Assembly (NCBI GenBank): GCA_963773195.1
Contig: CAVZAE010000002.1
Location: 71,821 to 135,820 of the forward strand
Direction of reading: 5' to 3'
Source of the DNA: an uncultured beta proteobacterium
GTDB lineage: Bacteria; Pseudomonadota; Gammaproteobacteria; Burkholderiales; Casimicrobiaceae
Length of the DNA stretch: 64,000 nucleotides
This document shows positions 1 to 64,000 of the stretch, piece after piece. A model generated the notes under the pieces. It was not told the DNA's origin. It did not search any database and was given only the letters and a program-made list of their open reading frames with translations. The translations under genes were made by a program, and so were the position numbers. The stretch's first letter is position 1. The number at the start of each line of letters is the position of its first letter.

Positions 1-980
1 GTGCGCACCGCCGGCACCTGCGCACCTGCGAGCAGCACGTAGAGCGACGCAGCTACGACGCCGGCCAGTGCGCCGACCTGCCGCGCGGGCACGCGCGACG
101 TGAGACGCACGCTGCGGCGGGCGAGTACTCCAGCGAGCCCACCCGCGAGCGCCGCGAACACCGTGACATGGAGTCCCGAGATGCTGATGAGGTGCGTGAT
201 CCCGGTCCGATTGAAGACGCGCCACTGGTCGTCCGGGATCGCGTGCTCCTCACCGATCGTCAGCGCGACAATCACGCCGGCGTACGGCGCTCCCGGTAGC
301 GCGGCCAGGATGCGCGTGCGGAGCGCCGCTCGTGCGCGCTGGATGTAGTCGATGACGCGCCCGGCGAAGGGGGCGAGCCGCACGTTCGCCGCGTCGTCAC
401 GCACGTAGCCGGTCGCGCGGAATCCGTTCTCGAGCAGCCACGCCTCGACGTCGAAGCCGTGCGGGTTCACGGTGCCGTGCGGACGCTTGAGCCGGACCAC
501 GAGCCGCCAGCGCTCCCCCGCGGCGAGCGACGGTGGATCGGCGGGCGCGTCGTCCTTCGCGCGCGGCGCGTACCACACGAGCGACAGCTGCGGCGGAACG
601 ACGGCCCCCGCGGTCTCGACCCGTTCGACGGCGAACACGAAACGAGTCCCCAGCGCCCCGGGCTGGGGCAGTCCGTCAACGGCGCCTGTCACCGTGACGT
701 CGACACCCTCCCAGCTCGCCGGCAGCTCGTCGGCGAGTCGCGCGCCGGCACGATAGGCCGCGTAGCCGAAGCCGAAAGCGGCCGACGCGGCGGCCAACAT
801 CGCGGCAACGAGGGCCTCGAGCGCCCACGAACGCCACGCGGTGCGCCGCAACGCGCCGGCTGCGAGGCCCGTCATCGCGGCGCTGCCCAACCAGGGCGCA
901 GCGGGCGGCAGCGCGGGCTGCCATTGCAGCAGGACGGCGCCGGCGGCGCACGCGGCCAGCGCCAACGGCAGGGCACGCAT
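1..980 (-). CDS. comEC: ComEC/Rec2 DNA-internalisation (competence) protein, N-terminal part; gene continues beyond the left window edge
   Basis: Not in the ORF track because it has no stop in the window. The minus-strand frame is open from the window edge to ATG (complement of 978-980). Hand translation MRALPLALAACAAGAVLLQW...RLKRPHGTVNPHGFDVEAWLLENGFRATGYVRDD...FNRTGITHLISISGLHVTVFAAL shows the ComEC N-terminal (NPxGFD) and competence-domain (TGxxHLxxISGLH) signatures. Confidence 0.8.
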   Translation of the reverse strand, partial: MRALPLALAACAAGAVLLQWQPALPPAAPWLGSAAMTGLAAGALRRTAWRSWALEALVAAMLAAASAAFGFGYAAYRAGARLADELPASWEGVDVTVTGAVDGLPQPGALGTRFVFAVERVETAGAVVPPQLSLVWYAPRAKDDAPADPPSLAAGERWRLVVRLKRPHGTVNPHGFDVEAWLLENGFRATGYVRDDAANVRLAPFAGRVIDYIQRARAALRTRILAALPGAPYAGVIVALTIGEEHAIPDDQWRVFNRTGITHLISISGLHVTVFAALAGGLAGVLARRSVRLTSRVPARQVGALAGVVAASLYVLLAGAQVPAVR

Positions 981-1090
981 CGGAGCCTCCGCACCAACGA
1001 AGGTGCGCGGGCACGACTCTAGGCTCCGCGCCGATAGCGGGCCATCCGCCGAACGGACGAGGACCGGCGCTCAGTCGATGGTCTGGGACA

Positions 1091-1108
1091 GCCGACAGAG
1101 CTGTCGGC
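1091..1108 (-). terminator. Short GC hairpin downstream of the binding-protein gene (weak intrinsic terminator candidate)
   Basis: GCCGACAG-AG-CTGTCGGC inverted repeat, 24 nt past the stop of the 1132..2289 gene. There is no clear U-tract, so support is weak. Confidence 0.3.
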
Positions 1109-1131
1109 GAGACTAGTACTGATGGCGTCGG

Positions 1132-2289
1132 CTAGGGCTTGCCGGGGTCGCTCACGTTCTCGAACTTGTCGAACTCGACGTTCCAGAGCTCACCGTTCTT
1201 CTTCTCGACACGCCGCACGTAGATCGTCTGGACGATGTCGCGTTGCGGATCGATCGAGATCGGCCCGCGCGGGCTCTGGTGCTTCCACCCCTTCGCGACT
1301 TCCATCGCCTTGTCCGCGTCGATCTTGCCGTCGAGCTTGGCGATGATGTCATAGATGAGTGCCATGCCGTCGAAAGCCCCGACGGTCATGAAGTTCGGCC
1401 GGCCTGCGTCCGGCGCGACCTGCGCATACGCCTGCAGGAACGCCTTGTTCTCGGGCGAATCGTGCGCCGCCGAATAGTGGAAAGTCGTGATGAGCCCGAG
1501 CGCGGACTCTCCCATCGCATTCAACACGTGATCGTCGGTGACGTCGCCGGTCGCGATGGCCTTGATCCCCGCCTGCTCCAGTCCCCGCTCGGTGTAGGCC
1601 TTCATCACCGCGATGCTTTGCTGGCCTGCGGGCACGAAGATGAACAGCGCGTCCGGCTTGGCATCCTTCACGCGTTGGATGAATGGGCCGAAATCAGGGT
1701 TCTGGAGCGGCGTCCGGATCGATTCGACGACCTGCCCGCCACCCGCTGTGAACGTCTTCTTGAACGCTCCTTCCGCATCGTTGCCGGGACCGTAGTCTGC
1801 TACCAGCGTCACGACCTTCTTGATCCCGTTCTTCGCGGCCCACGTCCCGAGCGGCGCGCTGATCTGCGGCAGCGTCATCGAGGTGCGAGTGATGTACGGA
1901 GACTTCGTCGGAATGATCGAGGTCGCCGCGTTGAAAATCACCATCGGCTTCTTGGCCTGTGTCGCGACGTCGGCGACGGCCAGCGCCTCCGGCGTCAAAC
2001 CGAATCCGGCGAGGAAGTCCACGTTCTCCTGAACGACGAGCTCCTGCGCGACGCGTTTGGCCACCTCAGGCGAGGGACCCCCGGTGTCCTTGACGATGAC
2101 CTGGACCTTTCGCCCCGCGACCGTTTCGCCGCGGAGCTTCTGGAAGGCTTTCACCCCCGCCTCGAACTGCTTCCCGTAGTCGGCGAACGCCCCGGTGAAC
2201 GGGGCGATCACGCCGACCTTGATGGGTTGTTGCGCGAACACCGGGAAGGCGACGAGAACAGCGAAAATCGCCGCGACGAGCTTGGTCAT
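1132..2289 (-). CDS. ABC transporter periplasmic substrate-binding protein, branched-chain amino acid (LivJ/LivK-like) family
   Basis: 385-aa ORF with signal peptide MTKLVAAIFAVLVAFPVFAQQ followed by IKVGVIAPFTGAFADYGKQFEAGVKAF, typical of type I periplasmic binding proteins of the Leu/Ile/Val family. No partner permease or ATPase genes are in the window. Confidence 0.85.
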   Translation of the reverse strand: MTKLVAAIFAVLVAFPVFAQQPIKVGVIAPFTGAFADYGKQFEAGVKAFQKLRGETVAGRKVQVIVKDTGGPSPEVAKRVAQELVVQENVDFLAGFGLTPEALAVADVATQAKKPMVIFNAATSIIPTKSPYITRTSMTLPQISAPLGTWAAKNGIKKVVTLVADYGPGNDAEGAFKKTFTAGGGQVVESIRTPLQNPDFGPFIQRVKDAKPDALFIFVPAGQQSIAVMKAYTERGLEQAGIKAIATGDVTDDHVLNAMGESALGLITTFHYSAAHDSPENKAFLQAYAQVAPDAGRPNFMTVGAFDGMALIYDIIAKLDGKIDADKAMEVAKGWKHQSPRGPISIDPQRDIVQTIYVRRVEKKNGELWNVEFDKFENVSDPGKP

Positions 2290-2310
2290 GAAGGCCTCGT
2301 ATGGGGTGAT

Positions 2311-2335
2311 GGAAAAGACGGATCGTACCTTTTCC
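2311..2335 (-). terminator. Hairpin GGAAAAG-N11-CTTTTCC between the VOC gene and the binding-protein gene
   Basis: 7-bp inverted repeat in the 63-nt gap downstream of the VOC gene stop (2353). It could equally be part of the binding-protein 5' leader. Confidence 0.25.
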
Positions 2336-2352
2336 CGCCGCCGGCTCGCCCG

Positions 2353-2769
2353 CTAGTCGGGTGCGTCGACGTAGCGTGCGAGCTCGATCAGGTTGCCGTC
2401 GGGATCTCGGACATAGACCGATTCGATCGGCCCCAGCGCGCCGGTGCGAACAACGGGCCCCTCCTCGATCGGGACGCCGCATGCGGCGAGATGCGCGACG
2501 ACCGCGGCGGCGTTCTCGGCGACAATCAGGCACAGATCGGCGGAGCCCGGTGTCGGCCGCGCGGCGATCGCCGCGACGCTCGGACCGCCGCCCTCCGCGG
2601 CCTGCCCGACCGGATGCAGGTTGAGCTTCTGGCGTCCGAACGCGAGCGCCTTGCGGCTCGCGCCGAACGTAACTTCCTTCATGCCGAGCACTTCGGTGTA
2701 GAAGCGGATCGTCGCCCCGACGTCGCGACAGGTGAGCACGACGTGATCGATGCGCTCGACCGTCAGCAT
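2353..2769 (-). CDS. VOC family protein (glyoxalase/bleomycin-resistance/dioxygenase fold)
   Basis: Internal ATG (complement of 2767-2769) of ORF 2353..3207 gives MLTVERIDHVVLTCRDVGATIRFYTEVLGMKEVTF...VYVRDPDGNLIELARY, the classic VOC beta-alpha-beta-beta-beta pattern. The upstream part of the track ORF is Arg/Ser-rich junk overlapping the next gene. Confidence 0.8.
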   Translation of the reverse strand: MLTVERIDHVVLTCRDVGATIRFYTEVLGMKEVTFGASRKALAFGRQKLNLHPVGQAAEGGGPSVAAIAARPTPGSADLCLIVAENAAAVVAHLAACGVPIEEGPVVRTGALGPIESVYVRDPDGNLIELARYVDAPD

Positions 2770-2821
2770 CGGGGTCGTCCCGCGCCGAAGGCGGCCCGCG
2801 CGCGCATCGGCGGCCGCGGCT

Positions 2822-3256
2822 TCATCCCTTCGGCTTCGGCCACAACACCATCTGCGTGCAGCGGAAGAGCGCGATCGTCCCGCCATCCGCCTTCCGCGCG
2901 ACGGTGGCGTCCCATACCTGCGTGGTGCGGCCGAGGTGCACGGACTTCGCGACGCACGCGAGCGTGCCTTCCCGCGCGGTCCCGAGAAAGTTGGTCTTGA
3001 GCTCGATCGTCGTGAAACTCTCGGCGCCAGGCGGCAGGTGCGCGAGACACCCGTAACCGCAAGCCGTGTCGGCAAGCGCGATGACGGTGGCGGCGTGCAG
3101 GTAGCCGTTCGGCGCGAGCAGGTCGGGGCGGATATCGAGCTCGGCGACGACCTTTGACTCATCCACCGCGACCGCGCGAAACCCGACCAGACCTGGCAGC
3201 CGGCCATCGCCGCGATTTTTCATCGCATCGGCGGTGACGCCAGGGCGCAGCGCCAT
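2822..3256 (-). CDS. PaaI-family hotdog-fold thioesterase
   Basis: 144-aa ORF: LPGLVGFRAVAVDESKVVAELDIRPDLLAPNGYLHAATVIALADTACGY...HLGRTTQVWDATV matches the PaaI/YdiI 4HBT-type thioesterase pattern. It starts 6 nt after the alaS stop. Confidence 0.8.
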   Translation of the reverse strand: MALRPGVTADAMKNRGDGRLPGLVGFRAVAVDESKVVAELDIRPDLLAPNGYLHAATVIALADTACGYGCLAHLPPGAESFTTIELKTNFLGTAREGTLACVAKSVHLGRTTQVWDATVARKADGGTIALFRCTQMVLWPKPKG

Positions 3257-3261
3257 GGCGT

Positions 3262-5880
<2,619 letters not shown>

Positions 5881-5974
5881 GGCAGGCGAAACCAGCGGAG
5901 CCGACGGCGAGCCATCGGCAAAGCCGTTGATTTTACGCGGGAAGCAGCGCGGCCGCCAGTTTGCGGTCGCGGCG

Positions 5975-6430
5975 TCACTCGGCTGGCGGGTCGCGCAGGA
6001 GCCGCAGAATGGCCGACAGCGCGAATCCGCGGCTCTGCAGGAAGCGCACCTGCCGAGCCTTGTCGCGTTCATTCGCGGGCACCGCGCCGAAGCGACGGCG
6101 CCACAGCGCGACCATCACCTCGCGATCGTCGACGTCAGCGGTCGCAAGCGCGGCATCCGCGACGTCCGTGGCGACCCCCTTGGCTTTCAGGGACCCGGCG
6201 ATCGCCCGCCGGCTTTGCGTCCCGGCCTTGCGCGAAACCTCGGCCTGCGCGTATCTCTCGTCGGAGAGATAACCGAGCGCCGCGATCTCGTCGAGCGCGG
6301 CATCGGTTTCCTGTGGGACGGCGCCGGCGGCGACCAGCTTCGCACGCAGTTCGGCGCGCGAGTACTCGCGGCGAGCGAGCGCAGCGATGGCGCGCGCGCG
6401 GATCGATTTCGGCGGGCGGGCGGCCCGCAT
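5975..6430 (-). CDS. recX: RecA regulator RecX
   Basis: 151-aa ORF immediately downstream of rec[17 protein letters not shown]...[10 protein letters not shown]...ALWRRRFG...[13 protein letters not shown] is the three-repeat RecX pattern. Confidence 0.85.
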
Positions 6431-6518
6431 GGCTGCCGCCGGGCTAGGACCTGTTAACGCTATGGGCGCAAACGCGGACGGGTGGCATCGGGTGCCAATC
6501 GAGGCGCCTCAACAGGCC

Positions 6519-7574
<1,056 letters not shown>

Positions 7575-7646
7575 GTCCTGTCTCCGAGTATCCCCCGGCG
7601 GCCTGGCGGCCGGGAAGGCGGGGAATTCGGCTGCGATCATGGCATA

Positions 7647-7659
7647 GAACGAACGTTCG
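7647..7659 (-). promoter_or_regulatory. Palindrome CGAACGTTCG / GAAC-N4-GTTC about 75-85 nt upstream of recA (candidate repressor box)
   Basis: Seen directly: AGAACGAACGTTCGA at 7646-7660, with two more GAAC tetramers at 7672 and 7680. No CTGT-N8-ACAG box is present in the recA upstream gap. Confidence 0.3.
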
Positions 7660-7710
7660 ACGCAACCCCCCGAACGGCCGAACCAGGTGGTGCGAAGCGC
7701 GACGGGTGCC

Positions 7711-8163
7711 CTAACCCTCGCCGGCCCGCTCGAGCAGCCCCCGCAGCGCTGCCGCGACCGACGCATCGCGCACGGCCGCCCGGTCGCCATCGAAGCGGCG
7801 CGATTCGGCGTCGATCCTCCCACCCCGGACGGCCCACGCGAACCAGACCAGACCCACAGGCTTGTCGGGCGTCCCGCCGGTGGGACCGGCGACCCCCGTC
7901 ACCGCGACGGCGACGTCGGCGCGGGTCCGGGCCAGTGCCCCGGCCACCATCTCGCGCGCAGTCGCTTCGCTCACGGCACCGAACCGCGCGATCGTCTCGG
8001 CCGCGACGCCCAGCAGTTCGACCTTCGCCTCGTCCGAATACGTGACGAAGCCGCGATCGAACCAGCCCGAGCTGCCGGCGACGTCGGTGATGGCGCCGGC
8101 GACGAGACCGCCGGTGCACGACTCGGCGGTGGCGAGCATCCATCTCGCGCTCAGCCAGCACAC
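7711..8163 (-). CDS. pncC: CinA-family nicotinamide-nucleotide amidohydrolase (PncC domain); N-terminus probably frameshifted
   Basis: ...[46 protein letters not shown] is the PncC/CinA C-domain signature. The expected N-terminus ([18 protein letters not shown]) lies in another frame starting at 8200. Confidence 0.75.
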
Positions 8164-8204
8164 GTCCGACGTTGATGGCCAGCGGCGTCGGTATCTTCAT
8201 CCCG

Positions 8205-8993
8205 TCATTCGCAACGTCCCGGCAGCCCGCGATAGTGATACGCGTAGACAGTCGCGAAACCGAGCTTGCGGTAGATAGTGAGTGCCGGTGCGTTGTCGGC
8301 GCTTACCTGCAAGTACGCCGCGTGCGCGCCGTGCTGCCACGCCCAGGAGAGAAGCGAAGTGCACGCCAGGGTCGCGTAGCCATTACCGCGCGCCGCCTCT
8401 GCGGTCACGACATCGTAGACGCCGGCAAGGCCGTCCTCGACTGCGGCCTGCGCTGCGCAAACGACGGTACCCTCGGCGCGCACCGCAATGCAGCGCTTGT
8501 CGAGCGGCGAGTTTGCGATACGCTCCCGATGCGCGTCGCGCTGCGCGACCGGCGATTGGCGAAGCTCGCCGACCGCTTCGACGAACGCATCGGCGCCGAG
8601 CGCCTCGATCGCGACTCCGTCGGCGGTCTCGGGAATCTCCGGCGCGCAGGGCAGCGCGGTCACCTGCACGAGTGTCTCGTCGAACGCCTCGTAGCCGCGT
8701 AACGCGAGCGTCGCTTCGAGATCCGTCGGCCGATCGAAAGGCGTCATCCGGAACAGCGGCGGAAGTCCGTGTTGCGCGTAGACGCTCTCGCAGTGTCCGA
8801 TCTTGCGCACGAGCGGCAAGGTGGAGCCGAAGAACGCGTTGACGCTGCGCGCGCGCTTCGCCTTTCCCGCGGACAGCCGCAGGACCCAGCCGTCGTAGAA
8901 AAGCTGGCGCTGCGTCTGGAGCGCGTTCAACCCGGCCTGCTCGATCTGCCGCGGATCGACCGGTGAGCGGCGGTTCGCGTCGTCGTGCGTCAT
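8205..8993 (-). CDS. GNAT-family N-acetyltransferase
   Basis: Internal ATG (complement of 8991-8993) of the composite ORF 8205..10166 gives 262 aa. The C-terminal part, GVYDVVTAEAARGNGYATLACTSLLSWAWQHGAHAAYLQVSADNAPALTIYRKLGF, is the acetyl-CoA-binding GNAT core. The ATG overlaps the pgpA TGA (ATGA). Confidence 0.75.
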   Translation of the reverse strand: MTHDDANRRSPVDPRQIEQAGLNALQTQRQLFYDGWVLRLSAGKAKRARSVNAFFGSTLPLVRKIGHCESVYAQHGLPPLFRMTPFDRPTDLEATLALRGYEAFDETLVQVTALPCAPEIPETADGVAIEALGADAFVEAVGELRQSPVAQRDAHRERIANSPLDKRCIAVRAEGTVVCAAQAAVEDGLAGVYDVVTAEAARGNGYATLACTSLLSWAWQHGAHAAYLQVSADNAPALTIYRKLGFATVYAYHYRGLPGRCE

Positions 8994-9479
8994 GCGAGGA
9001 CCCGCTGTCCCAGGGCGAAAACCAGCACCGTATAGCCGGCCGCGAGGAGATCGTCGAGCATCACGCCGACGCCGTTCTTGAGCGCGCGGTCGAGCTGCCG
9101 GATCGGCGGCGGCTTCACGATGTCGAAGAAGCGAAAGAGCACAAACGCCACCGCGATCCGCAGCGGTCCGGCATCGACCAGCCACAGCACGAGCAGGAAT
9201 GCGACCACTTCGTCGATCACAATCGCGCCGTGATCGGGCACCCCGAGCGCGCGCCCGGTGAGCTCGGCCGCCCAGACCCCCGCAAGCCCGAGCACGACGA
9301 TCGCGGCCGCGAAGACAGCGTCGGAGGCATACAGCCGAAGCACCGCGGCGAGCGGGATGGCAACCACGCGTGCCGAACGTACCGGGCGCGACGGGCGCCA
9401 GCCCTGCGCCAAAGCCCAGCGCGATGAAGTGCGCCGGATGACTGACGAGGAACCGCAGCGTCGGCGCGCTCGCCGTCAT
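8990..9479 (-). pseudogene. pgpA: Phosphatidylglycerophosphatase A, interrupted by a +1 frame switch near 9367-9372
   Basis: N-terminus MTASAPTLRFLVSHPAHFIALGFGAGLAPVAPGTFGT (one frame, ATG = complement of 9477-9479, overlapping the thiL TGA) continues as VVAIPLAAV...GVPDHGAIVIDEVVAFLLVLW...FRFFDIVKPPPIRQLDR...GVMLDDLLAAGY in ORF 8990..9412. The span is 490 nt (3n+1). Confidence 0.8.
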
Positions 9480-10450
9480 TGCGCCGCGAAATGGTCGTAA
9501 GCGTGCGGCAGCGTCGCTAGCCGTGTTCCGCGTTCGTCGAGGACGACGAGACCGGGCTCTCGCACGATCGCGCCGATTCGCGCGAGCGGCAACGGCAGCA
9601 CGGCGGCGATCGCCTCGATCTGCTGCGCGGCCGAGCGCGGCGCAGTGAACAGGAGCTCGTAGTCGTCGCCGCCGGCGAGCAGGCACTGCAGCGCCAGCGC
9701 GCGATCGCTCCCCGCGAGCTTCGCTGCGAGTGCGTTGGAACGCGGAATCGCGGCGAGCTCGACGTGCGCACCCACGTGCGAGCGATCGAGAACATGATCC
9801 AGATCGCCGACAAGCCCGTCCGAGACATCGATCGCGGCTGTCGCGATTCCGCGTAGAGCAAGGCCGAGCGCGATGCGCGGTTGCGGGCGCTCGAGATGCG
9901 CCTGGCACGTTGCCAGCGCATCGGCGGCGAGTGTCGTGCGGCCGCCGAGCGCGGCGAGCGCGAGCGCGGCATCGCCAAGCGGTCCCGAGACCCAGACGTC
10001 GTCGCCCGGCCTCGCGTGACCCCGCGTGAGCGCCTGGCCCACAGGCACTTCGCCCATGATCGTGACGCAGAGGTTGCGCGGGCCTCGCGTCGTGTCGCCG
10101 CCGATCAGATCGACGCCGTTCGCGTCGGCAAGCGCGAGGAATCCGCGTGCGAACGCTGCGAGCCACGCGGGATCGGCGTCCGGCAGCGCGCCCGCCAGAA
10201 GCGCCCAGCGCGGCGTCGCTCCCATCGCGGCCAGGTCCGAGAGGTTGACTGCGAGCGTCTTGTGGCCGAGCGCCTCGGGATCCGCGCTCGCGGCGAAGTG
10301 CCGCCCCTCGACCAGCATGTCGGTGGAGATGGCGACTTCGCAGCCCGGCGTGGGTTCGATCAGCGCGGCGTCATCGCCGACGCCGAGCGCGACCGATCGC
10401 GACCGCGGCGGTCGCGTGAAATAGCGCGCGATCAGCTCGAATTCGTTCAC
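9476..10450 (-). CDS. thiL: Thiamine-monophosphate kinase
   Basis: 324 aa: MNEFELIARYF...GVGDDAALIEP...AISTDMLVEGRHF...GHKTLAVNLSDLAAMGATP is the ThiL/AIR-synthase-related N-domain. Confidence 0.9.
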   Translation of the reverse strand: MNEFELIARYFTRPPRSRSVALGVGDDAALIEPTPGCEVAISTDMLVEGRHFAASADPEALGHKTLAVNLSDLAAMGATPRWALLAGALPDADPAWLAAFARGFLALADANGVDLIGGDTTRGPRNLCVTIMGEVPVGQALTRGHARPGDDVWVSGPLGDAALALAALGGRTTLAADALATCQAHLERPQPRIALGLALRGIATAAIDVSDGLVGDLDHVLDRSHVGAHVELAAIPRSNALAAKLAGSDRALALQCLLAGGDDYELLFTAPRSAAQQIEAIAAVLPLPLARIGAIVREPGLVVLDERGTRLATLPHAYDHFAAQ

Positions 10451-10515
10451 GGGTCAGACAGGCGCGACGAGCACTGCCGCGAGCCCTGACGGCATGCCCC
10501 GTAACGATTCATGGC

Positions 10516-10974
10516 TCAGCCGGCCGCGCCGGCCGCGCGCTCTTCGGCAAGCGCGCGGATCTCGTCGGCACGCAGCGCGCCCGCGAGCTTGTCGAGCACG
10601 CCGTTGACGAACTTGTGCCCGTCGGTCCCGCCGTAGGATTTCGCGAGCTCGACGGCCTCGTTGATGACCACGCGATAGGGAATCTCGGGACGCTCGGCGA
10701 GCTCCCATGCGCCGATCACGAGGATCGCCCGCTCAACCGGCGAGAGCTCGGCCACACCCCGGTCGAGCCACGGCGCGAAGCGGGCGACGAGTGCGTCGTA
10801 GTCCGCGGTCACGCCGCTCCAGAGCGCTTCGAAATACGAGGCATCGGCCCGCGCGAAGCCGCTCGCATCGGCGATCTGCGCGTGGATCGCCGCCGGCGCA
10901 TTGCCCGAGAGCTGGCGCTGGTAGAGGCCTTGCAGCGCGAGCTCGCGCGCCCGGCGCCGCGGATTAGATCTCAT
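10516..10974 (-). CDS. nusB: Transcription antitermination factor NusB
   Basis: 152 aa: RRRARELALQGLYQ...ERAILVIGAWEL...IPYRVVINEAVELAKSYGGTDGHKFVNGVLDKLA. Canonical position after ribH. Confidence 0.93.
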   Translation of the reverse strand: MRSNPRRRARELALQGLYQRQLSGNAPAAIHAQIADASGFARADASYFEALWSGVTADYDALVARFAPWLDRGVAELSPVERAILVIGAWELAERPEIPYRVVINEAVELAKSYGGTDGHKFVNGVLDKLAGALRADEIRALAEERAAGAAG

Positions 10975-11431
10975 CGATCGCGTCGAGCAGGTTGGCGAGC
11001 TCGAGCGCGGCCTGGGCCGCCTCGAAGCCCTTGGTGTCGGCGCGCGCGCGCGCCTGCTCTTCCGTGTCCGTCGTCAGGATGCCGTTGCCGACGGGAATCC
11101 CGAACTCGAGCTGGACGCCGGCGACGCCGGAGGCCGATTCGTTGGCGACGATCTCGAAGTGGTAGGTCTCGCCGCGAATCACGGCGCCGAGCGCGACGAG
11201 CGCATCGCAATCGCCCGCCTGCGCGAGTCGCTGCAGCGCAAGGGGCGCTTCCAGCGCGCCGGGAACGGTGACAACGACGATGTCGCGCTCGGCGACTCCC
11301 GCTTCCGCGCATGCGCGCAGGGCGCCCGCGAGCAGCGTCTCGCCGATCGGGGCGTTGAAGCGCGCCACGACGATGCCGACGCGCCGGCCGTCGCCGGACG
11401 CGTTGGGAGCGATGCGCTTCAGCTCGGACAT
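10964..11431 (-). CDS. ribH: 6,7-dimethyl-8-ribityllumazine synthase
   Basis: 155 aa: VGIVVARFNAPIGETLLAGA...VTVPGALEAPLA...ALGAVIRGETYHFEIVANESA...GNGILTTDTEEQA. Confidence 0.93.
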   Translation of the reverse strand: MSELKRIAPNASGDGRRVGIVVARFNAPIGETLLAGALRACAEAGVAERDIVVVTVPGALEAPLALQRLAQAGDCDALVALGAVIRGETYHFEIVANESASGVAGVQLEFGIPVGNGILTTDTEEQARARADTKGFEAAQAALELANLLDAIDEI

Positions 11432-11440
11432 GAGGAGTGC

Positions 11441-12547
11441 CTACGACGCCTTCCGCAGCGGCGGCGGCTCGACATACCCCGTGACCTCGAGGTCGAAGCC
11501 CGCCATGCTCGGCATCTTGCGCGCCTTCGCCATGAGGCGCATGCGGCGCACGTTGAGATCGCGGAGGATCTGCGCGCCGATCCCGTAGTTGCGGAGGTCG
11601 ACCTTCGACGACACCGCCGGCGTGTCGGCGATCGCGCGCTGCCGGAGTTCGTGCGCGCTTTCGGGCCGGTGCAGCAGCACGAGCACGCCGCGACCCTCCT
11701 CTGCGATGGCCGCAAGCGCCGCGGGAATCGTCCACGAATGCGTCGTGCCCGCCAGGTCGAGCAGATCCATCACCGAAACGGGCTCGTGGACGCGGACGAG
11801 CGTCTCGGTGTCGGGCGACAGCGGCCCGCGCACGAGCACGAGGTGCGTCGCATCGGTCAGCTTGTCCCGATAGACGACCAGGCGGAATGCGCCGTGCGCG
11901 GTCGTGAGCGGACGCTCGGCGATCCGCTCGACCAGGGTTTCGGTGCGGCTCCGGTAATGGATCAGATCGGTGATCGTACCGATTTTGAGGGCGTGCGCCT
12001 GCGCGAACTCGAGCAGGTCGGGCAGGCGCGCCATCGTCCCGTCGTCGTTCATGATCTCGCAGAGAACCGCCGACGGGTTGAGTCCGGCGAGCCGCATCAG
12101 GTCGCAGCAGGCTTCGGTGTGGCCCGCCCGGACAAGGACACCGCCGGGTTGTGCAATCAACGGAAAAACATGGCCCGGTTGCACGATGTCGTCGGGCGCT
12201 GCGTCGGGCCGCGAGGCCACCCGCACCGTGCGCGCGCGGTCGGCAGCCGAGATCCCCGTCGTGATGCCTTCCGCCGCCTCGATCGACACCGTGAAATTGG
12301 TGCCGTGAACCGAGCGATTGTTCGGCGTCATCGGCGGCAGCCGCAGCCGCTGCGCGTGCTCGGCCGTGATCGGCATGCAGATCAGGCCGCGGCCGTGCTT
12401 CGCGAGGAAGTTGATCTTCTCCGGCGTGACGAAGTCGGCGGAGAACACGAGATCACCTTCGTTCTCGCGATCCTCTTCGTCGACGAGGATGACCATCCGC
12501 CCGGCCTTGAGGTCGGCGACGATATCCGTGGTCGGGCTCAAGGTCAT
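11441..12547 (-). CDS. ribBA: Bifunctional 3,4-dihydroxy-2-butanone-4-phosphate synthase / GTP cyclohydrolase II-like protein
   Basis: 368 aa: [45 protein letters not shown]...GHVFPL (DHBP synthase half) followed by a GCH-II-like C-terminal half. Confidence 0.93.
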
Positions 12548-12605
12548 GGCGGGTGCGCGGACGGCGAAACCCGCATTTTACCCTCGCCCGCGGCTCGCGC
12601 CGCGA

Positions 12606-15600
12606 CTACGCCGCCGCCGGCACCAGTGCAGCGGTCGGCTCCCGCACCCGGAACCACGCGGCGTAGAGCGCCGGCAGGAACACGAGGGTGAGCAGCGTCG
12701 CCACCACGAGTCCGCCCATCATCGCCACCGCCATCGGGCCGAAGAAGGCACTCCGCACGAGCGGGATCATCCCGAGCACCGCGGCGGCCGCGGTCAGTAC
12801 GATCGGCCGGAAGCGGCGTGTCGTCGCTCCGATAATAGCCTCCTGCGGCGCGTGCCCGGCCGCGACGTCCTGTTCGATCTGGTCGACCAGGATGATCGAG
12901 TTGCGCATGATGATGCCCGAGAGCGCGATCGTGCCGAGCATCGCGACGAAGCCGAAGGGTTGGCCGAACACGAGAAGCCCGGCCGTCACGCCGATCAGCC
13001 CGAGCGGCGCGGTCAGGAGCACCATCGCGGTGCGCGAGAAGCTCCGGAGCTGGATCACGAGCAGGGTGACGATCACAAGCACCATCAGCGGCACGCCTGC
13101 GACGATCGACGATTGGCCGCGCGCCGAGTCCTCGACCGCGCCGCCGATCTCGATTCTGTAGCCGAGCGGCAGCGACGCCCGCAGCGCCGCGAGGTTCGGG
13201 TCGATCCGCTTGGCGACGTCGGGACCTTGCGCATCGCCCAGCACGTCGGCGCGGACGGTGACGGTCGGCAGGCGATCGCGCCGCCAGCGAATGCCGTCCT
13301 CCTGCTCGTAGCGGATCTCGGCGATCTGCGTGATCGGCACCGCCTTGCCGCTGCGCGAAGGCAGCGCGAGATCCTTGAGGAACGTGAGCCGCGCCCGCTC
13401 CGACGCCGCGCCGCGCAGGAGCACCTCGATCTGCTTGTCGCGCTCGCGGACGTAGGTGACCGTGAGCCCCGACACCGAGTTGTTAAGGAACGCCGCGAGG
13501 TCCTGCGACGAGAACCCGAGCACGCGCGCCTTGTTCTGGTCGACGACGAGGCGGATCACCTTCGTCGGCTCGTCGGAATCGAACTGCGCGTTGGTGACGT
13601 CCGGGTTCGCGCGGACGACTGCCATCACCTGCTGCGCGATCGCGCGCACGCGAGCCAGGTCCTCGCCCGACACGCGGAACTGGACGGGAAATCCGACGGG
13701 CGGCCCGTTCTCCAGGCGCGAGACGCGGCCGCGGAGTCCCGGAAAATCCTCGTCGAAGATCTGGATCAGACGCGAGCGCACGCGCTCGCGCTCCTGGTTC
13801 GACTTCGCGACCAGCACGAACTGCGCGAAATTGGACGCCTGGAGCTGCTGGTCGAGGGGGAGGTAAAAGCGCGGGCTGCCCACGCCGACATAGGCCACAT
13901 AGCTTTCGATGCCGGCCTCGTCGTCGAGGACCTTCTCCATATGCTTCGCCTCGGCGAGCGTCGCCGCGAACGAGCTGCCCTCGGGCAGGCGCAGATCGAC
14001 GATCAGCTCCGGACGCGACGACGACGGGAAGAACTGCTGCGGGACGAAGCGGAATGCGCCCAGCGAGAGCACGAAGGCGCCGATCGTCGCACCGATCACG
14101 ACGTAGCGATGCGCGACACTCCAGGCGACGAACGCGCGGAAGCGGCGGTAGAACGCCGTGTCGTAGACCTGCTCGGGGTTAGCATGCGCCGCAGGCCGCG
14201 CCGGCGGCTCCGGCTGTCGTCGGATCTGCGCCCATATCCGGGCGCCCAGCGACGCGCGCCGCGCACGATCCGGGTCCGGCAGCATCCGGTAACCCAGGTA
14301 GGGGATCGCGATCACGGCGACGAACCACGACGCGATCAACGCGATCGCCGACACCTCGAACAGCGACCGCGTGTATTCGCCGGTCGAGCTCGCGGCGGTG
14401 GCGATCGGCAGGAAGCCGGCGACGGTCACGAGCGTGCCGGTCAGCATCGGGAACGCCGTGCTCGCGTAGGCGAAGCTCGCCGCTCTAAAGCGGTCCATAC
14501 CCTGCTCCAGCTTGATCGCCATCATCTCGACCGCGATGATCGCGTCGTCGACGAGCAGTCCGAGCGAAAGGATAAGGGCGCCGAGCGAAATCTTGTGGAG
14601 GCCGATCCCGAATACGTACATGAACACGAACGTCATCGCGAGCACGAGCGGGATCGACACCGCGACGACGAGACCCGTGCGCAGGCCCAGGCTCACGAGC
14701 GACACCGCGAGTACGATGGCCACTGCCTCCGCGAGCGAACGGATGAATTCGCGCACCGAGCGCGACACGGCGCGCGGCATGCTCGCGACATGCCCGATCT
14801 CGACGCCTGCCGGCAGCTGCGTCTCGATCTGCGCGAGCTTCGCGTCGAGCGCCTTGCCGAGCTCGATCACGTCGCCGCCCTTCACCATCGTGACGCCGAT
14901 GCCGAGCGCCTCGCGGCCGTGCCAGCGCATCTTTTGCTGCGGCGGATCGACATAGCCGCGGGTCACCTCCGCGATGTCGCCCAGGCGGAAGAGGCGGCCG
15001 TTCGCGCGGATCGCGATGTCGCGCACGGCATCTTCCGTGTCGAGCGCGCCCGTAGGGCGCAGGTAGATGCGGTCGGTCGCGGTCTCGAACGCCCCGGCCG
15101 CCGCCATCGCGTTCTGCGCCGCGAGTGTCTGCACGATCTGCCCCGGTTCGACGCCCAGGAGCGCCAGGCGCGCGTTCGACAGCTCGACGAAGATCTTCTC
15201 TTCCTGCTCGCCGATGTAGTCGACCTTGGCGACGCCGGGGACGCGCAGGAGTTCGGCGCGCACGCGGTCGGCGAACTCCTTCAGATCGCGATAGCCGAAG
15301 CCCTCACCCGTGATGGCGTAGACGTTCGCGTACGTGTCGCCGAACTCGTCGTTGAAATACGGACCCTGGATGCCCTGCGGCAGCATCCCGCGGATGTCGC
15401 CGATCTTCTTGCGCACCTGGTACTGGAGGTCCGGGATGGCGGAGGCGGGCAACGTGTCCTTGAACGAGACGAACACGAGCGACTCGCCCGGCCGCGAGTA
15501 GCTCCGCACCCACTCGAGCGGCAGTTCCTGAAGCTTGCGTTCGATCAGGTCGGTGACCTGCTGCTCGACGTCGCGCGGCGAAGCGCCCGGCCACGTCGTC

Positions 15601-15785
15601 TTCACGACCATCACTTTGAAGGTGAACGGCGGGTCCTCCGACTGGCCGAGCTTCGTATACGCGAACGCGCCCGCGAGCGCGAACATGACGATCAGGTAGA
15701 GGACGAGCAGGCGATGCCGCAGCGCCCATTCGGAGAGGTTGAAGCGCATCGCCGGCGTGCCGCCGGCGAATTCGGGCGGGCTCAT
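12606..15785 (-). CDS. RND (HAE1-type) efflux transporter permease subunit
   Basis: 1059-aa ORF. ...[49 protein letters not shown]..., 12-TM AcrB/MdtB-like organisation, uninterrupted over 3.2 kb. The true start may be the internal ATG at 15749 (MRFNLSEW). Confidence 0.93.
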
Positions 15786-15801
15786 CGTGTTGCCTCGTCC
15801 G

Positions 15802-16908
15802 TCAGCTGCTGCTGGCCGTCGTCGGCGACGGGCGCCCTGCCGCCTCGTAGGGACGCACGTGCTGGCCCTCGTGCAGCTTGTTCGCGCCGGTCGCGACGAT
15901 CCATTCGCCGGCCGCGAGGCCCGAGCCGATGACGATCCCGTCCTCGCGATACTGGGCGATCGTCACCGGCCGCAGCGACACCTTGCCTGCGGCGGGATCG
16001 AAGACCCATACCGCGGGCTTGCCGTCGATGGTCTGATAAACGGACGTGGAGGGCAGCAGGCTCGCCGATTGCGCGCCGCGCGCCGCGAGGACGACGTTGG
16101 CCGTCATCCCCCATTGCAACGCCGGCGCCGGATCGGCGACGGACACCCGCACCGCGAACGTCCGCGTGACCGGATCCACGGCGGGCGCAATCTCGCGCAC
16201 CGTCGCGCGATAGGCCTTGTTCGGCTCCGCGACCAGCACGACCAACATCTGCTCTGCGCGTGTAAGCTCGGCGAGCCGCGCCTCGGGCACGGCGATCGCA
16301 ACCTCGCGCTCGGTCTCGCGCGCGTGGCGCATCACGACCTGGCCCGCGCCCACCACTTGGCCCGCTTCTGCAGTAACGGCGGTGATCACGCCGTCTTCCG
16401 GCGCCACCAGCGTCGCGTAGGCGGCTTGATTCTGCGTCACGGCGAGATTGGCCTTCGCCTGCTCGAGCTTCGCGCGATTCGAGTTCATCGCGTTGCGCTT
16501 CGCGTCAAGTGCCGAGGCGCTGATGAACTTCTGCTCGAGCAACGTCTGGTAGCGCTGAAACTCGGCGCGCGCGAAGTCGAATTCGGTCTGCGCTGCCGCC
16601 ACCTGTGCCTGCGCTGCTTGCGCCTGGAGGCCCACGTCTGCGGGGTCGAGCCGGGCCAGCATCTGCCCCTTGGTCACGCGCGCGCCGGCATCGACCATTC
16701 GCGCCACGATCTTGCCCGGAATGCGGAACGCAAGGTCCGACTCGAAGCGAGGCTTCACCTCGCCCGCAAATATCGCGGTCTCGGCGCCACTGCCCGCCAC
16801 GACCTGAGCGAGGACGACGGGCCGCGCGGCTTCGGGCGGCGACTCGTGCTTTGCGCAAGCCGACGCCGCGAGCGCGACGGCCAACAGGATCGGAATCAGC
16901 GGTTTCAT
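15802..16908 (-). CDS. RND efflux periplasmic adaptor (membrane fusion protein), lipoprotein
   Basis: 368 aa. Lipobox LAASAC near the N-terminus, then a coiled-coil hairpin ([42 protein letters not shown]) and a beta-barrel region typical of the HlyD/AcrA family. The ATG overlaps the tetR TGA. Confidence 0.9.
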
Positions 16909-17582
16909 CGGACCACCTCCTGCGAAGGAGCGCCGACCATGCCGCGCCAGAGCGCGCGCAGCGCCACTTCGAGTTCAGTCGGATAGTTCCAGGCGAAGAC
17001 CGGCGAGGGCGCGGGCCCCACCATCGCGCAGTGCGTGTTGTCCGCGTCCTTCCCGGCCGACATCTGCCACAGGCCCAGGATCAACGCGTAGCTCCGGCGC
17101 AGGAGCGCGACGCCACCGCCCGGCGGCAGTGCCGGGAAATGGCGCTCGAGACCCGCGCCCGCGCGCTCGAGACGTCCCGCCATGCGTTGCCGGAACGCAG
17201 CCGCCGTCGCCGGCGGAATGTTGTGCGCCATGAGTCCGAAGCAACGCGAAGCGAGCGGAAGGAACAGCGGTGCGTCGACGATGTGCTGGCGCGTCAGCGC
17301 GAACATCGGGTCCATCGAGACTGGCGGAGCGCTTTCGACCAGTGCGATGACGTCGCGGAAGAACGCGTCGATGCGGCGCTCGTGCACGGCGAGCAGAAGC
17401 TCGTCCTTGCTCGGGAAATAGAGGTACACAGTGCCCTTCGCGAGGCGGGCCTCGTCGGCGACGTCCGCGACGTTGACCACCTGATCCAGCGAGCGCGCGA
17501 GCACGCGCTCGGCCGCGTCGAGGATCGCCTCGTGGCGCTCCCGCTTGTCCTCGGCTTGCATTGCTCGCTGGCGAATGACCAT
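16905..17582 (-). CDS. TetR/AcrR-family transcriptional regulator, first gene of the efflux operon
   Basis: 225 aa. The N-terminal HTH, RHEAILDAAERVLARSLDQVVNVADVADEARLAKGTVYLYFPSKDELL, is the TetR_N signature. Confidence 0.88.
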   Translation of the reverse strand: MVIRQRAMQAEDKRERHEAILDAAERVLARSLDQVVNVADVADEARLAKGTVYLYFPSKDELLLAVHERRIDAFFRDVIALVESAPPVSMDPMFALTRQHIVDAPLFLPLASRCFGLMAHNIPPATAAAFRQRMAGRLERAGAGLERHFPALPPGGGVALLRRSYALILGLWQMSAGKDADNTHCAMVGPAPSPVFAWNYPTELEVALRALWRGMVGAPSQEVVR

Positions 17583-17611
17583 CGGCGATTCCCTTCCGCT
17601 CGCGCGGTAAA

Positions 17612-17660
17612 TGACTCAGGGTCAATTGTTGGCTAGCGTAAGTGACCGACGGTCAGTTGT
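17612..17660. promoter_or_regulatory. Two 18-nt direct repeats, each with a TGAC...GTCA inverted core; candidate TetR operators
   Basis: TGACTCAGGGTCAATTGT (17612-17629) and TGACCGACGGTCAGTTGT (17643-17660), identical at 14/18 positions, start-to-start spacing 31 bp, 30-78 nt upstream of the tetR start. The second contains the perfect palindrome TGACCG-A-CGGTCA. Confidence 0.4.
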
Positions 17661-17692
17661 CAAGGGGTGAGGGTGGCCGGTTGTCCGTGCCC

Positions 17693-17765
17693 CGGCTGCT
17701 GCGGTGCGCCTCTGCCGGGGCTGCTGCGGTGCGCCTGAACACCTGAAGCACCGCGGCAGCCCCGG
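17693..17765. repeat. REP-like GC-rich element: a 17-18 nt motif present twice directly and once inverted (terminator-like hairpin)
   Basis: GGCTGCTGCGGTGCGCCT at 17694-17711 and 17719-17736. The inverted copy GCACCGCGGCAGCCCC at 17748-17763 can pair with either direct copy (16 bp, one mismatch). Lies between the hydrolase gene stop and the tetR promoter region. Confidence 0.45.
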
Positions 17766-17820
17766 CAGGGGTGCAACCTGACCGCAGTCCGGTCCGGGCA
17801 ACGCTCGACGAGCTAGTGCG

Positions 17821-18672
17821 TCAGAACAGCGCCAGCGTCCTGCGGACGATCTCGCTCCGGGGATTGCCGTAGTCGGCGACCACATCGAAGTGGTGACGCT
17901 GCGGGATGACGAACGGCGCGAGATCGCCGGCGGGCCGAATTTCGGGCCACGCATCCCACAGGAGCTGCGTCTGTCGGACGAATTCCGAAGTCTCGTCGGC
18001 GCCCACGGCCAGCAGCAGCGGCGCGCCGGTCCGCGGTCGCAGGCGGGTGGGCGACAAACGCGCGGCCTGCACCGCGTCGAGCCGGAGGTCGCTGTTGAAC
18101 GAGAACACGAGCAGCGGCTCGAGGTCGTGGACACCCGAAAGCGACACGCCGCCGGCGATCCGCGGCCCGTCGCCGCCGGCCGCTCCCCAGTCGGTCGCAT
18201 ACATCATCGCGGTCAGATGGCCGCCGGCCGAGTGGCCCGCGACAACGATGCGCTCCGTGTTCGCGCCGAGCGTGCAACCGTCTCGGGCCACCCACGTCAG
18301 TGCGCGGCGGCACTCGTCGACGATCGCCGCAATCGTCACGCCCGGGCAGAGATCGTAGTTGACGACCGCGACCGCGAGGTCCTGCGCGAGAAACGGCGGT
18401 GCGACGAACGAGAAATCGCTCTTGTCGAGCGCGCGCCAGTAGCCGCCATGAAGGAAGACGAGCGTCCCGCGGGCCGGCCTGGCGGGCAGGAACAGGTCGA
18501 GCGTCTCCTTCGGGCCTGGGCCGTAACGCACGTCGAGGCGTGGAGCGAACTCGGCGCGCACCTTGGTCGACGCGGTGACGTAGTGCTCGAGCCAGACCGG
18601 ATGGTCGACGACGGCGGCGCGGTTGTTGTAGCCGCGCTCGACGAATTCGGGCGTGTAGACGATGGCCGCCAC
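17821..18672 (-). CDS. Alpha/beta hydrolase (fold-3; arylformamidase/kynurenine formamidase-like esterase)
   Basis: 283 aa with oxyanion motif FLHGGYW and nucleophile elbow GHSAGGH. The overall pattern resembles alpha/beta-type arylformamidases; the substrate is not provable from sequence. Confidence 0.8.
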   Translation of the reverse strand: MAAIVYTPEFVERGYNNRAAVVDHPVWLEHYVTASTKVRAEFAPRLDVRYGPGPKETLDLFLPARPARGTLVFLHGGYWRALDKSDFSFVAPPFLAQDLAVAVVNYDLCPGVTIAAIVDECRRALTWVARDGCTLGANTERIVVAGHSAGGHLTAMMYATDWGAAGGDGPRIAGGVSLSGVHDLEPLLVFSFNSDLRLDAVQAARLSPTRLRPRTGAPLLLAVGADETSEFVRQTQLLWDAWPEIRPAGDLAPFVIPQRHHFDVVADYGNPRSEIVRRTLALF

Positions 18673-18679
18673 GTGCCCG

Positions 18680-19384
18680 CTACGCGACCGGCGGCGCGAT
18701 CACCACGGCCAGGTGCGACAACCCTTCGACCGCGCCGTCGAGCCGGTCGCCGGGAACGAGCGGGCCTACCCCCGACGGCGTGCCCGAGAACACGAGGTCG
18801 CCGGGCAGGAGCTCGTAGTAGCGAGACAGGAACGCGAGCGTGTGCGGCACGTCCCAGATCATGTCGGCGAGGTCGCCTGTCTGCCGCCGCGTGCCATTGA
18901 CGTCGAGCGTGATCGCCCCGCGCGACAGCGTCCCGTTCGCACGATGGATGGGCGCTATCGGCGCAGCACCGGCGAACGACTTGCCGATGTCCCACGGCCG
19001 CTTCTTCTCGCGCATTTCGTTCTGCAGGTCACGGCGCGTGAGGTCGACGCCCACCGCGTAGCCGAAGACGAGCTCCAGCGCACGCTCCGGCGCCACGTTC
19101 GCGCCGCGCCCGCCGATCGCGACGACGAGCTCGATCTCGTGATGGAGGTTTTTCGTAGCAGGCGGATATGCCACGCTTCCGACCGCTGGCGGCACGACCG
19201 GCGTGATCGAATCCGCGGCCTTCGTGAAGAAGAACGGCGGTTCCTTCGTCGCGTCGCCCCCCATTTCTTTCGCGTGCTCGGCGTAATTGCGGCCGACGCA
19301 GTAGATGTGGCGAACGGGAAAGCGCTCGGCGCCGCCATGCACGGGCACGCTCGGCAGCTCCCAGCTGGGAATGACGAAGGTCAT
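18680..19384 (-). CDS. Fumarylacetoacetate hydrolase (FAH) family protein, fumarylpyruvate-hydrolase-like short form
   Basis: Internal ATG (complement of 19382-19384) gives 234 aa: MTFVIPSWELPSVPVHGG...IYCVGRNYAEHAKEMG...HHEIELVVAIG...DLTRRDLQ...GDLVFSGTPSGVGPL. The 5' extension in the track was rejected. Confidence 0.85.
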   Translation of the reverse strand: MTFVIPSWELPSVPVHGGAERFPVRHIYCVGRNYAEHAKEMGGDATKEPPFFFTKAADSITPVVPPAVGSVAYPPATKNLHHEIELVVAIGGRGANVAPERALELVFGYAVGVDLTRRDLQNEMREKKRPWDIGKSFAGAAPIAPIHRANGTLSRGAITLDVNGTRRQTGDLADMIWDVPHTLAFLSRYYELLPGDLVFSGTPSGVGPLVPGDRLDGAVEGLSHLAVVIAPPVA

Positions 19385-19388
19385 GTTT

Positions 19389-20030
19389 TCACTCCGCGTC
19401 GGGTTGTCGGGCCGGCGCCGCCGCCGCAAACGCGGGCAGCGCGAGACACGCGGCCTCGATCCGCACGAGCGTCGGATACGGCGCGAAATCGAATTCGACG
19501 CGTCGCGCGTTCGCCATCTGCGGCACGAGGCAGATATCGGCGACGCTCGGCGCATCGCCGTGGCAGAAGTTGCCCGTGCCGGCCTCGCGCGCGAGCCGGG
19601 TTTCGAGCGCCTCGAAGCCCACATCGATCCAGTATTTGTACCAACCGTTCTTCTGCTCGTCGGTGATGCCGAGCGTACCGGTCAGATAGTGGAGCACGCG
19701 CGTGTTGTCGAGCGGATGGATGTCGCACGCGACCGCCAGCGCGAGCGAGCGCACGCGCGCGCGCCCAGCCGGATCGAGCGGCAGGATCGGCGGGGCGGGG
19801 AACGTCTCGTCCAGCCACTCGAGGATGGCGATCGACTGGGTCAGCACGTCGCCGTCATCGGTGACGAGCGACGGCACGAGTCCCTGCGGGTTGAGCGACA
19901 GGTACTCGTCGCCGCGCTGCTGGCCCCTTCGCAGGTGCACGAACGCCCGCTCGGGAGCCACGCCTTTGAGGTTAAGGGCGATGCGGACCCGGTACGCGGC
20001 CGACGAGCGGAAGTAGTCGTAGAGCTTCAT
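19389..20030 (-). CDS. maiA: Maleylacetoacetate/maleylpyruvate isomerase (zeta-class glutathione S-transferase)
   Basis: 213 aa: [23 protein letters not shown]...[10 protein letters not shown]...[10 protein letters not shown] matches the GST-zeta catalytic N-domain (SSxxxRVRIAL). Confidence 0.85.
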
Positions 20031-20048
20031 CGATCCGCCACGACGGGA

Positions 20049-21251
<1,203 letters not shown>

Positions 21252-21318
21252 GGCGGACTCTGCTGAAAGGAAATGATACCGATTTTCTGGACCGGACTCC
21301 GACCCAGGTCGACGCGCG

Positions 21319-21747
21319 TCAACCGGCCGCCGGCACGACGGCAGTCGCCTCGATCTCGACCCGCGCCGCATCTTCCATCAACCCGGTAACCTCGACTGCC
21401 GACATCGCGGGATAGTGGAGACCCATGATCTCGCGGTAGGCGCGGCCGAGTGCCTTACTCGACGCCAGGTATTCGCGCTTGTCGACGACATACCACGTCA
21501 TCCGCACGACGTGCTCGGGTCCTGCCCCCGCCTCCGCCAGCACTGCGACGATGTTGGCGAGCGCTTGGCGCGCCTGCGCGACGAAGTCCGAGTTCTCGAA
21601 GCGCTGCGCGGTGTTCCAGCCGATCTGGCCGCCGACGAACACGAGGCGCCCCTGCGCGGCGATGCCATTGGCGTAGCCCTTCGTCTTCGCCCAGCCCGCC
21701 GGATGGAGCACGCGCGAGCCACCCGCCTCTTTCCGGATACCGCTCAT
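21319..21747 (-). CDS. RidA/YjgF-family reactive enamine/imine deaminase
   Basis: Internal ATG (complement of 21745-21747, overlapping the ligase TGA) gives 142 aa: ...[22 protein letters not shown]...[30 protein letters not shown]...[26 protein letters not shown]. Confidence 0.88.
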
Positions 21748-23384
21748 TGGCGTCCCTCCCGCGAGTCGCGCTCGAGCTGGCGAAGCCTGGCCCGCTGCAA
21801 CTTGCCCACTTCGCTGCGCGGCAGCGAGGGCAGATAGGCAATCGCGCGTGGATACTTGTAGGGCGCGATCGATTGCTTGACGAACGCCTGCAGCTCGGCG
21901 GTCAGCCCCGGACCGGGATCGAAGCCCGGCTTGAGCACGACGAAGGCCTTGACGATCTGTCCACGCTCCTCGTCCGGCACGCCGACGACGCCGCATTCGG
22001 CCACCGCCGGGTGTTGGAGCAGCGCGCCCTCGACCTCGGGGCCGCCGATGTTGTAGCCGGCGGTGATGATCATGTCGTCCGCGCGCGCATGGTAGTAGAA
22101 GCAGCCGTCGGCGTCGCAGGAGAACGTGTCGCCGGTGTAGTTCCAGCCGCCCTGGACGTATTGGCCCTGACGGTCGTCGGCGAGATAGCGGCAGCCTGTC
22201 GGGCCCTTCACCGCCAGTCGGCCGACGGTGCCCGTCGCCACTGGCCGCCCAGCGTCGTCCATCACCGCGGCACGGTAGCCGGGAACGACGGTCCCGAGCG
22301 CGCCCGGTTTCGCGTTCGCTTCGTCGTTCGAGATGAAGATGTGGAACATCTCGGTGGAACCGATGCCGTCGATGATGTCGATCCCGGTCGCGTTCTTCCA
22401 CAGCGTGCGCGTACCCGGCGGCAGCGCCTCACCGGCCGACACGCATTTGCGCAGCGACGAAAGATCGTGCTGCCGGGCGCTCGGTGCCATCGCCCGATAC
22501 GACGTCGGTGCCGTGAACAGCACGGTCGCCCGATGCTCGGCGATCGCGGGCAGGAGCGCATCGGGCGTCGGGCGCTCGAGCAAGAGCGTCGAGGCACCGA
22601 TCCGCAGCGGAAACAACAGGAGTCCACCGAGGCCGAATGTGAACGCGAGGGGCGGACTGCCGGTGAACACGTCGTCCGCGGTCGCGCGCAGCATCGAAGG
22701 CGGCCAGCACTCGCACGCCGCGATCAGGTCGCGGTGGAAGTGCATCGTGCCCTTGGGCTTGCCCGTCGTGCCCGAAGTGAACGCGATCAGCGCGGTATCC
22801 TCGGCCATGGTGTCAACGGCGGCGAAGCGCGCAGGCTTGGAGACCATACGAGCTTCGAGCCCTTCGCCGGCGGGGCCATTGAAAAGGGCGACCTGCGCGA
22901 GCGTCCGGCATTGCGCCCGCGCGAGGTCGAGCTCGGTGGCGAGCCGCGCGTCGCACAGCGCGTGCGAAATCTCGCCCCTGATGATGATCTCGGTCAGCTC
23001 CTTCGCCCGGAGGAGCGGCATCGTGCCGACCGCGATGCCTCCCGCCTTGAGCACTGCCAGGAAACACGCGGCATACATCGGATTGTTCGGCGCGCGCAAC
23101 AGCACGCGGTTCCCCGGGACGACGCCCAGATCCTCGACCAGCACCCGCGCGATCCGGTTGGCAGCGGCGTCGAGCTCCAGGTACGTCCAGCGCAAACCTC
23201 CGGGTGCCCGGATCGCGATGCGTTCGCCCTGCCCGCGCTCGATGACCCCGCCGAGCAGCACGCTCGCCGCGTTCATCCGCTCCGGAAGTTGGAGCGCAGG
23301 CAGTTCGAAGATGAACTCGGGCCACGCTTCGCGCGGCGGCAGTTGATCGCGCGCGAACGTGTCGACGTGCGCGGTGTACGTCAT
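21744..23384 (-). CDS. Aryl-CoA ligase of the benzoate / 2-aminobenzoate-CoA ligase family (AMP-forming)
   Basis: Internal ATG (complement of 23382-23384) gives 546 aa. AMP-binding motif [20 protein letters not shown]...[21 protein letters not shown]-terminal lysine motif SEVGKLQR. Uninterrupted. Confidence 0.88.
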
Positions 23385-24556
23385 CGTGACGGGCTCCTCT
23401 CTCCGGAATCCAGTACGTCGCGGCCGACAATAAGCCTCTGGACCTCGGTCGCCCCTTCGTAGATGCGAAGCGCGCGTATCTCGCGATAGAGGCGTTCGAC
23501 GATCTCCCCACGCGCGACGCCGCGGCCGCCGAAGAGCTGGACTGCCGCGTCGATCACCCGTTGCGCCGACTCGGTCGCCGTCATCTTCGCCATCGCCGCC
23601 TCGCGCGTCGCGCGAAGCTTCTGCACGTCGCGGCGCCACGCCGCGCGGTACGTGAGCAGCGCCGCCGCATCGATCGCCGTCGCCATCTCGCCGAGCGTCG
23701 CCTGCGTGAGCTGAAGGTCGGCCTGCCGTGCACCGAACATCGGACGCTCGCGCGCATGGGCCACTGCCTCATCGAGCGCGCGCCGCGCGAAGCCCAGCGC
23801 CGCCGCGGCGACCGACGCGCGGAAGACGTCGAGTGTGCGCATCGCGAGCTTGAAGCCGTCGCCCGCCGCCCCGAGCAGCGCGTCGGCGGGAATCCGACAC
23901 TCGTTGAATTCGAGCCGGGCGAGCGGATGCGGCGCGATCACGTCGATGCGCTCGGCCACGCGGAGGCCCGGCGCGTCGGCCGGGACGACGAAGGCCGAGA
24001 TGCCGCGCGTACCCGTGGTCGCCGGCTCGCGCGCGAAGACACAATAGAAATCAGCGATGCCGCCGTTGCTGATCCACGTCTTCGTGCCACCGAGCACCCA
24101 CGCGTCGCCGTCGCGGCGCGCCGACGTCGTCATGGCGCCGACGTCGGAGCCGGCGAGCGGCTCCGACAACGCGAACGCGGCGATCGCGTCGCCCGCGGCG
24201 ACCTTCGGCAGCCATCGCGCACGCTGCGCAGAATCGCCCGCGAGCGTGATCGGACCGCTGCCGAGCCCCTGCATCGCGAAGGCGAAGTCGGCAAGTCCGT
24301 CCGCATACGCGAGCGTCTCGCGGGCGATGCAAAGCGCGCGCGAATCGAGTGCCGGGAGCGCACCGCCGTCCACCGCTGCGACGCAATAGCGCAGCCAGCC
24401 GGCCTGCCCGAGCCCTCGCACGAAATCGCGGCACGTCGCGTCGACGTCCTGGTGCTCGCCGTTGCGCAACTCCGCCGCGCTCCAAGCGCCGAGGTCCCCG
24501 GCGAGGCGGCGATGGGCGTCGTCGAAGAACGGCCACGCAAGGTGATCGCGATTCAA
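23381..24556 (-). CDS. Acyl-CoA dehydrogenase family protein
   Basis: C-terminal 391 codons of ORF 23381..25579: (M)[21 protein letters not shown]...[16 protein letters not shown]...[18 protein letters not shown]...[15 protein letters not shown]. Start inferred as TTG (complement of 24554-24556), or CTG at 24562 overlapping the upstream TGA. Confidence 0.85.
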
Positions 24557-24558
24557 GC

Positions 24559-25395
24559 TCAGTTTCCCTCGAAGTTTGGCCTTCGCTTCGCTGCAAAGGC
24601 CTCGTAGGCACGCCTGAAGTCGGCCGTCTGCATGCAGATCGCCTGCGCTTCGGCTTCCGCTTCGATCGCGGCGTCCAGGTCCATCGCCCATTCCTGATGG
24701 AGGAGCTTCTTGGTCATCCCGTGCGCGAACGTCGGTCCGTCGGCCAGCGAGCGCGCAAGCGTTTGCGCGTCCGTTGCGAGGTCGGAGGGCATCACCAGCC
24801 GGTTGAAGAAACCCCAGGCGAGCCCTTCGTCGGCGCTCATCGCGCGACCGGTGTAGAGCAGCTCGGACGCGCGGCCCTGCCCGATCATCCGCGGCAGGAG
24901 CGTGCACGCGCCCATGTCGCAGCCGGCGAGACCGACGCGCGAGAACAGAAACGCGGTCTTCGCGGCCGGCGTGCCGAGCCGGAAGTCGGAGGCGAGCGCG
25001 ATCATCGCGCCCGCACCCGCGCAAACCCCATCGACGGCGGCGACGATCGGTTGCGGGCACCCGCGCATCGCCTTGACGAGGTCGCCCGTCATCCGCGTGA
25101 ACGCGAGCAGCTCGGGCATCGTCATCTTCGTGAGCGGGCCGATGATCTCGTGCACGTCGCCGCCCGAGCAGAAGTTGCCGCCTGCGCCCGTGACGATCAC
25201 CACCTTCACGTCGCTCGCGTAGACGAGGTCGCGGAAGAGGTCGCGCAACTCGGCGTAGGAGTCGAACGTCAGCGGGTTCTTTTTCTCCGGCCGGTCGAGC
25301 CTGAGCGTCGCCACCTTGCCGTCGGCGTCGCTGTCCCAGCGGAAATGCTTCGCCGCGTAGTCGCGGAGCGGCCGCCTGTGATGCGCCATCGTCAT
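24559..25395 (-). CDS. Enoyl-CoA hydratase/isomerase (crotonase) family protein
   Basis: Internal ATG (complement of 25393-25395, overlapping the marR TGA) gives 278 aa: ...[26 protein letters not shown]...[16 protein letters not shown]...[21 protein letters not shown]. Confidence 0.88.
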
Positions 25396-25913
25396 GAGTT
25401 GCCTCCTCCTGCAGCCGGTCCCTGCGCCGCGAGCGCACGCTTGAGGCGTCCGAGCAGCGCATGCAGGCGGTCGCGGTCGCCTTCTGCGAAACCCGCCAGC
25501 ATCTCCTCGACCCAGCGTTCGTGCTCGGCGGCCATCGCATCGAACGACCGCTTGCCTGCAACCGTGAGCCGGACCGCATGTGCGCGCCGGTCGCCGGGAA
25601 TCGCGCGCCGCTCGACCAGTCCTTCGGCGACCAGCGCCGCGGTGATGCCGGTGACGTTGCCGCCCGTCACCATCATCCGCCGCGACAGCTCGCCCATCCG
25701 CAGGCCCTCGGGATGACGCTCGAGCTGGGCCATCAGGTCGAAGCGTGGCAGCGTCGTCTCGAAGCCCTCGCGCAGCCGGCTGCGGATCCGGCTCTCGATC
25801 AGCATCGTGCATGTGAGCAGCCTGAGCCACAGCCGCAGCGCGTCGTGGTGGTCGTCGCGCACGCGCGACTCGGCATCGGCGGGAATCTCGATCGTATCGT
25901 TCATCGCGCTCAT
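25392..25913 (-). CDS. MarR-family transcriptional regulator
   Basis: Internal ATG (complement of 25911-25913) gives 173 aa: ...[63 protein letters not shown] is the winged-helix MarR core. Confidence 0.88.
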
Positions 25914-28366
25914 CCGCGTGGCCTCCGCACTGCACGCGAGGATCGGTAGCCGAGAGGTGGGCCGCCGGAATCGCTCGGCGACGCGCCCTTCGGGCCTTGG
26001 CTGACACCCGCCTCGCTCATCCGTTCCTCCGGTCGCTCTGCCGCCATCTGCGCCGCGCGCGCGAGGTTGCGCTCGAGCTGCGCCTTGCCCGAGAGGTACT
26101 GCGGCGGCCACGCCATGTCGTGTAGCCGAGTGCGCCGCCGCGTGCAGCGTCCAGTACGGGTCCGCGAGATGCGGCCGCGCGAGCGCGCACAGGTCGGCGC
26201 GCCCCGCCATCATGATGCTGTTGACGTGGTCGGCCTCGAAGATCGCGCCGACGGCCATCGTCGCGATGCCGACCTCGTTCCGGATGCGGTCGGCGAACGG
26301 CGTCTGGTACATGCGGCCGTAGACCGGCTTCGCCTCGCGCGTGGTCTGCCCGGACGACACGTCGATCAGGTCGGCGCCCGCCGCCTTGAAGAGCCGCGCG
26401 ATCGCGACCGCGTCGTCCGGCGTGTTGCCGCCCGGCGCCCAGTCGTGGGCCGAGATCCGCACCGACATCGGCCGCTCGTGCGGCCACACGGCGCGCATCG
26501 CGCGGAACACCTCGAGCGGAAAGCGGCAGCGATTCTCGAGCGACCCGCCATAGCTCGTCGTCGCGCGCGATTGGTCAGCGGACAGATGAACGCCGACAGC
26601 AGGTAGCCGTGCGCGCAGTGCAGCTCGAGCCAGTCGAAGCCGCATTCGGCGCCGCAGCTGCGCGGCACGGACGAAGTCGCTCACGAACGCGGTCCATGTC
26701 GTCGCGCGGTCATCGCGCGCGGTACCTGGTTGCTGCGGACCATAGGCGATCGCCGAGGGCGCGATCAGCGGCCAGTTGCCCTGCGGCAACGGCTCGTCGG
26801 CGTCCTCCCAGCCGAGCTGCGTCGAGCCCTTCGGACCCGCGTGACCGAGCTGCAGCGCGATCTTCGCCGGCGTGCGGGCATGCACGAAGTCGACGATGCG
26901 CCTCCACGCGTCGCGCTGCTCGGGCCGTTCCACAGGCCGGCGCAGCCGGGCGTGATGCGCGCGTCCGCCGAGACGCAGGTCATTTCGGTGAACACGAGCC
27001 CGGCGCCGCCCAGTGCGCGCGGCTGCCCAGATGCACCAGGTAGAAGTCGTCGGGCATGCCGTCGCGGCACGAGTACATGCGCCATCGGCGACACGACGAC
27101 GCGGTTCGGCAAGCGTGATGCCGCGCAGCGTGAACGGCGTGAACATCGGCGGACGGCGTCTCCGCGTCGCCTGCGCTCTGCGCGAACCAGGCTTCGATCC
27201 GTTCGACGAAGCCCGGCGTCGCGCAGCCGCAGGTTCTCGTGGCCGATGCGCTGGCTGCCGGTCAGCAGGCTGTAGGCGAACTGCACCGGCTTCGAGGGCC
27301 GTGTAGCGCGCGACGTTCTCGAACCATTCCATGCGAGTTGCGCGCGGCGCTCTGCAGCTTCAGCACCTCGATCGCGCGCTCGCGCCTCGTATGCAGCGAG
27401 CGCGGTCCGGAGGTCGGGCGCTCGCGCCGATGTCGCGTGCGAGCGCGATGCGCGTCCTCCATGCGCGAGCTTGGTGCCCGAGCCGATCGAGAAGTGCGCC
27501 GTGTGCGCGGCGTCGCCCATCAGCACGACGGACGGCGGCCTCGACGTCGGTCCAATGCGCCCACGTCCGGCAGACGACGCGGGGAAACCTGATCCAGACC
27601 GCCGAGCCGCGCAGGTGCGCGCGTTGCTCATCAGCCGATGGCCGCCGAGCCACGTGCGCGAACAGCCGCTCGCAGAAGCGCGATGGCCTCGTCCTGGCTC
27701 ATTTGCTCGAGCCCGGACCTGTGCCAGACGTCCTCGGGCGTTTCGACGATGAACGTCGATGGTGTCTTCGTCGAACCGGTAGGCGTGCACCTGGAACCAG
27801 CCGTGGTCGGTCTCGTCGAACGCGAACGTGAACGCGTCGAACCGCTGCTTCGTGCCGAGCCAGATGAAGCGGCACTTGCGCACGTCGACGTCCGGGCTGA
27901 ACGTGCTCCGCGATAGCGCGTGCGGATCGAGCTGTTGACGCCGTCGGCCGCGACGACGAGATCGGCGCCGAAGTCGCGAGCCGTGCGATGTCGTCCGGCA
28001 CGTCCGTCTCGAACACCGAGTTCGACGCCCAGCGCTTCGCGGCGCGCTCCTGCAGGATGTTGAGCAGCCGCTTGCGGCCGATGCCGCAGAAGCCGTGGCC
28101 GCCCGACGTGATCTTCGTCCGCGGAAGTGAGACGTCGATGTCGTCCCAGTGGTGGAAGCTGCGCCGCGATCTCGGCGTGCGGTCTCGGGATCGGCCTCGC
28201 GAAAGTTGCCCAGCGTCTCGTCGGAGAACACGACGCCCCAGCCGAAGGTGTCGTCGGGCCGGTTGCGCTCGACGACGCGTGATGTCGCGTGCCGCGGATT
28301 CGCCTTCTTCATCAGGATCGAGAAATACAGGCCGGCCGGGCCGCCGCCGATGCAGACGATGCGCAA
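25910..28366 (-). pseudogene. 2-aminobenzoyl-CoA monooxygenase/reductase-like (salicylyl-CoA 5-hydroxylase family) bifunctional flavoprotein gene, fragmented by at least 20 (about 30) frame switches
   Basis: Homology islands lie in all three minus-strand frames, e.g. (M)[186 protein letters not shown]...[10 protein letters not shown]. Start is probably TTG at 28366 behind GAGGAGG (alternative ATG at 28426). The TGA overlaps the marR ATG. Confidence 0.85.
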
Positions 28367-28411
28367 GGGTCCTCCTCGAAGAGCCCGGCCGCGCCATCCG
28401 GCAGCAAGCGC

Positions 28412-28439
28412 TTTAAGGTTAAACATATTAGACCTTAAA
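28412..28439. promoter_or_regulatory. Perfect 8-bp inverted repeat TTTAAGGT-N12-ACCTTAAA in an AT-rich patch upstream of the monooxygenase-marR operon (candidate MarR operator/promoter)
   Basis: Seen directly at 28412-28419 and 28432-28439. The surrounding 35 nt are conspicuously AT-rich in an otherwise GC-rich sequence. Lies in the divergent gap between the catabolic operon and fimT. Confidence 0.35.
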
Positions 28440-28551
28440 TAGTGCCTGTCAAGCGCCGTTCGGTCATCCGGACGATTGCAGTGCTCTCTCCGGCCGTCGA
28501 GGATCGAGCGCGACGCGGACATCCCGGCCGCCTCGACCTCCGGAGATCCTC

Positions 28552-29097
28552 ATGGACCCTCACCGCCGGAGCGCGGTATCAGGTGTGACGCTGATCGAGC
28601 TTCTGGCCGGCCTCGCGCTGGCGGCCGTGCTCGTCGCCCTCGGCCTGCCCGTCTATGCCGACTGGATCGCCGACTATCAGGTGCTGAACCATGCGGAAAA
28701 ACTCGCGGGCACCATGAATATCGCGCGCTCCGAGGCGCTGAAACGCGGCCACCCCGTCGACGTGTGCAAGTCGGTGGACTTGCGCGACTGCGCGAGCAGG
28801 GGCGGCTGGGAGGAAGGCTACATCATGCTTGTCGACAGCGATCGCGATGGTGCGCTCGATGCCGGCGAGCGTGCGCTTCGCGTCGAGGGACCTGCCGCGA
28901 ATGGCATCACGATCCGTGGCAATCGCCCCGTCGCCGACTACATCTCGTACACGAGCCTCGGTACGGCGCGGTTGCTGCGCGGCGGACTGCAGATGGGCAC
29001 GATCACCGTGTGCAAGAGCGGACGACGCGCGGTCGATGTCGTGCTGGCGCACAGCGGACGCGCGCGCATTCAGCGCACCGCGGCCATCTGCCCCTGA
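28552..29097 (+). CDS. fimT: Type IV pilus minor pilin, GspH/FimT family
   Basis: 181 aa. Prepilin leader and N-methylation motif GVTLIELLAGLALAAVLVALGLPVY, followed by a GspH-domain-like body. GGAG lies 8 nt upstream of the ATG. Confidence 0.8.
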   Translation: MDPHRRSAVSGVTLIELLAGLALAAVLVALGLPVYADWIADYQVLNHAEKLAGTMNIARSEALKRGHPVDVCKSVDLRDCASRGGWEEGYIMLVDSDRDGALDAGERALRVEGPAANGITIRGNRPVADYISYTSLGTARLLRGGLQMGTITVCKSGRRAVDVVLAHSGRARIQRTAAICP

Positions 29098-29254
29098 CGT
29101 TCTTCGTCACTCCGTCGTGCAAGGACCGGGCGACGCTCGCAACGTCGCCTGGCAAGTGCGTCACCGTCCGTTCCCGCAGGGCGGCCACTGGTCGGGATCG
29201 TTTGCCGGAGCCCCTCCCCGCCCCTACGATAGCCCCACCTCAAAGGGGAGTGCC

Positions 29255-29714
29255 ATGCATCGTGCCCATCTTCCAGCGGTTCGTTCGAGCACCGGCTTCA
29301 CGCTGCTCGAGTTGATGATTGTCGTGCTCGTGATCGGCATCCTCGCCGCGATCGCGACCCCGATGTACGCCGACTATCTCATCCGCGGCAAGCTCGTTGA
29401 CGCCACGACCAAGCTCGGAGACTTCCGCACGCAGATGGAGAAGTACTACATGGACAACCTGGACGTACCTTAACGGCGCGGCCTGCGGCGTGCCGAATCT
29501 CGTGCTGAGGCCGGACGACAACTTCCAGGTCACCTGCGCCGGAGCGGCGGGTCCGCCGGAAACCTACACGGTCACCGCGGCGGGCGTGGCCGCGAGGGGG
29601 ATGGCGGGTTTCGTGTACACCGTCGATCAGGCGAACGCGAAAACATCGGCTGGCCCTAGCGGCAAATACACGAATGGCGCGTGCTGGGCGCTTCGTAAGG
29701 ACGGCACGTGCTAA
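29255..29714 (+). pseudogene. pilE: Type IV pilin PilE-like minor pilin, with a +1 frame switch near 29457-29462
   Basis: ATG at 29255 behind AAAGGGGAG: MHRAHLPAVRSSTGFTLLELMIVVLVIGILAAIATPMYADYLIRGKLVDATTKLGDFRTQMEKYYMDN, then TAA. The remainder (TYLNGAACGVP...FQVTCAGAAGPPETYTVTAAGVAARGMAGFVYTVDQANAKTS...CWALRKDGTC*) is in ORF 29397..29714. The span is 460 nt (3n+1). Confidence 0.8.
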
Positions 29715-30265
29715 TGGCGCTGCCGCGCACCGGGGGCTTCACGCTGATCGAGCTCATGATCGGGATCGCGATCGCCGCGACCCTGGTGGTGCTCGCACTG
29801 CCTGCCTACCAGGTCTGGATCGCCGACGCGCAAATCCGCAACGCCGCCGAGTCAATCGCCAGCGGCATGCGCCTCGCGCAAGGCCAGGCGGTCGCGCGCA
29901 ACGCCACGATCGAGTTAAGTCTCGATCCGACCACAGGTACCGGGGGTTGGACGGCGCAACAGATCGACCGAACGACCTGCGCCGCCGTGGGAACGCCCGT
30001 GCAGGTCGCGACGTTTCAGGAAGGCTCGCCGCTCGCCAAATTCCTTCCGTTGCCCGCCGGTGCCACGACGGTGCAGTTCACGAGCCTCGGTGCCACGGCC
30101 GCGCCTTGCGACGGCAGCCCGACGCTGACCGAGGTCCAGATCTCGTCCGCGGTCGGGGTTGCCGGCGCACGCAATTTGAACGTGCTGGTCGGCGGCAGCC
30201 GCACCGGCATCAAGGTCTGCGACCCGAAGTGGCCCGCCACCGATCCCAAGGGCTGTCCCCCGTGA
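29714..30265 (+). CDS. fimU: Type IV pilus minor pilin, GspH/FimU family
   Basis: MALPRTGGFTLIELMIGIAIAATLVVLALPAYQVWIADAQIRNAAESIASGMRLAQ... The ATG at 29714 overlaps the pilE TAA; a GTG at 29708 is an alternative start. Sits directly upstream of pilV, as fimU does in characterised operons. Confidence 0.8.
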   Translation: MALPRTGGFTLIELMIGIAIAATLVVLALPAYQVWIADAQIRNAAESIASGMRLAQGQAVARNATIELSLDPTTGTGGWTAQQIDRTTCAAVGTPVQVATFQEGSPLAKFLPLPAGATTVQFTSLGATAAPCDGSPTLTEVQISSAVGVAGARNLNVLVGGSRTGIKVCDPKWPATDPKGCPP

Positions 30266-30744
30266 ACACACCAATGCGTACCTTGCGAACCCGCCGCTTG
30301 TCGACGCCGCGCGCCCAGCACGGCAACTTCCTGCTCGAGGCACTGATCTCGGTGCTGATCGTCGCGTTCGGGCTGCTCGGCCTGCTCGCGCTCCAGGCCC
30401 GCGCGATGCAGAACGTCGACGATGCCCAGTACCGGGCCGAGGCCGCCTATCTGGCAAACGCGCTGCTCGGCCAGATGTGGGTGCACGACCCGAAGACGGC
30501 GCAGCTCAAAGCCGACTTCGACGATTCCGCGGGCGGGCCCAACTACATCGAATTCAAGACCTGGGTGGCGCAGCGGCTCCCCGGGGGAAACATCTTCGCT
30601 CCCAAAGTGTCCGTTGCGCCGGGCCTGACGCCGCAGGCCACCGATGTGCGCATTCAGATCTTCTGGCAGCCGCCGAGCGAGGCTTCGTCCCCGCTGGGGC
30701 CACACAAGTACGACATCGCTGCGACCGTCGCGGGGAATCCATGA
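30262..30744 (+). CDS. pilV: Type IV pilus modification/minor pilin PilV
   Basis: Internal to ORF 29674..30744: (V)NTPMRTLRTRRLSTPRAQHGNFLLEALISVLIVAFGLLGLLALQARAMQNVDDAQYRAEAAYLANALLGQMW. GTG at 30262 overlaps the fimU TGA; ATG at 30274 is an alternative start. Confidence 0.8.
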   Translation: MNTPMRTLRTRRLSTPRAQHGNFLLEALISVLIVAFGLLGLLALQARAMQNVDDAQYRAEAAYLANALLGQMWVHDPKTAQLKADFDDSAGGPNYIEFKTWVAQRLPGGNIFAPKVSVAPGLTPQATDVRIQIFWQPPSEASSPLGPHKYDIAATVAGNP

Positions 30745-31936
30745 GCGCGCGTTTCCGCCGTTCGCCTGCGCGCCAGCGCGGCATGGGCATCGTCGAGACG
30801 ATGGTCGGAATCCTGATCGGGATGGTCGTCGTCCTCGCGATCTACAACGTCTTCGCGATCGCCGAGGGCTACAAGCGGACGACGGTGGGCGTCGCCGACG
30901 CGCAGACCACCGGCCTCTTCGCTCAATTCATCCTGGCGCGTGAAATCGGCAACGCCGGCACGGGGCTTGCGATCAACGCGGCGAACCTCGTGAAGTGCAG
31001 GCTCGGTGACCCGAACTGGGTCTCGCCGCCAGGGTTCTTCACGCTAGCCGGTGCGCGCGCCGTCCGTCCGGTTCCAGTGCTGATCCGCGACGGCGGCGCC
31101 GCCAACGCGTCGGAGCAATTGATCGTCACCTACGCCACGCCGGTGCACATCGTCAATTCGGTGCTCATCGTCGACGCGCCGATGGCGGTCAACACCGACC
31201 CGATCTACGTGCAAAGCCCGAACGGTTTCCGGGTCAACGACCGGATCATCGTCAACGCCGAGAACGCGGCCGGTGATTGCGAGCTTACGACGATCACCGG
31301 CATAACGCCGGGCGACTCGCTCGGCAACGTCACGACCGGGATGGTCGGCCTCTCGCACCCCGCGCTGGCGAAGGCCACGTACATACCCTCCGGTGCCACG
31401 GATGCCGCCAACGTGCTCAATATGGGCCAGGTCGGCGAGTCGACGCGGACGCTGTTCGACATCGCCGGCAATCAGCTGCGGACGACCGACCTGCTCGCCA
31501 ACGCGCCGGCCGTCCCCATCGCGCAGAATGTGGTGCTGCTCAAGGCGCAATACGGCGTCGATTGTGCCGGCAACGGCATCGTCACCTGGACGTCGGCCAC
31601 GGCGAGCGGCGTGTGCGGCCGCAACTACACGCCCGACGACTTCATGCCCCCGCGCCGGCGGTCGCGGCCCAGGGGATGAACACGACGACCTACGCGCAAT
31701 GGCTGTCGCGGATCCGCGCGGTGCGGATCGCGATCGTCGTGCGCAGCGACCAGCCCGACCTCAAGGACCCGGCGCTCGTTGGCCAGACCGCCAGGCTCTT
31801 CGACTGCTCGGCCCACAACGCCACCTGCCAGGGTGTGATCGCGATCAACAGCGCGACCCTGACCGACGGCTGGCGGCACCGGATCTACGAGACGATCGTC
31901 CCGATGCGCAACGCGATCTACAACAACGGAACGTGA
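30741..31936 (+). pseudogene. pilW: Type IV pilus assembly protein PilW, frame switch in a C5 run at 31647-31651
   Basis: MSARFRRSPARQRGMGIVETMVGILIGMVVVLAIYNVFAIAEGYKRTT... (ATG overlaps the pilV TGA) reads to ...GRNYTPDDFM, then continues in ORF 31277..31936 as PAPAVAAQGMNTTTYAQWLSRIRAVRIAIVVRSDQPDLKD...PMRNAIYNNGT*. The span is 1196 nt (3n+2). Confidence 0.8.
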
Positions 31937-32592
31937 TGACCATGCCTGCCATTCGACCACGCGTTGCCGCGCCGCGCGCCCAGCGGGGCGTCGTCCTGTT
32001 CATCGCACTGATCGCGATGGTGGTGATGAGCCTCGCGGGCGTGGCACTGATCCGCGCCGTCGACACGTCCGGCTCGGCCGCGGGCAACATCGCGTTCCGG
32101 GAAGCTTCAGTCACCGCGGTCAACTTTGCCATCGAGCAAGCGGTCGATTGGCTGTACGTGAACAAGACGCTCAATCCGGATACCGACGTCGACAACGTGC
32201 ACCACTACTACGGCAAGCTCCAGGCGGGCGAGTTGTCGAACGGCGTGCCGGCAGTGCTCGGCGGTACGTACACGGCGATGAAGGTGGCGTACCCATTCGG
32301 CCCGGCGGACACCTACACCGCTTTCCCCACCCTGCCGGGGAACGCCGAGGTCCGGTCGGTGATCGAGCGGATCTGCAGCCCCGCGGCGCCCGTCCCCCCG
32401 GCTCCGGCGGTGCTGACCTTTATCGAGAAGACCCAGTATTGCGATTCACAACCGCCGAAAGTCTCACCGGCCAAGACGTCGATGAAGCTCAAGGGGCCGA
32501 CGCTCCCGCCGATTCCACTTTACCGCGTCACGATCCGAGTCGATCTACCGGGCACCAACACGGCATCGTACGCGCAGGCGATGCTGCACTGA
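31936..32592 (+). CDS. pilX: Type IV pilus minor pilin PilX-family protein
   Basis: ATG at 31936 overlaps the pilW TGA: MTMPAIRPRVAAPRAQRGVVLFIALIAMVVMSLAGVALIRAVDTSGSAAGNIAFREASV is the PilX N-terminal pattern. 218 aa. Confidence 0.75.
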   Translation: MTMPAIRPRVAAPRAQRGVVLFIALIAMVVMSLAGVALIRAVDTSGSAAGNIAFREASVTAVNFAIEQAVDWLYVNKTLNPDTDVDNVHHYYGKLQAGELSNGVPAVLGGTYTAMKVAYPFGPADTYTAFPTLPGNAEVRSVIERICSPAAPVPPAPAVLTFIEKTQYCDSQPPKVSPAKTSMKLKGPTLPPIPLYRVTIRVDLPGTNTASYAQAMLH

Positions 32593-32617
32593 TCGCCGGC
32601 GCACAGGGAAGGCTGCC

Positions 32618-35600
32618 ATGAATCCGAAAACAACGTTCAAACGTTTCGTCCGCCAGACGCTGGTCGGGCTCGTGAGCATCGGCCTCGTACTCGGGCCGCT
32701 GGCCGACGCGGCCCGCGCGCAGACGCCGCTCGCCGACATTCCGATCGCCTCGAAGGTGACCGCGAAGCCCAACATCGTCTACACGCTCGACGACTCCGGC
32801 AGCATGCAGTTCGGCTACCTGCCCGACTGGGTCATCGCGGGCGCAGCGACGACGAGCGTGACGAAGATCACGCGGGCCGCCGCGACGGCGACGGTGCAGG
32901 TCGCGTCGACCGCGGCGCTCTCCGTGGGCCAGTGGGTCATCATCGCGGGCGCGAACCAGCCCGAATACAACGGCGAGTTCCAGATCGTTTCAATCCCGAA
33001 CGGAACGACGTTCACGATCACAATCGTCGGCGCGCCGGTCTCGCCGGCGACCGGTACCATCACCTACGCGATCGGCAGCGCCTACTGCCGCGGCGGGACG
33101 AGCACGGCGGCCTGCAGCGTCGGCGCGCTCAGCACGTTCAATTCGCCGCCGTTCTACGCGGCGGATTTCAATCACCTCGCCTACGACCCGAACGTCAACT
33201 ACCAGCCGCCGGTCAATTACGACGGCTCGCCGCGCACGCACACGATCGGCTCCGACACCGACGCCGCGGGGAACCAGGCATTCTTCGCCAACGTCCAGTC
33301 CGACCCCTTCAACTCGGTGAACACGCACGTCAACCTGACGGCCAAGGTCGCGGTTCCCCTCTTCTGCAACACGGACTGGCCGATTACCAAGGGCGGGCCC
33401 GCGAGCAGCCTGACGATCGCTGACATCGGCGACGCGAACGGCGAGAACTCGCCGCCGGTGGCCGGAGTCGGCGACTGGTGCCGGATCAACGGCACGGAAT
33501 ACACGGCGTCGGCCGCCTCCAGCGCACCCGCCGTCACGTATGCGAACGGAAACGTGCTGTACGACTACCCGTACAAGAGCTCGAGCGGCGCCACCGGGAC
33601 GCAATATTTCTTCACCTGGCCGAACCAGGCAAACAAGGTCCTTTACTGCGACAAGACCTCGCCGTACTGGCCGCGCGTGCAGGGCGCGATCACTGGTTGC
33701 ACGCTGGGGGGCACGCCAACCTGTGGCGGCGGCGCGTGTACGCCCGTCATCACCAAGCAGACGTGCAACCTGAGCACCCCGGGCAAGACCTGCAACCCCA
33801 CGCCTGCGCTCCGCAATTTTTCGCCAGCGACTTGCAAGACGCCGTCCGCGCTCTACTGCCTCCCGAACGTCGGTGGATCCGATGGCAATTCACCGGGCAC
33901 CGGCACCGCGCCGGAGTGCCTGCCTTGCACGTGCAACGCGGACTTTCAACCGGCCAACACCAAGAAGTGCAGCGTCGTCGGCAACGCGTGCACGTCCGTG
34001 TGCGGCTCGCCGGGCTGCGACACGGCCGAGTGTCCCGACCAGTCGGTGACGCCGGCTCCGAACGGCTGCAGCGTCGGCGTCCCGATCTTCAACTACACGC
34101 CGGCCGGCAGCACGACGTGCACCGCGGTCCTCTGGGACCCCGTCGCCAATGCCCCGTCGGCGACGACGACCCTGCAGGACTCCAACGCGCAAGGGTATGC
34201 CTGCCGCCACAACAACCAGGTCTACGCGGTGAGCGGCGCGCCCGCGGCCGGCGGTCCCTACACGTACCCGCGGACCAACCTCGGCGATGTCTATGCGGCA
34301 AACAAGACCGGCGTCGCGCCGTACACGCAGGCGGGCCAGTTCACGACGGTGACGGTGTCCGGATGTCCGACGATCGGCACGACGATCAACATCCCGCGCC
34401 ACTACTACACGATCGACTCGATCGCAGTTCTGCGACAACACCGACAACACGGTCAACGGCGCGTGGCGCGGCTTCGGCACTGGCGCCTGCAAGCCCGCGA
34501 ATGACCTGACGCAGTTCGAGAACGTTCAGTACGGCGCGTTCCATCGCATCGACCTCGTCGCGGGACGTACCTACAACTACATCGACCAGGTCACGCAGTT
34601 TCCATTCACGCGCACGTACGCGCAGGAGATCATTAACTACGCGAACTGGTACGCCTATTACCGCCTTCGCGCCCACGCTGCGAAGACGACGTCCTCGCTC
34701 GCGTTCAACGCACTGGACAACACGTACCGCGTCGGCTTCCACACCCTCGGTCAGGAGCCACCGCCGATTGGCCCCAGCCCCGCGACCAACGCCCCCGTCT
34801 GGGTCGACGTCGACGATTTCAACCCAGGCGCTGGGAATCAGCGGAATCTGTGGTGGAACGCGCTGTTCTCGGTCCCGACCCAGACCACCGTCAAGACGCC
34901 GACGCTCTCCGCGATGCTGCGGGTCGGCAACCTGTTCGAGACCGGCGGGGCCGGAGGACTTCCGGCGACCGTCTACCCGCTGCCCGCGGGCGCCAAGGAT
35001 CCGCTGAAGGATGCAAAAGGCAAGGTCGTGAGCTGCCAGAGCAACTATCACATCCTGTTCACCGACGGGTTCACGAACCAGATCGCCCTTCCGACGGTCG
35101 CCGGCGAACAGGACAACGTCACACCCGGATCGTGGCCGGCGCCAGGCCTGCTCGTGGACGGCGTCACGCCGAATCCCGACAACGTTTTGCCAGACCTTCC
35201 CACGGGTACCGCGTGGCCGCCGCCGTTCAAATGGGGCACGAAGGCCGTTCCGGACACGCTGGCCGACGTCGGGATGTTCTACTGGGCGCGCGACCTCCGG
35301 CCAGGGGTCAAGGACGACGTGCCGTCCTGGTCGGGCAAGACGCCGAACGATGTCGATCCCTCGAAGGACGTCGCCTGGTGGCAGCACGTGAACTTCTCCG
35401 CGCTGTCGTTCGGCTCGGCCGGCACGCTCGACGTCGAGAACCAGAAAGCGACCCTCGACGCGATGCAGCCGCCGCCACTCCCAGGCGCCAACCTGCAATG
35501 GCCGGATCTCACGAGCCCGAACAATCCGCCGCTGCCCGCGGGCAACAAGGGTGCGGTCGGCATCGACGACCTCTGGCACGCGACGGTGAATGCTCGCGGC

Positions 35601-37722
35601 TCTTTCGTGTTCGCGACCTCGCCGCTCGAGGTCCAGTACGGCCTCGGCGCGATCCTCGCGGGCATTTCGAACCAGCGCAAGTCGCGCTCGGGCGCGGCGT
35701 TCTCGGGCCAGGTGCTGAGCACGAGCAACGACATCATCTACGAGCCGACGATCGAGCCCGGCTGGGGCGGCGACCTGCTGAAGGTGCAGATCGATTCCGA
35801 TCCCAAGAGCCCTACCGTCGGCCAGGAACTCGCCACGATTTGGCACGCCTCAGCGGTCCTCGGCACCATGATCAAGCCGGCTTTCCTCGGCGACGAGCCC
35901 TGGATGGACGAGTCGAAGCGGCGCATCGTCACCTGGAACGGCGCGACGCGAACAGCGTTCCGCGCGACGGCGTCAGGCGTCCTCCCGGTGCTGTCGGCCG
36001 CGCAGCTTGCGACCCTGAGCCCGAACGGGTTCACGCAGCGGCGGATGGTCGCCTACCTGCGCGGCGGCACGACGTACAACACGACGGCTGCCGATGCTCC
36101 GCTACCCGCGGGCAAGACGCTCACCATTGAGGGCACCGCCATTGGCGAGTTCCGGAAGCGCCAGGGGGGACCCTTGGGAGACATCTCCAACGCCCAACCT
36201 CTGGTCGTGTCCGTCAACCCGCCGCTCTTCAACACCGGCGCCGATCCGGGCTATGCCGCGTTCGTCGCCGCGCAGAAGGCGGCGAACTACCAGGACCGCA
36301 TCGTCGCCGCCGCGAACGACGGCATGGTGCACGTGTTCGACTCCAACGACGGCCACGAGGTCTTCGCGTACGTCCCGAGCTCGTTGCTGCGCTCCACTGT
36401 CGACGTGAACGGCCGCCCGACGGGCATTCAGGCGCTGGCATTCCAGGATGGCGGCGTACCCATCTACAAGCACCATTTCTACGTGGATTCGTCGCCCCGG
36501 ACGTCCGACGTCGACTTCAACAGCGCCGGCCTCACGGGTCTCGGCCCCGACTGGCACACGATCGTCGTCGGCGGCATGGGCAAGGGTGGCAATGCGTACT
36601 ACGCGCTCGACCTCACCAACGGCGATGCGGTCGATGAGGCACAGGCCGCGTCCAAGCTGCTGTGGGAAGCCACGGACTCGGATTGGAAGTACACGTACGG
36701 CCGCCCGATCGTCGTGAAGACGTACCAGTACGGGTGGACGGTCATCGTGACGTCCGGATACAACAACGTGTCCGGGGAAGGTCGCATCTACCTGCTCAAC
36801 CCGAAGACCGGCAAGCCGCAAAACGCCGCGCAGCCCTACATTTCCACGGGCCCGGTTTCATGCCTCGGCCCCGACGGCGTAACGCTGCAGACGAGCGGCC
36901 TCGCGCAGATCAACGGCTTCACGAAGGACTTCCACAACCAGTTCGTCGAGCAGGTGTACGGTGGCGACCTGTGCGGAAACCTGTGGCGGTTCGATCTGAC
37001 AGCGGCGGCGGGCAATTATCCGCCGCCGCAGCTGTTCGCCACGCTCACGGACAAGCTGGGCAAGCCGCAGCCGGTCACTACCGCGCCGCAGATCGAGATC
37101 GACTTCGCGAATGGCGTCGACCGCTACGTCTTCATCGGCACCGGCCGCCTGCTCGACGTCACCGACCTCACGACGCCGACGACGCCACAGACGCAAACGC
37201 TGTGGGCGATTCGCGACGACAAGCTCAATACACCTATCCCGGACGGCGATCCTCTGCTGCCGATCGACGCGCGCAGTTTTCTGGTGACAGTGCCGGCGGG
37301 CGGACTGGCCGTGCCAAGCGGCGCGCCGAACGGCTGGTTCCACGACCTTCCCGACGGCTCCGGCGGCACGACCAACGAGCGGATCGTCAACGACGTCGAG
37401 GCCGACGTGAACACCGTCACTTACATCGGCACGCAGACGACGAACGATGTCTGCACGATCGCGCTGCCCGCGAACATTTACGCGCGCGAGTACGCGACGG
37501 CTGCATCGCTCATCAACGATCCGAAGAACGGTTGGTTCTACCATGACGACGCCGGCGGCGTCGGCATGCAGATCGTCGGCATACAGGATCCGACGACGGG
37601 CGCCGATCACGCTGGCCGGGCTGCTGTCGCACGAGGTTCCGGGCACGAAGCCGATCTCGTTCAAGAACCCGGCGACCTTCGGCCGTAACCGGATGTCGTG
37701 GCGCCTGCTGAGCGGAGAATGA
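32618..37722 (+). pseudogene. pilY1: Giant PilY1-family type IV pilus tip adhesin/biogenesis protein (about 1,700 codons) with two frame switches (~34423 and ~37603)
   Basis: Signal peptide, vWA MIDAS motif DDSGSM (32789-32806), later vWA elements (NYANWYAYYRLR, CQSNYHILFTDGFTNQ), and a C-terminal PilY1 beta-propeller (AANDGMVHVFDSNDGHEVFAYVPSSLL, GGMGKGGNAYYALDLT). The reading passes from ORF 32618..34504 to the frame of ORF 34914..37688, then to ORF 37447..37722, which ends ...FGRNRMSWRLLSGE*. Confidence 0.85.
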
Positions 37723-37776
37723 ACCACGCTGGTCGCGCACGCTGACCTGTTCGATCACCGGCGCAGGCCGGGAACT

Positions 37777-37807
37777 GCGGCGGCGGGAGGGCAACCTCCG
37801 CCGCCGC
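37777..37807 (+). terminator. Strong GC hairpin after pilY1
   Basis: GCGGCGGCGGGAGG-GCAA-CCTCCGCCGCCGC (13 bp, one bulge), 55 nt past the pilY1 stop. There is no U-tract, so terminator function is uncertain. Confidence 0.35.
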
Positions 37808-37838
37808 GCGTTCGAGGGCGGTAGGTGTAAAGGCTAGA

Positions 37839-38580
37839 ATGATCGCCGCCTTGACCCGGTTCCGCTCCGCGACGCTCCCGATCGCCTTCGCGGCGTCCGT
37901 CGCCGTTCACGTTTCGACGCTGGCGACGCTGCTCGGTGTCGACGCGGCCCGCGCGCCACGCCCTCGCCGGATGTCGCCTGGCAGCCACCCGTTCTGGAAG
38001 CGCGCCTGGTCGCCGTTGCACCGCCCGTCGCGCCGGCCGTCTCCACCGTCGTTCCCGTTGTGCCGCCGGCCGTCGTTCCGGCCGCCCCATTGCCCGAAGA
38101 AGTGCCGGCCGAACGCCGCATCGCTAGGCCATCGCCGGGAGCGGCATCCGGCGAGCGCAGCGACCGTCGGCTGGAAACCGCGGGTCGTCATCAACGATCG
38201 CGTGCCGCGCGCGCGTTTCGGCGACGCGCTCGACGGCGACGCGCTCGCGGCCTTTCTGACCGAAGTTGATGCGCCGGTCGGGCTGCCGGAGCGCTTTGAC
38301 GTGACCTACCCGAGCGCGCGCGCTCGCCGCACGCAAGGAGGGCTCGGTCCTTGTCTGGGCCGTGATCACCGACCAGGGAACCGTCGATTCCGTGCACGTG
38401 GTCGAAGGCGACCCCGAGTTCGCCACGGCGGTCGAAGCCGCGCTCGGGCGAACGCGGTTCGCACCGGCACGCAATCTCGGCCAGCCGGTCCCCTTTTACG
38501 TCACGCTCGAATTCGAGTTCCGGCTCGACGCGACGGCCGGAGCGGTCGCGGCAAAGCGCGCAGGCACCGCGGAGCGCTAG
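37839..38580 (+). pseudogene. TonB-family protein (TM anchor, Pro/Ala/Val-rich linker, TonB_C domain) read across two frames, probably three switches
   Basis: MIAALTRFRSATLPIAFAASVAVHVSTLATLLG (frame of ORF 37839..39407). Linker ...PPVLEARLVAVAPPVAPAVSTVVPVVPPAVVPAAPLPEEVPAE (frame of ORF 38060..38269). PRVVINDRVPRARFGD...FDVTYPS (first frame). ALAARKEGSVLVWAVITDQGTVDSVHVVEGDPEFATAVEAALGRTRFAPARNLGQPVPFYVTLEFEFRL (ORF 38362..38580). The span is 742 nt (3n+1). Confidence 0.65.
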
Positions 38581-40085
38581 CCCATCAAGGGCATATGGAA
38601 GCCCGGAGCGGCGCTGCCGTCGTCCGGCCAGCGCGCGGTGATCGCCTTGCCCCGCGTGTAGAAGCGCACGCCATCCATCCCGTGCACGTGGAGGTCGCCG
38701 AACAGCGAATTCCTCCAGCCTCCGAACGAATAGAACGCCATCGGCACGGGAATCGGAACGTTGACGCCGAGCATGCCGATCTCGGTGTCCTGCTGGAACC
38801 GCCGCGCGGCATGGCCGGAACGCGTGAACAGCGCAGCGCCATTTGCGTAGGGATTGCGATTGACAAGTTCGATGGCCGCCGCGAGCGACTCCGCGCGGAC
38901 GACGACCAACACGGGGCCGAAGATCTCGTCCTTGTAGATCGCCATCTCCGGTGTGACGTTGTCGAACAGCGTCGGGCCGACGAAGAAGCCGTTGTCGTGA
39001 CTGGGCACGCGCGGCTTGCGGCCGTCGACGACAAGCGAGGCGCCGGCTTTGACGCCACCGTCGATGTAGCCGACGATCCGGTCGCGCGCGGCGCAGGTCA
39101 CGACCGGACCCATTTCGATGCCCGCCGCGTCGCCCGGCCCGACCTTGACGGCCCGCGCCCGCGAGGCAAGCTCGCCGACGAGCTTGTCGGCGACATCGCC
39201 GACCGCGACAACGGCCGAGATCGCCATGCAGCGCTCGCCGGCCGAGCCGTAACCTGCACCGATGATGGCGTCGGCCGCGAACGGCACGTCGGCGTCCGGC
39301 AGCACGATCGCGTGATTCTTGGCGCCGCCCAGCGCCTGCACGCGCTTGCCGTGCGCGGCGCCCGTTTCGTAGATGTATTTGGCAATCGGCGTCGAGCCGA
39401 CGAATGACACGGCGCGAATGCCCGGGTGCGCGAGGATCGCATCCACCGCTTCCTTGTCGCCGTGCACGACGTTGAATACGCCATCGGGCAGCCCCGCTTC
39501 GCTCAGCAGCTCGGCCATCCGCAGCGAAAGCGTCGGGTCGCGCTCGGACGGCTTCAGGATGAACGTGTTGCCGCACGCGAGTGCGACGGGAAACATCCAC
39601 ATCGGCACCATCGCCGGGAAGTTGAACGGCGTGATGCCCGCGCAGACGCCGACCGGTTCGCGCATCGACCAGCTGTCGACATCGGTGCCGACGTTCTCGC
39701 TGAATTCGCCCTTGAGCAGATGCGGGATGCCCGACGCAAACTCGACGACTTCGATCCCGCGTGTGATGGAGCCCTCGGCGTCGGTGAGCGTCTTGCCATG
39801 CTCCTCGGTGACGATGCGCGCAAGCGCCTTCTTATGCTCTTCCATGAGCTCGCGGAAGCGCATCAGCACGCGTGCGCGCCGCAGCGCGGGGGCCGCGCGC
39901 CAGGCCGGCAGCGCAGCCAGCGCGGCTTGAACAGCGAGGTCGACGTCCTCCGCGTTGCCGAGCGGGACGTGGCGGATCACTTCGCCGGTCGCTGGGTTGG
40001 TGATCTCGCCGTAGCGTTGCGTCCGCGCGGACACCGCACGTCCGCCGATCCACAGCGGCAGCCGTTCGAGCGTAGTCAGGTCCAT
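38577..40085 (-). CDS. mmsA: Methylmalonate-semialdehyde dehydrogenase (CoA-acylating)
   Basis: 502 aa. Aldehyde dehydrogenase with FNFPAMVPMWMFPVALACGNTFILKPSE, catalytic GERCMA, and the C-terminal ...GWRNSLFGDLHVHGMDGVRFYT typical of MmsA. Confidence 0.92.
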   Translation of the reverse strand: MDLTTLERLPLWIGGRAVSARTQRYGEITNPATGEVIRHVPLGNAEDVDLAVQAALAALPAWRAAPALRRARVLMRFRELMEEHKKALARIVTEEHGKTLTDAEGSITRGIEVVEFASGIPHLLKGEFSENVGTDVDSWSMREPVGVCAGITPFNFPAMVPMWMFPVALACGNTFILKPSERDPTLSLRMAELLSEAGLPDGVFNVVHGDKEAVDAILAHPGIRAVSFVGSTPIAKYIYETGAAHGKRVQALGGAKNHAIVLPDADVPFAADAIIGAGYGSAGERCMAISAVVAVGDVADKLVGELASRARAVKVGPGDAAGIEMGPVVTCAARDRIVGYIDGGVKAGASLVVDGRKPRVPSHDNGFFVGPTLFDNVTPEMAIYKDEIFGPVLVVVRAESLAAAIELVNRNPYANGAALFTRSGHAARRFQQDTEIGMLGVNVPIPVPMAFYSFGGWRNSLFGDLHVHGMDGVRFYTRGKAITARWPDDGSAAPGFHMPLMG

Positions 40086-40124
40086 GTGCGCCTCCTCGGG
40101 GGCAACGCCCCACAGGCATGAATC

Positions 40125-40727
40125 TCAGGCTTCCGAGAGCCGCGCGACGTAGCGCGCGACCAGATCGACTTCCAGGTTGACCCGCGCGCCGGGCCGCAGC
40201 GATTTCAACGTCGTGACGTCGAGTGTATGCGGAATCAGATTGAGGTGGAAGCGCGTGCCGGCCACGCCGTTGACGGTGAGGCTGACGCCGTGCACGGCGA
40301 TCGATCCCTTGACCGCGATGAAGCGACTGAGCGAAGGCGGTGCGTCGATCTCGAGCCGATAGCTGCCGGTGCCGGAAGCGACTTCCTCGACCCGATCGAA
40401 CGCGACGACCGTGCCCACGCCGTCGACATGGCCGCTCATCAGGTGCCCGCCAAGCCGATCCGAGAGCCGAAGCGCCTTCTCGAGGTTAACGTCGGCGTTG
40501 CCGTCGAGGCCCGCAGTGCATGCGAGCGTCTCCGCGGAAACGTCGAAGCCCAGCGTTGCGCCGCTTTTCGCGACGACGGTCAGGCAGCAGCCGTTGACGG
40601 CGACGCTGTCGCCGATCGCGATATCGGTGATGTCGAGCGCGCCGGGCGCGACGACGAGACGCAGCCCGTCGCCCTTCGGCGCCGCCGCGGCGATCTTGCC
40701 GACCACTGCCACGATGCCGGTGAACAT
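40125..40727 (-). CDS. ribE: Riboflavin synthase (alpha chain)
   Basis: 200 aa: MFTGIV...GDSVAVNGCCLTV...and second-repeat GSIAVHGVSLTV. A duplicated lumazine-binding domain. Confidence 0.92.
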   Translation of the reverse strand: MFTGIVAVVGKIAAAAPKGDGLRLVVAPGALDITDIAIGDSVAVNGCCLTVVAKSGATLGFDVSAETLACTAGLDGNADVNLEKALRLSDRLGGHLMSGHVDGVGTVVAFDRVEEVASGTGSYRLEIDAPPSLSRFIAVKGSIAVHGVSLTVNGVAGTRFHLNLIPHTLDVTTLKSLRPGARVNLEVDLVARYVARLSEA

Positions 40728-41828
40728 CAGTCCCCCTTGGTAGCGATAAAGGCGATCACGCGCAAATCGCCACCGATCCGCGCGACATCGTGGATCTCGA
40801 GCGGGATGCGATCAGCGAGCCGCGCGAGGCCGCCCGGGATCGCGGCAATGCCGCGCGCGGGATCTCCGATCACGGCACGGCGCGAGGTAGAGCAGGAGCT
40901 CGTCCACCAGCGCCGCGGATAGCAGCGCTCCATTGAGGCCCGCGCCCGCCTCGACGTGAACTTCGTTGATCTCGCGCTTCGCAAGCGCACGCAGCAGCGC
41001 CACGAGATCGACGCGGCCGTCGGCGTCCGGCAGCGCAACCGTCGTCACGCCGGCCGGCCACGCGGCATTCGCGTTGCCCGCCGTCGCGATGAGCGCGTGT
41101 CCGCCGGCGAGCACGCGCGCTGCGGGGGGCGTTTCGGCGTGGCGATCGACGATGACGCGTAGCGGCTGGCGTGCATTCGCGACATCGCGGACCGTCAGCT
41201 GCGGGTCGTCGGCAAGCACGGTCCCGACGCCCGTCATGATCGCGCACGCGCGGGCGCGGAAGCGGTGCCCGTCGGCTCGAGCGGCCTCGCCGGTGATCCA
41301 TTGGCTTTCGCCGGACGAAAGTGCGGTGCGCCCGTCGAGGCTCGCCGCCACCTTCAGCCGGACCCAGGGCCGGCCGCGCGTCATCCTCGAGATGAAGCCT
41401 GCGTTGAGCTCGCGTGCCTCGCGCTCCATGAGTCCGACCTCGACCGCGATTCCGGCTTCGCGCAGCCGGTCCGTGCCGTGCCGCGCCTCGGGATTCGGGT
41501 CGGCCATTGCCGCCACCACGCGGCGAATGCCGGCGGCAACCAGCGCGTCGGTGCACGGCGGCGTGCGGCCCTCGTGGTTGCACGGCTCGAGCGTCACGAA
41601 CGCAGTCGCCCCGCGTGGATCGTGACCGCGCGACTTCGCATCGACGAGCGCGTTGATCTCGGCGTGCGGGAGGCCGGCGCGCGCATGGAACCCCTCGCCG
41701 ATCGCCATGCCGTCCTTCACCAGCACGCAGCCGACGCGCGGATTAGGCGTCGCGGTATCGAGCCCGCGGGCAGCAAGCTCGAGTGCACGCGTCATGTGGG
41801 CATGGTCGGCGTCGGAAAACGCGGACAT
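40727..41828 (-). pseudogene. ribD: Bifunctional riboflavin biosynthesis deaminase/reductase RibD, frame switch about 45 codons before the stop (~40874-40880)
   Basis: ORF 40812..41828 gives MSAFSDADHAHMTRALELAARG...HAEINAL...TLEPCNHEGRTPPCTDAL (deaminase zinc motif) and the reductase domain up to ...VDELLLYLAP. The family C-terminus AVIGDPARGIAAIPGGLARLADRIPLEIHDVARIGGDLRVIAFIATKGD* is in ORF 40727..41038. The span is 1102 nt (3n+1). Confidence 0.88.
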
Positions 41829-41847
41829 GGGGAAGGCGCCGCCGAGG

Positions 41848-42300
41848 TCAGCGCTTCTTGATCTTGCGCACCGCTTCGCGGAAGTCCTCGACGTCCTGGA
41901 AACTCCGGTAGACGGACGAGAAACGGATATAGGCGACCTTGTCGAGCTTGTAGAGCTCCTGCATCACCATCTCGCCGATCTGGCGCGAGGGGATCTCGCG
42001 TTCGCCGAGCGCGAGCACCTGCCCCACGATCCGGTCGACCGCCTGGTCGACGAACTCGGTCGGCACCGGCCGCTTGTGCAGCGCGCGCTGGAAGCCATTG
42101 CGCAGCTTGCCGACGTCGAAGTCCGAACGGGTGCCATTGGTCTTCACCACCTGCGGCAGCCTGAGCTCGACGGTCTCGTAGGTCGTGAAGCGCTTCTGAC
42201 AGATGGCGCAACGGCGGCGGCGACGGATCGAATCCCCAGGCTCGGAGACACGCGAGTCGATGACCTGCGTGTCGGCGCCGCCACAGAACGGGCACTTCAT
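41848..42300 (-). CDS. nrdR: Transcriptional repressor NrdR
   Basis: 150 aa: [42 protein letters not shown] (zinc ribbon) plus an ATP-cone. Confidence 0.95.
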
Positions 42301-42318
42301 CGCTGCACGGGCATCGCG

Positions 42319-43566
42319 TCAGCCGTAGACGGGGAACTTCCCGGTGAGTGCCGTCACTGCGTGGGCGACTCGGGACGCCGTCGCGTGGTCGTGCGGCTTG
42401 TCGAGGATGTCGGCGATCAAGTGGCCGAGCTCCTCGCACTCGATCTCGGTGAAGCCACGGGTCGTGATCGCCGGGCTTCCGATGCGGATGCCCGAGGTGA
42501 CGAACGGCTTCTCGGGGTCGTTCGGGATCGCGTTCTTGTTGACCGTGATGTGGGCCTTTGCCAGCGCCGCCTCCGCATCCTTGCCCGTGATCTTCTTGGC
42601 GCGAAGGTCGACCAGGAACAGATGCGAATCGGTGCCGCCGGAGACGATCCGGAGTCCGCGGTCCTTGAGCACCTTCGCGAGCACCCGCGCGTTTTCGAGC
42701 ACCTGCTCCTGGTACCGCCGGAAATCCTTGCCGAGGGCTTCGCCGAACGCCACCGCCTTGGCGGCGATGACATGCATCAGCGGACCGCCCTGCAGTCCGG
42801 GGAACACCGCCGAGTTGATGGCCTTCTCGTGTTCGGCCCGCATCAGCACGAACCCGCCGCGCGGGCCGCGCAATGTCTTGTGCGTTGTGCTGGTGACATA
42901 GTCGGCGACGCCGACCGGCGATGGATAGACGTCCGCCGCGATCAGGCCGGCGTAGTGCGCCATGTCGACCATGAGCCGCGCGCCGACGGCGCTGCCGATC
43001 GCCGCGAAGCGCTCCCAGTCGATGATCCGCGAATACGCCGACGCACCGGCGATGATGAGCTTCGGCTTGTGCTCGTGCGCCAGGCGCTCGACGGCATCGT
43101 AGTCGATGAGCTCGGTCTCGGGCTCGAGCCCGTACGCGATGACGTTGAACCACTTGCCGCTGATGTTGACGGGCGAGCCGTGGGTCAGGTGTCCGCCATG
43201 CGGCAGCGCCATGCCGAGGATCGTGTCGCCCGGTGTCAAAGCGGCGAAGAACACAGCCTGGTTCGCCTGAGCGCCCGAGTGTGGCTGCACGTTGGCCGCC
43301 TCGGCGCCGAAGAGCGCCTTGACGCGGTTGAGCGCGAGCTGCTCGGCGACGTCGACGAACTCGCAGCCGCCGTAGTAACGCTTGCCCGGGTAGCCCTCGG
43401 CGTACTTGTTCGTGAGCTGCGACCCCTGCGCCTCGAGCACGGCGCGGCTCACATAGTTTTCCGAGGCGATCAGCTCGATGTGCTCTTCCTGCCGCTGATT
43501 CTCGGCGGCGATCGCGGCCCAGAGCTCAGCGTCGGCCTGGGCGAGGGTAAGGGGGCGGTAGGACAC
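42319..43566 (-). CDS. glyA: Serine hydroxymethyltransferase
   Basis: 415 aa: ...[41 protein letters not shown]...[14 protein letters not shown] (PLP-lysine motif). Confidence 0.97.
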
Positions 43567-43600
43567 TGCGAGTCCGGTCGCTTTCGAGCGAGCAGTGGCG

Positions 43601-43609
43601 ATTCTAGCA
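43601..43609 (-). promoter_or_regulatory. Extended -10 candidate (TGcTAGAAT) for glyA
   Basis: The minus strand reads GATGCTAGAAT about 35 nt upstream of the glyA ATG. No good -35 element. Speculative. Confidence 0.2.
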
Positions 43610-43675
43610 TCCGCTCCTCGCCGGCCGGCGACCGCCGCCGGACCTTGAGGCGCGTTACCCGAGGGGCAAAACCCT

Positions 43676-43681
43676 TATAAT
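43676..43681 (+). promoter_or_regulatory. Perfect TATAAT hexamer upstream of the TRAP small-permease gene
   Basis: TATAAT at 43676-43681, about 120 nt upstream of the TTG start at 43800. The -35 region is poor. Speculative. Confidence 0.2.
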
Positions 43682-43799
43682 CCGCTGCCGATTCCACGGG
43701 CGTGCGCGCTCCCAGCGTCGCACACCCGCGCCTAACCAGACGGCAGTCCATGCCGCTGTTGCCCGTTCGCAGTCGCTACCGATTTCTCGAGGAGGCGCC

Positions 43800-44438
43800 T
43801 TGAACCCTCTGCTCCGTCTGTCGCGGGCGATCGATGCCGCGACCGAGCGTCTGGGCCATGTCATCTACTGGCTCATCCTGATCGTCGTGCTCATCAGCGC
43901 CGGCAATGCCACGGTGCGCAAGCTCTTCAACCAGAGCTCCAACGCATTCCTCGAAATCCAGTGGTACATCTTCTCCGCGATCTTCCTGTTCCTCGCGGGC
44001 TACACGCTCATGCACAACGAGCATGTGCGGATCGACATCGTCACCGGCCGGCTGTCAGCGCGGGCACGGGCCTGGATCGACATCTTCGGCACGATCTTCT
44101 TCCTGCTGCCGATGGCGTTCCTGATCATGTGGCTGTCGTGGCCGATCTTCATCGATACCTGGCAGCACCACGAGGTGTCCACCAACGCCGGCGGCCTCAT
44201 CATCTGGCCCGCCCGGCTCCTCGTTCCGATCGGCTTTTTCCTGCTGATCGTCCAGGCGCTCTCGGAGCTGATCAAGCGCTTCGCTTTCCTACAGGGCCTG
44301 ATCCAGGACCCGAGCGAAAAGCACGTCATGCGGACGGCCGAGGAGGAGCTCGCCGAGGAGATCCTCCGCTCGCGCGGCGATCGCGGCATCGCCGAGGAGA
44401 TCGAGCAGATCGGTACGGCCGGGGAGAAGCGGCCATGA
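43800..44438 (+). CDS. TRAP transporter small permease (DctQ-like)
   Basis: 212 aa, TTG start behind GGAGG. Four predicted TM helices (VIYWLILIVVLISAG, IFSAIFLFLAGYTL, IFGTIFFLLPMAFLIMWL, LLVPIGFFLLIVQAL) and an acidic C-terminal tail. Confidence 0.85.
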   Translation: MNPLLRLSRAIDAATERLGHVIYWLILIVVLISAGNATVRKLFNQSSNAFLEIQWYIFSAIFLFLAGYTLMHNEHVRIDIVTGRLSARARAWIDIFGTIFFLLPMAFLIMWLSWPIFIDTWQHHEVSTNAGGLIIWPARLLVPIGFFLLIVQALSELIKRFAFLQGLIQDPSEKHVMRTAEEELAEEILRSRGDRGIAEEIEQIGTAGEKRP

Positions 44439-44466
44439 GAAATCGGGGGGAAACGAGGAGGCGGCA

Positions 44467-46221
44467 ATGACTGCCTTCCTGATCCAGAACATCGCGCCGC
44501 TCATGTTCGTCGCGCTGGTCGTGGTGCTGCTGATCGGCTACCCGGTTGCGTTCTCGCTGGCCGCGGTCGGCATCGTGTTCGGACTGCTCGGCATCGAGCT
44601 CGGACTCCTCCAACAGACGCTGTTCCAGGCGTTGCCTGAGCGCATCTGGGGCGTGATGTCGAACGACACCTTGCTGGCGGTGCCCTTCTTCACGTTCATG
44701 GGTCTCATCCTCGAACGAAGCGGGATGGCCGAGGACCTGCTCGACACGATCGGCCAGGTGTTCGGCCCCATTCGGGGCGGCCTCGCCTATGCGGTGATCT
44801 TCGTCGGCGCACTGCTCGCCGCGACGACGGGCGTCGTCGCCGCCTCCGTGATCTCGATGGGCCTGATCTCGCTGCCGATCATGCTGCGCTACGGCTACGA
44901 CCGGCGGCTCGCCTCGGGCGTGATCGCCGCGTCTGGGACCCTCGCCCAGATCATTCCGCCCTCGCTCGTGCTGATCATCATGGCCGACCAGCTCGGCCGC
45001 TCGGTCGGCGACATGTATGCGGGCGCGTTCATCCCCGGGCTCACCCTTGCCGTCCTCTACGCGCTTTACGTGATCACCACGTCGATCGTCAAGCCGGAGT
45101 GGGCGCCCGCACTGCCATTGGAGGCGCGGACGTTGCGCGAGCCGGACGGCTCGTCGGGCAATCGCTCGCTCCTGGTGCTGGCGATCCTGTCGTGCGCTGC
45201 GGCCGCCGCCTGGTGGTTCATCCACTACGAAAAATACAACCCAGACGTCGCGACCGACGAGCGGGTCGTCATCACGATGGCGGTGGGCATCGGTGTCGCC
45301 TTCGTCCTGGCCGTCATCAACAAGCTGCTGAAGCTGGGGTTGCTGTCGCGGATCGCCGAGCGGGTAACGTTCGTTCTGATCCCACCGCTCGCGCTGATCT
45401 TCCTCGTGCTGGGCACGATCTTCCTCGGTGTCGCAACGCCGACCGAAGGCGGCGCGATGGGCGCCACCGGCGCGCTGATCATGGCGCTCGCGCGGCGGCG
45501 ACTGTCGCTCTCGCTGCTCAGGCAGGCGATGAACACGACCGCGAAGCTTTCGACGTTCGTCGTCTTCATCCTGGTCGGTGCGCGCGTGTTCAGCCTCACG
45601 TTCTACGGCGTCAACGGCCACGTGTGGGTCGAGCACCTTCTCACGGCCCTTCCCGGTGGGCAGCTTGGCTTCCTGATCGTCGTCAATATCCTGATCTTCG
45701 TGCTCGCGTTCTTCCTCGACTTCTTCGAGCTGTCGTTCATCATCATCCCGCTGATCGGACCGGTTGCGGAGAAGCTCGGGGTCGACCTGATCTGGTTCGG
45801 CGTGCTGCTCGCCGTGAACATGCAGACATCGTTCATGCATCCGCCGTTCGGATTCGCGCTCTTCTATCTGCGCAGCGTCGCGCCCGCGAGGGAATATGTC
45901 GACCGGATCACCAAACGCCGTACTGCCCCTGTGACGACCGGGCAGATCTACTGGGGCGCGGTGCCGTTCGTGCTGATCCAGGTCCTGATGGTCGGACTGA
46001 TCATCGCGTTCCCGCGTCTGGTCTCCGGCGGACTTGCAGGGGCCGCCAAAGTCGACACCAAGAACATCCGGATCGAAGTCCCGGCGGAGGAAGCGACGCC
46101 AGGTGGCGGTAGCTCCGAGCAGGATGAGGCCACGAAGGCGCTCGAGAAGGAGCTTGGCGGCGGCGGGGATACCGCGCCGACCACCCCGGACGGCGGCAAG
46201 GCGCCCGAGCCCGGCAAGTAG
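44467..46221 (+). CDS. TRAP transporter large permease (DctM-like), long form
   Basis: 584 aa, polytopic. LAVPFFTFMGLILERSGMAEDLL...GGLAYAVIFVGALLAATTGVVAASV is the DctM signature region. Carries a Gly/Glu/Pro-rich C-terminal tail. Confidence 0.9.
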   Translation: MTAFLIQNIAPLMFVALVVVLLIGYPVAFSLAAVGIVFGLLGIELGLLQQTLFQALPERIWGVMSNDTLLAVPFFTFMGLILERSGMAEDLLDTIGQVFGPIRGGLAYAVIFVGALLAATTGVVAASVISMGLISLPIMLRYGYDRRLASGVIAASGTLAQIIPPSLVLIIMADQLGRSVGDMYAGAFIPGLTLAVLYALYVITTSIVKPEWAPALPLEARTLREPDGSSGNRSLLVLAILSCAAAAAWWFIHYEKYNPDVATDERVVITMAVGIGVAFVLAVINKLLKLGLLSRIAERVTFVLIPPLALIFLVLGTIFLGVATPTEGGAMGATGALIMALARRRLSLSLLRQAMNTTAKLSTFVVFILVGARVFSLTFYGVNGHVWVEHLLTALPGGQLGFLIVVNILIFVLAFFLDFFELSFIIIPLIGPVAEKLGVDLIWFGVLLAVNMQTSFMHPPFGFALFYLRSVAPAREYVDRITKRRTAPVTTGQIYWGAVPFVLIQVLMVGLIIAFPRLVSGGLAGAAKVDTKNIRIEVPAEEATPGGGSSEQDEATKALEKELGGGGDTAPTTPDGGKAPEPGK

Positions 46222-46248
46222 CGCGCCGGCGGCCGCCCCAATGAAAAC

Positions 46249-46278
46249 GGCGCGCCGGGCAAACTCGCCGGGCGCGCC
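46249..46278. terminator. Bidirectional terminator-like hairpin between the convergent TRAP permease and binding-protein genes
   Basis: GGCGCGCCGGGC-AAACTC-GCCGGGCGCGCC (12-bp stem, one mismatch), flanked by GAAAAC on the left. Confidence 0.5.
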
Positions 46279-46299
46279 GTCGCATGGATCGCGCTTACG

Positions 46300-47403
46300 T
46301 CAGGACTTCTTCGACGTTGCGAGTTTCTGTGCCGCGATCATGAAGTTATCGAAGCGGTTCTCGGCGACGGCGAACCATTCGACTTCGTCGCCGCGGAACT
46401 TCTTCCACGGACCCCAGATCTTGTTGAACTTCTCGTTCTTGGTCGCGATATCCTCGTACGTATCGACGGTCGCTTTGTAGCAGGCGGCCATGATGTCGTT
46501 CGAGAACGGCAGGAGCTTCACGCCGTTGGCGATCAGGCGCCGCAGCGCCTCGGGATTGACCGCGTCGTACTTCGCCATCATGTCGACGTTGGCCTCGTGG
46601 CAGGCCGCCTGCAGCATCGACTGGTACTCCTTCGGCAGATCGGCGTAGGCCTTGGTGTTCACGAACAGGTCGAGCTCCGGGCCGCCTTCCCACCAGCCGG
46701 GGTAGTAGTAGAACTTCGCCACCTTGTAGAAGCCCAGCTTCTCGTCGTCGTACGGACCGACCCATTCGGCCGCGTCGATCGTGCCCTTCTCGAGCGCCGG
46801 GTAGATCTCGCCGCCGGGAATCTGCTGCGGGACCACGCCGAGCTTGGTGAGCGGCAGACCGCCGGTGCCCCCGATCCGGAACTTGAGGCCCTTAAGATCC
46901 GCGACCGTCTTGATCTCCTTGCGGAACCAGCCGCCCATCTGCGCGCCGGTGTTGCCGGCGGGGAAGCTGACGATGTTGTATTCCTTGAGGAAATCGTTGT
47001 AGAGCTGCCGCCCGCCGCCGTGGTACATCCACGCGTTCTGCTGGCGGTTGTTCATCCCGAACGGGATCGCGCAGCCGAAGGCGAACGTCGGGTCCTTGCC
47101 GAAGAAGTAGTACGGCGCCGTATGCGCGCACTGCACCGTGGCGTTCTGCACGGCGTCGACGACGCCGAACGGGGGAACGATCTCGCCCCCGGCGAAGACC
47201 TGGATCTGGAACTTGCCGCCGGACGACGACGCGACGCGCTCGGAAATCGTCACTGCGCCGCCGAAGATGGTGTCGAGGCTCTTGGGGAAGCTCGACGCAA
47301 GGCGCCACTTGACCTCGGGCGCGCCCTGCGCGAACGCGGGCGCGGAACCGGCGGCGAGAATTCCGGCCAGCCCGGTGTGTTTCAGGAACGAACGACGCTG
47401 CAT
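46300..47403 (-). CDS. TRAP transporter substrate-binding protein (DctP-type) with Tat-like signal peptide
   Basis: Internal ATG (complement of 47401-47403) behind GGAGGAGG: MQRRSFLKHTGLAGILAAGSAPAFAQGAPEVKWRLASSFPKSLDTIFGG..., 367 aa. The track extension to 47517 was rejected. Confidence 0.9.
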   Translation of the reverse strand: MQRRSFLKHTGLAGILAAGSAPAFAQGAPEVKWRLASSFPKSLDTIFGGAVTISERVASSSGGKFQIQVFAGGEIVPPFGVVDAVQNATVQCAHTAPYYFFGKDPTFAFGCAIPFGMNNRQQNAWMYHGGGRQLYNDFLKEYNIVSFPAGNTGAQMGGWFRKEIKTVADLKGLKFRIGGTGGLPLTKLGVVPQQIPGGEIYPALEKGTIDAAEWVGPYDDEKLGFYKVAKFYYYPGWWEGGPELDLFVNTKAYADLPKEYQSMLQAACHEANVDMMAKYDAVNPEALRRLIANGVKLLPFSNDIMAACYKATVDTYEDIATKNEKFNKIWGPWKKFRGDEVEWFAVAENRFDNFMIAAQKLATSKKS

Positions 47404-47558
47404 CTTCAACCTCCTCCAAGTTTGAGATGGACTGCCGGCGGGCTCGGTGCGCCCGCCTCTCGAATCCGGACGGATTCTAACGGAATTCGATTGCCGGCCG
47501 CCCTGGACCCGAACCACTCTGCCGCGCCCGACTTAAGGCCGACTTAAGGGTCCCGGGC

Positions 47559-49187
47559 TCAGGGCGTCAACTTGCGCACGGCGCTGAACAGCGCCCAAGC
47601 CCAGCCCGCCTGCCGCTCGAGCGTCTGGGTGAAGCGGATCAGGTAGCGGGCGCTCCCGGTGTCGAGCTCGACCATGCCGCCCGGCACGAACCGGTCGTCC
47701 GGACCGATGAGGCTACGTTGGGACGCCTGCCGGTTGTCCGGGTGCGCGGGGAGGTAGAGGCCAAAGAAGGGACGCTCGGCGCCTGGCTGACCTGACGCGG
47801 CGGGGGCGATCCAAGGCCGCAGCAGTACCCGCACGAGCCGGCGCGCAATGATCTCGACTCCCACCGTCACTTCGTCGACCTGGTGGCGCTGCATCCGCCG
47901 CACGACCGCGACCGACCAGGCATCGCCTTCCCGAATGGCGACGATTTCGCCCAGCTTCGCCGGCGCCTCTTTGATCGGCGCGACGAGGCGCCAGCCCGAA
48001 TCGCTGCGATCCGCCATCTTCCACGTCGTGCCGTGAATCCGCCGCGCGACCGATTCGGGATTCACGGACGGGTTCACCATCTGCGTGACCTCGTCGTAGC
48101 TCGCGATCACGGCCGGTGTGCGCGCAGCTTCGGGCAGCCGCTCGATCTCGGCGACGGCTCGGGTGAGCGCCTGCAAGCCGATCACGACGCGCACGTCGCC
48201 GTCCGAGTTCACGCGCGGCGAGCGTGGCGCGTGTGCGATCGCTTCCGGGCCGAACAGCGATGCAAGGCGCATGAGCAGAAGGCGCTGCTCGCGCGCCGGC
48301 AGGTCGCCCGGCTTCGCTACGTCATCCTGCTCGGGCAGCCAGCGCATCCGTTCGACGATACGCGTGTAGGCCGGACTCGAATCCAGAAACAGGATCCGGC
48401 CGCCGGAGTGTGGGCGGTCGAGCCTCCGCAGGCCTTGCGTTCCCGTCAGGTCGACCAGGAACGTAGCGCCGGCCCCCGGCGGCGGCACGAGCGTCAGCGA
48501 GGGAGCCCAATCCTCGAGCTGTTTCGCAACCCACTCGACCTGGTCGGGGGTGAAGTTGCCGGAATCGAGGCGCATGAGCAGGAGCGTCTTCAGATATTCG
48601 CCTTCAAGATAGACGCCGGGGCGCGAGAACGTTCCCGCGCCGAACACGAGCTGCTCTCGCTGCCAGCCGCGCATCCGCGCGAATTCGTAGAGCTCGTGGA
48701 ATTCGCGCCACTGTGCGGGAATCCAGTGTCCGTAACGGAACAGCCGGTACTTGCCGTCGATGCCCTTGAAGTGCGCGAGCCGTACGAGTACCCAAGGCAG
48801 CACCGCACGCCAGCGCCGGTTGTCCGCGCGCGGGTAGCCGGCCTTGAGGCTCAGTTGATAGGCGGCCGTGAACGCCTTGACGAGATCGAACACGGCGTGC
48901 CACAGCCGCGACTCGACACCCGTGCTCTTCTGGTAATTCGTCGTGTACTGCTGCGTGAGCTGCGAGATGACCGGCTCGAGGCGCGCATCGATCCGCAGCA
49001 ACGCCTCGACCTGCCCCGGCCCGACTTCGCGCCGCGCTCCGGGGAATTCGGCGACGAGCTCCTGCGCCTCTTTCTGGACCGACAGGGCGTCGGTCGCGGG
49101 CAGCGCCGCAATCCATCGCGCCGCCGTATGGGCGTTGCGAAAAGGATCGTTGAGCGTGCGGATGAAATTGACGACGGGCCTGAGCAT
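47559..49187 (-). CDS. Conserved-looking hypothetical protein, 542 aa, no family recognised
   Basis: Long uninterrupted ORF with coding-like composition, 28 nt downstream of and co-directional with pmbA. No signal peptide or TM segment is evident. Only weak PilZ-like hints in the C-terminal third (see findings). Confidence 0.7.
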   Translation of the reverse strand: MLRPVVNFIRTLNDPFRNAHTAARWIAALPATDALSVQKEAQELVAEFPGARREVGPGQVEALLRIDARLEPVISQLTQQYTTNYQKSTGVESRLWHAVFDLVKAFTAAYQLSLKAGYPRADNRRWRAVLPWVLVRLAHFKGIDGKYRLFRYGHWIPAQWREFHELYEFARMRGWQREQLVFGAGTFSRPGVYLEGEYLKTLLLMRLDSGNFTPDQVEWVAKQLEDWAPSLTLVPPPGAGATFLVDLTGTQGLRRLDRPHSGGRILFLDSSPAYTRIVERMRWLPEQDDVAKPGDLPAREQRLLLMRLASLFGPEAIAHAPRSPRVNSDGDVRVVIGLQALTRAVAEIERLPEAARTPAVIASYDEVTQMVNPSVNPESVARRIHGTTWKMADRSDSGWRLVAPIKEAPAKLGEIVAIREGDAWSVAVVRRMQRHQVDEVTVGVEIIARRLVRVLLRPWIAPAASGQPGAERPFFGLYLPAHPDNRQASQRSLIGPDDRFVPGGMVELDTGSARYLIRFTQTLERQAGWAWALFSAVRKLTP

Positions 49188-49215
49188 GGGCGTCGCGGGT
49201 GTCCGGCGGTCCCCG

Positions 49216-50622
49216 TCAGGCGCCTGCGACCGTCATGCGGCCAACCAGGATCGACCCGGTGTGCCGCGAGCTGCGGCGATCGACATCGGCACCGACGGCT
49301 TCGATGTCGCGGAACATCTGCTTCAGGTTGCCCGCGATCGTGATCTCTTCCACCGGAAACGCAATCTCGCCGCCCTCGATCCAGAACCCGGCGGCCCCGC
49401 GCGAGTAGTCGCCGGTCACCGAGTTGATACCGTGCCCGAGCTGCTCGGTCACGAGCAGCCCACGACCCATGCGCCGGAGCAACGCCGCGAAGTCGTCCGC
49501 GCCGGGGACGACGACGAGGTTGTGGCAGCCGCCTGCGTTGCCGGTGGTTTCCATCCCGAGCTTGCGCGCGGAGTAGCTGCCGAGGAAGTAGCCCTGGAGC
49601 ACGCCGTCGCGCACCACGTCGCGCGGGGTCGTGGCCACGCCCTCGTTATCGAACGGCGTGCTGCCGCGTGCGCGCAGGAGGTGCGGCTCCTCTCGGATCG
49701 ACACGCGCGGCGCGAAGACCAGGGTCCCCAGCGAATCGGGCAGGAACGTCGACTTCCTGTAAAGCGCGCCGCCGGATACGGCGCCGACGAAGAACCCGAT
49801 CAGGTCCGCAGCTTCCGGGGCCTCGAACACGACGGGACATTCCTGTGTGGGAAGCTGGCGCGCGCCGAGCCGGCTGGCGGTGCGCTGGCCAGCGATGCGT
49901 CCGACGACATCGGCGGATTCGAGATCGCTCGCAGCCCGCGCCGCCGTGTACCAGTAGTCGCGCTGCATCGCGCCATCGCCCGAGTCGCCGATCACCGAGC
50001 AATCGACGTGATGCCGCGAGCTTCGATAGCCGTGGCAGAAGCCGTTCGAATTGGCATAGACGAACTCGGATTCATTCCGCGCGACCGTCGATCCTTCGCT
50101 GTTGACGAGCCTCCGATCGACTGCGAGCGCCGCAGCCTCGGCGACGCGGCCCATCTCGATCGCAGCGGCGACGGTCACGTCCCAAGGGTGGTAGAGATCG
50201 AGATCGGGAAAGGTGCACGCGAGGCGATTGGGGTCGGCGAGCCCTGCGGCCGGATCCTGCGCGGTGTGCCGCGCGATCGAGAGCGCCTTCGCGACCGCGG
50301 CTTCGACCGCTTCGGGTGCGAAGTCGGCCGTGCTCGCGTGCCCCCGGCGCTGGCCGATGAAGACGGTGACGCCGATGCCCTTGTCGCGGTTGTAGGCGAT
50401 GGTCTCGACTTCGCCGTTGCGCACGGTGACGCTTTGCCCGATGGCCTGCGAGACCTCCGTCTCCGCCGACGTCGCGCCGCCGGCGCGCGCCGCGGCGAGC
50501 GTCGCGGCCGCGAGGCGCTCGAGCTCGGCCGTCGGCAACGGAAAGCGCTCGCGAGCGCCCGGCGTGCCGTGCCGCGGGGGCGCGGGTGTGAGCGGAGTGG
50601 TGGCGGGAAGCGTGGCAGTCAT
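49216..50622 (-). CDS. pmbA: Metalloprotease PmbA (TldE)
   Basis: 468 aa: ...VSQAIGQSVTVRNGEVETIAYNRDKGIGVTVF...PFDNEGVATTPRDVVRDGVLQGYFL...VTGDYSRGAAGFWIEGGEIAFPVEEITIAGNL is the PmbA/TldD fold. Confidence 0.92.
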   Translation of the reverse strand: MTATLPATTPLTPAPPRHGTPGARERFPLPTAELERLAAATLAAARAGGATSAETEVSQAIGQSVTVRNGEVETIAYNRDKGIGVTVFIGQRRGHASTADFAPEAVEAAVAKALSIARHTAQDPAAGLADPNRLACTFPDLDLYHPWDVTVAAAIEMGRVAEAAALAVDRRLVNSEGSTVARNESEFVYANSNGFCHGYRSSRHHVDCSVIGDSGDGAMQRDYWYTAARAASDLESADVVGRIAGQRTASRLGARQLPTQECPVVFEAPEAADLIGFFVGAVSGGALYRKSTFLPDSLGTLVFAPRVSIREEPHLLRARGSTPFDNEGVATTPRDVVRDGVLQGYFLGSYSARKLGMETTGNAGGCHNLVVVPGADDFAALLRRMGRGLLVTEQLGHGINSVTGDYSRGAAGFWIEGGEIAFPVEEITIAGNLKQMFRDIEAVGADVDRRSSRHTGSILVGRMTVAGA

Positions 50623-50761
50623 CGACGGGACGGCGGCTGGGGGACCGGCCGCGCAAGTCGTCCGTGCGACCCGCGTTCGGCAAGGCGTCGGCTATCATAA
50701 CAAAGGGGCAGAGACCCCTCGCCGCCGCGCCCTGCATTCCCGTCCCTAATCCGCCAGAACG

Positions 50762-51328
50762 ATGCCCCGGCCCGACGAACTGCATCGAGCGCGCCCGAGC
50801 ACCGCACCGGGCCAGCCGGGCGAGCTGTCCGACGCGCCCTCACCGTCGAAGACTCAGGTCAAGCGCGAGATGCATGCGCTGCAACATCTGGGCGAGGAGC
50901 TGGTCAGGCTCGACGTTGCCCGCTTCGCGACGCTCGCCCGTGAAGCAGCGCTATCGGAGCGCCTCGTCGATGCCGTGGCCGCGGCGCGCACGATCACGGC
51001 GTGGGGCGCGCGCAAGCGGCAGCTGCAGTTCATCGGCAAGCTCATGCGCGAGCAGGATCCGGCACCGATCCGGCGACGGCTTGACTTGTGGGCGCAAGGG
51101 CACGACGCCGATACCGCGCGCCAGCGCGAGCTCGAGCACTGGCGCGATCGATTGCTGGACGAGCCCGATGCGCAGGAGGCGCTCGCGACCGAATATCCGC
51201 ACGTCGATCGCTCCCGGCTGCGCTCGCTCGTCGCGCGCGCCCAGGAGGAGAAGAGCCACGGCGGGCCGCCGCACGCGTACCGCGAGCTCTATCGGATGTT
51301 GAAAGCGCTGGCGGCGGAGGCGGAATGA
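50762..51328 (+). CDS. yjgA: Ribosome-associated protein YjgA (DUF615)
   Basis: 188 aa: PSKTQVKREMHALQHLGEELVRL...KRQLQFIGKLMRE...HAYRELYRMLK. Divergent from pmbA, as in many proteobacteria. Confidence 0.85.
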   Translation: MPRPDELHRARPSTAPGQPGELSDAPSPSKTQVKREMHALQHLGEELVRLDVARFATLAREAALSERLVDAVAAARTITAWGARKRQLQFIGKLMREQDPAPIRRRLDLWAQGHDADTARQRELEHWRDRLLDEPDAQEALATEYPHVDRSRLRSLVARAQEEKSHGGPPHAYRELYRMLKALAAEAE

Positions 51329-51888
51329 CGTCCGACCCGGCGCAGGACATGCTGCTGATCGGCCTCGTCTCGATCTCGGACCGGGCGTCGGCCGGCGTCT
51401 ACGAGGACAAGGGACTGCCCGGGCTCCTCGAATGGTTCGGCGCAGCGCTCGCCTCTCCCTGGCGCACCGAGACGCGGCTCATCGCCGACGAACAGCCGGT
51501 GATCGAGCGCACGCTGATCGAGCTCGTCGACCTGGTCGGTTGCCATCTCGTGTGCACGACCGGCGGCACTGGTCCGGCACCCCGCGACGTGACTCCCGAG
51601 GCGACGTTGGCGGTCGCGCACAAGGTGCTACCCGGCTTCGGAGAGCAGATGCGACAGGCGAGCCTCAAGTACGTGCCGACCGCCATCCTGTCCCGGCAGA
51701 TGGGGGTCGTCCGCGGCCGCGCGCTGATCCTCAATCTTCCCGGCCAGCCGAAAGCGATCAAGGAGACGCTGGACGGTGTCTTTCCGGCCGTGCCGTACTG
51801 CATTGATCTGATCGGCGGCCCGTACATCGAAACGCACGAGACGGTCTGCAAAGTGTTTCGGCCGAAGTCGGCGCTGCGCGCCAAGTAG
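51325..51888 (+). CDS. mog: Molybdopterin adenylyltransferase Mog
   Basis: ATG at 51325 overlaps the yjgA TGA. IGLVSISDRASAGVYEDKGLPGL...LVCTTGGTGPAPRDVTPEAT...LPGFGEQMR...LNLPGQPKAI is the MogA/MoaB domain. Confidence 0.9.
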   Translation: MTSDPAQDMLLIGLVSISDRASAGVYEDKGLPGLLEWFGAALASPWRTETRLIADEQPVIERTLIELVDLVGCHLVCTTGGTGPAPRDVTPEATLAVAHKVLPGFGEQMRQASLKYVPTAILSRQMGVVRGRALILNLPGQPKAIKETLDGVFPAVPYCIDLIGGPYIETHETVCKVFRPKSALRAK

Positions 51889-51889
51889 C

Positions 51890-52798
51890 GTGGCCCGCTC
51901 CGACCCGGGCGAAGCGCGGCGAGTGACCGGCATCGTCTGCGTCGTCGCGTCGGCGGCGGCGTTCGGAACGATGGCGATCGTCGCGCGCATCGCATATGGC
52001 AGCGGCATCGACACGCCCACGCTCCTCGCGCTGCGCTTCGCGATCGCGGCGGCAGCGATGCTCGCCATCGCGTTCGTGCGCCACACCCCGCTGCCGCGCG
52101 GGTCGGCGCTCGGCGGCGTCGTGCTGCTGGGCGCGGTCGGCTATGGCGGCCAGGCGTTCTCGTTCTTCACCGCGCTCACGTTGATCCCCGCCGGGATCGT
52201 CGCCTTGCTCCTTTACCTGCATCCGGCGCTGGTCGCACTCCTGTCCGCCCTGGTCCTCCACGAGCGGTTGACGCCCGTCAAGCAGGCAGCGCTTGCCGTG
52301 GCACTCGTCGGGACCGTGCTGACCGTCGCGCCGGCGCTGGACGGCCCCACCGCGGCGCAGTCCGGTAGCCGTGTCGTGGCCGGGATCGCGTTCGCGGTCG
52401 CTGCCGCGGTCTTCTACTCGTTCTACATCATCGCGGCCGCATGGCTCGGACGACGCGTCGCCGCGCAGCCGATGAGCACGGTGGTCATCGCGAGCGCAGC
52501 CGCGGTCTTCGTCGCGGCGGCGCTGGTTCGGGGGCCCGCGTGGCCACAATCGACCGCGGGCTGGCTCGCCGTGCTCGCCATCGCGCTCGTGTCGACCGTT
52601 GCGGCCATCACGCTCTATTTCGCCGGCCTCGAGCGGGTGGGGCCGACACGCGCGGCCACGCTTTCCACGCTGGAGCCTGTCGTCACGGTCACGCTCGCGG
52701 CACTTGTCCTGGGCGAAGCGATCGCGCCGATGCAGATCGCAGGCGGTGCGCTGATCCTGATCGCCGTTGCTCTCATCGCCAGGAGCCCGCAGGGGTAG
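51890..52798 (+). CDS. EamA/DMT-family transporter
   Basis: 302 aa, GTG start 2 nt after the mog stop. Ten hydrophobic segments in two EamA-like halves. Confidence 0.85.
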   Translation: MARSDPGEARRVTGIVCVVASAAAFGTMAIVARIAYGSGIDTPTLLALRFAIAAAAMLAIAFVRHTPLPRGSALGGVVLLGAVGYGGQAFSFFTALTLIPAGIVALLLYLHPALVALLSALVLHERLTPVKQAALAVALVGTVLTVAPALDGPTAAQSGSRVVAGIAFAVAAAVFYSFYIIAAAWLGRRVAAQPMSTVVIASAAAVFVAAALVRGPAWPQSTAGWLAVLAIALVSTVAAITLYFAGLERVGPTRAATLSTLEPVVTVTLAALVLGEAIAPMQIAGGALILIAVALIARSPQG

Positions 52799-52825
52799 GA
52801 TCTAGGGCCAGGATCGCGGGCCGCC

Positions 52826-54454
52826 ATGGACACGCCGTTTCCGAACCAGCCGTCGCCCTACGCCGATCGCAACCTGTACGAGGACGATCTCGCGTTGCAG
52901 GAGGCGCTCGCGCGCGAAGGCGGCGCGTGGGCCACGGCGGCGGTGGGCGAGTGGGGGGCGACGCTGGGACGCGCGGAAACGCTTGCGCTGGGCGACGCCG
53001 CCAACCGCCATCCGCCTGAGCTCGCGAACTACGATGCGCGGGGCGAGCGCATCGACGCCGTGACGTTCCATCCGTCGTGGCACGAGATCATGCGCCTCGC
53101 TACCGCGGCAGGTGTTCATTGCAACCCCTGGCTCGATCCGCGCCCCGGGGCGCAGGTCGCTCGCGCGGCGCTCGTCCATCTGCACGCGCAGGCGGAAAAC
53201 GGCACGCAATGCCCGCTCACGATGACGTATGCGTGCGTCCCGGTACTGCGCCGCGCGAGCGGCGTCGCCGCCGACTGGCTGCCGAAGATCCTCGTACGCG
53301 ACTACGATCCGCGCGAACGCCCGCTTCACGCGAAGCGCGCGGCACTGCTGGGCATGGGGATGACCGAGCGCCAGGGCGGCTCGGATGTTCGCAGCAACCG
53401 CACGCGCGCCGCGCGCGACGCCGACGGGACTGTTCGCATCACCGGCCACAAGTGGTTTTTCTCCGCGCCGCAGTGCGACGCGCACCTCGTGCTTGCACAG
53501 GAAGGCGCCGGCCTTTCGTGCTTTCTCGTTCCGCGACAAGTTCCGGACGGCACGCGCAACGCGATCAGGATCAATCGGCTGAAGGACAAACTCGGCAACC
53601 GCTCGAACGCCTCGGCCGAGGTCGAGCTCGACGGCGCGCTCGCGTGGCCCGTCGGCGAGGCGGGACGCGGCATCGCGACGATCATCGAGATGGTGCAGCA
53701 CACACGGCTCGACTGTGTGCTCGCCACCGCGGGCATGATGCGCGCGGCGGTGGCGCGCGCGATCCATCATGCGCGCCACCGCGTCGCGTTCGGCGACACG
53801 CTCGCAGCGCAGCCGCTGATGACCGAGGTGCTCGCCGATCTCGCGCTCGAAAGCGAGGCAGCGACGGCGCTGGCGCTGCGGCTCGCCCGCGCCTACGACG
53901 CGCCGGAGGGCCACGCCGATCGCTCGTTCGCGCGGTTGCTCACGCCCGCCGCGAAGTTCTGGGTGTGCAAGCGCGGCCCGGTGCTCGCCGCCGAGGCGAT
54001 GGAGGTGCTCGGCGGCAACGGCTATGTCGAAGAGTCCGGGCTGCCGCGGCTCTACCGCGAGATGCCCGTCAACTCGATCTGGGAAGGGTCGGGCAACGTG
54101 ATGTGCCTCGACGTCGTGCGTGCGCTCGCGCGCGAGCCCGAAGGGATCGCGGCCCTGAGCGCGTTGATGGCGGAAGCGCGGGGCGTGCATCCCGCATTCG
54201 ACGCCTTCGCCTCGGAACTGGCCATGGAGCTCGCCGACATCGGCGACGATCCGGCATCGGGACGGCGCCTCGCCCAAGGCATCGCCACCGGCGTTGCCGC
54301 AGCGCTGCTGCTGCGCCACGCCCCCTCGGCCGTCGCATCGGCGTTCTGCGCCACGCGTCTCGCGTCGCATCCGTTCGGCGGCGGCGCGTTCGGCGCGCTG
54401 CCCGGCGGCCACGGCATCGCGGGGGCGATCGTCGCGCGCGCGTTGCCGGGTTGA
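52826..54454 (+). CDS. AidB-like acyl-CoA dehydrogenase family protein
   Basis: 542 aa: MDTPFPNQPSPYADRNLYEDDLALQEAL...HPSWHEIM...GMGMTERQGGSDVRSN...HKWFFSAPQCDAHLVLAQ...NSIWEGSGNVMCLDVVRA is the AidB N-terminal and ACAD pattern. Confidence 0.85.
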   Translation: MDTPFPNQPSPYADRNLYEDDLALQEALAREGGAWATAAVGEWGATLGRAETLALGDAANRHPPELANYDARGERIDAVTFHPSWHEIMRLATAAGVHCNPWLDPRPGAQVARAALVHLHAQAENGTQCPLTMTYACVPVLRRASGVAADWLPKILVRDYDPRERPLHAKRAALLGMGMTERQGGSDVRSNRTRAARDADGTVRITGHKWFFSAPQCDAHLVLAQEGAGLSCFLVPRQVPDGTRNAIRINRLKDKLGNRSNASAEVELDGALAWPVGEAGRGIATIIEMVQHTRLDCVLATAGMMRAAVARAIHHARHRVAFGDTLAAQPLMTEVLADLALESEAATALALRLARAYDAPEGHADRSFARLLTPAAKFWVCKRGPVLAAEAMEVLGGNGYVEESGLPRLYREMPVNSIWEGSGNVMCLDVVRALAREPEGIAALSALMAEARGVHPAFDAFASELAMELADIGDDPASGRRLAQGIATGVAAALLLRHAPSAVASAFCATRLASHPFGGGAFGALPGGHGIAGAIVARALPG

Positions 54455-54461
54455 CGCGCGG

Positions 54462-56274
54462 CTACGGCTTGCGCGCCTTCTCTGCGGCGATCCACTCCGT
54501 GACCTGGTCGTCGAGCACGTCGAGCGGCAGCGCGCCGTGGTCGATCACCGCGTTGTGGAAGCGGCGAAGGTCGAATGCCGGGCCGAGCTCCGCACGCGCT
54601 TTCGCGCGGAGCGCCTTGATCCTGAGTTCGCCGATCTTGTAGGCGGTGGCCTGTCCGGGCGTCACGATATAGCGGTCGACCTCGGCCACTGCGAACTCCG
54701 GCGTGAGCGCGGCGTTGTCGACAAGGTACGCGATCGCCCGCTCGCGCGTCCAGCCGAACGCGTGGAGACCCGTGTCGACGACGAGCCGTGCGGCGCGGTG
54801 CATCTCGGCCGCCAGGTTGCCGTATTTCGAATACGGATCGCGTAGAAGCCCATTTCGTGGCCCAGGCTCTCGGCATAGAGCGCCCAGCCTTCCGAGAACG
54901 CGACGAAGAAGCCGTTGCGCCGGAAGGGCGGCAGCTCCGCGAGCTCCTGCGCGCGCGCGATTTGCAGGTGGTGCCCGGGCACCGCTTCGTGCAGCACCAG
55001 CGTCTCCATGCTCCACTTCGGGCGGCGCGAAAGCGAGTTGACGTTCGCCTCGAAATAGCCGGCGCGCCCGGCCTCGGCGAACCGCGCACGTAGTGCTCGG
55101 CGTTGTCGCCTTCCTCCGGACGCATGGCGCGAACGCCATAGGGCAGGCGCGGCAGCACGGCGAAGAAGCCTGGCAGCACCGCATCGGCCCGCTTCGCGAT
55201 GTCGCGGTAGCCCTCGAGCATGTCGTCGGCACGCGTGTAGAAGAACTGCGGGTCCTTGTTCAGGAAGATCTGGAACTCGGCGCGTGTGCCCTTGAACCCC
55301 GCGGCCGCGACCGTTTCGTCCATCGCCTTGCCGATACGCGCGACCTCGGCGAGCCCGAGATCGTGGATCTCGCGCGGCGAGAGCTTCGTCGTCGTGTAGA
55401 ACGCGAGCCGCGCCTCGTAGTAGCGACTACCCGCCGGCAGTGCCGAGGCCGCGATGTCGGTTGCCGCGACGGGCAGGTAGCGCTTGTCGTAGAACTCGCG
55501 CAGCTTGCGGAACGCCGGAACAACGGCCATCTCGATCGCGCGCCGTCCGGCGGCCGCCAGGCGCTCGCGCTCGGCAGCAGAAATGTCCGACGGAAACTTC
55601 TTGAACGGCGCGTACTCCGGACTTTGCGTCGGATCGGCGACGACCTGGGCGTCGAGCTGCGACGGGACGCGCGCGACGGCGATCTTGGCGGGCATCCAGC
55701 CGAGCTTCATCCCCAGTTCCATCCGCGCGATGAGCTGGTCGACCAGCGCTGGCACGGCGTGCAGGCGCGCGATGTACGCCTCGTAGTCGCGCACCGACCC
55801 GAACGTCGTTGCGTCGACGAGGCGGGGCAGTTCGAGGTGGACACCACCGAACTGCGTGACGGGTGACCAGAACTCACCCTGATTGCAGGAGAGCGGCGCG
55901 CAGAGGCGACCAAGCGCGACCGCCTGCTCGAGCTGGTAGCGCAGGACACGCAAGGACACCCGGTCCTCCGGCGCGAGCGCGCCGGCGTCGATCGCAAGCG
56001 CACGCTCGAGAAACCGCTCGCGCTGCGTTTTGCGCCGCTCCACCGCCTCCGCCGACTGGTCGGCGAGACGATCGCGGTAGCGAGGATCGCCGACATAGGT
56101 CGCAATCTCGGGATATTCGCTGAGGTTCCATTCCCAGACCTCACCGAACAGCGCGTGCGCGTCGCGCACCGGATCGGGTGTCGGCGTCGGCTGCGCGAGC
56201 GCCGTCGAGAGAAGAGTGCCGGTCATGAGGGCGACCAGGAGGATGAACGCGGCCAGCGCCGCATGGATTTGCAT
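54462..56274 (-). pseudogene. DUF885-family (M-like HExxH) protein with signal peptide, two frame switches (~55070-55090 and ~54838-54843)
   Basis: MQIHAALAAFILLVALMTGTLLSTALAQ...RAMRPEEGDNAEHY (frame of ORF 54052..56427). AGYFEANVNSLSRRPKWSMETLVLHEAVPGHHLQIARAQ...EGWALYAESLGHEMGFY (ORF 54662..55009). DPYSKYGNLAAEMHRAARLVVDTGLHAFGW...DVLDDQVTEWIAAEKARKP* (ORF 54462..55232). Confidence 0.8.
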
Positions 56275-56369
56275 GATCGATGGGAGCCGAGGTGATGCGC
56301 CCCGAAGCGCATCGAGGGAAAGACGCACGCGACGGAAAACCGCCGGCGCGGATGGTACTACGCTCGTCG

Positions 56370-57159
56370 CTATTCGTCGAGCAGCAGCTTCCGCCCGCGA
56401 CGCCGGGTCCTGCTTGTAGAACGACATGAACTGCTTGTAGACCTTCGAATACTCGTGCAGAAGCAGTGCGGGATCGGAGAAGAAAACCTGGAGAGGACGG
56501 CGAAGAACTCGGCCGGCGACTCGGCGGCATACGGGTCGATGGCCGTATGATCACCGCTCTCGACACGCGTGCGGAAATGCTCATAGGCCGCCGTCAGCGT
56601 CTTCTTCCAGATGTGCGGCGGCATCGTCGCGGGCAGCGGCGGGCACCCATTGGCCTCGCCGTTGCGCATGTCGAGCTTGTGCGCGAACTCGTGAACCACG
56701 AGGTTCATCCCGGCCGAGTCCCAGTCGGCTGAGGCCTCGACGTCGTACCACGACAGCACGACCGGGCCACCGGGCATGGATTCGCCGGCGAGCGGTCCTT
56801 CGTTGCGGTGGACAACACCCGCTTCGTCCTCCGTATTCCCACCCCGGAATGAATTCATCGGGATAGACGATGATGTTCTCCCAACCGTCGTAGTAGGCCA
56901 TGTCGAGGTTCAAGACGAGCACGCAGGCCTGAACGGCGATGATCACGCGCTGGAGTGGCGTCACCGCGTGGCCCCGCGCGCCGACGATCGATTTTGCGGA
57001 CAGGAAGAGGATGACCTTCGCGCGAAGGCGCGCAAGCTCCTCGTCCGTGTAGATCGCGACGAAAGGCAGCGACTCGAGCGCGTCCCGCCACAGCGCATCC
57101 GGAATCGCGGCGCTCCTGAGCACGCGCTTGCGGCGCCAGTTGCGCAGCGCCTCGAACAT
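56370..57159 (-). pseudogene. mtfA: MtfA-like (peptidase M90) zinc-dependent peptidase, at least two frame switches (~56830-56834, ~56488-56491); 3' end uncertain
   Basis: MFEALRNWRRKRVLRSAAIPDALWRDALESLPF...YDGWENIIVYPDEFIPGWEY (ORF 56581..57159). EDEAGVVHRNEGPLAGESMPGGPVVLSWYDV...NLVVHEFAHKLDM...AESPAEFFAVLS (ORF 56370..56858). EVFFSDPALLLHEYSKVYKQFMSFYKQDPA (frame of ORF 54052..56427). Confidence 0.75.
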
Positions 57160-57168
57160 GGCGGAGCG

Positions 57169-58506
57169 TCAACCGGAGCCGGGTTCGGAAGAGACTTCCG
57201 ACGGCTCGCTGTCGAAGAGATCGCCTGTCGCGTCGGTGATCAGCAGGCGCTCGGCCTCCTCCTCGGGCAGCGTCTCGACCTCGCGCAGCGTCCGCGCCAT
57301 CGCCCGCGTGCGCACGCCGGCCTTTTCGATGGACGTGCCCGCTTCATCGAGCTTCTTCTTGATGCCGGCCAGCACGTCGGCGAACCTTGAGAACTCGGTC
57401 TTGACGAGGGCGAGCGTCTTCCACACCTCGCTCGAGCGCTGCTCGATTGCAAGCGTCCGAAAACCCATTTGCAGGCTGTTCAGGAGCGCGAGGAAATCGT
57501 CGGGCCGGTGAGCGTGACCCGGAACTCGCGCTGCAGCTGGTCGGCGAAGCCCGGGCGCGACATCATCTCGGCGTAGAGGCCTTCCGTCGGCACGAACAGG
57601 ATCGCGAAGTCGGTCGTGTGCGGCGGCGCGACGTAGGCGTCGCGGATTGTCTTTGCCTGGATCCGCAGGAAGTCGGCGAGCGCCTTACGCGCGAGCGTCG
57701 GCCGCGGGCGCATCGGCGCGCTCGAGCGCATCCTGCAGCCGCTGCCAGTGCTCGAGCGGGAATTTGGCATCGATCGGCAGCCAGCACGGCGCGCCATCGG
57801 CACCGCGGCCGGGAAAGCGGATCGCGAACTCGACGCGCCGGTTGCTGCCGGGAACGGTTTCGACGTTCGCCTCGTACTGCTGCGGCGTCAGCACCTCGGA
57901 AAGGAGCATTCCGAGCTGCGTCTCGCCCCACGTGCCGCGCGTCTTGACGTTGGTCAGAACCCGCTTGAGATCACCGACGCCGGTGGCGAGCGTCTGCATC
58001 TCGCCCAGTCCCCGGTGCACCTGCTCCAGGCGGTCCGAGACGAGCTGGAAGGAATCACCGAGCCGTTTCTCGAGCGTCGTGGAGAGTTTTTCGTCGACGG
58101 TCGCCCGCATCTGCTCGAGTTTTTGCGTGTTGTCAGCGCGCAGCGCCTCGAGCTTCTGCTCGACGGTGGCCCGCACAGCCTCAAGCCGGCGCTCGTTCGA
58201 CTGCGTGAGCTGACCCAGCTGGTCGCCGAAGCGCGCGAGCGTCGCGCCGAGGTCGGAGCGCGCACTCTGCGTCGCCTGCGCCTGCTCGGCACGCCCATGC
58301 GCCAGATCCTGCCGCACGTCGCGCTCGAAGTCAGCCGCCTGCGCGGCCAGTATCTCCAGACGCGTCTTGAGATCAGCGGCCTCGCGCACCGCACCGTCGC
58401 GCGCCGCCACCAACGTCGAAAGGCGGGAGAGCGCGAGCGCGACGAGCCCGGCAATCGCAGCAAGCGCAACCACAACGACGATGATCAGGGGCGAACTCTC
58501 CGTCAT
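57169..58506 (-). pseudogene. rmuC: DNA recombination protein RmuC with a compensating pair of frame switches (~57685-57690 and ~57495-57500)
   Basis: ORF 57685..58506 (TM anchor, coiled coil, ...TRGTWGETQLGMLLSEVL...WLPIDAKFPLE...) stops at TAA. KALADFLRIQAKTIRDAYVAPPHTTDFAILFVPTEGLYAEMM...VTLTGPT follows in ORF 57480..57803. FLALLNSLQMGFRTLAIEQRSSEVWKTL... follows in ORF 57169..57468. The total span is 1338 nt (3n). Confidence 0.85.
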
Positions 58507-58519
58507 GAAGTCCAGTTTA

Positions 58520-59530
58520 CTATGGCTCCGAAAGCGCCAGCGCGGCGAACGAAGCGAGCCAGTGTGTGCCCGCGTAGTCGGCTCCGTCGAGCGCTGCTAC
58601 GCCGGCCGCCTGATGTAATGCGGCGGCCTCGCTCACCACCGCCGCGCGCGGATCGCCGGCGGCGAGCGCCGATGCAATTCCACGGAAGCACCACGCGCGC
58701 GCCAGGTTGAGGCCGTGGAGATGGACGATGTGCGGATCGCTCGCAGCGCTGACCGCGAGCGGTGTGAACAGCTGCAAGGGCTCCCGCCGCCCAATCCCGG
58801 GAAGGAATCGATCGAGCCACTGCCCGAACGCGTCGGCCGCGAACACCCGCCGCATCAGCTCGGCCTCGACGAGCGACGGCGAGAGAAAATCGAAGCCCGA
58901 CGGTTCCCACGCGGCGGGGGCATCGCGATCGTGCGCGAACCAGCTCCGGGCTCTGCCCTCGATCGCCATGGCCAGAGCGCTCTCGTCCGCGCCGCGGGCA
59001 TAGTCGAGCGCGAACAGCACGCCGAACGCGCTATTCGAATGCATCCCGTAGCGCACCGGGTAGTCGGCTTTCGGGAGCCAGCGCAGGTAGCGCTCGACGA
59101 ACGCGCGCGCGAGGGGTGCGAGTTGACGCGACCACCGGCGCGCGCGGGCGTCGTCGGAGCACGCGAGCTCGTCCGCGAGCTTCAGGAGCCATGTCCAGCC
59201 GTAGGGACGCTCGAACGTCTGCGCGTGCGGCCGCTCGAGGTAGGCGCATTCGGCCGCAATATTGGCGAGTGCCAGGTGGCGATCGAGCAGCGTGTCGATC
59301 TGCTCGCGCTCCGGCAGCGCCGGATGCAATCTCCGCACACGGACGAGCAGCCAGTGCATGTGCACGCAGGAGTGCCAGTCGTAGCTGCCGTAGAAGGCCG
59401 GGTGCAGCATCCGCGGCGGCAAGAGATCGGCATCACTGGCGGGCACGTGGTCGGCCTTGCCCGGATATTCGCGAACGACGTTCGCGAGCGCGATGGTGGC
59501 GAAGCGGGAAGCGAGGGTCGCGGACAGCAT
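58520..59530 (-). CDS. DUF2891-family protein
   Basis: MLSATLASRFATIALANVVREYPGKADHV...PAFYGSYDWHSCVHMHWLL...ERPYGWTWLLKL...YPVRYGMHSNSAFG. Start placed at the internal ATG (complement of 59528-59530). The track ATG at 59587 adds 19 Ser-rich residues. Confidence 0.8.
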   Translation of the reverse strand: MLSATLASRFATIALANVVREYPGKADHVPASDADLLPPRMLHPAFYGSYDWHSCVHMHWLLVRVRRLHPALPEREQIDTLLDRHLALANIAAECAYLERPHAQTFERPYGWTWLLKLADELACSDDARARRWSRQLAPLARAFVERYLRWLPKADYPVRYGMHSNSAFGVLFALDYARGADESALAMAIEGRARSWFAHDRDAPAAWEPSGFDFLSPSLVEAELMRRVFAADAFGQWLDRFLPGIGRREPLQLFTPLAVSAASDPHIVHLHGLNLARAWCFRGIASALAAGDPRAAVVSEAAALHQAAGVAALDGADYAGTHWLASFAALALSEP

Positions 59531-59680
59531 GCCTGGACGGGAGGAGGAACTCGTCGAATATTGGCACGAATCCGATCGCATCGACATCGACTGCGAGTTC
59601 GATGCGCTCGCCGGCGAGGCAGCGCATCATCGACGTCCCCGCGATCAAGCGCGCGAAGCTGCCCGCGCGCGCGCGGATTG

Positions 59681-60392
59681 CTAACCCTCGCGCGCGAGCA
59701 CGCGCCGGGCGACCTCGCGTCGCCGGCTCGAGCGACGTCAGCACGCGGAGCGGGGCCCGCGATGCCACCGCCGCGCCGTCGCGATCGAACCAGAAAGGAG
59801 TGATGCCGGCGGCGAGGGCGCCCTCGACGTCGTGCACGAGCGAGTCGCCGATCATCACCGCGCTTTCGGCCGAGCAATCGACGCGCTCCAGGGCGGTCCG
59901 GAAGATGCGCGGGTCCGGCTTGGAGGCTCCCACCTCCTCGGACGTCACGAGACTCGTGATATGCGGCGCGAATCCGAATGTCGCGAGCTTCTCGCGCTGC
60001 TCGGCTCGAGTGTTGTTGGTGACCACGCCAATTCGGGCGCGCGGCGACAGCGCTTCGATGAGCTCGAGCGCGCCGGCCACCCGCCGCCGGTTCCGGCGAT
60101 ACAGCGCGCGATGCAGCCGCGCCGCAAGCGCGGGTTGGGACGAGCCGTTGGCGCCCGCAAACGCGAACAAGCGACGGTAGCGCTCGATCCGCGCCTCGTT
60201 GATATCGACGCGGCCGAGCGCGACGGCGCGATGGAGCTCCTCGAGCAGGCGGGCACTTTCCGCAAGCAGGTCCTCGAGCGCGACCTGCCGCAATTCGGCG
60301 AAGCGCTCGCGCACGCCGCTGATTGCGGCGCGATTGGCGTGCCGGTGATCGACGAGCGTGTCGTCGAGGTCGAACAGGACGGCGCTGACCAT
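59681..60392 (-). CDS. HAD-superfamily hydrolase (subfamily IA-like); C-terminus probably affected by a frame switch near 59735
   Basis: MVSAVLFDLDDTLVDH (motif I)...IGVVTNN (motif II)...ASKPDPRIF...MIGDSLVHDVEGALAAG (motifs III/IV). Embedded in the artefactual 956-aa ORF 59433..62303. As written, the frame runs on to 59433, into DUF2891. An alternative frame ends ...EVARRVLAREG* at 59681. Confidence 0.7.
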
Positions 60393-60400
60393 GCCCGTCC

Positions 60401-62248
60401 CTACGCTGCCTCGCGGCTCGCCTTCTTCCTCTCGTGTTCCTTGAGAAAGCGCTTGCGGATCCGGATCGATGCGGGGGTCACTTCGACCAGCTCGTCGTCG
60501 GCGATGAACTCGACCGCGTACTCGAGGTTGAGCTCGATCGGCGGAACGAGGCGCACCGCTTCGTCGGTGCCTGACGCGCGAACGTTGGTGAGCTGCTTGC
60601 CCTTGATTGGATTGACCACGAGGTCGTTGTCGCGGCTGTGGATCCCGATGACCATCCCTTCGTAAAGCTTCTCGCCCGGCGACACGAACATCCGTCCGCG
60701 GTCCTGCAGCTTCCACAGCGCATAAGCGACCGCGTCGCCGTGTTCCTGCGAAATCAGCACGCCGTTGCGGCGTTCCGGGATCTCGCCCTTCAGCGGTGCA
60801 TAGCCATCGAACACGTGGCTCATGAGTCCCGTGCCGCGCGTAAGGTTCATGAATTCGCCCTGGAAACCGATCAGTCCGCGCGCCGGAATCCGGTATTCGA
60901 GACGCGCGCGTCCACGGCCGTCGGACTCCATGTTCGTCAGATCGCCGCGCCGCGGGCCCAGCGCTTCCATCACCGCGCCCTGGTGCTGCTCCTCGACGTC
61001 GACGGTCAGCGCTTCGAACGGCTCGGAGGTTACACCGTCGATCTCGCGGAGCACGACGCGCGGACGCGAAACCGCAAGCTCGTAGCCCTCGCGCCGCATG
61101 TTCTCGATCAGGATGGTGAGGTGGAGCTCGCCCCGGCCCGAGACGAGGAACGAATCGGTATCGCCCGTCTCCTCGACCCGCAGTGCGACGTTGGTCAGCA
61201 CTTCCTTGGCGAGACGATCGCGCAGGTTTCGCGAGGTCACGTACTTGCCTTCGCGGCCCGCGAGCGGCGACGTGTTGACCTGGAAGTACATCGAAAGCGT
61301 GGGCAGGTCGACGCTGATTGGCGGGAGCGCCTCCGGCGACTCGACCGACGCAAGCGTCGTTCCGATCGCGAGATCGTCGACGCCGGTGACGAGCACGATG
61401 TTGCCCGCTTCCGCCGCTTCGACGGGCACGCGTTCCATCCCGGAGAACGCGAACACCTGGCCGATCTTCGCTTTTGGAGGGACAACGCCATCTTCGGGCG
61501 GCCCATTCAGGATCGCGACCTCCTGTCCGGGCACGATGCGGCCACGCCGGATGCGTCCAATGCCGAGGCGGCCGACGTAGCTCGAGTAGTCGAGCGCGCT
61601 CACCTGGAACTGCAGCGGGCCGTCGGGATCGCCGACAGGCTCCGGGACGCGCGCGAGAATCGTTTCGAACAGCGGCTGCATCGACGCATCGGCCGGCGGC
61701 ACATGCGCCTTCGCGACCGTGACGTCCATCGTCGCCCAGCCGTTCAGTGCCGACGCGTAAACGACGGGGAAATCGAGCTGGTCCTCGGTTGCGCCCAGCT
61801 TGTCGAAGAGCTCGAAAGTCTGGTTGACGACCCACTCCGGCCGCGCGCCGGGGCGGTCGACCTTGTTGACAACGACGATCGGCGCGAGCCCCAGCTTGAG
61901 TGCCTTCAGCGTGACGAACCGCGTCTGGGGCATCGGCCCCTCGACCGCGTCGACCAGAAGCAGGACGCCGTCGACCATCCCCAGCACGCGTTCGACCTCG
62001 CCACCGAAGTCGGCGTGGCCGGGGGTGTCGACGATGTTGATCTGCGTGTCGTGATAGCGGATCGAGCAGTTCTTGGCCAGGATCGTGATCCCCCGCTCCC
62101 GCTCGAGGTCGTTCGAATCCATCATCCGCTCGCCGACGTGGACGTGCTTGGCGAAGGTGCCCGCCTGGACCAGCAGCTTGTCGACGAGCGTCGTCTTGCC
62201 GTGATCGACGTGGGCGATGATCGCGATGTTTCGAAGCGCGAGAGTCAT
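60401..62248 (-). CDS. typA: Translational GTPase TypA/BipA
   Basis: Internal ATG (complement of 62246-62248): [26 protein letters not shown]...[14 protein letters not shown]...NKVDR, 615 aa, uninterrupted. The 72-codon track extension was rejected. Confidence 0.96.
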
Positions 62249-62347
62249 GGGTTCGGGCCGGCGAACCGGGCGAATCGGCCGGGCATCGACGCCCAGGCAG
62301 CAAAACAGTGGATTATAGCCGGCCGGCCCGACTTTGGGCCAGAAAAT

Positions 62348-62376
62348 TTCGCAAAATCCGAAACTTAGACTATAAT
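62348..62376 (+). promoter_or_regulatory. Sigma-70-type promoter candidate for the DEAD-box helicase gene: TTCGCA-N17-TATAAT
   Basis: -35 TTCGCA at 62348-62353, a 17-nt AT-rich spacer, perfect -10 TATAAT at 62371-62376. It predicts a leader of about 150 nt before the ATG at 62531. Confidence 0.45.
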
Positions 62377-62530
62377 ATCTTCTCGAGCGGCCGTTCCGGT
62401 CTCCGCTCAGCAAAACGTGGGATGCACCCGCCCAACGGGGCGGGAGCTGCATCGCACGGTCCAACGGTGTTTTCCCCCCGCTGCCTGGACCGGAAATCCC
62501 GCAAGGGATGGGCCGCGACCAGGAGCTTTC

Positions 62531-64000
62531 ATGAATGCAACGAGCTTTGCGGAGCTCGGACTCGCGCCCGACTTGCTACGGGCCGTGACCGACTCCGGCT
62601 ACACCACGCCGACGCCGATCCAGTCCCAGGCGATCCCTGTCGTTCTCGCCGGCAAGGACGTCATGGGGGGCGCCCAAACCGGCACCGGCAAGACGGCCGC
62701 TTTCGCGCTGCCGATCCTGCAGAAGCTGATGCCGCTCGCCAACGCGAGCCCGTCCCCTGCACGGCACCCCGTGCGCGCGCTGATTCTCACGCCGACGCGC
62801 GAGCTGGCAGTCCAGGTCGAAGAGTCGTTCCGCACCTACGGCAAGCACACGAACCTGCGCTCGACCGTGGTCTTCGGCGGCGTCGACATCAAGCATCAGC
62901 TTCCGATCGTCCGCGGTGGCATCGAGATCCTCGTCGCTACTCCGGGGCGGTTGCTCGACCACATCGAACAGAAGAGCGTCCATCTCGGGCAGGTCGAGAT
63001 CTTCGTCCTCGACGAGGCCGACCGGATGCTCGACATGGGGTTCATCCCGGACATCAAGCGAATCATGGCGCTCCTGCCCTCGCGGGAGAAACGCCAGAAT
63101 CTGCTGTTTTCGGCCACCTTCTCCGGCGAGATCAAGAAGCTTGCCGATCAGCTCCTCAACGCTCCGCAGCTGATCGAGGTCGCGAAGCGCAACACAGCGG
63201 CCGAAACCGTGGCCCAGTACGCGTACAAGGTACCCGTCGACGCCAAGCGCGGTTTGCTCGAGCATCTGGTCCGCACCCGCAATCTGAACCAGGTTCTCTG
63301 CTTCGTGCGGACCAAGCACGGTACCGCGCGGCTCGCGCGACAGCTCGCGAAAGACGGCCTTGTCACCGATGCGATTCACGGCGACAAGACGCAGCAGGCG
63401 CGGATGGAGGCGCTGGCCGCGTTCAAGGAGGGCAAGCTGCAGGTGCTGGTCGCGACCGACGTCGCCGCACGCGGCCTCGATATCGACGACCTTCCGCTCG
63501 TCGTCAACTACGAGTTGCCGCACGTTCCCGAAGACTACATCCATCGCATTGGCCGCACCGGGCGCGCGGGCGCCTCGGGCGAAGCGATCTCGTTCGTGGC
63601 ACCGGACGAGGAGCGCTATCTCACCGAGATCGAGCGGCTGCTCAAGAAGAAGGTCGAGGTGGTCGCTGCCGACAGCTTCGATACCGCGGCCATTCGCCCG
63701 GAGCGTCGCGAACGCGCCCCGCGTGCGCAGCCGGCGGCACGTCCCGCTCGCGCTTCGCACGATGCTGCCAAGGCGAAGGGCGCCGCCGCCGAACGCGCGC
63801 CCCGCCATCGCGGCGAAGCGCCCTCGGGCCGTCCGCCGAGCGCCGACGCTCGGCACGCGGAGCGCGAGCGTGCGTACGCGCTCAACCCAGATCAGCCGAC
63901 GCCGGTGCGCCCGGCTCCGAGCCCGGCGCATCCGCATGGGCGCAAGCATTTCGGCCACGGCAAGCCGGTTCCCGCTCTCCTGATGAAGCGCAAGTCGGCC
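62531..64000 (+). CDS. rhlE: ATP-dependent DEAD-box RNA helicase (RhlE-like), 5' 490 codons; runs off the right window edge
   Basis: Absent from the ORF track (no stop in window). ATG at 62531 behind AGGAG. Hand translation [58 protein letters not shown]...PTRELA...[13 protein letters not shown]...SAT...[10 protein letters not shown], followed by a basic Arg/Ala/Pro-rich tail. Confidence 0.92.

What the first reader, a model, noticed from the sequence alone, without database searches (positions are those of the whole stretch)
25910..28426. A fully recognisable 800-codon flavoprotein gene that changes reading frame about every 80 nt
The region encodes a full-length homologue of the bifunctional FAD monooxygenase plus old-yellow-enzyme reductase family. 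The recognisable protein is scattered over all three minus-strand frames in short islands, in this order: [20 protein letters not shown]...[23 protein letters not shown] | HHWDDIDV...[23 protein letters not shown] | VFETDVPDD | [21 protein letters not shown] | [45 protein letters not shown] | [26 protein letters not shown] | FCERLFAHV | [10 protein letters not shown] | [22 protein letters not shown] | [22 protein letters not shown] | MEDA | IALARDIGASA | PDLRTALAAYEAR | [14 protein letters not shown] | [14 protein letters not shown] | [24 protein letters not shown] | [14 protein letters not shown] | [12 protein letters not shown] | NRVVVSPMA | [21 protein letters not shown] | [29 protein letters not shown] | [33 protein letters not shown]... 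| [24 protein letters not shown] | [24 protein letters not shown]...[11 protein letters not shown] | [18 protein letters not shown].

One frame alone (ORF 26765..28522) holds 8 separate islands, so at least 20 switches are unavoidable. My hand count is about 30, and most behave as single extra nucleotides. The cofactor motifs are intact and I saw no stops inside the islands. Both gene ends keep their coupling signals: GAGGAGG-N4-TTG at the start, and a TGA overlapping the marR ATG. Damage that is purely indels, at this density and without substitution decay, is not what ordinary pseudogenes look like. Every neighbouring gene in the operon is intact.
Basis: seen in the sequence. Interest (0 to 1): 0.75.

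Follow-up and report, generated by a model that had tools for sequence, protein, structure and literature searches.

The report
Garbled consensus of a flavoprotein gene
The gene really is broken by about 34 frameshifts in this sequence, but the breaks carry the signature of a consensus built from two different gene versions, so this is most likely an assembly error and not biology.

Summary
Window 26017-28366 (minus strand) is a full-length homologue of anthraniloyl-CoA monooxygenase/reductase, which NCBI names bifunctional salicylyl-CoA 5-hydroxylase/oxidoreductase. It is broken by about 33-35 frameshifts, mostly +1.

It is very unlikely to be a real pseudogene, for four reasons.

- Two metagenome contigs of the same strain or species carry an intact 773-codon gene. 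One has no mismatch to window 19.5-25 kb.
- Against them, the window has about 170 substitutions and all the indels strictly inside the CDS, from codon 4 to two codons before the native stop.
- In 18 of 19 single-base insertions, the extra base and its neighbour are two alternative alleles of one polymorphic column (p = 8e-8). In all 19, one of the pair is the strain's own allele. In 15 the other is an allele of a distant Rhodocyclaceae-type subfamily.
- The repaired protein is a phylogenetically impossible hybrid: 17 of 68 clade-diagnostic residues are of the foreign type, against 0-3 in natural relatives.

Three other genes in the window (DUF885, peptidase M90, RmuC) also carry isolated one-base indels that a close relative lacks.

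Best explanation: a long-read consensus or polishing step fed with reads from two gene versions. I could not check the reads. Interest is low.

The parts
26017..28366 (-). Region homologous to the 773-codon abmA / salicylyl-CoA 5-hydroxylase-oxidoreductase gene. Native start is TTG at 28366-28364; native stop is TGA at 26019-26017. It is broken by about 33-35 frameshifts and carries about 170 substitutions relative to the same-strain allele.
   Evidence: the intact same-strain orthologue P0121 is an NF006101 equivalog
28371..28377 (-). Shine-Dalgarno GAGGAGG, 4 nt upstream of the TTG start. This stretch is identical to the same-strain contig L085.
   Evidence: no difference to L085 between 28356 and 28444
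26134..26552 (-). Roughly 420-nt stretch of the OYE domain with no indel and only about 11 mismatches. It is the part of the gene most conserved across the family, so the two templates agree here.
26024..26025 (-). Last +1 insertion (GAGGAC to GAGGAAC). It shifts the native TGA out of frame and creates the read-through to the TGA at 25912-25910 that overlaps the marR ATG.
27228..27262 (-). 35-nt tract exactly identical to Rhodocyclaceae-type orthologues (L042, L047, L060). It carries 6 alleles that are not those of the strain's own gene and encodes [11 protein letters not shown].
26928..26950 (-). 23-nt tract identical to L042 with 7 foreign alleles (AGLWN). It is followed by a 2-nt offset back into own-type sequence.
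27530..27542 (-). Net 5-nt deletion, located where the foreign subfamily lacks a segment. The foreign gap has been partly adopted.
25392..25913 (-). marR-family regulator gene, intact (173 aa).
24559..25395 (-). Enoyl-CoA hydratase gene, intact. Its protein is identical to the one on same-species contig ERZ25039556 contig_7158.
23381..24556 (-). Acyl-CoA dehydrogenase gene, intact. Its protein is identical to those on L084 and L085.
54462..58596 (-). Three further genes (DUF885, peptidase M90, RmuC) broken by isolated single-base indels at 57694, 57497, 56831, 56490, 55076 and 54838. This shows that the window's consensus is indel-prone.

Best explanation
The DNA string in 26017-28366 is not a faithful copy of any one molecule. 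It is a chimeric consensus produced when an assembly or polishing step combined reads from two versions of the same gene.

The two versions are:
- the organism's own intact allele (type A, as on contigs L085 and L084);
- a distant, Rhodocyclaceae-like version (type B). It could come from a co-occurring strain with a replaced allele, from a paralogue, or from orphan reads of unassembled relatives.

Where the two versions agree, the consensus is clean. Where they differ, it takes one allele (a mismatch), keeps both alleles side by side (+1), keeps neither (-1), or half-adopts a length difference.

Shown here: the hybrid composition, the allele doubling, the confinement to the CDS, the intact gene in same-strain contigs, and the indel-prone nature of the window.

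Inferred: the sequencing platform and software, probably Nanopore with Flye and Medaka. Also inferred is the reason for doubling. An error model in which transversions are rare and deletions common would explain a G/C conflict as two adjacent bases.

The organism itself most likely has an intact 773-codon gene close to P0121.
For: 1. **Intact gene in the same strain or species.** L085 (ERZ25039520 contig_71851) has no mismatch to window 19500-24999 and carries a 773-aa gene. L083/L084 also carry it intact.
2. **Differences confined to the CDS.** The first difference to L085 is at 28355 (codon 4) and the last at 26024. Flanks show 0-6 mismatches per 500 nt, against 14-47 plus all the indels inside.
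3. **Substitutions are not random noise.**
   - Codon positions 1:2:3 are 40:37:94.
   - At columns that differ, a 67-orthologue panel favours the window's base 151:78.
4. **Allele doubling.**
   - In 18 of 19 single insertions, the inserted base is a common alternative allele of the adjacent column (null 0.35, p = 8e-8).
   - All 19 pairs contain the L085 allele, and 15 of 19 contain a B-group allele.
   - Only 3 of 19 insertions repeat a neighbouring base, against about 52% expected.
5. **Deletions follow the same rule.** They sit at columns where A and B differ, and the 5-nt deletion lies in a B-group gap.
6. **Hybrid protein.** 17 of 68 clade-diagnostic residues are B-type, against 0-3 in ten natural A-clade proteins at 84-98% identity. 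Exact B-type tracts of 23-35 nt are present.
8. **Doubled pairs are almost all transversions.** 12 of 18 are G/C and 1 of 18 is a transition, against 39% transitions among plain mismatches (Fisher p = 0.004).
9. **The window's consensus is indel-prone.** It has isolated one-base indels in DUF885, M90 and RmuC that the 96%-identical contig L086 lacks. Sibling contigs L001, L002 and L084 also have broken genes.
10. **Related assemblies look like Nanopore-only work.** The relatives are MFD MAGs with Flye-style contig names. That project used metaFlye plus one round of Medaka on Nanopore-only data (PMC12313526).
Against: - No reads, coverage or provenance are available, so the mixed pile-up is inferred and not seen.
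- The available B-type representatives are only about 72.5% identical to the A allele. That is low for read cross-mapping, so the actual second template must be closer or locally conserved, and it was not found.
- Other conserved genes next door show no contamination. Why only this gene was hit is explained only by conjecture.
- Indels are not significantly clustered next to mismatches at +-2-3 nt.
- I found no paper that describes this exact doubling behaviour of a polisher.
Confidence: 0.85

Rival explanations
1. Real imported pseudogene. The strain's gene was replaced by homologous recombination, with crossovers inside the conserved ends of the CDS. The donor was a divergent, already dead mosaic allele, and the sequence is correct as written.
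For: - The divergent patch ends inside the CDS, where homology with a distant donor would exist.
- Multi-allele B-type tracts are present.
- Mismatches are enriched at codon position 3, as for a once-functional allele.
Against: - Allele doubling (18 of 19, p = 8e-8), with the recipient strain's own allele present in 19 of 19 pairs, has no mutational mechanism.
- The mosaic is on a 10-35 nt scale and phylogenetically incongruent.
- The insertions are not slippage-type.
- No related allele was found in 5.8 billion proteins or in JGI contigs.
- Same-strain contigs from two samples have the intact gene.
Confidence: 0.05
2. Unpolished raw-read patch. A stretch of the contig was left at single-read quality because of a coverage dropout, so the differences are random sequencing errors.
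For: - The window does contain isolated consensus indels elsewhere.
- The indel density of about 1.5% is in the range of raw long reads.
Against: - The errors would have to stop exactly at the CDS borders.
- Mismatches are biased to codon position 3 and towards alleles of real orthologues.
- The inserted bases match family alleles.
- About 420 nt of the most conserved part has no indel.
- Exact 23-35 nt matches to foreign orthologues are present.
Confidence: 0.04
3. In-situ decay or targeted hypermutation of the resident gene, producing an extraordinary indel-rich pseudogene. A related idea is a gene decoded by recoding or RNA editing.
Against: - Flanks are identical to L085, so there has been no time for 7-9% divergence.
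- The changes move towards another subfamily's alleles and not away from the family.
- Same-strain contigs have an ordinary intact ORF, so no recoding or editing system is needed.
- None of the insertions examined lies in a long homopolymer run of the kind that slippage needs.
Confidence: 0.02
4. A chimera introduced by some other in-silico step, such as reference-guided gap filling, merging of assemblies or bins, or deliberate or accidental editing of the record. In this case read-level mixing in a polisher is not the cause.
For: The same hybrid and doubling evidence applies. That evidence shows two templates were merged but does not identify the software step.
Against: - Fine-scale per-site mixing with single-base doubling looks more like a pile-up consensus than like merging of finished sequences.
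- The sporadic one-base indels elsewhere in the window fit a long-read consensus.
Confidence: 0.04

Closest known systems
Anthraniloyl-CoA (2-aminobenzoyl-CoA) monooxygenase/reductase, AbmA; NCBIfam NF006101 'bifunctional salicylyl-CoA 5-hydroxylase/oxidoreductase'
   Same: - Same two-domain architecture: an N-terminal FAD monooxygenase (PF01494) and a C-terminal old-yellow-enzyme FMN domain (PF00724).
- Same length class, about 773 aa.
- Same kind of gene neighbourhood: MarR regulator, enoyl-CoA hydratase, acyl-CoA dehydrogenase, AMP-forming ligase.
- The same-strain allele P0121 scores 1363 bits against a cut-off of 1078.
   Different: In the window the reading frame is interrupted about 34 times. 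The repaired protein mixes residues of two subfamilies, so as written it encodes no such enzyme.
Consensus errors of long-read (Nanopore) metagenome assemblies: residual indels, and collapsed strains or mis-recruited reads
   Same: - Isolated one-base indels in other genes of the window.
- Broken genes in sibling contigs from the same kind of assembly.
- Errors located where two sequence versions disagree.
- The related data set was assembled with metaFlye and polished once with Medaka (PMC12313526).
   Different: - The density, about 34 frameshifts in 2.3 kb, is far above the usual homopolymer-type residual error.
- The errors are not in homopolymers.
- The second template is a distant homologue and not a near-identical strain.
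- I found no published description of this exact allele-doubling pattern.
Natural mosaic genes made by recombination with diverged donors (for example mosaic penicillin-binding-protein genes); this comparison rests on general knowledge
   Same: A patch of foreign-type sequence confined to a gene, with identical flanks.
   Different: - Natural mosaics keep the reading frame and have blocks of hundreds of bases.
- Here the tracts are 10-35 nt.
- Junctions carry +1/-1 slips, and both alleles of single sites are kept in tandem.

Membership tests
AbmA / salicylyl-CoA 5-hydroxylase-oxidoreductase (NF006101) | FAD-monooxygenase domain plus OYE-type FMN domain in one polypeptide | tested here: met
   PF01494 and PF00724 hit fragments of the window. 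Both domains are present in all full-length relatives. The same-strain allele is an NF006101 equivalog.
AbmA / salicylyl-CoA 5-hydroxylase-oxidoreductase (NF006101) | One uninterrupted ORF of about 770-800 codons | tested here: not met
   The window has 33-35 frameshifts. Over 60 orthologues and both same-strain contigs have it intact.
AbmA / salicylyl-CoA 5-hydroxylase-oxidoreductase (NF006101) | Aromatic acyl-CoA pathway neighbourhood (CoA ligase, hydratase, acyl-CoA dehydrogenase, MarR) | tested here: met
AbmA / salicylyl-CoA 5-hydroxylase-oxidoreductase (NF006101) | Enzyme activity on 2-aminobenzoyl-CoA or salicylyl-CoA | not testable with these tools
   Needs biochemistry.
Genuine decaying pseudogene | Substitutions spread evenly over codon positions and drifting away from the family consensus | tested here: not met
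   Codon positions are 40:37:94. The panel favours the window's base 151:78. Of the aa changes, 56 of 95 match another subfamily.
Genuine decaying pseudogene | Divergence in the gene comparable to neutral divergence of the flanks | tested here: not met
   Flanks show 0-1% and the CDS 7-9% against the same-strain contig.
Genuine decaying pseudogene | Indels of mutational type (slippage or duplication of a neighbouring base) unrelated to alleles of other lineages | tested here: not met
   Only 3 of 19 insertions repeat a neighbour, against about 52% expected. 18 of 19 are alleles of the adjacent column.
Genuine decaying pseudogene | Read-level support for every lesion | not testable with these tools
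   No reads are available.
Programmed frameshifting / recoding / insertional RNA editing | Frame breaks conserved in close relatives, at defined slippery or editing sites | tested here: not met
   Same-strain contigs have an ordinary intact ORF. None of the insertions examined lies in a long homopolymer run.
Mixed-template consensus artefact | Lesions located at sites where two templates differ, with alleles of both templates present | tested here: met
Mixed-template consensus artefact | Two read populations in the pile-up over the region | not testable with these tools
   No reads are available, and the source record of the window was not found.

The most novel reading that the evidence does not exclude
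The sequence is correct, and the cell carries a real fine-scale chimera of its own gene and a distant homologue. Such a chimera could arise from repeated short-tract template switching or gene conversion with sloppy junctions, which occasionally copy both templates' bases. That would be a previously undescribed mutational process that destroys a gene in one step.
Probability: 0.03. Interest if true: 0.75.

Novelty: not a real feature. Interest (0 to 1): 0.08.

Why it matters
Biologically it does not matter much. The organism almost certainly has an ordinary intact anthraniloyl-CoA monooxygenase/reductase gene.

Practically it is a useful warning. A long-read metagenome consensus can contain a gene-sized patch that mixes two homologues. 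Such a patch would be annotated as a pseudogene or as several fragments, and it would distort pathway calls, pseudogene counts and phylogenies.

The signature found here is a simple diagnostic that could be applied elsewhere: each extra base and its neighbour are the two alleles of one polymorphic site.

Tried and rejected
- **First protein search.** A search with a 140-aa island returned only fragments of up to about 245 aa. Two close-looking hits, P0114 and P0106, came from noisy contigs (L001, L002) of a different species (86% nt identity) that are frameshifted throughout, so they were useless as references.
- **Plain tblastn.** It ran through the frameshifts and could not count them. I replaced it with my own frameshift-aware alignment.
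- **Source record.** Exact-protein look-ups with MarR, a 542-aa protein and a 936-aa protein from the window found nothing. The window's own record and reads remain unknown.
- **Homopolymer errors.** Rejected as the cause of the abmA indels.
- **Methylation motifs.** I considered methylation-motif or GCGC/CATG-specific errors but did not test them. Allele doubling accounts for the apparent motif.
- **Indels next to mismatches.** Not significant at +-2-3 nt.
- **A single known donor.** No panel member explains more than 64% of the non-own alleles. No closer protein exists in the large database.
- **Window-specific strings.** Two exact-string scans of JGI metagenome contigs found nothing. This is uninformative.
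- **Literature.** Searches found the likely pipeline but no description of the doubling artefact.
- **A generated or synthetic insert.** Considered, but it cannot be tested here. The return to identity with L085 just upstream of the start codon does not fit simple left-to-right generation.
Full report
**1. The observation**

The minus strand of 25.9-28.5 kb carries recognisable pieces of a two-domain flavoprotein in all three frames. Fragments hit PF01494 (FAD_binding_3) and PF00724 (Oxidored_FMN).

Over 60 orthologues fetched from GTDB genomes have one intact ORF of about 770-800 codons.

A frameshift-aware protein-to-DNA alignment counts 34 events against L006. Against the same-strain protein it counts 32 frameshifting events, plus a final +1 at 26024. 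The breakdown is about 22-23 one-base insertions, 5-7 one-base deletions and 4-5 two-base insertions.

A reference-free codon-phase HMM trained on the window breaks into short segments only in 25946-28361.

**2. The decisive reference**

The window's enoyl-CoA hydratase and acyl-CoA dehydrogenase proteins occur, residue for residue, on two ENA metagenome contigs:
- ERZ25039556 contig_7158 (L083/L084);
- ERZ25039520 contig_71851 (L085).

Both contigs carry an intact 773-aa gene at the homologous place. That protein (P0121) is an NCBIfam NF006101 equivalog, bifunctional salicylyl-CoA 5-hydroxylase/oxidoreductase, at 1363 bits against a cut-off of 1078.

L085 aligns to the window over 20 kb. It shows no mismatch between 19500 and 24999, and only three single-base indels (in the pilin cluster, 29.4-32.5 kb) outside the gene.

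Inside the gene there are 14-45 mismatches per 500 nt plus all the frameshifts. The first difference is at 28355 (codon 4). The last is the +1 at 26024, two codons before the native TGA at 26019-26017.

The native spacer to marR is 103 nt.

**3. Why it is neither decay nor random error**

- Flanks that are identical leave no time for 7-9% divergence in situ.
- The 171 mismatches fall 40:37:94 on codon positions 1:2:3.
- At columns where the window and L085 differ, a panel of 67 orthologues favours the window's base 151:78. The "damaged" copy is closer to the rest of the family than the strain's true allele is.
- The roughly 420 nt without any indel (about 26134-26552) is the stretch that is most conserved family-wide.

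**4. The allele-doubling signature**

For 18 of 19 single-base insertions, the inserted base differs from the base next to it. It is also a common (at least 10%) alternative allele of that adjacent alignment column in 65 orthologues. Random insertions would satisfy this 35% of the time (p = 8e-8).

Ten of the doubled columns are at codon position 3. Examples:

| Window has | Alleles combined |
|---|---|
| GTC+T | GTT / GTC |
| ACC+A | ACA / ACC |
| GCG+C | GCC / GCG |
| C+A in TG | CTC (Leu, own) / ATG (Met, foreign) |

Further findings:
- In 19 of 19 pairs, one base is the L085 allele. In 15 of 19, the other is an allele of a Rhodocyclaceae-type subfamily, here called B (L042, L023, L047, L049, L060).
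- Only 3 of 19 insertions repeat a neighbouring base, against about 52% expected.
- Deletions also sit on columns where the two types differ. The 5-nt deletion at 27530-27542 lies where type B lacks a segment.
- Doubled pairs are almost all transversions: 12 of 18 are G/C and 1 of 18 is a transition. Among plain mismatches 39% are transitions (Fisher p = 0.004).

I know of no mutational process that inserts, next to a base, the allele that other lineages carry at that very site. A consensus built from two templates does exactly this.

**5. The hybrid protein**

The repaired protein is 87.8% identical to L085. Of its 95 differences, 56 are residues found in the B group.

At 68 columns that separate the two clades, the window has 17 B-type residues. 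Ten natural A-clade proteins at 84-98% identity have 0-3.

Exact B-type tracts of 23-35 nt with 6-7 linked foreign alleles are present at 27262-27228 and 26950-26928. Otherwise own-type and foreign-type sites are finely interleaved.

Two window-specific strings are absent from JGI metagenome contigs, which is uninformative.

**6. Quality of the rest of the window**

DUF885, peptidase M90 and RmuC (54.4-58.6 kb) are each split over frames. A 96%-identical JGI contig (L086) has all three intact.

The window differs from it there by isolated one-base indels, without any excess of mismatches. Several lie in 2-3 nt homopolymers.

Sibling contigs from the same ENA series also have broken genes. The close relatives in GTDB are MFD MAGs with Flye-style contig names. 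That project used metaFlye plus one round of Medaka on Nanopore-only data (PMC12313526).

The window's own provenance is unknown, but it behaves like an indel-prone long-read consensus.

**7. Mechanism**

- *Shown:* two templates are merged. The lesions sit at their differences. The patch is limited to the region where the two templates are homologous or differ, which is the CDS.
- *Inferred:* reads of a second gene version were piled onto this locus during consensus or polishing. The version could come from a co-occurring strain with a replaced allele, a paralogue, or orphan reads of unassembled relatives.
- *Also inferred:* a caller whose error model treats deletions as common and transversions as rare resolves a G-versus-C conflict as two adjacent bases. 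It resolves transition conflicts by choosing one allele.

**8. Weak points**

- I had no reads.
- The available B-type representatives are only about 72.5% identical to the own allele and share little flank homology. The true second template is therefore unidentified.
- Why this gene alone was affected is conjecture.
- I found no published description of the doubling behaviour.

**9. Verdict**

The organism most likely has an ordinary intact gene. Novelty class: not a real feature. Interest is low.

Noticed in passing
window 54462-58596 (minus strand): DUF885, peptidase M90 and RmuC genes are each split over two or three frames by isolated one-base indels at 57694 +T, 57497 -A, 56831 +G, 56490 -G, 55076 -C and 54838 -A. 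All three genes are intact in the 96%-identical JGI contig L086. There is no excess of mismatches here, so these look like ordinary residual consensus indels.
   Followed up: yes
L084:11211-12814 versus L085:10129-11769 (window about 21744-23400): In sibling contig ERZ25039556 contig_7158, the AMP-forming CoA ligase gene is called only as a 155-aa C-terminal fragment. It is 546 aa in L085 and appears to lie in a single frame in the window. The window-L083 alignment shows a one-base indel at 22000-22499. Each assembly of this organism seems to have its own broken genes.
   Followed up: partly
window 28550-37700 (plus strand): A type IV pilus minor-pilin cluster (GspH/FimT-like, N_methyl pilins, PilW, PilY1) lies divergently next to the abmA operon. 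This arrangement is conserved in L001, L002, L083 and L085. Two related contigs end near here, at window positions about 33.5 kb (observed) and about 43.3 kb (extrapolated from contig coordinates).
   Followed up: no
window 33476-34170: The codon-phase HMM assigns a minus-strand frame for about 700 nt inside a long plus-strand ORF (32486-34504, probably PilY1-related). The composition is unusual; it may be a variable region or another local problem.
   Followed up: no
proteins P0001-P0120: Many database entries of this family are fragments of 226 or 231 aa that start at a conserved Met (MTxxDM...) in the OYE domain. They are mostly from contigs of 1-3 kb. These are gene-calling fragments and not a separate short protein family.
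   Followed up: partly
window 44500-46000 and 61000-64000 versus L086: Mismatch density to the JGI relative rises to 6-11% in the DctM-like and BipA/helicase regions, against 1-3% elsewhere, with no frame breaks. This is probably natural strain divergence or recombination, but no same-strain reference was available to check.
   Followed up: no
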